Shown: positions 1 to 64,000, numbered from the stretch's first letter. The stretch: 64,000 bases of DNA from Amphiscolops sp. MND2022 (GCA_964187785.1 OZ076409.1:26724001-26788000); one strand, 5' to 3'. Made by a program: numbers and translations. Notes: generated from the sequence alone by a model not told the origin.

Positions 1-387
1 CCATTAACTTCGTATGATCAATTTTACACGAAGAAATTGTGTATTCAGGAGGTGATCTGAAAAAAAGTTCTGATTCTTGTCAAGATAAATGAACACTTTT
101 TTGCTATCTCGGAAACCAAAGAGAGTATGAATAGTGTATTTTATACAATTTTATAACGTAGATACAATTTTATAGCATGCGTGTACTGTTGAGAAAAACA
201 ATGAATCAACTAATAGGAACGAACTCCATTTTCTTTCGAACATCCACTTTCGTATGTCGAGTATCGCATCTAGTTTTTTCCGGTAACATCATCAGGCAAT
301 TTATTTGCCTCAATAGGTCCATGGCACGCATAATGAAAAACAAGAGGGCCGCTAAACACCGGGATAATTTCCGCTAAAAATGTAACG

Positions 388-457
388 ACCAGCACGGGTT
401 CGAACCCACGACCTTGTGTCTGCCAGGCAGACGCACTACCAACTGCGCCATGGTGAC
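388..457 (-). pseudogene. tRNA-derived sequence (pseudo-tRNA / SINE-type Pol III head)
   Basis: Minus strand reads TCACCATGGCGCAGTTGGTAGTGCGTCTGCCTGGCAGACACAAGGTCGTGGGTTCGAACCCGTGCTGG. It has an A box (TGGCGCAGTTGG), a D-stem and a B box (GGTTCGAACCC), but the anticodon and acceptor stems pair poorly. Confidence 0.75.
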
Positions 458-1166
458 TAGAATTTACTAAATGGAGTAAAAAAAAGTGGAGATTTGGTAG
501 AATTTGTAAACAAACGCAACACAGATTATGATTTTCCTTCGCCATTATATGTGGGCGGAAAGTAATCAATAGAATCTTATAAACCATATACAGCCCTGAA
601 ATCTACACTATACAGCGCATTCGACTGGTGATCTTTCAGTTGGAAACTATCACAAAAGGGATTTTCACTAATTGACAGGGTCCCAAAAACAACAGAGCTT
701 TTTATTCACACATCATAACTCTAAGTGTTCTGTCACCAAAGTAAAACACGCACATATTAATTCTCTTATCATCGCAAAAAGCTCGTCCTTCGATGATCCA
801 ATTCAAATGCTGGAAACAATTAGTGTGCACTACAATGTATCCTCACAATTTACGTCTCAAAAAAGGTCATATCTGCAAATCCGTACTGACATTCCGGTGG
901 ACTTGAGGACTACTGGGGCTAGCTCCAGTTATCGAACAATCTTACGGCGTCACCAGACCTGCTGTATTCTTTGGCGGAAACTGGGAAAACTGATCTATTT
1001 GGTGATTAATCAGTGGATTCTTGTAAATGTTCCTTCATATACAGTTTCAAATAGGAAACTTTCGGAGTCAGTGAATCTAGTGCATAGAATGCGTGGCTTC
1101 TAATTCCGAAATCCGGGTTCAATTCTGGTTATTGTGAAAGTTTTGAATGTTCATTTGCTAGCCTTT

Positions 1167-1640
1167 TTTTAGTCGGCGCTTTTCTTTAGAAAAGAGTCGA
1201 CTATAGTCATGGCTTTTCGTCAGTGTTTTTTTAAGACCACCTGAATTGACCAAAATAGTTCTACCAAAAGTTCTACAAAATTTTCAGAAGATGCCAAAAT
1301 GTACCTGTTGGCCCAAGGAACTGAACCAAAAAAGTTTCCCGCGTAACATACAATACCGGACGAGACCAAAGGGTCCATTGTTTCGGCACTGTGCGACTTT
1401 TTTCAAAAAAACTTTTTCCCACGAAAGGCCCACCTTCAATTTTTTTGGAGTTTTGCAACAGAATGGATGTTAAAAAATCCCAAAGGGTCCTCCCTTTCAG
1501 TTTTTTTCGGCATTGTGAGACTTTTCTTCAATTTTTTTCATAAAAGTAGTCCCAATTCACCAATACTTGGAAATTTTGAAGTCCTTTTGCTATTTTTGAG
1601 CCTTGGATATGGCGCCGACTTGGGCCGTTCCCGGCTTGTT
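1167..1640 (+). mobile_element. Non-autonomous Helentron/DINE-1-like element (HINE), family A
   Basis: 5' T-run + AGTCGGCGC with an adjacent partial inverted repeat (..AGTCGACT). 3' subterminal inverted copy GCGCCGACT, then hairpin GCCG-TTCC-CGGC and TTGTT end. Internal AAAGGGTCC repeats; no TSD. Confidence 0.75.
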
Positions 1641-2412
1641 GAAAAGTACTGAGAGTATATTTCTCCCGATCAAAATAAGACATACAGCAGTGATTATAAG
1701 GTCAAGACAATGAGAGAGTTGGACAAGGACATATGGACCCGAGATAACGTATAGTTGTCGAGACCTTGTATAATGCCGTGCAAGGTGTTTAGAAGGCGTA
1801 TAAGTACATTGGAACCTTGCAAACTATGTTTAATTTTATACACGTAGGTTCCTAATGCGATTGAATTTATAGTCTTAATTAAACAGACTTTTAGTGAGTG
1901 TTTTATCAAGTTTCTGGAAATTAAGGAACTTTGTAGCGGAATTTGAACTTCGTTTTAACATTGGTCGAATAATTGGTATCGTTCTTATTGTTTCCAAATG
2001 CCGTTTGATTATTATCAAGAACAAAAACTTTTGTCATTGAATTGCCCTAAAATACCTGCAAAATTGATGAATTTCCAAAAAACTTGAAACGTTCTGAATT
2101 GGACTTTTTTGCCACTTGGGCATCAACAAAAATTAATATCAGCTTTCGCATTTAAACAAAGTGCTAATTAGCACTTTGTTTAAGGTTCATTAATTGTGTC
2201 TTTGAACACTGTGATATTTCGTAGCCACCAAAATTTTCAAAAACTGTACGCAAGTTACTAGTCAAGGTTTAAGTTGGATTCAAAAAAAGTCTTTTGTTGG
2301 CTTTTCATGTCTGTTTCTGAACAGCAACTTTGAACTTCTTTATCTGAAATTGTACTAAGTAATTTTTGTTCGTCATTGCACTCCCGGCATATTTCAAATC
2401 AAGAAAATAATC

Positions 2413-2830
2413 AACAAGACGGGAACGTCTAAAGTCGGCGCTATATCGAAGGCTCAAAAGTTTTTAGAAAATGGCAAAAGGTGGGATCCTTTCGGCTTTT
2501 TGAAAATCCAGTTTGCTGCAAAATATCAAAAAAATGAAGGGGGACCCTTTGGAGACATTTTTAAAAATTCGAAAAAAAGTCGCACAGTGCCGAAAAAAAA
2601 TCAAAGTGGGGACCCCATAGTCTCGTCCGGTTTTGTATCCGGTTTGTTACGTTAAAGGGGGTGAATGAAAGGGGGAACTGTTTGCACTAATTTAGATGCG
2701 TTTCCGTTTGCCGGTCCAGTAGTTTAGTAGTTCTGTAAAAAGTCTCCACTACGCATACATTCTGTTATCTGACAAAAAAAATTGCCACTGTAATAGTCGA
2801 GCTCATTTTGTTAAAATGCGCTGACTAAAA
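2413..2830 (-). mobile_element. HINE family A copy
   Basis: Starts AACAAGACGGGAACGTCTAAAGTCGGCGC (reverse complement of the 3' end) and ends ..ATAGTCGAGC..GCGCTGACTAAAA. Closely similar to 42040-42610. Confidence 0.75.
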
Positions 2831-5800
2831 GCGGTACAAAACCCACCAATAAATTGTGCAATCTTGGACCATTTCGGATATTTTGCTTTCTTGCAGTCAC
2901 TTTGAGACTTTCATATTACGAACTTCAAGGTTCTCTTCCAAAATTTTGCTAATCTGGTATCCATTTTATTCGTAAATTCTCTGTAAAGTAACTTTTTCAA
3001 ACTTCTGATTTTTCCTTGAGAATGTCGTCTGAAATAATCTTCGATTTGTTTTTGAAATCATGTTCATACCCATGAAGACACTCAAAATTGTACAAAAATT
3101 GCTTGAAACGGTCCAATTTTGAGAAATTTTCGTATTTTGCTTAAAATATTGCACATGTTGAACAAAAAGCGAAATCTTTTCTTTAAAAGAACGTATTGGA
3201 TAGCTTATTGTTCCAACGTGGAAGTGTCCGGATGTTCTAACCCTTGAAAAAATACAAAAACTACAAAAAATAGTACACACTATAATTGAAAACCGTATAC
3301 GCCTAAAAAGCAAAAGTTGGTAAATTTTCAAAATTTTTCGACAATTTTGTTGTCAATGTAGTCAAAAGCAAAAACATCCAGAAATCAAACACATATCGGA
3401 CGAAACTAAACTTATGTCAGTTGAATTCTATGGGAGAACCCTTTCAATTCGGGTATGACATTGACGAATTTCGGGAAAAAATGCGGCTCGGTTAGTTATA
3501 TCCTTCCCCATATGGAAATATGTTCGGAAACTAATAAAATCCATGAAAACACGTTTTTATACATACGTCTTAAATTTTTCCCAGATTTTCAAAACCTCAT
3601 TAGTGGAGCATTGACGATTATCGATGACAGTATAAAACCATTCCGCTACTAAATGGAAGAAGAAATTTATTTTTCCAATTCAACTTGAACTTTCCCAGTC
3701 GACAACATTGGTTGAAATAATTAAAACCAATTATAGGAGATTTAAACATGATTTTTGTTATTGTATTCCAGATGATGTCAATTTCAATATTATAACAAAT
3801 GATTCTATGTTATAACACAATATTTGAAAGATAAAACTTTATCTTGGATTGAAATTATTTTTTCAAATATCTTTTCATTCCAAACGTTCAAAGTTTGTGA
3901 AACTATCACTTTGGGATAAAGCAAAAATGAAATGGTCCTGATATTGAACTTTTTCTGCAGAATTCAATTGTTCGTGAATTTTATAGAATTGCTTCATAGC
4001 GGTTGCTTTTGAAGTAAGCATAATGAAATTGATCAAAATCAGGAATTGAAGTCAAGGCGCTGATGAACTGAGCTGTTGTTTTTCTCTCGATTGCCTCAAG
4101 GTAAAACTGGAGTCAAAGTGAAGAGAGAAGAGTTTGCCAGCTGTGAAAAAGGATTGGGTGAATTCGATAACCTTTAAAATTCAACAGCAGCATCACCAAC
4201 TGCCAATTACTTTAACGCCAATGTCTTCATTTGAAGACTACTAAAAATTACAATGAATACTTTTTGTTAGCCTTATTATTCGGATACATCTAGGTAAATC
4301 AAAGCCACAATCAAAGTGGCCTCATGTTGTTTTCAAAAGCTGATCCTTCGAAAAGAATTCATCATTGATTTTGAACTGTTCACGTATTAGAAACGATGCA
4401 AAAATTTTAAGCTTCTCGAATTAACCAAAGCGACTTGCAACAACACGCAAGGAACATTAATGTTGCATTAATGCTGACGAATGACGTTGACAATTCCTAC
4501 AATTTTCAGCACTGAGGAGAAGAAAGTACTTTGCGCAGCTTATGAAGAGCTTCTAAGACAACCAGATGAAGGATAATTGAGACTTACAAGGTTTTTGTTC
4601 CGTCTTTGGTAAGGTACCTTCTAATGGACCCTTTAATGCCCACAGTTGCGCCTTTATGTCAGAGAAAAACCAGTCAATGGATGGAGATTTCGTTTATGAC
4701 ATTACCAATTTTCCAGTGGGAATTGTGAAGTTCAGTACTGAACGCGTTAACTTCTTCATTTATTTGCTTCATGATAGGAAAGGTTACTCTGAAGAAATAT
4801 CTGAGCTTCTGAATTTTCACTTTAAAACCACGAGCAACCAAAATACGTAGAAAGCTTATAGGAGGCTAAAAATGTACTATAATGGTTGAAAATTTATTGC
4901 CGCAGGGTGCTGACATAAAGTTTGCGCTGTGTATTGACTGAAGTGAAACCATAAAGCCATTGAGTAATTTGTTTCCATCCTTCGTACAAATCATTATCTG
5001 AAGGGTGGAAAACAAAAATGAATGAGTAGAAATCAATGAAAGAAGGTCAAAAAAGACGCCCTCTAGGCACCGGGATACTTACCGCCCGCTAAATTTTGCA
5101 AGAAAAAATCGAAGTTGAAACTTTGTGAAATTTTACTTTCAAAAAAGTATCCCGAAGAAAATTTATTGGAGTAAAATTAACTTTACGAAATGCCTTTTAG
5201 ACGCATTTTTCATTTTAGAATTCAGAAGATTTGTAGAAAAGTTCAAAAACTATATATACTTTTACATTTTGACACCTTTTGATTTTTAGAAACTTTTTTC
5301 AAAACGTTTCCATAATTGCGTATGCTACGACTATTGTGTTTTGTCTTTTAAAACTCTATGTGAAAAATTGACGCATTACAGTGAAAACATTATCATTTTA
5401 TTTCAACATTAAAACTTCGAAAAACCGATCAAACATTGTATGAAAATAAGTTTTCTCGTGTTGCCAATCTTCCTATTTTGACCACTCTTTTTGAAAAGAT
5501 CAGATGCCTCCATATAGGCACATCCCTTGTTGAAATTTCTTGAACTGTCCGCATGTTCTTCAAAGTTGCCACCAACTTATTATAAATTATTAAAATTTTC
5601 TAAAACTCTTAACTGAAACTTTTCTTGAGAATATTCCTCTGTTCTTTTCATCTTATGTTAAGTTGCTGGGAAAGCATCCTAAATTAACTATGTTAAACCT
5701 AGAAATGTTGCATATTTCATTCAAAAGCAGTTCTATTTCAACACCGCAATTTCAAAAATTTTATGCATGCAAAAAGTAAACAACAATTAACGTCATCTTG

Positions 5801-6066
5801 AGCGAGCGATTTGAGAAGCGGTGTTAACACCAGATGAGTAGCTGAGTAATGGAAGTGTGAAAACAACGTAATCATGTCGGTAACGGAATGATTTTTTTAA
5901 CATTTCATTTTCAATATGGGAAAATACAGTGTAATTCTACAAAATTCAGCACCAGAAGTTTTACTGAATTTTCTAGGTCCTTAAAAAGTGACCCTCAAAA
6001 AAAATGCACATTGGTCAATCTGGACCATATGGTCTCAGATGGTTTTCTAAGTCAACATAAATTGTG

Positions 6067-6630
6067 AACAAGCCGGGAACGGCCCAAGTTGGTGCACCGC
6101 TCAAGCTTCAAATTTGAATATGCTGAGGGACACAGCGCCGAAAAATACTCGAAGCATAAAAAAATTTAATTTTTGAAAAAAAACGGAAACTTTTTCATCT
6201 CCGGAAAGTCTCAGTGCCAAAAAACCCAAGAACAAACCCTTCAAGTTCGCAAAACGCTTTTTCCGAGCCGAAATAGTTTTAAAGACGTGAAGGTGGTAGG
6301 TACCTTTCGACGAAATAAAAGTTGTGATGAAAATATACGTCACACAGTACCGAAAAACATAAGGTGGCTTTTTTGCTCGCAAAACGATTTGTTTCCGCAA
6401 AAAAATCAAAGGGGACTTCCGTTGAAAAAAACTCCAAAGAAAAGTCGCATAGTGCCGTAAAAAAGCAGAGGGGAACCGTTGGAGCCGTTACAGAATAATT
6501 TTGGTTCAGTGCGAGTCTCGAACCCACGTTCTCGAACTCACGAACGTCTGTGCCAAGTGACAGTACGAGCTACAAGTTACTAAGTGAAAACCTATAGAAA
6601 CATGTAGAATTCTGTCAGTTCACAGGTCTT
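6067..6630 (-). mobile_element. HINE family A, diverged copy (5' end not resolved)
   Basis: AACAAGCCGGGAACGGCCCAAGTTGG terminus and internal AAAAGTCGCATAGTGCCG motifs. Far boundary is approximate. Confidence 0.55.
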
Positions 6631-8427
6631 TAAAATTTTATATTTTTATTAACTTTCACAATGCATTGATGTTTTCCGCTTCACGCGCTTTTTGCTTTTT
6701 AATAACTTAGTGTACTTCTGCCGAGAGATAATCGAAAGTCAAATGTTTTTGTGTTTGCGAAGACTCGGCAGTTCGGCTTTGGATGTATTATACTACACAG
6801 TCCAAATAAGGAAGAAAAGTGTTGTGAGAGGAAAACTTATAGCTAAGTGAGAAAGAAACCCACCACCGTATTCGACAATTGAAGTATGGGATGACCCTGA
6901 AAATAACAAAGCTGATTAAGCCATACAATGTGTTTTTCGAAGTCGTGTAAACAAGTATGATGAGCCTAAAATATGAAGGCCAATTTTTACAAGTGCCAAA
7001 GATAAAAGTGCTGAGAGATTTAAACATCATGAAACATTTGAATTTTGTGTATTGAGCTCATTTGAATTGATTAGCTGACTTTCTAAAAATGAAAAGAGGA
7101 TTTGCATGGTTTCGTAAAGTCCTCTCAGCCAAGACGGAACTCTTTGCTTTCTCGAATTTTTTTCTGACGATTCCAGTAAAAGTTTTTCATGTTTGATGAC
7201 TAATGATCGATAAAAAGTAAGGTTGATGATTTGAAAAAAAACATAGTCAATTGAAGCAAAATCCAAATAGTTTTTGGCATGAATTTTACGTCTTTAATTT
7301 AGTACCATAAGAGACAATTTGACACTGAAAAATTAGTTTTTTTTTCGGAATAACGTTTCTTATCATTCAATTAGTTTTCCTAAGTTCAAATAAATGTCAA
7401 AGTGTTTACTAAAGAATGAAAAAATATTTAGACTTGGGAACTAGAATAAAGAAAAGGATATTGCAGTACGATGGAGAAATACATATCGAGTTGACAGAAC
7501 GAACGTCTTTCAAATTTCGAGAAAGAAATTCTACACAGAAACAAGAATAGTGGCAACCGTAGTGTATCAATTGGTATTAGTGTATTAAGATGGTATTAAT
7601 TAGTGGCAACAATATGCATGAACTTAGGAGCATCGTTTGTAAGAAAAAGCTGACTTCCGCTCATGTCTACCGGATATTTTAGTGATTTTGATAATGCTGG
7701 GAGTAAAAAAACAGTGGCACTGCGATACCAATTGGTTTAGAAGTAGCCAATAGATTTATCAGCGTCAGCGTTAATTGGCTACGTTATGCTAATTTATTTA
7801 TCATCTGCCATGTATGGAAAGCATGCGTTCCATAAAAAGACAAGGGTATGGAAAAATTCGTCCCATAAGAGGACCATGTTTATGATACAATGATCAATAT
7901 ACAATGGGTCAATATATGATTTGCATGGTTTTATTGTTTTTCAAACTGATAAAATGTTTGTCTCCTGATATATTCGCATCTTGAAGCTTTCGGACAAAGA
8001 TTTAAAAAAATTGAGTTGTGAACAAAATGCTCCGAGAGGTCAAGCGCTTGTTAAGCCAATTCAATATGTTTATAGATATAACCATGTCTTAAAATATATT
8101 CTTGCCTCAGATGGTGCATCAAAAATTACTATGAATCTCAGAAAGCTCTTTGTAAACCAGTCATTGGGGAGATAAATGCAACACAAGAGAAACTTCAAGT
8201 TTTCAATAACCGCTGATAAGTGATATTGACACTGTAAGCACTCAATGGCACAAGGAAGAGGAATTTTATTCTACTCAGGAATATTAGCCTCGTTGTTATC
8301 GTTTTTGGAAGAAAAATTGACAAGTAAATAATAAGACTAATGGCCGTTTTTTTTCATTTTAGAGAGAAATTATAGGCTGATAGGGGTAAGAGGTAATCAT
8401 TTGGAGGCAATAGTGATCCTCTGACCC

Positions 8428-8555
8428 TTCCCAGTGTGAAATCGTGTGACATTCTTGATATGATTCTAGCATTTTCGTGAAATCCTTGACAGGAATCTTG
8501 GCAAGATTCTTATCAAGAGCGCCAAGAATGTGTACGTCCTAGTTGACACTGCAGT
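8428..8555. repeat. TCTTG/CAAGA-rich dispersed repeat (MITE-like fragment); related sequence at ~9960-10122
   Basis: Clustered TCTTG/CAAGA motifs. Shares ATTCTTGATA, TCTTGGCAAGA and CACTGCA with 9960-10122. Confidence 0.4.
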
Positions 8556-9103
8556 AACAGTTCACATGTTGCAGGCCTGCATCCACGCTAATTTTTTAAA
8601 ACTTAGAAAATTTAGTAAGCTTCTGGTGGTAAATCAAGTAGGATTACACAGATCATGAATTAAATTTAAAATAAATTTCACTTGGTTATCGACACGACCA
8701 CCTTTCATTCACAATTTCATTTCTCCTATACTCGTCTGAAGTGATCACCGTTTTCCAAATAGCAAGCTGAATATGATGCTGATTTATTGTTTATAACGTT
8801 ACTGAAAACAAATTGCATTGGAATGGCGGCAAATTTGATAACATCGTAGTTGCAATTAAAACTAGAACTGATGCATAATGAAAATTGCAAAAATTCTCGC
8901 CCTAAAAATGACGCCAAGTTTTGGATGAACTTTTCAAGTAACTTGATAAAGGTTGAAAACAATACGGAAATATTCTCGCATGAAAATCTCTGTTCGAAAT
9001 TTTGAAATGATGATAAAAATTCAAGCGATTTCACCGAGAGTGACAAGGAAGATCTTGTCAAAAGCTTAAAAAGGAAAACTAACGAATTTGATGGAAAACA
9101 AAT

Positions 9104-9784
9104 AACAAGCCCGGAACGGCAAAAGTCGGCACCTCGCCTAACGCTCAAAATAGAAAGAGTAAATCAAAGCGTCAAGAAATTTTTTTCGGACCAATTTCAC
9201 AGTACCGAAAAACCTGAAAGACTTCTTCGAAGTTGGCGCAATATTTTTGAACCTCCTCCTTCTTCGTTGTAAAACGCAATTCATTTCGGATATAGCGTCA
9301 ATAGTTCGCATATAGCGTGCTGGGGCGAATGAGAGCGCTTGGTTTTGAATCTCGGCCTCCTTGATAAAATGCAACTTATTTCAGACATCATGGACAAAAT
9401 ATTGCGCTATATCCGAATATGCTACATTATGTCCGAAGCTAATTTTTTTTACACAGGAGGCGGCGGAGGTTCAAAATTTTGCCCAATATCTGAGTTTTTG
9501 GAGTTTTGATAACTCCAATAACTCAGATATTGGGCAAAATTTTGAACCTCCGCCGCCTCCCAGTAAAAAAATAAACCTCGGACATAATGTAGCATATTCG
9601 GATATAGCGCAATATTTTGTCCATATCAGATACTCTAAATAATATAATTCAGTTTCCTGGGCCAAATGGTACAATTTGGCCTTTTAAATTTGGTAGAACG
9701 TTTGGTAGAATTTTTGGTCAGTTCGTGTGGATTGAAAAAAGCCACTAATATAGTCAATTCTATTTGATGAAGCTACGACTAAAA
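9104..9784 (-). mobile_element. HINE family A copy with internal repeats and a large palindrome
   Basis: AACAAGCCCGGAACGGCAAAAGTCGGC terminus at 9104 and ..CGACTAAAA terminus at 9784. 9650-9735 is the reverse complement of the copy-1 segment at ~1230-1325. Confidence 0.6.
9390..9624. repeat. Near-perfect palindrome, ~115 bp arms with ~5 nt spacer
   Basis: ATGGACAAAATATTGCGCTATATCCGAATATGCTACATTATGTCCG... mirrors ...CGGACATAATGTAGCATATTCGGATATAGCGCAATATTTTGTCCAT. Centre at ~9507. Confidence 0.95.
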
Positions 9785-12239
9785 CAAGTCGCCAACCGCG
9801 GCCTGAACAGCGTACCTATTATGTCTGAGGCCTTCACGCTACCAACCAATCTATCACGTCCTTTAATTCAATATTTTGTGCTGTTCAAAAAAATGACAGG
9901 GGCTGGTAGTGCGAACAATTGTGAAAAAGTGTTGTCTGTTTTTCAAGTTATATGTTTTTGTGAAATTCTTGATACGAGTCTTACCAAAACCCTTCGAAAG
10001 AAATTCAAGACGTCGGAGTGAAGCAAGAATAAACAAGATATTATCAAGACTCTCAAGAGTGAACTGTAATCTGCAAGAAAATTCAAGATCTTGGCAAGAG
10101 TTTCAATTTTTTTGCACTGCAATGAAACAAAGAACGAAGACCCTCATATTTGTCAGATTCAGATGTGCTTACAGTACTCTCCTCAAATGCCTGGATCAGT
10201 TGGAAAAAATTGCTCGGGAAGAGAATTCATAAAAAGTTTAGATTTAACCATCTTTTCAGAGTAAAGTTTCCACCAGGGTAAAGTTTCAACCGATGGAAAT
10301 TAAATTCTCACAAATTGTTTGAAAAGGTTAACTCAAATAATTCCTTTCTTCAAACTTTCACTTTTTTCCTGGATTAAATTCCAATGGTGGATTGGCAACT
10401 CTTTAATTTCATTTGCTTCACCTCTTGTTGAGATGAATCATGATTTTTGTTGAAATTTCATAAACTTTCGATGTCCAACTAAGTTTAGCAACCAATCAAC
10501 CAAACGTTCAACATTTGGGTCAAACGGCTTTTCATCGATTCAAATTGTTGTTTTATGTTATGTTGGCTGTTGTAACATGGCTGTTTTTGGCGGCCCATTT
10601 CAATAAAAGTCCAATTATGGTACGCCTTTCGTAGGGTAGATTTGCTCGAAAAGGACATCCACTCGAGAAAGCAGCAAAAGAAGTGGTTCTAGAAAAAGCA
10701 ACGTATCACGCGGAAAAAGAGCAAATAAAGAAATCTCATTATTTTGTTTAAGTTTTTTTAAAAGGTTTTTATAATTACACAGAAAAATTCTCCTGAACAT
10801 TTCGAATCTGTCAACACAATTTTTCGGGAAATTATTGTAAGTTGTAAAAGTCGTATGAGCTTGTTTTACGTTGTTAAATTTCAAAATGCTATCTTAATAC
10901 ATGTATTTCCGAAAAATCCTACTTTTAAAGTTTAGTTTTTCCAAGATTTTAGAATGATTCCGAAATGTCAGGGGATTCAGTAAGTTCAGGGGGTCGATTG
11001 GACATAAAATATACTATAATCTATAGAGTTCATTCAACTATTTCTGGCTGTTTTGCAGAGTTTAGGTCATCTTTCTAACTCTTTTTCATGTATGCGGCAT
11101 TTACAAACAAAGAAACTTCCTTTTTCAACTCAAACAGTTTTTGAAGCGAAGAAGTTGGAGCAAACTGCACTTGTAGCTGGAAATGATTCAATATGTTTCA
11201 CTAGAAGAAACACTTGTGAAAATTTTTCGTTACAATTTCGTGCGTTTTTGAGAATTTGAGTGAAGCTACTACATGCGGTGATTTTTACTACTGCAAATTG
11301 GAACGTCGATAAAATGTCAAATGAACATAATATTATGGCTTCAAATTTGCTGATACAAACTTTACAACTTTACTATGACAGCATATTTTATTACAGAAGT
11401 GTGAACAGTAAAAAATAGAGGATATAGCTTTTTGTCTAATAAAACTAATTTAGACATCGGAAATATTGATCATTGTAAAAATGATATTTATGATGAGATA
11501 TTCCAAATTGAGGGTAATTTGACGCCTTTAAAAGTATCTGATCGCAAGATCAAACGTTGATAAAAACAATGAATCAACAAATTGATGAAGACAAAAAAGG
11601 GCGGCATTCATTGAACTGAACATTTCACCCAGTTTTCATTCACAAGTGTCGATTAGCCAACAATAAGCTTCAACGAAAGTTTGATGTCTAAAATGAAGCA
11701 ATGAAAAAGCGACTTCGAAGTTTACAAGAAATTATATACTCAGTGGATTTCTTTTTTTACAACGAATTCTACCACTACTTCATTTTGAAGACAAGGTATT
11801 GAAGGCTCAGTCACTTAACAGACTAGTTGCACTGATTGTTTTTATAGGCCGGTTACATTAACCTAGGCTACTGATTAAAAAACTCATTGTAAGATTTTCG
11901 GCACTGTTAAGCAATGGAAAAACTTTTTGGAAAAATTCCTCCGTGTTGGAACTTTTATGTGCGATGGCTTTGATCTGTAAAGCTCGTATCTTCACCCAGA
12001 ACAGTCTTGGAAGTTCATTTGCCTCTATAATGTAACGAGAAAAATCACAGTGCCACTACCTTTTTTATTCTGCTTCGCTTTATGGAACAATGATATTTTC
12101 CGACACGAACTTTTTGTGACGACATATTTTCAAGATTTGAGCTATAGCAAATAAGACGCGGTCTTGCAGACAGAGTTCAAAAGTTTGAAAAGGTAGACAG
12201 TTTTCGTTGTTTCCTTTTTTGAAAAGAAAGAAACTTCAT

Positions 12240-12800
12240 ATTTCTTTATCCTCGATAGTCTTTATCCTCAAATCTTTTTTCGCAATCAATAAAAAGTTAA
12301 GAAACGCAAAAAGAATATGGGGAACCGAAAATTTGTTTTTCTTATCAACAATCTATTGGAGTATTTAGGGTTAAAATCTCAACTTTTATCCTCGACAGTG
12401 ATTTCGTCCTTAAATGACGACAGCGATTTTCTTCGCAATAATTGAAAAACACGATACGCAAAAAAATTATATAGGGAATCACAAAATTGGTTTTCCTTAT
12501 CGACAAACTATTGGAGTATCTGGGGTGAGTTGTTATTTGTGTCAATATAGCTTTTTTTCCGAACCACGGGCAAAAAGTATCCGGGAAAAAGTGAAAAATT
12601 GAAAAATTTTACATTTCAGAGAAATATCCATCTCTCCATAACTGAGCATATGGTTGCTAAGTTACTGTCCCACACTAATAACACAGCAGGCCACCATTGA
12701 AAACAGATACAGAAGTTTCTTCAATGAAGATTAATTTATGAGTTTGACCGGTATTGGAAAGGCCCGGCGTAGCCAGGCCCACGCCGCCGCGGTGGCGCTC
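12240..12800 (+). repeat. Dispersed repeat family (inverted copy at ~42613-43000)
   Basis: TAACTGAGCA..TGGTTGCTAAGTTACTGTCCCAC..CACAGCAGGCCAC and GAGTTTGACCGG..GGCCCGGCG match the reverse complement of 42613-43000. Confidence 0.75.
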
Positions 12801-15800
12801 TCACTCCAACAAATGGCGCCAATTCCCAGCCAAACCAGAATGCATTTGAAAGCTCAGGTAAAGGCCTTTCAGGAGCAGAAAACCGATTTGAGCTGCGGTT
12901 ATTATTGGTAGAGGAATGAAGCTTTGAAAACTTTTTGCCAAATTTGTCAATTTTTCTACTTTTCAGTGTACTGTCGAGGTTATTCAAGACTAGGACAAGT
13001 AGCTAATTGTATCGTTGTTGAATTCTGTACAATTATGAATTCTGTATTCATAGCCACAAACCATTCAAAAATGTGAAACATTAGCATAGAACAGTCAAAG
13101 ATGAGAAGAAAGGAGATGGAAGTTAATTCCATAAATTCCAAGGGTTGGACGCCTTGTCTGCAATTTTGATTTTTTTTCATTTGGAATATGCACATAGAAT
13201 GCTACGTTACCATGTTTACAGCCAAGTAGCCAAAAAGCGGTCGGCTTGAAGCTGTGACTCCGAAGTGATGTAACTGCATCCTCTGGTACTCCAAAATCAG
13301 TTGATATTGGAATTGGAACATGTTCAGAAACTTGGTGAAAAATACTAATCCGATGTTTGACTTGGCACTAAGCATGTGCTTGCTCTTTACGCTGTCTCCG
13401 TCATTTTGAATGTAGAATGTGGACGAGAGCAGTTAGAGCGATAACACCGAGAACGAAGTAGCGTGAGAGCTCGCAGAAACTGTGAAAACCTCTAGAAAGA
13501 ATTTTTCAAGGTCATAATATTGATTTTTGGTATTATGCTACCTTAAATTGTAAGTTGCGAAACTTGGAAAGATGAGTCTTTTTTGCTTAATGGCCATTGT
13601 TTGTTACTTGGAGCCCGGGCACCATAGCTTGAAGCTGTGTGTTCGGCCATTTCGATGTGTCCTTTGATGTATTTTTACTGGTTTTATCAGTATTATGTAG
13701 TTCGAGAGCTAGTTTTAAACGTTATTCCCATGTCACCCTGGAAACGGAAATTTACCTTATTCTTGGCGTTGTTCTTATATGCTAGTTAAACGGTGGTCTG
13801 TACAGAGTCACGCTACTATTAGCAATCAAAGACTAGGTCCCGTTGGTATTTCTTGGTACAAAAGAATCCTTGGTAGCAAATTGATGTTTTTCGAACCACA
13901 AAAACAAAACTAATGTGAAGCATGAAATTGGAAACCTCGGTACGTTTCAGTTCATTCAAGATATCCTCTTCGAAAGAAATTCTTCATGCCCCCTTCTCAA
14001 AAAATTGCTAAAAATATTGTTTTGTTGTTGAGTGATGCGAAGCTTCATACACACGGAACGTTCGGAAAGTGTACCGAAATTGCATAAAAGAAATAAAAGA
14101 TTGCAGTTTTTTGAAAAAATTTGGCTATTTCTGTCGGCACGTTCCAAAACAAATTAAACATCTTTGCAAACACATGCTACAAACGTACTTTTATGGTACC
14201 TGAATTCTGGAAGAAGCTGTCATTTGTGTTTTAAATCGGACAGGCAAAACTAGGAAAATTGTTGATCAAATATTAAATGTTTTTTTAAGATATGGAAGTT
14301 TGAACACAAATGACGGAACTTAAAGTAATTTTTTGTCGTTTCTTGTATTCAAATCTGGTCAAAATGCCAGAGAAGTTTGTTGTCGAATCTCACATGTTTT
14401 GAAAGAGAAATGTGCAAACTTTCTGAGGAATGGTTGAAAAGATCTTTTTTTTTCATTTTTTGAATTTCATATTCAAAACTCAAAGCTTCATATGAACTTT
14501 CTCGCCCCATGCGACTTGATTCTGATTTTTTCATTCCCCAAAAGAGTTCTCCCTTCGTTTATTTAAAATTTCAGTTTAAAAAAGATTTTCTCAAGCTCAA
14601 AGGGCCCTTTCTTCGCTTTTCTGTCAGCACTGTGAGCCTTTGAGATTTCAAAATTTTTGCACAAAACATTTTTCTAACAAATTATTGTTTTCTGATCCAT
14701 AAGAGGTTGCCGATGTTTGCAGTTCTTGGCTTGTTTCTTTGATTTCTTGTCACCGTTTGACATTAAGATTGTTCTGCTGCATACAGTCCGTTCCACACTT
14801 TGGAAGCTCGAGTGTTACAAATTCTTGAAAGAAATCTCTTCTTTCGAAAATCTTCTTGACATGCGATATAGTAGGTTCCATCAAAGGCGTAGATCATGAG
14901 CAAACTAACACAATTTCAAGTGACGAACATTCAACTAAATATTCTGACCCAAATTCATTGAAAAATATCAACGTAGTGAACCTACCTTTCGGTGAAACGT
15001 TTTGGCAATTTTCAAAACAAAAACAAGCTTTCCGAGCAACTTCGCTGATATCTGCTAATACTTATTCTTTCGTGATTATTTTTTGCGCAAACTATTTCGC
15101 GCTAAGCAGAGATTCCTCCACTTACCACAGATGAATACGAGAAACGAAAAACGTGTGAAAAACAAAAATATGAGATTCGACAACAAATGGGATCTTTCGA
15201 AGCACCCATTTCAGTTTTGATCGACAGTTGAAATTAAACGTTAAAACTTTGAAAAGAAATCAGTAATGAAATACTAAGTTTTTGTATATTGGACTTGATT
15301 TTCAAAATTTTCAAAACTCTGTTTCACAATTTTTGAATGAAATTTATTCTGTTAATACATTGATAACGATAACATTCTTTGATTACAAGATGTTTTATAA
15401 ATGTGCAAGTGGGAAGCGTTTCGATTGAGAGAGTTAAAAGACAAATTAGCAAATGAAGAAATGAAAATAATTCGAAGTAACTACAATATAGGCAAGGCAA
15501 CTCTTTCGTCTGTTGAATTTATGGAAAAAAATTTAGGGAATCAGCTATACTGAATTGTTTTTACATTGAAAACTATCCCATGTGGATCAATTTTGGTCAA
15601 TAGTTCCATTGAAAAGAAATCAATTTCTGTATTTTACCAATATTCATGGTTTTGTTATTTTCCGCCCTCATAATTTTTTTGTGTATGGGGGAGGAAAATC
15701 ATAATCTGTGTTGCGTTTTTTTCAAATTTTTCCAAATCTCCACTTTTTACTCCACCTTTTACTTAATATCCTGGTGCTTAGAAAAATAGCTGCCATTTGT

Positions 15801-16002
15801 CCCAGCATGCTTTATACAAACTTTTATTGTTATATACGAGTAAATTGCGTTTTGCTGAGGAAGCATAGGTTCTAAATTATTGCGCTATATTTTGATTTTG
15901 ACGTTATATCCGAAGTAAATTGCGTTTTACCAAGGAGGAGGTAAATTTTCGATTAGGCATCTATTGTTAGCCAATTGAACACGGAAAATATCCCGGCTCT
16001 TA

Positions 16003-16439
16003 GCGTCATGTCCAACGTGCAGTTTGACTAAAAGTGATTACATAAATTGTGTAATTGAGAAACTGTGCGAAAACAAAGTGACTGAGACATTGAAGAAGTA
16101 AAAACACTTCCAGTTTTAGTTGAAACAGTAGATGCTGCCTTGTAATCCTGTGGCTGCTTCGTTTTTTTTACAAGTCTTACTCCAAAAAGTTCGTAGAGGC
16201 TGAGACCTCCCTTACGCTATTACAGCACTGTCACGTTTGTTTATCGAGAAATTATTTTCTTTCAATTTTTTGAGGACTTACTAAATGCGTCAACTGAAAA
16301 CAAATGTCCAAGTCATTTTGACAATCGAAGAAAAGTGTTTTCCGGAGAGATATAAGATATCACCTAGACTCTTTAAACACTTTGGTCAACTTTAGGTTTC
16401 TATGGTAGAATGTTCTTTGTTTCTTGCCCGCATTGAAAA
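16003..16439 (+). repeat. ~440 bp dispersed direct repeat, copy 1 (copy 2 at 20467-20910)
   Basis: GCGTCATGTCCAACGTGCAGTTTGACTAAAAGTGATTAC...GCCCGCATTGAAAA is shared and colinear between the two copies. Confidence 0.9.
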
Positions 16440-16917
16440 TTTTTTCTTGTACAGTAGTCGCAGTCAGAACAAAACAAGTTTCCCTTTAATTTGACTTGAG
16501 CCATATTTTGAGTTTTGTAGAGAAATAATTCATTGTAACTAGCACAAATTGTTACTTTTTGACACTTTTATCTATTTTTTGCCAAAGTTTTTTCACTCGA
16601 TGCCGTCAAATAATGCATCAAGAAAAACTTCAGGTTTGTATATTTCTTATAGGAAACTAAATATGCGCCTTTTAGTTTTGTGTGTTTAGTTAGGTCGCAA
16701 AACATCAAAAATAGCATGTGAACTATCTTAGTTTGTTTAGCGAAAGCGTACTTTTTTGGAAGTTCGCACTAATTTTATTTAGCATTAAGGCTGCTCAAAA
16801 TCGACGTGCCTTCTTCCTAATCATCAATTTTTTCGTCGAACAAACAATTTGCAAGAAAACAGTTCACTCTGTCGCGTGCACGCCACACGCCACACCAAAT
16901 CTTTTCTACACAATAAT

Positions 16918-18166
16918 TTTTGCGTCTGCAAGGTAAACTAACAGAAATACTTACCAAGCTTTACGACGGCCTGGTTGACATCTTGCGGACAATTTCTATA
17001 TCTGATTTGTCCAGGAAAGGCACTTGCAAAAACAACTAATCAAGAACCTTCAATAGGTGATTCGCAACTAATTTCAATGAAAATTTTAGCTTGCGTTACT
17101 TTGAATAAGTTTCGGAAGTCGGTGAAGCAATTACTGCATCTTTGACTTTGCACTTATTCCGTTTCGCGAACATAAAGTAGCTTTAAACTGTGACTATAGC
17201 AATCAACTTAGCTGTCCTGATGAAGAGTAGCTTCTGTTGATCTGCTAAACCAATTGATCGATCCCAATCCTTGTGTCCACGATAACGATCTCAAGCAAAA
17301 ATATCACAACTGTATGCAATATAAGAAATTGACGTTGGAATTTCGAAACAATATAATATCACTCGTTCAACTCAAAAAAGCTCTTCAATAACCAGAGTTA
17401 CCTGAATTAATTGTACGAGAAACTTCCAAGCTTTCACTTTCCTCAATACTTGAGTAGCAAAGTCGACTGATTTGAATCTCTACTTGGTTGCTGTGTGTCT
17501 TAGTAGGAGTTAACTCTGGTTAATTTTTCATACAGGAAATACCAAATGGCGAATGTTTGTGGTTAAATTTACCATCACCATACAAGCACCTTGACATATA
17601 GAATAAGCAGAAACAAACTATTTAGCTGGGCTAGATGTATACACCAAAATATGTAAAAGTATATATAAAATGCATACATTTAAGCAAGATTAAGGCATAC
17701 ATTTACACATGTTATTTGCTATAGAATAATCAACGATGTTTGTAAATGGTGCTGTTGGATCCACAGAGCACCCAGGTAGCCCAAATATGGAGTTCATATC
17801 AAGTTAAATACGATAAACAAAGAATAAAGTCCAAATATACACTGACTTTGAAATAGGAATCCAAAATGGGACGTAAGAGGGGAATTGACAATTTTTTAAC
17901 TTCGATTTTCGATTTTATAGTTCAAATCTCTCATTTGGGTCAAAATATGTCGATTGGGCGAAAACTAGCACTCAAATTCAATTCTACACATTTTTACAGC
18001 ATTTTGAAATTGGCAAACTCGACTTATTTTTCCTTCAATTTTTCGGTACAAATTTTGAGGCGCCAACAATGCCGGCCCCATTTTCAGCTCGAAAATGCTT
18101 CTCAAAAAGTGGCGCCAGTTTAACGACAGGTCGTTTCAGGGTTCCATCGACAGTTTTGATTAGTGC
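16918..18166 (-). mobile_element. 5'-truncated copy of the BEL/Pao element: integrase C-terminus + PPT + 3' LTR (LTR 16918-18068)
   Basis: Reverse complement aligns with 40628-41873 (GCACTAATCAAAACTGTCGATGGAACCCTG..GGGGCCGGCAT|TGTTGGCGCC..TTGCAGACGCAAAA). It is more diverged than the LTR pair of the full element. Confidence 0.95.
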
Positions 18167-18736
18167 CATCCTATTTAATGGTCACTCGCTAGCTTTTTTG
18201 AGCTTTTTTCCAATCCGGTCAAATTGGACATCAAAAGTTTCTACAAAATGCCAAAATGATTCAAAGGAGCCTCACTTTCATTTTTAACATATTTATCCGG
18301 ATTAAAAAGCATGTTTATTTTCGGCGATGTGCCAATTTTTGAATAAAATTTCCCCCTTTGGTTTGTTCTCTTTTTTTTTAGTTCAAAAAAAGTGCTTTTG
18401 AAATTGCTTTGGTTATTTGACACTGTGAATTTGAAGTAGTTCCTTCACGTTTTCAAGAACTTACGCTTCTTGATACTTCAGCGAGGCGCCTTAATCATGT
18501 TTCCGGCTTTTTTGGAAACATCGGCAAACGCCGAATCCAGTGAATGGAATATCTCTCGATTTTTCCAAAAAGACACCCACAAGAAGCCCGAATATTTTTC
18601 TATGCTAAGTCAGATTATGTTCTCAAAATAATCAAAGATCTCAAGTTTTCACGGTACTTCTATGACTTTCTAGTATCTGTTTTTGTCCTGTATTTCCTAA
18701 ATAACAATTGCTTCTTGAACAGCGCATTTTCCATTA

Positions 18737-20185
18737 CAGTCGAATCCGAATAATTTCACCCCCCTGGGGCACCGGCAAACATGTGAAATTATCCGAAGTG
18801 TGAAATAAAACGAAGTAGGCTAAATTTATCGATTTTTAGTCGGCGCATTTTCCTTTAAGGAAAAAAGCCCGACTATTACAGTGGCTAGTTTTTTTTCTTT
18901 TTTTTTCGTCAGACCACAGAGCTCATCGCGTATGTTCACTTTTTACAGAAACTGATAAGTTCACTCAGGCCAAGTTCGACCAATGCAAACTTACTGCAAA
19001 GGGTCCCCCTTTCGTTTTTTACCTTTTTTACGTAACCTACAAAACCGGAAGACTCCAAAGGGTCCCCCCTTTCAATTTTTTTCCGCACTGTGCGAATTTT
19101 TTTTTCGAAAATTTTTAATGTCTCAAAAGAGTCCCCCCTTCGGATTTTTTGATATTTTGCAACAGAAAGTATGTTAATGAATCCCAAAGGGTCCCCCCTT
19201 TTCATTTTTCGGCACTATGCGACGTTTTCGAAGTTTTTTTCAAAAAAAAAATTCATAAAATTTTCAAAATTTTTTTTTGTTTCCAGTCGGGAAAAGTGAT
19301 TTTCCAGTCATATCGAGCACGAAAGGCACACTTTGGGTGTCTCGAAAGTGTTTTCAAAGCTTTTCATGAATACATCCTGGGCATATTTGGAAAACTCTGC
19401 GCTTTTTGAGCCTTAGATATAGCGCTGACTTTGGACGTTCCCGTCTTGTTTACTCTACAGTATACTAAAAACCTCAATTTCCAAATAAATCAGTCATAAC
19501 AGTTTGTTTCTTCGGTTTTGCGCCTTGTTCATCTGAGTTCTCGATAGAATCCGATTTTTCCGCGAAGTGCTCGTGTTCAGGCAATGATGAGTGTTCTGAA
19601 TTTTGTTGCTACAAAGTCGCTATTCATTTGAATTAGTAACGACTGGGCCTTTTCGAAGTAAAATTGGTCCATTCAGCGGAATATTCTCGCTCCTTGCCTG
19701 ATGACACCACGTGAGCAAAGCTCGCTCCACGTCACCGGCGCTGCTCTGCCTAGCACGCTTTCTGTCGGGTTGTTTGTTGCTTAAATTGTTTGCCCGAAGT
19801 TTCTCTTCCTGACCCTTGATTTTCGAAACTGTTGGTCGATCAATTCCATTTTTTGCAACATCAGATTGACTGCAACCGTTTTCAATTCGTCCAGCAGCTG
19901 GAGTTTTTTCTCAGAAGTCAGGGATACGTGTGCTTTGCGTTTAGATGAGTCCAGGTAGGTACATGTATCTGAAATGTAGCCAGGTTGCAGCTACCTACAC
20001 GAGTGAGATTGAATGAGTGAAATTATTCAGTGCAAATTGACCGATACGAGTTAAGTATTCAATGAAATTATCCGGAATGTGAAATTAGGTGTGAAGAAAT
20101 TAACCGGACCTAATTAGTCCTACAGCTGCGTGGGACATTCAATTTGTGTGAAATTAAGCGGCGTGAAATTATCTGGTTTCCACTG
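18737..20185 (-). mobile_element. pogo/Tigger-type DNA transposon, internal deletion derivative
   Basis: Imperfect TIRs CAGTCGAATCCGAATAATTTCAC / CAGTGGAAACCAGATAATTTCAC, both flanked by TA. Minus strand ~19610-19955 encodes frameshifted CENP-B-type HTHs (KRKAHVSLTSEKKLQLLDEL..; RKRARQSSAGDVERALLTWCHQARSENIPLNGPIL..EKAQ). C-terminus reads KKQTVMTDLFGN*. No DDE domain is visible. Confidence 0.85.
18833..19450 (+). mobile_element. HINE family A copy nested in the pogo element
   Basis: TTTTTAGTCGGCGC..GCCCGACT 5' end and GCGCTGACTTTGGACGTTCCCGTCTTGTT 3' end. Internal AAAGGGTCCCCC tandem units; no TSD. Confidence 0.8.
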
Positions 20186-20466
20186 TACAAAAATTAACGG
20201 ACCATCAAAATCATCCCTTTTAATTTCACTCTCCGTAACCTTAGTTGAAACAGATTGACCTTTGTACAAGTTTTTGTAGATTGCCAAGCATTATTTTCAA
20301 TTGACTTTTATCAAGCTGCCTGAAAGAAGCAAAACAAATTTGGGGCTATTTTTGTGTTTTGCTAATTTTACAATCCAAACGTCGTACTTTAAAACGCAGC
20401 TGAAACTTGGTTACTACGGCCATTTAAAAGAAAATTACCTACTGACACTTTGCAATATTCACAATC

Positions 20467-20910
20467 GCGTCATGTCCAACGTGCAGTTTGACTAAAAGTG
20501 ATTACATAAATTGTGTAATTGAGAAACTGTGCGAAAACAAAGTGACTGAGACAGTGAAGAAGTAAAAATACTTTCAGTTTTAGTTGAAACAGTAGACGCT
20601 GCCTTGTATTCCTGTGGCTGCTTCGTTTTTTTTACAGATTTTACACCTGAAAGTAACAGAGGCTGAGACCTCCTTTAGGTTATTACACCACTGACACACT
20701 TGTTTATCGAGAAATGATTTTCTTTCGATTGCTTACATTTTTGGGGAATTACTAAATGCGTCAGTTAAAAACAAATATCGAAGTTATTTTGACAATCGAA
20801 CAAAAGGTTTTCCGAAGAGATATATAAGATATCGCTTAGACTCTTTAAGCACTTTGGTCAACTTTAGATTTCTATTGTAGAACGTTCTTGGTTTCTTGCC
20901 CGCATTGAAA
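20467..20910 (+). repeat. ~440 bp dispersed direct repeat, copy 2
   Basis: Colinear match to 16003-16439. Confidence 0.9.
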
Positions 20911-23900
20911 AAAACATTGAAAAAATTTTCAATCTATATAGCCGGTGACAAATATGCTGAGCAGAAAGTTCATGACTGAATATAAGGATTATCGAAAGAC
21001 AATGGAAATTCTACAAAAGTATACTTTTGCGGAATAATGCACTTTAGAGCAGAATCAAGCAAGTTGCTCATTACAATGTGGTATTTTGTTACCAAAAGAC
21101 CTTTCTGGAAACCCAATTAGTGTTAAGGTTATTGAATTGCTGGCTTTCAAAACCCGCATAAAATTCAAACCATCAAAGAGCAGTTTTGTGAAAATATGAG
21201 TCTGTGGTTTCATTAACGTCTTGATAGGAAATCAAACATGTAGTAAATCATTTGAGACACAGTTCCTGTTTTTCTCACACTTTGAGTTATAATTGGACTT
21301 TAGTGTACTGTAGTTTCATAAACTGAAAGATTTGTGAAAGATCGTTGGTGTACCGAGTATCCAACTTACAAGGCAATTGATTGCGCAACAAATTTCAAAT
21401 TTGAAATAATCTTGATCAAATGAAAACACCTTTACTCGATTAGCAGGATATTATAAGTGCTTCAGTTTAGTTGAGCTCTTCCGTAGAGAAATTTGGTGCT
21501 TGTCTGGCAAACAAAGTTGTGCTGGAAGAACCGTGGACCATCTGACTCGTTCCAAATTATTTCCATATTAGTCCCGGTCGATAGTATTTTTCATTAATCC
21601 ATATGCTTGATCTCAAGTGACAAGTCCATGTAGTTCACATGAAAATGCATGATTATTTGTAAATTTTTTAAAATCACTTATAACAAATAACTTTAAAGTA
21701 GGCAAGAGGTAGTACATAATGAGGTCCTAGAAAACTAAAACACACTAGGTTTCACTTGATCGCAATAAAAATTTCAAAAGGGGCGCAAATATACGCACCG
21801 GTAACCAAAAATTTTGATCATCCGACAAATTGGCCAGTATTAGAAAATACTAAAGCGGCAAATGTATAAGCTAATTGTCTGATGTAATTCAAAGGATTTT
21901 TGGCTTTTTAATACAATTCTACAAAAAATCTGTTAAGTTCAGTTTTGTTTGTCCGACATAATTGAAATTTCTGCATTGTTCTTCGTCTCTTCTCAATATT
22001 TCTAAGTGTCATACTTTCGGGAGTGTATTCCCTTCTTTACCCTTAAAAACTCAAGCATTGGAGTGAAACTTTCAGAAATCGATAAGTGAGACAATCTCTG
22101 GATCCTCATGATAAAAAAATCTAGAGTGCTCAACTTTGCTGAATGAATTCATTTTTTGTTCCTGACCTTTGATTTTCACCGTCTTTCAAGTTCCCTCTAA
22201 TCTTGCGAATATCCTCCTCATTTATGTGGCAGGTACTCGGTGCATTCAAAAGTAATTCCGTCCATCCAGAAAGGATTAAATTCAGTAATAGACATTTTAG
22301 AACTGTTCAATGGGTGAATCAAAAGTTGTTGGTCGCTTTAGGGGATATATTGGTTGTCCTAAACATCAAAAGAACCATTCCAAACGTTTTCAGCCGAATT
22401 CTGACTGTACCAAAAAATTGGCGTCAACTCAGTAGTTCATGCTGAAAAAAAATTTCAGCTTTCTATACTCCAAAAACAACTGTTGACCGTCAATAATGTC
22501 TTGGAAAATAGACTGTGACACAAACTTTCCAAACAGGCACGGCTTGTTTAACTAACTGTGCTGACGTGGAAAATTGGCTCCCTGTAAATTTTTATTTTCT
22601 AAATTTGACAACGTTCGGTCTCATCATAGTACCTAATGGTATGGGTATGAAAGCTGTTTCAGTTCAAACTGGTCTCCAAAACAACTTGATGACAACATTG
22701 AGAGCCTGAAGTCACGCATTCTTGATTAGAAAATCAACAACTTCAGTTTTTGAGTCACAAAGAACTTAATTTTCATCACAATCAGAATGTGTTTTTCGAT
22801 CAGAACGAAAAATTATTCCAATAGGAGTTAAGATTTCACTTTTAATTGAGCCAGTTCAGAGATTTAGATGTTTGGAGGAAAACTGACAACTTTTAGCACT
22901 TCTTACAGATATTTTTCGATTTTCAATACGTTTACGGCGTATATAAAAAATTGTCACTTGTGAATACTGCGGTGTTTTTCGGGTATCTCTCAAAATTGGT
23001 TGGAATTTTTTCCGGCTGTGGGAGATTGTGTCAATACTCCTACAGAAGCAACTTTTTTGAACTCTTTCCAAAAACAGCCCTTGATCAAATTTTAACGACT
23101 TTGTGATTCTTGAAACTTGAACAGGAAGTCGGTTTGGGCTATTCCCGTTTTACTGACTATGAGCTGTTTTTGTTGTTTTTATTTTCAAATAATTTTATAA
23201 ATTGTATCAACCCTAAACTGTTAAACCTTTGACAATACCATGTTGAAAAGTCGACCAAACATTTCGAACACCACATGATCACATTTATGCAGGTCATGGC
23301 ACGTCAATTTACTCGGTGTAAATCCAAAATGAAAAGAGTAAACTGTTAGTGAATGGTAGGCGTCTAGAAGGATTCCTCCACTTCTTGTCTTTCCGTTACA
23401 GATTGACAAATTTGGTTTCTTTTGTGTTTGTGAATCAACTCAGGAAATAATATATAATTGCAGTTTCCGATACTTGGTTAGAATTAGCAAAGTATTCAGT
23501 GATGTTTTTTGTTATTTCTTTGCAGCCAGGCCATTGAAAATTTCTCGAGTAGAATTGAAAAACTGCAGTTCTGACAAACATGAGCTCTAAATAAAATTTG
23601 CTTGTAGAAAAGTCAGAAAATGAAATTTCGAAAAAGATGTGTATTCATGGTTTCATTATTGTGACATTATTTATATATGATGCTGAGCACCGAGATATTT
23701 TCTGCTCTCTTTTGTTCTAGCAACGTTGCGCTACATATTTCATGTATGCGACGTAGCCAAAAAGTTGATTTGACACTTCTTGAATCATTATAGGCAGTTT
23801 GTTTTTAAAAGTCCAGGTTCCAAGAAAAATTTCAAAGTTCTTCAAAAGCTTTTTTCTTGAACTCAGAATATTCATTTTAATGAAAACAAGAACAATATGT

Positions 23901-24164
23901 ACAAAACTCGTTGAAAAATGAATTGAAATTAACCATTTTTGAATTTCGGTTGTTTTACATTTTAGTTTTTCAGAAATTTCAGAGCAGGAGTTACAACTCT
24001 GGTAACTAATCCGTGGCCACACTGTTCTCATCACAGCCCCACCGGTGGACACTACGGTTTTCTAGACTCTTTTTGCGGTGGCCATGAGTGAGCCACCGGT
24101 AGGCTACCAACGAAAACATTCAAAGTTTTGTAAAGTTTGGTGACGCGAACCTGCATTTTTTAGA

Positions 24165-24962
24165 TGCCCAAAGGGTCCCCCCTGCATTTTTTTAGATGTT
24201 TTGCGACAGAATGGATGTTGAAAAATCCCAAAGGGTCCCCCCTTTCAGTTTTTTTTCGGCATTGTGAATTTTTTCCCGAAAATGAAAATTTTTGTTTTCT
24301 TCAATTTTTTCATGTTTTGCGACAGAATGGATGTTGAAAAACCACAAAGGGTACCCCCTTTCAATTTTTCGGCATTGTGAGACTTTAGCGCGCCAGTCGG
24401 TCCATTTTTTTGAGTATGTAATTTTTTCGAAAAATTTTTTTCCAAAAAATTTCGATTTTCGAGTACTGTAAAAGAGTACTTGACAATTGGAAGTCTTTTT
24501 ACTATTTTTGAGCAGGGCTGTCATATTGTTAGTTAAAAACGATATTAACATGTTAACATGTAAATTACACAAAAGTAGATGTAAATAACAGTAAAATTGT
24601 AAAAATCAAAATCTTAGTCTTTGTTCAACTGCTTGAACAAAAAGGCCATTTTTCCCGCTTTTTCAACTCAATTTCCGTATTGCAAGCCTTGCATTTCCCT
24701 TTTTTAACACCATTAACAGTAACAGAAAGAAATTTATCCCACACCGGCTTTTTCGCTGGAGGCATTTCAGTGATCTGAAAAAATACAATAACACCGAATG
24801 ATGAAAATCCCAAAAAAACTGTTAAAATCGGATGTTAATTTCAAAACATTCATGTAAATAACATGTAAATTAAAGGCTTGTTAATAACACTATGTAAATA
24901 ACATGACAGCCCTGTTTTTGAGCCTTGGATATGGCGCCGACTTGGGCCGGTCCCGGCTTGTT
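24165..24962 (+). mobile_element. HINE family A, 5'-truncated, interrupted by a hAT element
   Basis: AAAGGGTCCCCC tandem units and the GGCGCCGACTTGGGCCGGTCCCGGCTTGTT 3' end. The conserved CTATTTTTGAG|CCTT motif is split by the insertion. Confidence 0.75.
24513..24914 (-). mobile_element. Non-autonomous hAT transposon (402 bp deletion derivative)
   Basis: TIR CAGGGCTGTCAT..ATGACAGCCCTG and an 8-bp TSD TTTTTGAG (24505-24512 and 24915-24922). Internal minus-strand peptide MPPAKKPVWDKF..KGKCKAC resembles the start of a BED zinc finger. Confidence 0.9.
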
Positions 24963-25084
24963 TTGCTTAATAATCCGATTCTTAGCCCTGCGCTTGAGGT
25001 TTTGTTAGAGTATGACTGATCTAAATGTGCTCTGCAAAACTGCTTATGGAGCGGCTTTAGGTCACGCTGTATCAGAGTGGGTGT

Positions 25085-25653
25085 GCGACAGAATGGATGT
25101 TGAAAAACCCAAAGGGTCTCCCTTTTAGCGCTCAAGGGGTCCGCGGTAGCAGGCCCCAGGCGCGCCAGTTCGGTCGTCTGGGTTTTTCGGAAGTTTTTGA
25201 AACTTTTTTTTGATTTTGATACTTTGAGTATTTCGACACTTGATGTCCTTTTGCTATTTTGAGCCCTAGATATGGCGCCGACTTATGTCGTTCCCGGCTT
25301 GTTCATCCAGTTCATGATTGATTGTGGCAGGAAAAAGAGTGCTAGGGTTTCGCTTTTTTGTCGTCGAATGAAGTTCCAAAAGCATTTTTCTGAAGTCCCC
25401 CCTTTCAGTTTTTTGGCATTGTGCGATTTCTTTCAAAAATTATTTTTTTTCACCAAAGGATCAGCCCTTCACCTTTTTTGATGAATTGCCACAAAATGGA
25501 CAAAAAATCTCAAAGGGTCTCCCCTGGCGCGCCAATTCGGTCCAACTTTTGGGCTTTTCGGGTACTGTAGGAGAGAATACTTGACACTCTGAAGTCCTTT
25601 TGCTATTTTTCAGCCCTAGAAATGGCGCCGCTTTTTGTCGTTCCCGGTTTGTT
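25085..25653 (+). mobile_element. Two tandem 3' fragments of HINE family A (ends at 25303 and 25653)
   Basis: GAGCCCTAGATATGGCGCCGACTTATGTCGTTCCCGGCTTGTT and CAGCCCTAGAAATGGCGCCG..GTCGTTCCCGGTTTGTT. Confidence 0.65.
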
Positions 25654-25765
25654 TCCGTTCTAAATTCCGTTTCTGAATATCTGTTTTTTGAATATTAAAT
25701 GACTATGTCAAAATTAGGAGAAAAACTCTGGTTTAGCAATTTTTTCCTGAAGATGAAATGCGGAC

Positions 25766-26188
25766 AAAAACCAGAGCCGCATATGCGGTAAAGGAGTCGG
25801 CTTAGGTCTTTTTCCTTCTGACTCGCTCCAATCCCAGTTATACGAATTTATTGAAATTGCACACATAGGACCATATTATGGTGTAGAAAATGACTGTAGA
25901 AAATTTTGTTCGAATAGTATGGACAGTTTTTGAGAAAATCGAAAAAAGTCGAAAAATGGCTGTTTTTGGGCTAATTCTTGCTATCTTTCTCACATTCCAG
26001 TCATACGATTTTGATGCCTTTGTGCGCGCAGGGGCCCCTTTGGGTGTAGAATGACTGTGCAAAATTTTATGAAAAACGTATGGACAATTTTTGAGAAATT
26101 TGAAATTTTCATGAAATGGTCGGGAGAAAAATTTTAAAAAATGACACGATTGAATAAGTAGTCGAAATTTTTTTCCGACTCCTAAAAA
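25766..26188 (-). mobile_element. HINE-like element, family B, copy 1
   Basis: Subterminal inverted pair AGGAGTCGG / CCGACTCCT, terminal palindrome CCGCATATGCGG, partial inverted repeat AGTAGTCGA near the other end, and A/T-run termini. Second copy at 56401-57270. Confidence 0.7.
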
Positions 26189-27379
26189 CTGGATTGGTCG
26201 GCAACTTCGAAAAAAACAAAGTCCCAATTTTTGAAACCGTTTTCCAACTTGATGCATCGTGTCGTCGTTTCATTTCTCTGATTTTCGATTTCAAATTTGA
26301 GAATACCTTGCCCACTGGACTGCAATTTGAATATAACCATGTTTGTTGATCACTAAACATCTGGTAAATTACAAAAACGTTCAGTCGATAATGAAATTAG
26401 TCAATTCAATTATCTTCTTCATTGGTCTTTGATCTATGTTCGCTTGAGTTACCTTAAATTTGGCGCTGACTGTAATTTCAATCCCAAAAGAAGCCTGTAA
26501 ATTACTGGAAATAGTCCAAATTATGTAGGTATGGGTAATTTCGCTTCAAAAACAGCGGAATGAACTTGTACTGGAAATCGGTTTCGAATAACAAGAGACA
26601 ATTTAGAGCTTTTCCTGTTGAGTAGTTGCAAAAACACCTGACAACATGACATTGATCCAACTCTGATTACTCAGAGCAAATCCATGTCAGGAAAATGTTG
26701 ACTTAAAATTCAAAGCAAAGACCGTTGATTTCTTCAAGATAAATTAGCATTTGAGTTTGAACCGACTAATCTTCATCTGAACCGCCCTAAAATTCCAGAC
26801 AGTAGGTTTCACAATTGGTTTCACGCGAAAAGGATTTGCAACAAAGCCGAAAACTGGTTGATTTGGGCTTGTTTAATTTGGAAATTCCGTTTTTAGGGAA
26901 TGTGAACAAATTCCGTTTGGTTTCAAGGTTACTTCTAATTGAAGAGGAAAATTGTTTGGCATTTGAACATTGCTGATTATCAGCGAACTATTGGAATAGA
27001 ATGGAATTTGATTTGCATATACCTTTGGTTTTTCATTGATGCGAAGAGTGGCGTAGTAAATATATTTGCAATTGAATTCTGAGAATTTTATTTGACTGAT
27101 GGAGACTTTTACCGTGTAGTGTAATTATTTTCGATGCTGTCAGTGAAACGCAAAGCTCTCAGTGAATCTTCAAAAAACGTTGAAGTCCTTGCTTCTCATT
27201 TGAATTATTATTTTTAAAAATTTGACTTAATTTTTTGAAGGTTATTGTATTCTGCTTGTATAGCTGATATGAAATCGATATTTAAAATAACAATGTTTTC
27301 TGTAACTGGAAACGTATCGTAATGATAGTGAGCTATCTATAGAACTAAAAACGTGTTAGTCAACAAGAACTAAAATGGC

Positions 27380-30300
27380 AACGGATTGTTTGTCAACAGT
27401 TTTAATGACGTCTGTTGCTCTTCATTTCCCCCTCTGCAATTGGATGGGAAGTATCCAATGGGGTTCCGTTGCCGTCCAGATTGCTGTTGTGGTCGGTATG
27501 CCGTCCGCGTCCTGTTGTTGATGTATCCGAATTTCAGCCGTTTTGAGGTGTTTCCTGTAATCAGTTTGGTTAATACGGATATTTAATCTAACAATTGGGT
27601 TTGTTTACGTTAGAAGTTTTGACCGGCGTAGGTTAGTTTCTTTTATGTTTTCTATTTCTTTTTCAATCTTTTCAATCTCGGTGGTAGAGCTAAGGTTGCT
27701 GGCTAGTTCTAAGTTTGACTCAATTCCCTTTTCAAAAGTATTTTAGGTTACCGTACCGTTGGTGTCTTTAATGTGGAGGTCTTGTCCTGATTGTTGTGTG
27801 TCGCAGATTATTTGTTCGATGTCGGAAACCGACATTTGATCCGCATTGATTGTCCGGGGACTAAGTTGTTTGTTTTTACCATTTCCCGGTCTTTTTTCTG
27901 GTGAAAACGATTATTCCCGGTTTCGGATGAGTTTGGGCCTTCCTCTGCTGAATGTTCCAGATTTTAGGGTGCCCTGTATTTCTGATCTGGTGTTCGTTGG
28001 ATCGTCTTGTAATGGAGATCGATCGGGAGTGGCCGGGGTATTGTCTTCTTTGCGTGGCAAATCTTCCGTCCGGTCCTCTTGGTCCAGTACCACTGTCGAG
28101 GGTTCCTGTTCAAATAGTGTAAGTGGTTTAGTGATTAGTTTAAGGTGAATTGTTCTATTATCAGCTATAGTTACGATGTGATTTGTTTCCTTTACAGCTG
28201 TTTGTAGCTGGACTGAATATGGACTTTCAAATTCAGTTTTTGTGTTTTTCCGTTTGAAGAATTGCAACGGATATTTACTAACCGTCATTGTCGACTTTCT
28301 CTTTTGTTTCATTGAAAGATGGTCGTTGCTACTGCCTTCTCCACCTTTTCCACGGAATATGTAAACCTGTAAGGTTTCTGGCTTTGCTGAAAAAGAATGG
28401 TTATTTGTTAGTTTTTTGATTTCGTTTATTTTTAACATGTTGCTCAATTCCGTATTCGGTTCTCTACCGAAATGCAAATCAAATTCCGATTTCTTTAGCT
28501 TATTGTGTGGGGTAGTTCGCATTATTTCGTATGCTAAGTCGAAAGATTTTCCGAAAGATTCTCTGCTTTAACGTTAGTTAATAGGTTTTCCCTTAATGTT
28601 CTCACCTCACGCTCTTCTAAGCCGGTCGGGGTATGAATATGCGGCGCGTCCCGTATTTTATCGAAAAGTAATTCTTTTGGCAAAATTCTAAAAATTAGTG
28701 GCCCGTAAATGCCAACGCTTTGTCTTTTCTTATCGTTTTTGGTATACCGTTCAACTGAATGTACTGTTGAAGGGAATTTACCGCCGTTTTCCGTCTGTTG
28801 ATTTACATAGACTGGCGGCCGGACATAAACTGTCCCGGTCCATGGAAAATAAAATATAAAATCTACGATTCTCTTCCGTGATTGGTCCGATGAAATTCAA
28901 TTGGATTTCTTCATTTGGCGAATTTAATGGTGGTCGACGATTTGTTCCGTCTTAGGTATATTTGGTTAAAGATTCTTACCAGAGAGTTTACACGGTATGC
29001 AGCTGTCACACTTTCTTTGGATCGCTTCTGAGAGCTTCGGCCAGCAGAAGTGTGTTGTCGCCATCGTCAAATTTTTTATGGTGTGATGTCCTTCCTCTGT
29101 GCAGGAGTGTAATAAATGCAGGTGGTCCGTAGATTGGCGGGGCAATAAGTTTTTCTTCGAAGAATACTAGTCCGTACCTCGGTGACAATTTCCAATTGTA
29201 CTGGTAGTATTCTTCGGGGATGATGTCATATTGCTTTCTCTCCAGCATACGAGGGTCTTTAGTAGTTTCGGATCGTTAGTTGTTTCCGTCATCAGTAGTT
29301 GAAGATCCGTTGCGAATTCTTTTTTGGTTTCTCTGACGGTGTTTTCGTGGTCCCAGTTTTTTGGCTCTATTGCCTGTGTTTTTGACCCATTTTGATATAT
29401 TGCACGCTCTTTACTCCAAGATATTTGGCCCAGTTAATGGTTGGTACTTCCAGTACCAACGGTGCCAATTCTGAGTCGCTCGAATTTCCTCCCTCCTCCA
29501 TTGGTGTTTCGTCCGGTGCATAGGAGGTAGTAGGACGTGCTTGGGAAGTGCTTGGCCGGTTATACTCTTGGGGGATAAATCACCCTTCAAAGTCCTGTGC
29601 TTCTGTGAACTGCCAGTCTGGGAAGTAATCGGTTTGTTGCTGGTTCAGAATTGGCCGGTTTCTAATTTCTACGGCCGGGCTTTCTAATCTTCGGATTATC
29701 TCCGAAAGTCTTTCTTCGATTGTTCTTCTCTCGCCGCGAAGAAGTTTTGGTTCGTGGTATTTGTTCCACTTACCATTTGATAATCGGTAAACCCCCGGCT
29801 TTACAATGTTTTGCCATCTTTCAGTTAGGTCGGTTGTCTCTTGGGATGATTCGATTTTTTCAAAGCTGTCAATGGTTTTAGCGACCTTTGTTATCAGATT
29901 AATTGTCGATTTGAATTCAACGTCACTGTTTGAGGTGCGATCAAGGCGATCAAGGCTAATAATGGCGTTTTGTTCAGGGGCGTTGTCCGTTGACCGATAT
30001 CTGTTTGTTTTTGTCAAGTTTGTTGGTTTGTTCTCGGAACGTGATTGGTTGAACCGGTTGCTAAGGCAACCGAATTTAGAAAAAAATCCGTAGTGCGGTG
30101 CTATGCTGTTAATCATATACTCTTCTTCGTATGCATCATCCTTTTGCGCCGATGTGATAGGATTTCTACTCAAGTTATCCGTGAGCGCTAAGTGTTTTCC
30201 GGCGATGTGGTTTACGTGTATTGTGAAATGTGCTAATCGGTCGAGAAAGCGTGTTAGGCTTGCGCTGTACGTTTTGTTTGAGCTGTTGCGTTTCAATAGC

Positions 30301-30940
30301 GGTTCTAATGCTTGGTGATCCGTCAGTAAATTGACGGGTTTTCCGTAAATGTAGAGGCGGAAGGATTCTAACCCCCAGACTACCGCTAGTAAATCCAGCT
30401 CGTTGATTGCATATTTTTTTCTGTATCCGATAGAAATCTGCCTGCGAAAGCTATTGGTTTCAAATCGCCGTTATCTTGTTCTTGCCAGAGAGTTGCGCCT
30501 AGCCCTTTTGTACTGGCGTTGGTTGTAATTGTGTTCGGTCGAACGGAGCTATAGTGTACCAAAGACGGTATTGCCGTGATTTTGCGCTTGAATTGGTTAA
30601 ATGCTTCGGAGTGTTCCGTTGTCCAATTCCAGTTGTTTTTCTTTTTTAACAACTGTCTCAATAAGTCTGTCTGTGCCGACAGATTTTCGTTGTGTTTTGA
30701 CAAATACTGAATTGCCCCCAGAAAGGAGTTTAATTCATTCTCGTTTTTGGGTTCTTTCAATTCTTGAATTGCTTTCACTTTGTGCTGTAACGGTCTGATA
30801 CCGTTTCGGTCAATTTGGTGACCTACCCACTCTGTTTCGGTTTTGAAAACTTCCGTTTTGTTTTCACTCAGTCTATACCCTGCGTTTTCTACTTTTGTTA
30901 ATACCTCGATTAACTCACGTTTATATATAACGACATGAAA
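27380..30940 (-). mobile_element. Ty3/Gypsy LTR retrotransposon pol relic (RT C-terminus, RNase H, integrase); 5'-truncated and frameshifted
   Basis: ORFs 30386-30967 (WVGHQIDRNGIRP..ELNSFLGAIQY..NASTKGLGATLWQ..PIAFAGRFL), 29580-30296 (HIAGKHLALTDNLSRNP) and 27911-28522 (RTTPH..DLHFGREP), in RT-RH-IN order. No LTR pair found. Confidence 0.9.
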
Positions 30941-32320
30941 CCTAGATGATAAAAAGTAGCCGCACACTGTTTCAGAATCTTCAAACTTTACGTGCAGCGG
31001 TAAATATTACAGGGTTATCAAGGAAAAACATAGAAACTCTTGAGAGTTTTTGAAAGACGTTCGTGAATAAGACAGCTCTAGAATTGCTATCGTTGTGAAA
31101 ATTTGTTTTCAGATTTTATCAATTTAATTCACCTCATGATGCATCAAAAATCACAAAGAGTACTTCACTCAATAGTTGAAGTTGAATTCTCATTCAAAAA
31201 ATGAACAAAACAAGACACCGGCTGAGTACGGGAAGTTTTTCTCCCTGGAATAATTTAACATCAACAATTTTTGAAAACCTCGACCTTACTCGTTAAAATA
31301 ATAACTAACATCTTCATAAAAACATGAACCTATTTTTTAAATGCAGCGATTATAATATCTCAATTGTCAAGATTTAAAAATCAAATTTATATAAAGGAAA
31401 GCCCCTGAGAGGTTTTTTGTTATCCCATATCAGAAATGTTTCGATGATAACAATGCAGAGAAAAGTAGAAACAACTTGGTTTCAATGAGTTCATACCGCA
31501 AGTAATCGTCGAGAAAGTCACGGGATTACAACAGTTTTTCGTGGAACGTTTTGCGCTAAGACACAAAAGGAGAGAGACTGTATTCTACACATGCATTTCA
31601 AGTGTTTGGAAGGCATGGCACTTATTCGAAATCTTCAGAGACACTGTATACAAATAGACGCCTAAATTAACGTTCAAATTTCAAAACGTTCATGGTTTGA
31701 CATTCATGTGGGTTTGAACCTTTTCAACTAGGAAAACTTGATATCAAAACGAAGCGTCAAATTATGAAATTAGGAAATACGAAGTTTTTTGTCATTTTTG
31801 AAGACTCCCTCAGTATCATACTTTTTTACGTAATGATATCTAAAAAGAGTTGTCAGCGTTCATCTTGCATCATTAAAAAAACAAGGGTTACAAGTTTACA
31901 CCCCTTCGCTTGAACATGCTTGCTTTGTTTGGGTTGTTAAAGACGAAAGATGCCGTTATTAAGGTACACTATTAGCGACAAAACAACCAAACCGCAATAA
32001 CAAACACGACGGGAAGTCTCAAAAATGAGCTCAGCGTCAGAAAATTTCCAATAAATTCGCACTGTAAACTTTTTCAAAAGGCTGTTTCTGACCTAAAAGC
32101 ATTGACAATCCAAATGAACGACACTTCGACGGTCGACGGAATTAAAAGAAAAAGAAACTTTCGCACAGTCACAACAACCGAAAGGTAGGACATTTAAATT
32201 CGAGTTTGGACGTTATAATGCATTTTATAAGCTTAGTTCGATTTAAAAAGGCATTGTTTAAATTCCCGTCATGACCTTTCTGCCTGGCTAGAAAACTACT
32301 GTTCAGCTGATTCTATTTTG

Positions 32321-32785
32321 AACAAGACGGGAACGTCCCAAGTCGGCGCCATATCTCAGGCTCAAAAATTTTCAAGGAACAACTATTGGAAAGATTTGGA
32401 AAAAATATTTTTTTTTCAAAAAAAGAATTTTTTTAAAAAAAGTTGCACAATGATGAAAAACTCAAAAAGAGGCCATTTAGACTCATTAAACGCTTTTACA
32501 AACCGAAAACTTCAAAAAAATGCAAGGCAAATCTACACTTTGATAGAATTCGAAAAAAGTCGCATAGTGCCGAAAAAACCCAAAGGGGGGACCCTTTGGT
32601 CTCGTCTCTACTTTTGTACTTTTGGAAGCATAAAAAATTTGTGGTTTAGTGCGAGAATCGAACCCACGATCTCCTGCTTCTCATAAAATTAGTTGAACAT
32701 ATGAACAAAAGATTGTAAAAAAGTGGACCATTCAGAGTGTAATAGTCGGGCTTTTTTCCTAAAGATAAAATACGCCGACTAAAAA
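32321..32785 (-). mobile_element. HINE family A copy
   Basis: AACAAGACGGGAACGTCCCAAGTCGGCGCC at the start and ATAGTCGGGC..ACGCCGACTAAAAA at the end. Confidence 0.8.
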
Positions 32786-32922
32786 TAGTTGCAGCGCTTT
32801 TGCCCCGTTTTTGTGGAAAGCACCTAGAAGCACAAAGCACATTTGACATATGGTAAACTGTGGTATCCTCGCCAAAACATTGCAAACTACTGATGCTTGT
32901 CAAAATCTTTTAATTTTATCGA

Positions 32923-34074
32923 TGTTGGCGCCTCAAAATTTGTTCCGAAAAATTGAAGGAAAAATAAGTCGAGTTAGCCAATTTCAAAATGATGTAAAAA
33001 TGTGTAGAATTGAGTTTGAGTGCTAGTTTTTGCCCAATCGACATATTTTGACCCAAATGAGAGATTTAGGCTGAAAAATTGAAAATCGAAGACAAAAATT
33101 TTTAAATTCTTGTCTTACGTCCCAATTTTGACCCTTTCCTTAATTTAAGAGTATATTTGAACTGTAATCTTTGTTTAATGTGTTAAAGTCGTTACGAGCT
33201 CCTTATTTGGGCTACCTGGGTGCTCTGAGGATCCAACAGCACCATTTACAAACATCGTTGATTATTCTATAGCAAATAACATGTGTAAATGTATGCCTTA
33301 ATCTTGCTTAAATGTATGCCTTTTATATATACTTTTACATATTTTTGTGTATACCTCTAGCCCAGTTAAATAGTTTGTTTCTGCTTATTCTATATATCAA
33401 GGCGCTTGTATGGTGATGGTAAATTTAACCACAAACATCCGCCATTTGGTATTTCCCGTATGAAAAAGTAACCAGAGTTAACTCCTACTAAGACACAGCA
33501 ACCAAGTAGAGATTCAAATCAGTCGACTTTGCTACTCAAGTATTGAAGAAAGTGAAAGCTTGGAAGTTTCTCGTACGATTGATTCAGTTAACTCTGGCTA
33601 TTGAAGAGCTTTTTGGAGTTGAACGAGTGATATTACATTGTTTCGAAATTCCAACGTCAATTTATTATATTGCATATGGTTGCGATATTTTTGCTTGAGA
33701 AAGTTATCGTGGACACAAGGATTGGGATCGATCGATTGGTTTAGCAGATCAACAGAAGCTACTCTTCATCAGGACAGCTAAGTTGATTCCTATAGTCACA
33801 GTTTAAAGCTACTTTATGTTTGCGAAACAGAATAAGTACAAAGTCAAAGATGCAGTAATTGCTTCACCGAATTCCGAAACTTATTCAAAGTAACGCAAGC
33901 TAAAATTTTCATTGAAATTAGTTGCAAATCACCTATTGAAGGTTCGTGATTAGTGGTTTTTGCAAGTGCCTTTCCTGGACAAATCAGATATAGAAATTGT
34001 CCTCCGCAAGTTGTCAACCAGGCCGTCGTAAAGCTTGGTAAGTGTTTCTGTTAGTTTACCTTGCAGACGCAAAA
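32923..34074 (+). repeat. 5' LTR of BEL/Pao element
   Basis: TGTTGGCGCC...TTGCAGACGCAAAA. By eye it differs from the 3' LTR by about 4 substitutions and 2 small indels. Confidence 0.97.
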
Positions 34075-34077
34075 TTT

Positions 34078-34095
34078 TGGTGCCGCGACCCAGGA
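34078..34095 (+). promoter_or_regulatory. Primer binding site (tRNA-Phe- or tRNA-His-like)
   Basis: TGGTGCCGCGACCCAGGA lies 3 nt after the 5' LTR. It resembles the TGGTGCCG.. PBS of Phe/His primers; the exact tRNA cannot be resolved. Confidence 0.8.
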
Positions 34096-34171
34096 AGGCA
34101 CTCTGCAAATTTAACCCATTTGAGCTTTGTGAAATTTGCCTATCTGACCGCTGTGAAAAAAGCAAAAGACA

Positions 34172-37100
34172 ATGGCTGAAGGTGGGTTTTATGATCCTCA
34201 ATTCATGACCGTGTCAAAAAATGGAACTGAAAGAAAAGTCCCATTTTCGGATTCGTTAAAAAACTCATCCACGTTGAGCGACTGGATCAATCATGAAAAA
34301 CGGGTATTTGACATTGTCTCGACCATTCGAAATATGGAACATGACTTGCGAAATATCAAATCAAACAATCCAGTTCTTTGGATCGATAAGGGCAATTTTT
34401 GTTTAAAGTTTTGGGCGTCTAAGGATGAATTGAAGAAAGAATTCGAACTGTATCTTCCAATGTTGAAAGAAAAGAACCAATATAATCGCAGAACGGCTCT
34501 TAGGAAACTAAATTTGGAATTCGAAGAAAGATTCACAGAATGGTGTAAAGACCTCCGAAATCTTGGATTTATCGGTAGCCTTTCCCAGAAATTAAAAGAT
34601 GAAGGAGACTTGCTGAAGTTTTGTAAGTCCATGGATCAATTTTCCGAAAAGACACGAAACTTGTCCAGTGAATTAGATACGATTAACAACTTGATGAAAC
34701 AAGAAGAAAAGTCAAGTAAAGTGAAGTCATCTATACAAAAACTACAAGAATTCAAAAGTAAGCTGGATAAGGTTTACGAAAGTGTTTGTAGCCAGCTAAA
34801 AACGGAATCAATTGGAGAGTTGTCAATGTTTGAAAAGGAAATTAGAGAATTCAGTGTGAAAATACAACAAGCGACGACAGATTCATTGAACTATGTCGAT
34901 CGTTTGAATGAAGTAAAAGATCATTGGAACCAACCAATATCTTCAGATGGGTTGGGGGAAACTACCTCCATGAAAGACATTCCAGTGACATCGACTGGTG
35001 ATGAAGGTAGTCAAACTCGGAATTTGCGCCAAAGTGCAAACGATACACTAGAAAAGAGTCTGAAATTGCTGAGAGATGTTAACCAATCCACAGCGTTTGA
35101 TAAGAGTGAAAACCGTACGGAAGTTGCTCCTCGGCAAACAGGATCAGCGACTTTGAGTACAGTGAAGCGACGTTCATTAGTGGACTTCTCACCTTCAAGA
35201 ACTTTGCCGAAAAGTGATATCTGCAAACCGTTGGGCTCAAGAGTGGGTTGCGAGTTGTCAAGGGTTAGTGAACTACGACGCTTAGAGATGCATGCTAAAG
35301 TGTTAGAACAAAAGTCTCAGTTAGAAATTGAGAAAAGGCAGCGAGAATTGAAACTGGAGAAAACGAAAAAGCAAATGGAGATGCATCAGAAGCTCCAAGA
35401 TCTACAAGCGGAAGCTGAAATTGCTGAAATGGAAAGCAGAAAAGCGCTTGAGCAGCACGAAATGAGACTGCAAATAGAAGAAGCTGAAGGGTCAGTTCGT
35501 GCTGTGTCGATTTGTCCCAGCTTGATGTCTCTCACCCTTGGAGAAGACAAAAACAGTGACATCAGAAGCTGGTTAGAACGAAGTGATGAAAATCTCGAAA
35601 AGGGCTTTTCACAACCGAAGGAATCTAGTAGAGAGGTAGAAATCAAATATGGATCAAGAAGACTACCTCAGAGATTCCCAAAACACTCTCCTCTGAGAAA
35701 TCATTTGCTGCCTTCGCAACCTCAAAGCAGGGGTACCAGTAAGTCACCTCCGAGAAAAAACGCTGGAATCACTTTTCCGAAAACAAAACCTTCACTTCAG
35801 CAACGCAATGACGAACCGAAGCCTAAACATGAAGTCGCGAATCCCACTTTCAAAGTAAAAAATCCTTTTCCTTCCTTTACCCCAGCAGTACCTCTACAGC
35901 AACCTGTACAATTTGTTCAAACAAGTTTACCTAAGCTAAAATTATCTGAATTTCACGGAGATCCATTAGAATGGCCGGAATGGTCCAGCTTGTTTACAGC
36001 AACCATCCATAATGCACCTATCGATGACAATGCAAAAATGAGTCATTTGAAATCGCTCGTTTAAGGTAAAGCCAAGGCGGCAATTGCTGGTCTTGGATAC
36101 TCAGGAATCATGTATAGTGCTGCATGGAATGCTTTGGTTACCAATTTCGGACGTCCGCAAACAACTGTGAATGCGCAGATGAAGCAAATCCATCTGAGTC
36201 CGTTTATCAAGTCGCATGACTCAGCAGCTATTATAAAGTATGCTCAGTTGATCACTACTTGTGTCAACGTATTGAAACAATTTGGTTTCACTGGAGATTT
36301 GTACTCAGAATCAGTCCTCAATTCAGCTTTGAGAAAGTTACCTCCTGAATTGAAAACAAAATGGTTTTTTCTTGCAAAAAGCAAAAGCTACTATAATGCA
36401 GATCTTTGCAAATTTAGCGAGTGGCTAAATGAAGTTGCCTATGTGCATGATGAAATGATGGTGCAATTCAAAACACCATTTGAGAAAAAAGCCACTGGAT
36501 CAACCGAAAAGGTTAAGACTTCAACATTTGCTGCCAATGACCAAGATAAACATCAACTTCTATTAAGCAATGTCCATTAAAAGATGGCGAACATAAACTT
36601 TGGATGTGCAACAAATTCAAACAGCAAGCTGTCAGCGAAAGATATGAAACGTTGAAAAAACTGAAACTTTATTTCTGTTGTCTTAATTCTCATCTGATTA
36701 AAGACTGTAAATCAGAACGTGTCTGCGGTATGAATGGTTGCACTAAGAAACACAACAGGCTTCTACACTCTGATGCGCAGAAAATAGATAAAGTCACCAA
36801 TGACAAGAAAACAGAAGACTCGGTGCCTCAAAGCAGGGCCGGCAGCTCTTCAATGATTTCGACAGGCAGTAACAGTTTCTTACAACTGATTCCTATTTCG
36901 ATAGGTAATGAAAAACGATGCGTTGAAACCATTGCGCTCTGTGTTACCGGATCCACTGTTTCGTTTATGGATCAAAGTTTGGTTGATCTTCTCAGGTTGA
37001 AAGGTAAAGAGTCCGTAATGTCCGTTGCTGGCATTCATGGTTTGTCTGATTTGAAAACGCAAATAGTAACAGCCAAAGTGGGTTCCAGCGAGACAGAAAC

Positions 37101-40100
37101 GGCTGGAGAGACTGTAACGTTCTGCAGTCATCCTAACCTAAATGTTGGTGAAAAAGACTATGACTTCAGAAAACTAAAAGAAGAGTACCAATATTTATCT
37201 GATCTGCCTAATGTTAAAGTCTCAATGACTGATGTTAAAGTGATTTTCGGACAGGATGCTTATCATTTGATCAGGCCGCTGGAATACAAATCTGGCGAAA
37301 GAAATCAACCAAGGGCAGTTAAAACAGCACTGGGTTGGACCATTAGCGGAGCCTTGCCAAAAAAGGAAACAAGTAACATATCGGTTTCTTGCAACCTTTC
37401 AGTTGCACCCGACCCCATGGCAAATCAGATGAAAAAATGGTGGGACATGGAGACATACGCGTCAGTGTGTGATGTCTCTGGTCGATCCAAAGAAGAAAAG
37501 AAAGCACTGTCAATTTTAGAAAGGACAACAAAGCATAACGGCGAACGTTATCAAGTTGGTTTATTGTGGGCTGATGACAATCCCGATCTGCCTAACAATT
37601 ATTACTCAGCATATCAGCAGTTCTTGTCGATGGAAAAAAGGTTGGAGAAAGACCTTGAATTGAAAGAAGCTTACAAAGCTACCATTGAGAAGGACTTGGA
37701 AAACCATTTTGTTCGAAAACTGGATCAGGAAGAAGTTTCCAGAACAGAGAATGATATGCAATGGTACTTACCTCATCACCCAGTGAAACATCCACATAAG
37801 CCAGGCAAGGTCAGAAGGGTTTATAATGCGGCTTCAAAGTTTAGAGGCGTTTCGCTAAATGACAAACTTCTCAGTGGACCTGATTTATTGCGCAACTTAG
37901 TGGGAATTGTTTTCAGGTTCAGAGAGCACCTTATAGCAATCACTGCCGATATAGAGTCAATGTTTTCACAAGTAGCAGTTCCGAAAGAAGAATGTAGAGT
38001 TCTACGTTTTCTTTGGCGAGATAAACCAGAAGATAACATTGGAATTTTCGAGTATAATAGGCATGTGTTCGGAGCAAAGAGTTCCCCAACGTGTGCCAAT
38101 TATGGTTTCCAACAAGGCGGTATAGATAACAAAAGAGAGTTTCCTGTAGCAGCCGCTACAATAGACAGAAACTTCTATATGGACGACCTAGTCAAGAGTG
38201 TTGATACACCACAAGAGGCCATTGAATGTTATCAACAGTTAGTGGAAACACTGAAGCGCAGTGGCTTTACTCTAAAGAAATGGGCGAGCAATTGCCCTGA
38301 AGTGCTTGAAGTTATCCCCTCGGAAGACCATCTGAAATCTAATGAATTTACATTGAATGCGGATTCATCGCCCATCCTAGGTCTCGAATGGACCATAGAT
38401 TCGGATAGTCTTCAAGTCTGCCGAGGACCAAACAAAGAATGTCCACAAGAAGTAACGCAACGAGTGGTACTATCCTTTGTTTCATCTGTATTTGATCCCA
38501 TGGGAATCTTCGCACCGTTTACCATGCGAATCGAATGAGAATGCTTTTGAAGAGTATTTGGATCCGTTTTGGTCAGTCGTGGGACGAAAATATCAGTGAA
38601 GAAGATAAGCGAATATTCTTCGAGTGGGTACAAGAAATGCAGACAATTAAGCAGACATCTCTTTCCCGGAAGTATTTTTCCAATATCCCCAAGAACGTGC
38701 AGTTACATATTTTCAGTGATGCCTCTTTGGAAGCAATGTGCATTGTTGCATATTTTCGAGGAGAACTCGAAGATGGCATCGAAGTGTCCTTTGTGTTGGG
38801 CAAATGCAGAATAGCTCCCATCAAACAGTTGTCTATTCCTCGTCTAGAGCTACAAGCAGCCCTGTATTCTGTGAGGTTGAGAAAGTTGATCATTCAAGAA
38901 CACGATTTACCTATTAATGGTGTAACTCATTGGACAGATTCCGTTACCGTATTGCAATGGTTAAACTCAGCGGACAAAAAGCAGAATGTCTTTGTTGCCA
39001 ATAGAGCAGCTGAAATTCTGGAAAACTCCACTATTGACGAATGGAAACATATCCGTGGCGAGTTGAATCCATCTGACATTGGAACTCGTGGGATAACTAT
39101 AGAAATGTTATCTGAAAGTGAATGGTTAACCGGACCTTCTTGGTTGAAAGACCAGCCTGAGGATTGGCCGTTATCTTTGCATCCAATTCACGTGATTTTT
39201 GATGATCATGCTGAAGTTGCAGTAATTCCGAACACAAGTATGACTCAGGAGCCACCTGTTGATTGGAAAAAATTTAGTAGTTTCTCGAAATGCGTCCGTG
39301 TTATCGCGTTTTGTTTGCGGTTGAAGTATAAAAGTCAATCTAAAGTTTTACTTGTTGAAGAATTGAATAGAGCAGAAGAAAGAGTTTTGAAAATGATTCA
39401 AAAAGAATCTTTCCCGGACCTTTTTGATGAGAAGGAAAGTTTCGGTAAAACTAAAAAAGGCGGAAATCTATCAAAATTTGCACCCTTCTTTGATGAAAAA
39501 GGAGTTATCAGAATTAGGGGTCGCATCAAACATGCCAACTTGACCTTCGAACAGCGTCACCCAGTTTTGTTATCTACTAAACACGACATGGTAATGACCA
39601 TGTTGCGAGATCTACACTTCGAACACAATCATGAAGGTGTAGAGTATGTGAGAAATGTTATTCAACAAAAATTTTGGAAAATCGGGTTACGAAATTCTTT
39701 GAGAAGTGTTAAAACTAATTGTGTGTTCTGTCGCAAATTACGTGCACAGAGTAAAACCCCGTTCATGGCCGACGTACCCCCAGAGAGACTTGATTATCAG
39801 TCATATCCGTTTACCAACGTTGGGGTGGATTATTTCGGTCCGTTTGAGGTGAAATTATTAAGAAGATCTATGAAACGTTGGTGCTGCTTATTTACATGTT
39901 TAACTACCAGAGCGTACATATCGAAGCGGTTCGAAGTCTTGACACAGATTCTTGCTTGGTAGCTATCAACAGATTTATTGCTAGACGCGGCAAGCCGACT
40001 ACTATCATCAGCGATAATGGTACTAACTTCGTTGGATCAGCAAGAGAGTTGAAGGAGTACATCAACTCATGGAATCAAAATCAAATAACGTCAGAGCTTG

Positions 40101-40759
40101 CTCAGAAGCTCATTGTATGGAAGTTTAACCCTCCTGGTGCACCCCATTTTGGTGGTGTATGGGAGAGATTAGTTAGAAGTTGCAAAAAGGCAATGGTGGC
40201 TATATTGGGTAATCGATCTCTTACAGATGAAGTTTTATTGACAACTATGTGCTTAGTGGAACAAACATTAAATGCGCGTCCTAATACTCCAGCAAGCGAT
40301 GATCCTGAAGATCTCGAAGCACTTACACCGAACCATTTTATTATTGGTCGAGCGAATGTTTGCATTCCCTTTATTCCAAACGCAGAGGTTTATGCTAACC
40401 ATAGAAAGATGTTTAGATCAAGCCAAGCTTATGCAGACATGATTTGGAACCGATGGGTGAAAGAATACCTTCCTCAGAACAATGTAAGAGCACAATGGAA
40501 CAAGTCAGAGCCAAATATTCAAGTTGGAGATCTTGTTTGGCTGATAGAAGACAATGTTAGAAGGTCTCACTACAAGATGGCGCGTGTCATGGAAGTATTC
40601 CATGGGAAAGATGGTATTGTGAGATCAGCACTGATCAAAACTGTCGATGGAACCCTGAAACGACCTGTGGTTAAACTGGCGCCACTTTTTGAAAAGCGTT
40701 TTCGAACTGAAAACGGGGCGGGCATTGTTGGCGCCTCAAAATTTGTTCCGAAAAATTGA
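34172..40759 (+). pseudogene. BEL/Pao gag-pol polyprotein, disrupted
   Basis: Gag LPKLKLSEFHGDPLEWPEW; Cys/His knuckles; protease site LCVTGS (catalytic D to V); RT YLPHHPV, LLSGPDLL, FYMDD; RNase H LHIFSDAS, SIPRLEL, NPSDIGTRG; integrase VGVDYFGPF, SDNGTNF, APHFGGVWER. Lesions: in-frame TAA at 36062-36064 and frameshifts at ~36550, ~38530 and ~39913. The stop codon lies inside the 3' LTR. Confidence 0.95.
40709..40725 (+). promoter_or_regulatory. Polypurine tract
   Basis: GAAAACGGGGCGGGCAT immediately upstream of the 3' LTR. Confidence 0.75.
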
Positions 40760-41873
40760 AGGAAAAATAAGTCGAGTTAGCCAATTTCAAAATGCTGTAA
40801 AAATGTGTAGAATTGAGTTTGAGTGCTAGTTTTTGCCCAATCGACATATTTGACCCAAATGAGAGATTTAGGCTGAAAAATTGAAAATCGAAGACAAAAA
40901 TTTTTAAATTCTTGTCTTACGTCCCAATTTTGACCCTTTCCTTAATTTAAGAGTATATTTGAACTGTAATCTTTGTTTAATGTGTTAAAGTCGTTACGAG
41001 CTCCTTATTTGGGCTACCTGGGTGCTCTGAGGATCCAACAGCACCATTTACAAACATCGTTGATTATTCTATAGCAAATAACATGTGTAAATGTATGCCT
41101 TAATCTTGCTTAAATGTATGCCTTTTATATATACTTTTACATATTTTTGTGTATACCTCTAGCCCAGTTAAATAGTTTGTTTCTGCTTATTCTATATATC
41201 AAGGCGCTTGTATGGTGATGGTAAATTTAACCACAAACATCCGCCATTTGGTATTTCCCGTATGAAAAAGTAACCAGAGTTAACTCCTACTAAGACACAG
41301 CAACCAAGTAGAGATTCAAATCAGTCGACTTTGCTACTCAAGTATTGAAGAAAGTGAAAGCTTGGTAGTTTCTCGTACGATTGATTCAGTTAACTCTGGC
41401 TATTGAAGAGCTTTTTGGAGTTGAACGAGTGATATTACATTGTTTCGAAATTCCAACGTCAATTTATTATATTGCATATGGTTGCGATATTTTTGCTTGA
41501 GAAAGTTATCGTGGACACAAGGATTGGGATCGATCGATTGGTTTAGCAGATCAACAGAAGCTACTCTTCATCAGGACAGCTAAGTTGATTCCTATAGTCA
41601 CAGTTTAAAGCTACTTTATGTTTGCGAAACAGAATAAGTACAAAGTCAAAGATGCAGTAATTGCTTCACCGACTTCCGAAACTTATTCAAAGTAACGCAA
41701 GCTAAAATTTTCATTGAAATTAGTTGCGAATCACCTATTGAAGGTTCGTGATTAGTGGTTTTTGCAAGTGCCTTTCCTGGACAAATCAGATATAGAAATT
41801 GTCCGCAAGTTGTCAACCAGGCCGTCGTAAAGCTTGGTAAGTGTTTCTGTTAGTTTACCTTGCAGACGCAAAA
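40726..41873 (+). repeat. 3' LTR of BEL/Pao element
   Basis: Near-identical to 32923-34074. Confidence 0.97.
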
Positions 41874-42039
41874 ATCGAGACTGTTGTGGCAAACATTGTA
41901 TGTTACTGTTCATGTGCAAAACTTCCAATTTCTTTTGAGAGAAGTGTCCTGGATTGCTAATTTTTGTCTCAGAATTTTGAGAAAAACTATCTGTCGAAAA
42001 TGCAAACTTGTACAAACAATGTATTATACAGAAGTAATG

Positions 42040-42610
42040 AACAAGACGGGAACGTCTAAAGTCGGCGCTATATCTAAAGCGCAAAGGTTTCAAAATTGTA
42101 AAAGGGGACCCTTTTGACTTTTTGAAAATCCAGTTCGTTGGAAAATATCGAAAAAATTGAAGGGGGAACCTTTGGAATAATTAAAAAATTTCGAAAAATT
42201 TTTTGAACAAATTTTTGAAAAAAAATGAGATTTTTTAAAGTTTCAGAGTGCCAAAAAAGTTGAAAGGGGAGACCCATCTGGGCTTTTTCAAACTTCGTTC
42301 GCTGCAAAACATCAAAAAACTTGCAGGGGGACCCTTTGGCGACAAAAAAAATTCGAAAAAAGTCGCACAGTGCCGAAAAAATTCGAAGGGGGACCCTTTA
42401 GTTCCGTCCGGTTTTGTATCTTACATTAAAAATTGAGTACACGAAAGGGGGGACCCTTTGCACTAACTTCGATGCGTTTCCGCTTGCCGGTCCAGTAGTT
42501 CAGTAGTTCTGTAGAAAGTGTCCACTACGCATACATTCTGTGGTCTGATGAAAAAAAAACTTGCCACTGTAATAGTCGGGCTCATTATGTTAAAATGCGC
42601 CAACTCAAAA
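42040..42610 (-). mobile_element. HINE family A copy
   Basis: AACAAGACGGGAACGTCTAAAGTCGGCGC..ATAGTCGGGC..GCGCCAACTCAAAA. Matches 2413-2830 with extra internal repeat unit(s). Confidence 0.8.
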
Positions 42611-43469
42611 CATACTTCGCCGGGCCTATCAAATGCCGGTCAAACTCAAACATAAATCTTCATTGAAAAAGTTCGGTATGCATTTTCAATAGTGGCCTGC
42701 TGTGCTTTTAGAGTGGGACAGTAACTTAGCAACCAGTTGCTCAGTTATTGAGAAAAGGCCATTTCTCTGAAACGTGAAGTTTTGTTAAATTTAACTTTTT
42801 CCAATTACCTTTTTGCCACTGGCTTGGAAAAAAAGCTCTATTGACACAAATAACAACTCACCCCAGATACTCCAATATATTGGTGATAAGAAAAACCAAT
42901 TTTGGATTCCCTATATATATTCGCCTTTCGTATTTTTCAATGATTGCGAAGAAAATCGTTGTCGATATTTAAGGACGACATCACTGTCGAGGTTAAAAGT
43001 TGTGATGTGCACTATTTAAATTTCTTTTTCCAAAATCTTCTTGATAGCTCGTTCCTTCATTATGGGACATGTTGTATCATCTAACCAACCTACAACAACA
43101 AAATTCGAACATTGTACTAAGTTTACCGAAGAGTCTAAAAAATTAAAAACTTTAGTAACTTTCCATTTTCGATATCAATGTTAGGCCTTTCTTCAAACTC
43201 AATTTTTGGAATTCGCTTCAGAAAAGCATTGCAAACCCTGACAAAAACAAAAATTTATCATTTTCCCTCTGAATCATGGAAAAAATAGTTATTAAAACGA
43301 TGCACAATTAACAGAAAGTATTCTTAGTTTAGATTGGGCTCCTTAGTTGTAACAAAGCAAAGATGTTGATTGAATTAACACGACTTATTTGTCTTCAGTT
43401 GATCGGAACACTTGTAAAAAACTGCAGAAAATCCGAAAAAAATAAACGAAAAACGTTGAATACAAGAAG

Positions 43470-44400
43470 CTCACTAAAGAGTGCTTGTTTGATCCCAGTT
43501 TCGTAGCAAGGGCGTCGGTTAGCCTCTTTGGCGACAAACTTACAATAATTCGAGTCAAGGATATATCCAAATTCTTTCAGACATTCTGCATAGTTGTATT
43601 CAATTTCTCACGGCTCTCAAAGTTCTCACAATTGGAGTATATCTAACGAACCCATCTTCCCCACAGGTTCACGATAGGATTGCAATCGGGTGCAAGCCGA
43701 AGTTTTCATCTCCTCGAGTGTTGAGAGAATTGATTGAAGATTGTGATGAATAAGGTGTCGGTTCATCCTGCATCAGAATGTAGCATTGCTAATGAAAAGG
43801 CAGAGAGTGATTTGTGAGAACAGTTTGACGGTGTTCTGAGTCCATGTTTTGCTCGCAGAAATGCAGTATAGTTGTTTAATTCACTCGATACCACCACAGC
43901 CCAAAACACTTTCCGAAATCAATTTTCGAAGCATTTCCGATCTCGATTACACGCCAACCAACATAACCGCATGCCATCGAGCTGAATGAGATGGAATCGT
44001 TTTTCGTCAATGAATGTAAGGTTGTTTTGTATGAAGGTAAGGTTGTTTTGTTGATTCTGTTCAATGTTAAGTCTCTCAGCATCTGTTTGGATCATTCGAG
44101 TCTGTTGTCTACTTGCGTCAGTGGTGCTGCTTTCAATGTTTTGACGTAATAGTAACTTTGTCGGTGTAGAAAGTTTATTATTGTGTCTTTGGAAACATTT
44201 GAACTCATTTCATATGTGAACTTTTTGATTGGCGGAGGACGACTTTGATGAGACACAAACAAATTGTCATTTAGCACTGTCATCGAGCTTCTGTTTTGGT
44301 CCAACACTATGTTTATACGGTTCATATCTTTCCTATTTTTTTTAAACAATTGTAACTGCGTTCAATTTTGCTCGAATGTTCTGTGATGCTTTTGTTATTA
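43470..44400 (-). pseudogene. Tc1/Tc3-like transposase relic
   Basis: Minus-strand motifs in order across frames: VSKDTIINFLHRQSY..APLTQ..RLE* (HTH), TFIDEKRFHL..DG (FSDEKKF-like), ILMQDEPTPY (QQDNAP-like), APDCNPIVNLWG (SPDLNPIENLW-like). TIRs not found. Confidence 0.8.
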
Positions 44401-47400
44401 TCATTCATACATGCCCAAAGCCTTCCCATTTTCTATGATGCATAAAAGTGTTCCCTAATTCAGCATTTTTCGGATATTGAAATTTTGCAAATCCAAAGTT
44501 TTCTAAGGAGTTTCCACTAAATGATGCTTGACAGATGAAATTACTTTATACGACTATTTACTGCTCATACGAATTTCAAAATGTTTTAAAATTTTTTCAC
44601 ATTCGTTTTAGCTATTTTCACATTACTGGAAATTTAAAAACTTAAAATACCTTCGCTTCAGCAAAGGATTGGATACAGGGTTTCTTTCCAACGCAGAAAG
44701 ACTATTTTTGGACAACTTGTATTTCATTGACCTGTAAAAGCACTTGTTTTTTTCACATGCGTTTTAGCCAGAGTTAGATAGCTGTTTCCTTGCGTGTGAA
44801 ACTTTTGGGCCACTTAACACATGAGAAAATCTAAAACTGTTCAAAAACTCAAAGAAATTGTTTTAGAAGTAGAAGTTTTTCCGTGTTTTAGATATTTTGG
44901 GGTCATTTTGAGAACTTTTGTTTTAAAGCAGCCACATACCCTTCCACAACAAACCTTGTGCAACAAATAACAATAATATCTTGTTGTTACTACAAGGCCC
45001 AGCGCAGCGGGCCGCACGAAGTGCGGAACTCCCGCGAGGAGGCGGTACCGGAAAGAAGGGGCTGTCCAAAATGAAAGCGCAATACCAGACCTTTCAAACG
45101 CGCTATAGTTCATTTCTCTGGTACGCGTAGTGTTGAAATATTGATGACTTAAAATTTTTTAATCAAATTTTTTGAAACTTTGCCAAAACGCCTAGGTCAA
45201 TTATGGTTTAAAAGCATCCTCGATAGCTGGTTTCTTTTTTTGTGGCACTCTTCGAAAATTCTGACCTGTGAAAAAATTGCAAACTGTACAAAAATATAAA
45301 ACTAGCCTAAAAACTTTTAAACTTTTTGCTTTCAGGGGCAATTTCGGGTAAACCAAAAAAGTCCAAAAATCTCTACAAATTAATATTACACAAAAGTATA
45401 TATCAGCCGAATTCTATGAGTGAACTTCCAGTTTGATTTAAAAATTAAAAGGTTGTAAATTTTAGAAAAAAACGCTGCTGCGTTAAATATTTTCGTTTCC
45501 CATATGGAAATATGAGGATGGAATATAAAAATGTCGGTATAAAGTTTTAGATCCACAAACTTTCATGATACTGAATGATCAAACAGAGTCTGGCTATGAT
45601 CTGTTGATAAAGCGTCGCATTTAGTGTTCAAATAAAAGAGTTCGAGCAAAATCCCTTCTTGGTCTACATGGAAAATGGGTTGCTCCACAATAAGTTTCGA
45701 CGTGGGAAAAGCAGAAGTGATTGTTTGAGGTCCACCCCGGTTTCGAGGAATCTAAGTTTTCTGCTTAAATGTTTAAAATTTCGAAACAACTGTTGATTTT
45801 TTTGTTTTTTTTGTTAACCTTGGGTTGTCATGCAACAATCTATAATTTGAATCTATAATAGCAAGAATGGCCGAAGCTACTTACGACACCTCCGCAACAC
45901 ATATAATGAGACTGTGTCCATTTCATGCCAATTGAGGTACGTCAGTCTAGCAAGCTGAAGTAATCTAAGAAATAATGACCCTCTTTTAGTCTGATGGAAA
46001 TGCCCCCTGAAACTATTAGATGGTGGTGTTGTGTTAAAAAACTCTAGACTGTCAAACCCATCAATCAAATGGGCTGAAAGTCCATTCAATAAAATTTTCT
46101 AACAGCCCGTTTCATTTTTACCTTTTCCTTCTGGGTTGAGTTCCATGCAGTCGCCAGGAAGTATAATACATGTATAAGAGACTTGCAGATTATTTTTGAC
46201 ACTGCCAACTAGAAACAGGCTCCTACTTTTAATGACGTCATCGCACAAGGTGTTACGTCATCGACGCGAGGGGAGTCAAATTATATGCAGAATGAAAACA
46301 ATTCTGAAGACATTATATGCAATTTTCTCTGGCAAACGTGAAGGTCAAAGATTCTCTGTACCTCTCTCATGCGTGCCACAAAGACAGCTTGAAAAGTTTT
46401 ACAAATGACAATTTTACGTGTTGTTTTAGGGCACATTTTAAGAAAATAAACCGCCTTTTCAACAAGATTAAAGTTATTCGGTAACGGAATCCATGATTAA
46501 AGTTTACTCTTCAAACGCCATAAATAGCTATATACATAACTACTAAAGATAGTTTTTTAATTGAACAACATTACCTTGATACAAAATTTTAATTAGATTT
46601 GCAGTAAAAGGAGCTGCAAAAAACTAGGTTTCCTAGAAGATGATGAAAGAATTTCTGGTTTGCTTGCATTCTCCTCTTTGAGATCTTTGGCTTTTACATC
46701 CTGTAAGACACATCTCTTTCTCAACTTTTCCTCATCAATTGCCTTTAAAAATAACCACTTTTGCAGAAAAGTTCGTTACATAATAATGCTTCAGGTGGAC
46801 GATGAAGTTTTTAGCTTAGAACTATTCATTTGGTATAGAATAGATGATGAAAGAGTTTTTACTGGCTTTTTTTTCACCGCGAGATGATTAACAAACCACC
46901 TTTGTCTAAGGCACTAATCAGAACCCGTTTTCTATACTCTTTCAATTAAAACCCAAGCGGGACCCTTTTGAGAGTTTTGGTTTTGGTAAAAAGATGAAAA
47001 CACTCAGATAGCAAGTTTGAAAATGTTTGAAGATTTTTTTGAGTTAAATGTTTGGTGTATAAACCTCTCTCGAGAAATCTCAGAGTCAGTTAGAAGTCTA
47101 TCCTAGAAAAAATAGTAAATACACTTTTAAGATGTTGAGCAGTACCGTCAGAAAGTATTTCGGCCTCCATGAACTAGTAGGAAGCAACGGCAAATTGAAA
47201 AAACCTATTGAATGAGAAAACAACTGACTACAAATGGGATCGATTATGTTGTGTCATGCTCAAAACAACGAAAAAGATCATAGATGGGTCGTTTCAATGA
47301 CCACAATTCTCTCAAGACTAAAACAAAAGGCGCAATTATCCTGCGATCTTTACGAGACACATACCGGTAAAGTGGATTTCAGTCACGCAGCGTAATCTGT

Positions 47401-48514
47401 ATATTCCGTAAAATCGTCATCAGCGTAAGTCACTCATGACGATCTACGCCTGGACGGTGTAGCTGTGTCAACGGGCGTAATGGAAAATAGTTCAAACTAG
47501 TCAAGGCACGTAGTTACTGAAAAATGGAAGTTCGTCCAAAAATACACTTTTCCGTAATGCAGTCTAACTTTCACTAACTTCCACCTATTGCAAAATAGCT
47601 ATCTGCAATTTGCAAATAATGGAATGTGGTCAAAGTTTGACTACCTTACACCATGTTTAACTGAATTCAATACTCAGTGTTATTTTAACTCCAATTCATA
47701 CCACAATATCGTAAAACAGTCAAGGTAAACAATGATTGATTAAATAATTAGTTATTATTACCAAGCAGTACAGTACAGGTACGTATAAACTGCGTTGCGC
47801 ACGTGTGCACGTGTGTTTTATCGTTTCATTTTACGTGCAAATAATTATAAATAAACATAGAATATACCTTGGAGCTACTGATTAGTATCACTACCTTGTA
47901 GTACTAATTAGATCAAAGCAGTCCTCATCAATAGTTGCAAAACTATCTTCAATTTTCGTCCTGTCGTGATCAAAGCTGATGTCACTGGAATTATTGGTCA
48001 ACGAATTAATGAACTGGGTAATTTTGGTCAAGGATTTTGGGAAATTTGAGCCAGCGTATTTACAGTGATCAATTTTTATGCCTGTCGTGAGCAACATCAA
48101 GACAAAATTGTTACAGATAGTCTAAGCCAATTTGAAAATTTATCAATCCGGTTACTAACTTTCAAGGAATACCAATCATGAAGTAATGGATAAAATACAA
48201 AATCTGGACCATTAGCCTCATTACCCCCAGATAAACATTGATTCTTCTCCGAAAACCAACCTCCCATCATGTCGAAAAATTGGTGTTTGTCGGTTGTTTC
48301 TCGACAAAAACTCAATACTTCGGACGTTTCAGTATTCCATACAGTTGCTTAAATGGTTGTTTCTTTTCCCTCAACCCCCCATTATGTCGACATGAAAGTA
48401 TTTGTACTTTGTTAACCCCCCTGACCACGGTTTGACTTGGGCTTAGATGGAAAAAGGGACCTGGTAAGAGTACACCAAACAACGGGGTTTTTTGGTGCAT
48501 TACATCCTGTTGTC

Positions 48515-48898
48515 TTTTTTAGTCGGTGTTTTCGAAGAAAATCCCGACTCTTACAGTGGCTAGTTTTTTTTCGTCAGTTCAACGCGTAACGTCCGCTTTT
48601 TGTGCATTAAGGCAATTAATGCTCATTTACCAACTTTTACCATATGTACTTAGTACTTCATTTTCAACGCATCCAAAGCGTCTAACATGAGATAAAAAGC
48701 GTCCCCCCTTTTACATTTTTCGGCACTATGCGACTTACCGGAAACTTCGAAAAAAAATTTCAAAAAAAATTCGGAAATTTTTTTTTCTCAATTTTTAGTT
48801 TTTTGAGAGCTTTTGTTGTCTCCAGTTGTAGAAAAAGTGGTTTTCGAGTCTTTTCGAGCCTTAGATATGGCGCCGACTTGGGCCGTTCCCGGCTTGTT
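48515..48898 (+). mobile_element. HINE family A copy
   Basis: TTTTTTAGTCGGTGTTTTCGAAGAAAATCCCGACT 5' end and GGCGCCGACTTGGGCCGTTCCCGGCTTGTT 3' end. Confidence 0.8.
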
Positions 48899-50740
48899 CA
48901 AAGTAAATAGCTGGTTTAAATAGAAGAATTTTTAAAATTATAAAATGACCTACAAATGTTAGCCAAACAAATGAATGTTAGTCAATAAATGATGATAAAT
49001 TTTGCGAAATCTGCTACAACGCTTTCAGAAATAAGTCGGACATCTCTCGTTTGACAAGTCGTATCAGCATATTTTATACCTTAAACGTTCATACTGATCT
49101 CAAAACTAGTTGATGTAATTTTACATATATATAGTTCCAAGATGAAAATTGGTAGAAACTCCCCATGATTTCGTACTCTAAATTTCTGACATAGTTTAGG
49201 GAAAACGTTGAAAAATCGGATATAGAGTATTCCGAATGGGGGCTCTTTGGCCTCGTTCAGTTTTTTCTTCTTATTTAAAAGTTGCAAAGAGTCAAAGAAA
49301 AAGCCTGTAGCACCGCTGCTTGCACTTTAGATCTTTGATTACTTCTATTCTAAAACTGGAAAAACGTTTTTCGAGAAAAAGTAGCAAAGTGCCGAAAAAC
49401 CCATAAAAGCGTCTTCCATAAATGCTCAAAATCATCTATTGAGAGGACTCTTATCAATCTCACACAACAGAGAAATATTTGAGAGGTAATCTTCGAGAAT
49501 CAGAAATTAGTGTTACTTACCTAAAAACACAAAAAAACTCTAAATTTTGGAAAAAAGTGTTTCGAACATTTTTTTTAAAATTCTTTATCAATATGAAGTA
49601 CCCAAGGCCAAAAGACTCAAAAGGGGACCAAGCTCGCAAAAGTTTTGTTCATACTGGAAACATTACAAAACTCAAGGAATATTTTCACAGGAAAAAGTTA
49701 TGTCCCAGAATCGGTATACCCAAGTTTATTTCATCTGCCTTTTCACATAATCCGTGTCTGTCTTATGCAAACTATATGTAGTAGTATTGTATTGTATGCA
49801 ATATATCGTATCAAAAAGTGAAAATTTTAGCTCAATTTGCAAAAATCGACCTAACGCTCGGTAGAGAAGCAAAGTTACTAGAGTTCTTTCCGATATTTTT
49901 TCAGCAGATCGCCAATGTAGTATTCAATTTTATAGCCAAAATCGTACGACTGCAATTTTTTTGCGATTAGTAAGTTTTTTGTTTTCCATCGCCTAGACAT
50001 GAACATACCCATATTGTTTAACAAACCTGCTACATGTTATGCAAAATATACACTTTGAGCGACAAAAAGTAGTTTAATAATTTTGTTTGAAACGTAAAAA
50101 CGTTGCACAATTTCCGAAATTTTTGACATCTGAAAACAACAGGCAGTTCTGATTGGGATGTTGATGTTGAATAATGCTATTCTTAGACTGTCAACAGATA
50201 CCCCTGAGGAAAGAGAAACTCTGCAATATATTCCCAGGGTTCTAATTATGATGAAGTAATGATGGCAAACGTTACACCTTTTTTCTGTCTTTTTGTGTCA
50301 TTCGGGTTTCTTTTCATTGAAATTTGGATCATTGCCATTTTCACGAATTTCAGTGATAAACTAAAACTTCTTGGAAATAACAAAAATTATGAACAAACTT
50401 GGTTTTTCCTCGAGAATTTACGCTATGTATGTCAACGTTTCGGATATACAGTTTTTATGTTTTCAAGTTTTTACAAAACAACTGCATTCCTGTGCACCCG
50501 TCATTTGTCACCGATCTTACTCAAAGAGGCAATACGAAGTGCTCAAACGCTCATTCGTTGTCCTCATTGAATGAAAGTATGGTTATGATTGAATCATAAT
50601 GATTGTTTTTATGACTATCTAATCATTCAATGGGATTAAAACTTCAACCTTCAACTACGAATATCAAAAATGAAACAGAAAAAATAGGGTGGAAATCTAA
50701 AATGGAGAAAATTTTTAATTGTTCCGTTCAAGAGTCTCAC

Positions 50741-51002
50741 CTGCGCATCCGATTTCGTCCTGGTTGTTAGGGCAGTCTTTTTTGCCATTGCACCTCCACT
50801 CTTTGGGGATACAGTAGTGCACCCCCGGACACTGCCACATCTCCCCATCTTCGTCATTAGGGTCTCCGCACACCCTCAACTCCCCTGTCTGGTTGGTATC
50901 TTCCAGATACTGGGAGAGCTCTTCTGAGAGACTGTCTTCGGCGTACTCGTCCAACTCTTGTAAACTGGAGAACCGAGTCGCCTCCACTTTGCTGGCCATT
51001 AT
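50741..51002 (-). CDS. Exon encoding an LDL-receptor class A (LDLa) repeat preceded by an acidic linker
   Basis: CGDPNDEDGEMWQCPGVHYCIPKEWRCNGKKDCPNNQDEIGC has the six-Cys LDLa pattern. Flanked by a TTCTAG| acceptor and a CAG|GTGAGA phase-1 donor, with locally higher GC. The rest of the gene was not identified. Confidence 0.85.
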
Positions 51003-53019
51003 CTAGAACATTTAGAATTAATGAATACAATCAACATCAAAAATCATTCAACCTTTTTTGGAAAATTATTTTGCGTTCTACACATGAAATGTGTACACAG
51101 AAGCCGAAGGTTTTGAAAAATAGAACAATTCCGGTTTATTTGTGGGCAGCAAGCTTGTACGATCTCGATGTGGAATATAACCCATACTTGCTGTTTTTTT
51201 AACTATAAAATGAGAAAAAAGATTTGCAATACACGAAGTAGTGTATACCCTAGATGAATCTGCTGGATTTTTATATATCCTGCTTGCATGCTTGCAGGGC
51301 TATTTTTTAACGAAACATGGAAAAGTCAGGGAGCTTGCTAGGAAAAAACTTTGTAGGATGACAATGCAGCTTCCATTATTTCAAATAAAACTGAAAACAT
51401 TTCGGCATCTTTTTACGGTTCCGATCACTTTGTTCTCACGCGTTAATTTCTCAAGTATGCTTCCGATGTAATCACTGTTAGTCAAATTTAAGATACATCT
51501 AATAGGCAACTTGATACAATATAACTAGTTATTACTTAGTCAAATTTTGGTGCATGAAAGTTTCTATGAGAGTTCTATAAAATAATGATAAATTAGCTTG
51601 GCAACCTACCAAAACTTCTAAAAAGTTCAAGCAGTTTCAACTAAGGTTCTGAATGTAAATTAAGCCCGAAATAATACAATCACCAAACATGAACGAATGT
51701 CTTCTTCAAGATGACTGGCTGGACGCTGTGGTTTTGAAGTAATTTGCTCAAGATCACAAAAATCGGAATGTACAACTATGTGTTTTCAATTTTGCTTCTG
51801 TTCGTTCACTGCTTGTCATGACCTTACCACTAAACTAAGGATGAATGACCCAACAATGGTGAATTAAGAGATATTCGGACCCGATATCTTTTTTAAAACA
51901 AAAATGATGGTGTCTTAATTAAAAACCTCTATTTAAATTTTATAAGATGTAAACGTTTTGTCTCCAATGATGTTCAACTGGACGAACATTTTATATAATT
52001 GTACAAAATTGGCATTAAGTTTTCAATAACTTTGGACAAATTCAAAAGGTGTCATTCGTGTTCACTTTTCCAAAAAATTTCAAACATCTCCACAAATGCT
52101 ACGGTCCTTATTTTTTTTGTCGTTGAATTTTACAAAAAACTCTATAGTGGTTTTCAAGTGCCGTTGTGAAAAAGTTCGGCATTTCTTTCTTTTCAGAACG
52201 TTAATCACCGTCTTTGTACAATAATCAAAAACAAAAGGAAACTTTGAGATTCTTTGAAAAGAAGTCTTGCTAAGTCTGTTTGATAAAATCAGATCCATTC
52301 ATTTTTTGAAATGAAAATAAAATCATGCAAGTAACGTTGATTTTTTTTGCAGATTGTCTTTTTGCTAAAATATTCTGCTTCTTCTATTCTTTTCTTTGAA
52401 TTTCTAATTAGGAGACAGGGTATTGTATCAACGGGGGTCTAATTTCCTATTCAAATTCTGTCTGCCTTACATTTTCAGTCATGCTTGTATACTCCAGAGC
52501 ATAAAAAAGCATCAGTTTCAACTTAACTTCGACTAATGTTAAGGATGACGTATAACAGGAATTGAGCATCCTACTTGTTTTGACAAATCCACCAGATGTT
52601 TTGCTCAAGCTTTTTGTTCCACTCAACTAGTTGCAAAGAACTCTATTTTGATAATTTGATCACGCCTCTCAGATTTGTTCTTCTAGAAATAACGTCACGC
52701 TAGGTTAAATTCGAGAAACTTCTTTAATTCAAAAGTTGAGATCTTAAAGGCGGTGTAACTAAATTCTAATACGTGACTAGATTGGAACAAACCGGTTCTC
52801 GTCTTCAAATTAAGCTTGTTGCTCAAAAACAATAACATGTTTTTATGAGTAGGGGCACCCAGAAGTCAATTAGGGAAAATACGGTCAAAATAAGGTTAAA
52901 AACTAGACAAAAAGTAAAAAAAGTCAAAAATCAATCAATTCTATGACCCTTGCGCATTGAAACAATTTAAAGAAGTACGAAATTGGCTTTACCGTCAGGA
53001 GTTTCAAGAATGAAAAAAA

Positions 53020-54395
53020 AGAAAAGTTTATTTGACAGGAAAGGAGATTAACAACTTTTAAGTTACGATGAAGAACAATTCAAACTGGACCAGGAAAAGA
53101 GTTATCAAAACTCGTCCAGTCCCCGCCCGAAGAGAACCAATTAGGGATAATGAAATATGTACTAATCCAATTTTTGAGAATCGTCGACCAATAATAATAA
53201 TTCACTATAATGATGAGGAAATTTACACCTATTTCAAAATTAGGTTTCAGATTTTTCGAAATAAAGCGAAAATAGATGTTTATTATCAGCAAAAAAACGT
53301 TAGTTTTTTTAAATCAAACCCATAATTTGAAATCGACTGAGTTTCTTCAAGTTGCAGTGTGGCAAACTGGCTTCTGTCAGCCAGTTTGAAAATTTATTTA
53401 GAAAGTTTCTCGAAGATTTCCGTTGGGTAGTTGTTATACTGTACGCAGTTGCGAGGAGACCTTTTTTGTGCCACCTGGTACAATACGCGTTTTGAGAAGG
53501 CATATCAAAAGCATTTTTTGTAATTCGCCATTTGGCCGTAGTTGTCAAAAAAGTTCTTTTACGTTCTTCACAATGAGGAGTTCGAAAACAGGTAGAATTT
53601 TGTTACGTTGTAAAGTCACTTTTTTTTCTTTAGAGTCAAGAGAGTCAATTTTTTCTTTACAAAGATAGCTCGAAAAATACTCCGTTGAGCAGATTCGATT
53701 TTCCCCAAGTTCGATTTAGTTGCTGATCCATAGGTCGGAAGACCGTAACATATTACAGACTTTGCAAATGAGTTATAAAACATCAATAAAAACTTCTGCG
53801 TGTACATATGCCGTATTCTATAAACAAGACCACTATATGTATTGTATTTCTTCAGTACATACTCGATGTGTTCACAGAATCCTAGGTATCTCTCTACATA
53901 AACACCTAGAAATTTGCAAGCGCTTTTATAGGTCAAAGTGTGGTCCAATATATGTAGTTTACTAGGGTGTCCCCTTCCAAAACATTTTGATTCACATTTG
54001 TGTTAACTAATACTCAGCTTATGCGCACAAAACTATTCAAATAATCGATCGATGTCTTTTTAAATTGAGCAACAGCCTTCACGGTTGGCTTTGATGAATG
54101 TAATAATATCAGCCAAAACGGCCAATTTGCAATCAATCTCCCCTGAGTTGATGTCATTTATGTAAAGCCAAAACAGAAAAGGTCATAAGACTGAACCCTG
54201 GGGAACCAGTTTCAACGCTCAGGATTGGCGTATTCGTTCTATTGTCTGAGAGATAACAGCTAATAATATCGTGGATCTTCCCCCTAAAGCCCTAACTATC
54301 AAGCTTAAACATCAGTATTTCATGATACAAAGTATCGAAAGCTTTTTGTAAGTCGATGAAACATCCTTGTCATTGAGCTTTTTTGTCAATCTCAG
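53020..54395 (-). mobile_element. CR1/L2-like LINE 3' fragment (degenerate RT and C-terminus)
   Basis: CFIDLQKAFDTL, QGSVL..LYINDI, KFLGVYV..HIEYV..LLMFYNSFAKSVICYG..AQRSIFRAIF. AATAAA near the 3' end. Confidence 0.85.
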
Positions 54396-56400
54396 AATTC
54401 TCTTGGAAATTATGAATTGTATTCGACCAGAAGTTTCGTCTTTGGTCTTTGGGTTTTTGCAGATACTATCGGCAGCCTCATGCACCGAAATTGAAAAAAA
54501 CTGATGTTTTCGAAGATCAAAACATTCCAGATAAACTTAACAAATGTTTTGTGTTCTGTTTCACCCCTACTTATGAGCACACTGGAACCATATAAAACAT
54601 TTTGTCTACTTTGAGGAAATTAGCCCACAGAAAATTCTTAGTTCGCTTCTTATAAAACTCAAAATGACTTACCGATCAATCAATTTTATATGGAAAATTG
54701 TCATATCTATTCAAAGTTCAAAAATTACTTAAAACGGTTACTTATCAAGAGCATATTTTGATCATCACCATCTATTTTCTTGAATCTTTTTTCTTGAAAT
54801 GTTTTTGATCTATCCAAGGTATTTGAACAGCTTCTCGTTCAAAGGAAACGAGGACTGGTTTTGGCAAGGTATTCTTTGGATGGTAACTTCCACGAACCAG
54901 CAAACATTTAAAGCACGTCGTTTGATCTTGACTAATATTTGAGTGATCTTGTTCCAAACGGCTTTGAGAAAGTTCTGTGGTGGCCGACACAAAATCAATA
55001 GGGCCTTACTGTTAAAGGGAAACTTCAAAATTGTTTCTATTTTCGGAACTTAACTGTAATTAATAACAAAATTGAAATTGTGCGCGCCGTCCTGAGCGCT
55101 AACTGGTACTTAGACTTAGTTTAGACATGAAACCTTCTGTCTTTTGACGGTCATTATTGTTCCAGTTTGTCTTACGCCACGTGAAATCTTGAATTACTTA
55201 GCTGAGTAAAACTAATTGATCCCAACGCCCAAATTTTGAGAAACTTTCCCACAAGTTCACTTTCAAGTCTCTTGTGATTCCTTGGGTATTGCCCCAAGGA
55301 TTTTCTCAAACAAGCAAGGAACACAAAATTTATGGACTCCGCAATAAAATATGTCATAAAAACAATGTTTATTTGATCTTTTGCAATCTCCTTTCAAAAT
55401 GTTGGTATACCTTGGGTCTTCAAACCCTAAATCATATAATTTGTAACTAACTCAAACTAGAATGTACCGCCACTTCAAAGCGTGAAAAAACGTTACATAG
55501 TTTCATTCCTGAGACAAGTTTGGGCAAATAAATCAATTTTTGTTTTATTGGATACAGTTGAACAAATGTTTTATCTAGATCCTTTAATGAGATTATAATA
55601 AACCCCCTTTGATAAAAATAAATATACCAGCCTATAAATTAAAAGTGCAGTCGGAGACCCTTTGGAAACGATCGCTATCATAATCAAAGTAAACACTCGC
55701 CCAACAAAAAGTCTTTCAACCTTCCGATCGCTAATTTGTTTACAATAAGCTATTGAGAAAATGAAATATCGATCCCAAGATTGCATGTCTTAACAACGGA
55801 ACAAGCAATACCGGTCAAAGAGCGGCTTGCAACAGGTTATTCTTGAATAAGCTTTGCATATGCAATTGCTGTCTTTCGCAGTTTTGCGACAGTTTTGAAT
55901 GTTTCCGTGAATATGAAAGTTCAGAGTGAAGATCAAGTAAAAACAATTAGCTACATATGCTGCCACTTTAAGGACAGAAGTTGAGTTTTATTGCAAAGCA
56001 AATGTGTGCAATGATTCAAAATGACCAATGGGGATGATTTTAGGGGATGATGGCCACCGGTGTAGTGGTTAGAGCATAACGTTTTTGTTGGAATCAGTTT
56101 GAAATCACCTTCGGTTATGGGCGAATGTTTTGTCAGAAAGTTTGTGGAATGTTCACGGAAAAAACGCATTTGACGGAGCAAACTGAATTGAAAAGAGCAA
56201 CGGTGAGCAGACAGACCTTTGTGACCTTGAGCAACTCGCTTTGAAATCACAGCTCCAAGCGGACTATCTTTTTCCACATGGCTGAAAAATGGTACTCAGC
56301 TTGCTATATGAGTTTCTGGAAAAGGCACTTTAAAAAAATTGGGATAATTTTGTTTAAATGAAAAAATATTCAACGAAATAACGTCCAACTAAATAAGGTA

Positions 56401-57270
56401 AAAAAACCAGAGCCGCATATGCGGTAAAGGAGTCGGCTTAAGTCTTTTTTCTTCTGACTCGCTTTCGTTCGAATCGTATGAACAGTATGTGAGAAAATCG
56501 AAAAAATCGAAAAATGACTGTTTTTTTGGCCATTTTTGGGCTAAATTTGGCTATGTTTCTCACATCCCAGCCATACGAATTTAATGAAATTGCACATAAG
56601 GGACCATGATATGGTGTAGAATAACTGTAGAAAATTTCGTTCGAATCGTATGGACAGTTTTTGAGAAAAGCGAAAAAAGTCGAAAAATGGCTGTTTTTTG
56701 GCCATTTTTGGGCTAATTTTGGCTATGTTTCTCACATCCCAGCCATACGATTTTGATGTCATTGCACATATAGGACTCTAATATGGTGTAGAATGACTGC
56801 CCAGGTTGTCTGTCATGGCTCGTTCATGGAAAATCATCCATGATCATGGATTTTTCGACGCATTACTTCTACTTTCATGGAAAATCAGGGATGGCCCATG
56901 GCAGGGCATGGCCCCATGGATCATCATCCATGATTTTGACCCATGATTCATCCATGTTGAGCCATGTTGAAAATTTCGTTCGAATCGTATGGACAGTTTT
57001 TGAGAAAATCGGAAAAAATCGAAAAATGGCTGTTTTTGGGCATTTTTGGGCTAATTCTTGCTATGTTTCTCACATTCCAGTCATACGATTTTGATGCCTT
57101 TGCGCATGCAGGGGCTCCTTTGGGTGTAGAATGACTGTGCAAAATGTTATGAAAATCGTATGGACAGTTTTTGAGAAATTTGAACTTTTCATGAAAAGGT
57201 CGGGAGAAAAAAAACAAAAAAAACAGCACGATTGCATAAGTAGTCGAAAATTTTTTCCGACTCCTAAAAA
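56401..57270 (-). mobile_element. HINE-like element, family B, copy 2, with expanded internal tandem units and a CATG-rich insert
   Basis: Same termini as 25766-26188. TTCGTTCGAATCGTATG(G/A)ACAG unit occurs at ~56464, ~56636 and ~56975. Confidence 0.75.
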
Positions 57271-57651
57271 CGACGAAAGGAACGCAAACCATGCTGAAAT
57301 TAAGAACTATAGTTGCTTGATATTTTTGACAGAAAAAAACTGTATCGTAGAATATACCGAAATGCAGACTAAAAAGGAAAATTAGGCGTCAAGGATGCGC
57401 TTGTAATTACTTTCCCCTCGACGATGAGTACTTTTGGTTTTGTTTTGACAGTTTATTCTGTGAAATGTGTCGTTATGCATTGAAATATAAGGCTGATTTT
57501 GTTCATGGCAAAGATGGAACTGCTTTCTCAAGTAACTGCACAGCTTTTTTTCTCCAGCTTTAACACGTCAACTTGTTGTTTTTTGAGTTGAAAGATCTAT
57601 CCAACTAGCATGTGTCATTTTTCATGTTGAAAATATAATGTAAAATCACCA

Positions 57652-59252
57652 AAAAATCTATTTTTCCCGCGGAATTTTCATTTGGAAAACCGTTATGGAG
57701 CGTTGCTCCGCTAACTAGACTAGATCGTGGGTTTAGGGTTATAGCCGTTATTAAAGCCCAAACTATGAAGATATTTTGACACTTCTTTACTTCTTTATTG
57801 ATTTAAAGCAACTTTGGGTTCAGGTTTTAATACATTTTTTTCACTACCGTCAACTCCACCAAACTACAGTAGCGTTCTAAAATTTTGCAACTCCATTATT
57901 CAAATAGACAAAATTCAAACCTACTGAAGTTTTTCGAACAAGATTTTTTTCCGAATCACAAAAAATACACTATATTTTGTGTCTATGAGCACTGAAGTAC
58001 ATGTATGTAAGATAGGCTATGAAAATTGTATTTAAAAAATGATGATTTTTATTTGAAACTGAAAAAGTGTTTCAATCAAATCATATCAGAATCCCCTGGG
58101 GACTCAAGGGCTAATGATTGACTGCAATTTTTTCAAAAACATTTTTCCAACTTAGTAAAAATTAAGAAAAAGTGCAAATTCGATGAAATTTTAGCGAAAT
58201 TCACAATTTCTTACTTTTGTAATTTGTTGCAAAAATTTCAAACAGACTTTTTTGTAAACTAGATGAAATTCTGAGAAATTTTCCTAGCTGACATTTTTCG
58301 TTATCGTGACAGTTTTTAAGATATTTGGATTTGAAATTTGCAATTTTAAGCAATGGAGTTGCGAAAGTTTAGATCGCTACTGTAATGATATTTGCCTATC
58401 ATTAACTCGTCATTGACTCTTTTGAGTTTGTATTAGTAAGTTTCAAAAACAAAACTGAATTTTTGAACACCGAAGTACGCTAAGCATACAAGTAGTGTGT
58501 TGGAGCCTGTGGACCCTCATTCTCACAAAAAAACCGTAATATGTCCACAATTGCATTTAAAAAACGAGAATTGGGAAGAAAGAAAGTAGGCGAAAGTTAA
58601 TTTTTCAATTTCGTGACTGGATGACAAAAAGTTCTTACGCTTTGCTAAGTTGGTGCCTTTTTTCGGAAACTCATATCGTAGGTATCACATTTGCATCCGA
58701 ATGGTCGAGCAAGGGTGGGCTTGAAACTGCAATTTCAACCCAACTAGCCTAATTAACGAAAAATGTGAACCAATTTTTATGAATTTTGTCCTCTTTTAAT
58801 GCAAAATTGTTAGCCATAATCACACCACACGACTAGAATGAAAGGATTTTTTTAAGGTCCATTTTTGGCTGGCAGTTGCGAGTGATTCAAACCCTGTGGC
58901 CCACCGATAACTTCATCGAATTCACCGAAATTGCTATCAGTGGGCAATGTTGGACATGAATAAAATCGCTACAGATGGACGCGCACATTGCAAAATGGTT
59001 GTTCAAAGGTGTTATGTCGACAAAAGCACGGAAGCCCATCGAGTGCAAACTAAACGCAGTTCTCGAGTTTTTGAGGAATTCGCTCGCTTGATAAACCGAT
59101 ATTCAACGTCATTCGATTAATCCAGCAACAATATGTGAAACTTGTTGGAACAGTTACATGGACGTGATGGAGTATTTTAAGGACAATTAGGCAAAAATTG
59201 GTGAAATTGTATTTGCTCATTTGAAACACTCCAATGCCTTCTCTCGCACAAT
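57652..59252 (+). repeat. Segmental duplication copy A (copy B = 59672-64000, with extra segments)
   Basis: 57652-57856 matches 59672-59880; 57856-58160 matches 60342-60647; 58160-59252 matches 62908-64000. Confidence 0.92.
57867..58382. mobile_element. Tc1/mariner-type MITE (duplicated copy 60353-63131 carries a ~2.26 kb insertion)
   Basis: TIRs CAGTAGCGTTCTAAAATTTTGCAACTCC / GGAGTTGCGAAAGTTTAGATCGCTACTG, flanked by TA on both sides. Confidence 0.85.
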
Positions 59253-59849
59253 AGTAGACATTACCTTGAAACTAGCTGTTCACCACGTATTTGAGTTCCT
59301 TGAGGTTTGGGAAATTGCTTGAATTTGCTTTAAAAGGTACCTGTATGCTCTCTTAAACTTCTCACTCTGAAAACCCGTTGATGAAAAGGCATGCGATAAT
59401 TTTATTGAAGTAGTAATGTTTTACATGTTAAAATTTGTAATCAACAAGTTAAAATGCCGAAAACGTTTTTAACAGTTAAATATGACAGTCATGCTTTCGT
59501 CTATAAATCGTGAAAATCTATGGAAATTCAAACAACTTGTTAAGGTCTCAAAACATCGATTCCTATCTGGTCTCCGATGACCAATTGAGAAAAAACGGGC
59601 TCTCACAAAGCTATCAACGTTCTGGTACAGTGAAAAAATTTCATGGGAAATATACTAAGAAGCAAATTTGAAAATCTATTTTTCCCGCGGAATTTTTTTT
59701 TTGAAAATCGTTATGGAGAGTTGCTCCGCTAACTAGACTAGATCCTGAGTTTAGGGTTATATCCATTATTAAAGCCCCAACTATACAGATATTTTGACGC
59801 TTCTTTACTTCTTTTTTTTAATTATTTAAAGCAACTTTGGATTCAGGTT

Positions 59850-60340
59850 TAAATACACTTTTTTTCTTTACCGTCAACTCAAGAAGAACTTCATCAAGAA
59901 TTTGGTCAACCATGTTTGTCGAGGTTTTGCAAATTCCCGTTTGCCTTTGGAAGCAATGGTAAAACTTTTGCAGATTTTCATTGAAAGTTCTGTTTCATTT
60001 GAAACCATGTAAGGATTTGTCTTTGAGGTTTCATTAATGCTCCGCTTTGGGCTCACAAAGCACTCAGTCATTTATAAAGTCTTGACGGTTTTATTCAAAT
60101 GATTTTGAAAAACACCTCAGTGCGGAAGTTATCCGAAAGGGAATTTTCAGGTTCGAGAGATTATTTTCCCCTGTTAAAGAATGAGAAAACCGGAAAACAT
60201 TGAAGACAAGTCCCAGAATGCCGCGAAAACTACAAGAGAATTCCAAGTAGCCTATTCTTATGTTGTTAATCTTGGGTGATACCCATTTCCACAAAAAATT
60301 CTGGTTCCGTAAACACACTCCTCTAAAATTGTATTTTTTG
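59850..60340 (-). mobile_element. Possible RTE-clade LINE C-terminal remnant
   Basis: Degenerate peptides ALRCFSK.. and KGKREFAKPRQTW resemble the RTE C-terminal GKRxxGRPRxxW motif. Confidence 0.4.
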
Positions 60341-61381
60341 TCCACCAAACTACAGTAGCGTTCTGAAATTTTGCAACTCCATTATTCAAATAGACAAAAT
60401 TCAAACCTACTGAAGTTTTTCGAACGAGATTTTTTTCCGAATCACAAAAAATACACTATATTTTGTGTCTATGAGCACTGAAGTACATGTATGTAAGATA
60501 GGCTATGAAAATTGTATTTTAAAAAGTGATAATTTTTATTAGAAGCTGAAAAAGTGTTTCAATCAAATCATATCAGAATCCCCTGGGGACTTGGAGGCTA
60601 ATAATTGACTGCAATTTTTTCAAAAATATTTTTCCAACTTAGTAAAAACAAGACGCCCGCTGAGCAGCGAGATATTTTCCGCCCGAACTGTTCTACAACT
60701 ACATAAATTCGAGGCTCAAGGATAACTAATGCACTATAAAAACGCTAAGAAGTTCGAAGAAAAGAAAGCTTCGATTTATCTTTGGCCAATTGTGAAGGAA
60801 ACACCTTTATTTTAGTATTTCTGCGATAGCTGGCCAGTTTTCGTAATTTCGACACTATGCGACTTACCGAGTGAAATTTTTCATTTTTTTTTCGAAAACA
60901 ATTTTCGAAAAATCTTCTTTGCAAGTTTTAGTTTTTGAGGTTTTCTGTGAAAGAAATAAGTTTCCCGAGTCTTACGGGTGACCTTTCCGTTACTTTTAAC
61001 CATGTGGAACTGATGGAGTCTCTTATTGACTGTACATCATTTCAGTTTTTTTCGGCCCCGTACCTCTTCCCGAAATTTTCATTTGGTCAAAGCGTAGCCC
61101 CTTGATTTCATAGCTGATTTCGGCATAAAAAAGGTAGATTGTGAGCTGAAACTTGTTCCGCCTTCTCAGGATTTTACCGAAAAAAAATCAAAAATATGGC
61201 GTTCTGAAAATCTTGTTGGGAAAAAAGTGGTTTCAGAGTCTCAGGAGTATTTATTGGGATTATTTTTGGCACTGAGAAAATGGTTTAGGCTTGAAACTAG
61301 GTCATTTGCAAGTTTAAGGAACTTGAGCGGTCCCTGGTTGGTATATTTTTGCACACCGTTCCATCAAAGGTGTCAAAAATT

Positions 61382-62704
61382 GGAAATTTTTCTGACAACT
61401 TTGGGATCAAATTGAGGAACTTTTCTAACATGAATCTACAGATGTCTTCTCACAAATAGGCCTACTGGACACCGAGTTTAGTTGTTGTTTATTGCTTTCA
61501 CCATTCGAACCCACGATATAGTTTGAAACATTTTCCTTTGGAAGGTGTTCTCCATAGCTATTGGTAATAGGAAAATTTTGGGTTTTTTGTCGTTTTTGGT
61601 GCCAACTTGAGATTTTCTTCATCTAGAAAACTGCATTAAATTCTTCGGAAAAACTTTTTGGACCAATACTGCTCCTTGCTTACGCTTCGCAACATTCTGA
61701 TCTACAAAGTCTGTCGAAATTGTGACAAAAGTTGCATAAAAAATTCGAAAAATGGAAAGTTTTGGGCTTTTTGTCACTTTCGGTTTCAATTTGAGACATT
61801 TTTCATTTAGAAAAAAGAAATACCCTTTTCGGAAAAGCCTACTGGACAGCTAATACGGGCCACGTTGACCATTTTCAATATTCTAATCAACGAAGTCCTT
61901 CTAAAATTCGACAAAAATTGAATAAAATCGTTAAAAATCGGGAAATTTTTGGAATTTTGGTCATTTATTGGGTCAATTTTCTCTGACAAAACCGCATTTA
62001 TCTCTTGCTAGAAAACTATTGGACAACAACATCGTGCCTTGTTGAACGTTTGCAACATTCTAATTTGCGATGTTTATCAGTAAATTGACAAAAAACGCAT
62101 GAAAACGGTGAAAATTGAGAAATTTTGAGTTTTGTTTCTTTTTCGGGGCCAATTTGAGATATTTTTCAATGAGAAAACTGCAATAAATTCTCTAGAAAAG
62201 CCTACTGGACTAATACGTTTTCCTTGCTGACGCTTCTCAACATTCTAATCTACGAAGTCTATCGAAAATTTGACAAAAATGCATTTAAAAGTTTGAAAAA
62301 TGGAAAGTTTTGGGTTTTTTTGTTATTTTTGGTATCAATTTGAGACCTTTTTCATTTGGAAAAAAGCAATTATCATTTCTGAAAAGCCTACCGGACAGCA
62401 AATGCGTGCCATGTTGAGCGTTCTCAACATATTAATTAACGAAGTATGTCGAAAATTTGACAAAAATTGCTTAAAATCGTTAAAAATCAGAAAATTTTGG
62501 AATTTTTGTCATTTTGGGGTCAATTTTCTGGTACAAAATCACATTTATCTCTTCATAGAAGACTATTGGAGAATGAATTCGTGCCCTGTTGAACGTTTTC
62601 AACATTCTAATTCGCGGTGTCTCTCAAAAAAATGACAAAAATTGCATAAAAACGTTAAAATTATGAGAAATTTGGGAATTTTTGTCATTTTCGGGGTCAT
62701 TTCG
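61382..62704 (+). repeat. Tandem satellite, ~175-190 bp monomers, ~7 copies
   Basis: Recurring (G)GAAATTTT(G)GG..TTTTGTCA..CAATTT, CTACTGGAC and CAACATTCTAAT..GACAAAAA. Monomer starts at ~61382, 61571, 61753, 61940, 62117, 62302, 62489 and 62665 (partial). Confidence 0.9.
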
Positions 62705-64000
62705 TCATTAAGGGGACCTTTTCGTCATTTTAAAAACTCCAAAAATCTCTACAATTACAAATCGCGCTAAGCTAAATTTATGTGAGTTGAATTCTATGGG
62801 TAACACCCTTAAAGTTGAACATAAATAAACTCTTGGCAAATTTTGTAAAAAAAACCCGTTTGATTTAAATATTTTCCTTTTCCATATATGAAATATGGGC
62901 GGAAAATAATTAAGAAAAAGTGCAAATTCGATGAAATATAAGCGAAATTTACAATTTCTTACTTTTGTAATTTGTTGCAAAAATTTCAAACAGATACTTT
63001 TGTAAACTAGATGAAATTCTGAGAAATTTTCCTAGCTGACATTTTTCGTATTCGTGACAGTTTTCAAGATATTTGGATTTGAAATTTGCAATTTTAGGAA
63101 ATTGGAGTTGCCAAAGTTTAGATCGCTACTGTAATGACATTCGCCTATCATTAACTCGTCATTGACTCTTTTGAGTTTGTATTAGTAATTTTCAAAAACA
63201 AAACTGAATTTTTGAACACCGAAGTACGCTAAGCATACAAGTAGTGTGTTGGAGCCTGTGGACACTCATTTTCACAAAAAACCGTAATATGTCCACAATT
63301 GCATTTAAAAAACGAGAATTGGGAAGAAAGAAAGTAGGCGAAAGTTAATTTCTCAATTTCGTGACTGGATGACAAAAAAGTTCTTACGCTTTGCTAAGTC
63401 GGTGCCTTTTTTCGGAAACTCATATCGTAGGTATCACATTTGCATCCGAATGGTCGAGCAAGGGTGGGCTTGAAACTGCAATTTCAACCCAACTAGCCTA
63501 ATTAACAAAAAATGTGATCCAATTTTTATGAATTTTGTCCTCTTTTAATGCAAAATTGTTAGCCATAATCATACCACACGACTAGAATGAAAAGATTTTT
63601 TTCAAGGTCCATTTTTGGCTGGCAGTTGCGAGTGATTCAAACCCTGTGGTCCACCGATAACTTCATCGACTCACCGAAATTTCTATCAGTGGGCAATGTT
63701 GGACATGAATAAAATCGCTACAGATGGACGCGCACATTGCAAAATGGTTGTTCAAAGGTGTTATGTCGACAAAAGCACGGAAACTCATCGAGTGCAAACT
63801 AAACGCAGTTCCCGAGTTGTTGAGGAATTCGCTCGCTTGGTAAACCGATATTCAACGTCTTTCGATTAATCCAGCAACAATATGTGAAACTTGTTGGAAC
63901 AGTTACATGGACGTGATGGAGTATTTCAAGGACAATTGGGCAAAAATTTCTGAAATTGTATTGGCTCATTTGAAACACTCCAATTTTTCTGTCGCACAAT

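Follow-up and report, generated by a model that had tools for sequence, protein, structure and literature searches.

The window, a stretch of 64,000 nucleotides from Amphiscolops sp. MND2022, contains a young, decaying BEL/Pao retrotransposon (32923-41873) whose family inserts precisely despite a U5 end in AA. The preliminary description had proposed a BEL/Pao element with TG...AA termini, a TSD ATCGA directly after four A's, a third copy at 16918 ending in the same way, and a family integrated at least twice with the AA end. These points were borne out: the first by Pfam domains, the second by a systematic test of TSD positions, the third by the AA end of that copy in front of a different flank, and the last by 14 flank junctions and 11 U5/PBS junctions read from database proteins and by a relative from another metagenome (L128). 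The U5 end in AA characterises the family, which has integrated with it many times.

The two LTRs are direct repeats, 99.3% alike in a self-comparison of the window, with 4 substitutions over 1148 aligned bases and 2 indel events. Both start with TGTTGGCG and end with TTGCAGACGCAAAA, giving the termini TGTT...AAAA (Table 1), and a perfect 5-bp TSD, ATCGA, stands on both sides. Right ends from 41868 to 41876 were combined with TSD lengths of 4, 5 and 6 bp. Among these 27 combinations 2 matched, an end at 41873 with the 5-bp ATCGA and an end at 41874 with the 4-bp TCGA, the LTR finishing in AA in either case. The 4-bp solution was rejected because it would need five A's at the LTR end and the 5' LTR has four; placing the end at the internal GACGCA (41870) was likewise rejected, no TSD of 4 to 6 bp being found there. 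The chance of a given 5-mer such as ATCGA at a fixed place is ~1e-3. The LTR start corresponds to a canonical CA-3' on the opposite strand. With a canonical U3 end and an AA U5 end, the element falls outside the TG...CA type, which has CA-3' at both ends and a short inverted repeat.

The PBS reads TGGTGCCGCGACC and we take its tRNA to be tRNA-His; the window holds no host tRNA gene. The preliminary description had also pointed to the start of the PBS 3 nt past the AAAA. The position (34078) is correct, but the distance is weak evidence when taken alone: it fits the boundary without fixing it because the spacer varies in CA-ended BEL controls (2, 3, 4, 5 or 7 nt), and it was rejected as an independent proof. 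The boundary is fixed by the TSD together with the flank junctions described below. Just inside the U5 end (34038-34066, plus strand) lie a GTAAGT donor-like motif and a pyrimidine-rich TTGCAG acceptor-like motif, 29 nt apart; they are identical in the other two window LTRs, and both are retained in L128 (30 nt apart), where the intervening bases diverge. From their sequence they could bound a very short intron, or be splice sites used separately, in overlap with the attachment site of the integrase.

Table 1. Coordinates of the retrotransposon and of the third copy in the window
Feature	Position	Strand	Basis
Independent 5'-truncated copy: ~100 bp of internal end and 1151-bp 3' LTR, 93% identical; start TGTTGGCG, end GACGCAAAA	16918..18166	-	self-comparison
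Left TSD ATCGA	32918..32922	+	sequence, TSD test
5' LTR, 1152 bp; start TGTTGGCG, end GACGCAAAA	32923..34074	+	self-comparison, sequence
3-nt T spacer, U5 end to PBS	34075..34077	+	sequence
PBS, presumably tRNA-His type	34078..34094	+	sequence
gag region, in-frame stop at 36062-36064, DUF1759 in second part	34157..36580	+	Pfam, frames
Cys-His boxes, protease region, reverse transcriptase (RVT_1); frame changes at both ends	36550..38538	+	Pfam, frames
Peptidase_A17 (Pao-type), integrase zinc-binding domain (below Pfam cut-off), start of integrase core	38496..39962	+	Pfam, frames
Remainder of integrase core (rve, weak) and DUF5641; frame runs through PPT into 3' LTR	39848..40759	+	Pfam, frames
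PPT, G-rich core 40715-40722, then 3-nt spacer ahead of TGTT	40709..40725	+	sequence
3' LTR, 1148 bp; end GACGCAAAA	40726..41873	+	self-comparison, sequence
Right TSD ATCGA	41874..41878	+	sequence, TSD test

The third copy has the same TG...AA termini as the LTR pair, with 72-74 substitutions relative to the other two LTRs. It is a separate insertion; its 5' part lies outside the window, so the TSD is seen in one copy only. The AA end is present in 3/3 window LTRs, followed by three different downstream sequences. The truncated copy is bracketed by a 440-bp direct repeat (16003-16439 and 20467-20911, plus strand, 88% alike), which also ends in an A run and in which neither a TG start nor a TSD was recognised.

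Other features of the window were recorded alongside. Fragments of a second retroelement (27911-31006, minus strand), probably of Gypsy type, gave RT_RNaseH and RT_RNaseH_2 matches, and 21000-33000 showed no evident LTR pair on either side of them. A 1.1-kb direct duplication, 96% alike, occupies 58157-59252 and 62905-64000; further duplicated pieces lie at 57653-58161 and 59671-60648, with 61570-62702 in the same region, where a 185-bp tandem array is also present. A near-perfect palindrome of 235 bp (9390-9624, 92% self-complementary) is possibly a MITE or a foldback element.

The coding region follows the order gag, PR, RT, RH, IN along 34157-40759 according to the Pfam matches, in a frame that is broken in this copy. 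Peptidase_A17 (E 7e-30), DUF5641 (E 1e-25), DUF1759 (E 9e-8) and RVT_1 were found above their curated cut-offs; Integrase_H2C2 (E 1e-4) and rve (E 4e-4) were under theirs. A DDE integrase with an HHCC zinc domain was nevertheless recognised, its core aligning without gaps to 15 homologues. The catalytic motif of the protease region is degraded. With these domains and two direct LTRs, a tRNA PBS, a PPT and a 5-bp TSD, the element belongs to BEL/Pao. Its coding region carries one stop and three frame changes. As ~2.3 kb of LTR has 2 indels and 6.6 kb of coding sequence has 3 frame changes, the breaks are about as numerous as the LTR pair's own indel rate predicts, and decay after insertion would therefore suffice to explain them. 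The tail of the pol frame, ENxAGxVGA (40709-40759), encodes the PPT and the LTR start and recurs in many of the C-termini of 60 homologues (P0001-P0060); the U3 start seems, from these sequences, to be conserved across the clade.

Other copies of the family were reached indirectly, through antisense gene calls that run across the U5 end and are available as protein, not as DNA. Within the antisense frame 33953-34213, the last two LTR bases and the flank base next to them make up a single codon. This codon can read F, I, L or V where the LTR ends in AA, and M, L or V where it ends in CA, so that M demands CA whereas F and I exclude it; I also permits GA or TA, and F also permits GA. The protein set (n=35) comprised 13 representatives and 20 proteins, overlapping, from antisense-frame searches, plus members from two cluster look-ups. 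The U5 end was crossed by 28/35 proteins. The 7/35 without a junction were set aside: P0212, P0213 and P0216 are unrelated, and in P0228, P0239, P0231 and P0232 the match lies within the LTR and leaves out its end. For the plus-strand frame across the junction no homologue was found.

Fourteen distinct flank junctions were obtained, with F in 6, I in 1, V in 4, L in 3 and M in none. Hence 7/14 exclude CA, 7/14 (L, V) fit CA or AA, and 0/14 demand CA. The terminal A was kept in all 14, an outcome with a probability of ~1e-7 if that base were flank, and the base at -3 was kept in 13/14; the codon just outside the junction showed 10 different residues. Because the terminal A is constant while the next codon outward varies, joining is precise and the boundary exact. 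None of the database flank junctions equals a window flank. According to the preliminary description, its reading would fall if most copies ended in GACGCA or CAACA, and this was not the pattern of the 14 flank junctions. Taken alone, these junctions tolerate up to about half CA-ended copies in a likelihood profile. One protein, P0229, may on its sequence derive from a copy ending at the internal GACGCA. The gene calls crossing the U5 end are spurious, and their source contigs perhaps come from the same host species.

The 11 U5/PBS junctions, from contigs of 10 different lengths, gave I in 8, N, R and S in 1 each, and M in none, so CA is shown by 0/11. This absence of M bounds the CA-ended share at ~24% if the junctions are independent, which need not be so. 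The terminal A is absent in 3 of the 11 (P0215, P0220, P0222), and a single step leads from a CA end, though not from an AA end, to the R of P0215.

A PBS-anchored scan of metagenome contigs returned at least 113 matches, with 88 distinct upstream contexts among the matches listed. CA stood 2-5 nt ahead of TGG in 54 of these 88 contexts, most commonly at 3 nt (25); many of the remaining contexts are probably chance PBS matches. Also among the matches listed was L128, from another metagenome, which is 78% identical to the window element over 147 bp of U5 and PBS, is not alignable upstream, and matches the start of gag weakly (E 0.001). Its DNA reads GCAGACGTAAAA, then TTT and TGG, i.e. AAAA-TTT-TGG, and 13/14 of its last U5 bases match the window element. 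Since AA is also seen in its DNA, this end is retained in a diverged family; it is a trait of the lineage, old and heritable. The U3 end and TSD of L128 lie outside the part of the contig covered, so that AA is read there at U5 only.

Control BEL elements with two resolvable LTR ends showed CA in 5/5, with LTR-PBS spacers of 4 nt (L038), 2 nt (L075), 3 nt (L094), 5 nt (L079, counted together with its near-duplicate L099) and 7 nt (L151). Because all five end in CA, the AA of the window element occupies the usual BEL CA position. Of nine second-copy matches, four were unusable as 3' LTR ends (L055, L064 and two in L100). In the genome-contig scan 2/7 stretches were confirmed, L151 and L150; the latter was uninformative, its terminal repeat lacking LTR termini. 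L043 shares the PBS type and ends in GCAAACA; it was rejected as an ancestor-like control because its RT is only ~25-28% identical. The BEL element of L151 (4507-11347) is complete: its two 447-bp LTRs, TGTT...AACA, are identical and it has a 5-bp TSD. The record that contains it bears the title of a bacterial MAG, into which animal DNA was probably binned. In L101, L114, L125 and L126 the PBS is preceded by A-rich ends without a close CA; none matched the window family, and they are candidate LTR ends only. In viral contigs the U5-end pattern gave 0 matches, integrase scans confirmed 0/30 and 0/35 candidate stretches, and the PBS pattern gave 37 matches, none with a BEL match; one of these (L029) shows AACA-TTT-TGG.

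The preliminary description had further inferred an integrase with altered or relaxed end recognition, and here the comparison of residues gave no demonstration of an altered enzyme. The integrase piece has 2503 database relatives, the closest being 85-93% identical among the best 120 of the 2503, and of 155 columns in its core that 15 homologues conserve, 1 has a private change. The loop and helix near the catalytic Glu contact the DNA end in retroviral intasomes. In this loop and helix the element carries the majority residue at 22/22 positions (107 readable sequences among the best 120 homologues), and its APHFGG.WE loop is also found in the CA-ended L151, the helix after it being different. 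The CA-ended controls are 30-43% identical; those other than L151 (30-39%) differ more around the catalytic Glu. Within the loop and helix no residue set the AA family apart, and the integrase had no PDB sequence match. Matching the homologues does not prove an ordinary enzyme because the comparison, with integrases 55-70% identical, is one of protein sequences alone. The integrase core looks ordinary, and an altered end recognition is a hypothesis.

Several known systems can be set beside this element. The element resembles canonical BEL/Pao (Belpaoviridae/Semotivirus; L151, L075, L094, L038, L079) in the order of DUF1759 gag, RT, Peptidase_A17, integrase and DUF5641, in its tRNA PBS after a short T spacer, its PPT, its TGTT start and its 5-bp TSD, as also reported for Pao_Cv1 (PMC3630058). 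Unlike the canonical TGTT...AACA, its U5 ends in AA, which breaks the terminal inverted repeat at position 2, and its LTRs measure 1.15 kb, unlike those of L151. Conserved inverted termini are described for nearly all LTR elements, Bel/Pao included (PMC3601003). We found no published case of TG...AA in BEL/Pao, in a literature lacking most subscription papers and the Repbase reports; the available text of PMC3118150, searched by term, held no passage on termini, PBS or TSD.

The closest likeness in geometry is with the CsRn1 clade of Ty3/Gypsy (PwRn1, AgCR-1 to -14), recently active elements with asymmetric TG...AA ends. Their termini are given as TGT...AAA or TGT...ATA (PMC2582038), and the 3' motif of the CsRN1 LTR model as MSYYAMA (PMC3601003 Table 3). 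That clade has a tRNA-Trp PBS (TGGTGAG/CCCCGT/A), a CHCC gag, a 4-bp TSD and a Gypsy pol, unlike the window element with its different PBS, 5-bp TSD and BEL/Pao-type domains. Membership in CsRn1 was therefore rejected on PBS, TSD length and pol type, the termini alone agreeing, and the AA end would have arisen independently in BEL/Pao and CsRn1. A heritable change of the penultimate base with normal TSDs is likewise found in Tos17 (TG..GA), AcCOPIA1 (TG..TA), lotus Copia, Rosaceae Copia with TGTT and AACA (PMC5659011), and the Lamellibrachia luymesi Gypsy elements LLGY30 and LLGY101, listed as TGAA (PMC8220671). Seven types of non-TGCA LTR elements are reported from 42/50 plant genomes (bioRxiv 10.1101/137141), and in lotus Copia -2 is described as the least constrained terminal base, with C, G and T but not A there (PMC9804982). 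These plant and annelid elements are Copia or Gypsy, whereas the window element is BEL/Pao.

We give a probability of about 0.6 to the reading that the integrase of the AA lineage joins the terminal A in the normal concerted fashion and tolerates the change at -2. The U5 attachment end would have become ...AA long ago, through one change at -2, the usual repeat being TGTT...AACA; the C would have been either substituted or lost. tRNA-primed reverse transcription would copy the AA U5 into both LTRs; the integrase would remove the 3-nt T overhang before integration, by analogy with the di- or trinucleotide 3' trimming of retroviral integrases, whose CA is described as invariant (PMC5329712), and in a single concerted step would join both ends, U5 through its terminal A and U3 through its canonical CA. 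Such an enzyme would require the terminal A and subterminal sequence and tolerate A at -2, with no demonstrable new specificity. Normal catalysis is argued for by the precise junctions and the 5-bp TSD, whereas loss of CA in retroviruses lowers coordinated integration, one CA-deleted provirus having a 273-bp duplication (PMC2857682). A single copy, with both ends and a TSD, supports the normal 5-bp duplication. The latitude would be the same as that of the TG..GA, TG..TA and TG..AA elements of other superfamilies.

Plain tolerance is not a given, because Ty1 integrase needs millimolar Mn2+ to use AA ends and does not use them at physiological metal levels (PMC8487063). This rejection of AA by Ty1 favours the main rival reading, possible though doubtful, in which a BEL-clade integrase has adapted to asymmetric ends, CA at U3 and AA at U5, and AA is maintained by selection, perhaps in every member of the clade with the WERLVRSCKK helix. 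It would agree with the retention of AA and of nearly all the last bases in L128 although its U5 has diverged, with the lack of reversion to CA among the PBS junctions, and with TGTT Copia integrases being reported as distinct (PMC5659011). The helix after the catalytic Glu does differ from the CA-ended controls, but differences are expected anyway at such low identity, and the loop and helix yielded no residue specific to the AA family nor the PDB a match on which to map DNA contacts. The same enzyme must still use CA at U3, and the subterminal conservation may instead reflect the splice-acceptor-like TTGCAG overlapping the end.

Tolerance by a normally acting integrase is also to be weighed against a rescue of defective ends, in which the integrase joins U3 alone and leaves the AA end to host repair, or in which AA copies are passengers of a CA-ended helper. 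The broken coding region of this copy and the aberrant joining of CA-less ends described for retroviruses would suit such a rescue; it is nonetheless improbable in the face of a perfect 5-bp TSD, the same junction base in 14/14 database and 2/2 window flanks, coding breaks near what LTR decay predicts, and no CA-ended helper among the 11 PBS junctions. Least probable, and largely refuted, is a misplaced boundary, with the LTR ending at GACGCA and the A's being flank, local mutation or homopolymer error: the window copies do have a CA 3 nt inward of their end, the 3' junction consists of a run of A's and P0229 could end at GACGCA, but there is no TSD at 41870, the A's recur in all three window LTRs before different sequences, the -1 base is kept in all 14 flank junctions and the -3 base in 13 of them, and L128, on a separate contig, has GACGTAAAA with no internal CA.

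For annotation, strict TG..CA settings would mis-trim such an element by 3 nt and lose its TSD, and to this extent the warning of the preliminary description about LTR finders stands. It does not extend to LTRharvest run with one motif mismatch or without a motif, which in an annelid study recovered TGAA elements that enter the final set, although TGAA is absent from the LTR_retriever motif list quoted there (PMC8220671). Novelty was overstated, TG...AA termini being published for Gypsy elements, and no general principle is changed because they were already known there. As far as the literature searched reaches, non-TGCA termini are extended to a third LTR superfamily.

For integrases of the retroviral type the CA end is regarded as invariant, and here a multi-copy, recently active BEL/Pao lineage joins AA precisely. 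Its substrate and enzyme form a natural test of how strictly an integrase reads -2. If, as we hold to be rather unlikely, CA at U3 and AA at U5 are the working ends of an entire BEL/Pao clade of greater age than one host species, with a co-evolved integrase and AA under selection, that clade would be a natural system in which to find the residues that read the -2 position of the 'invariant' CA.
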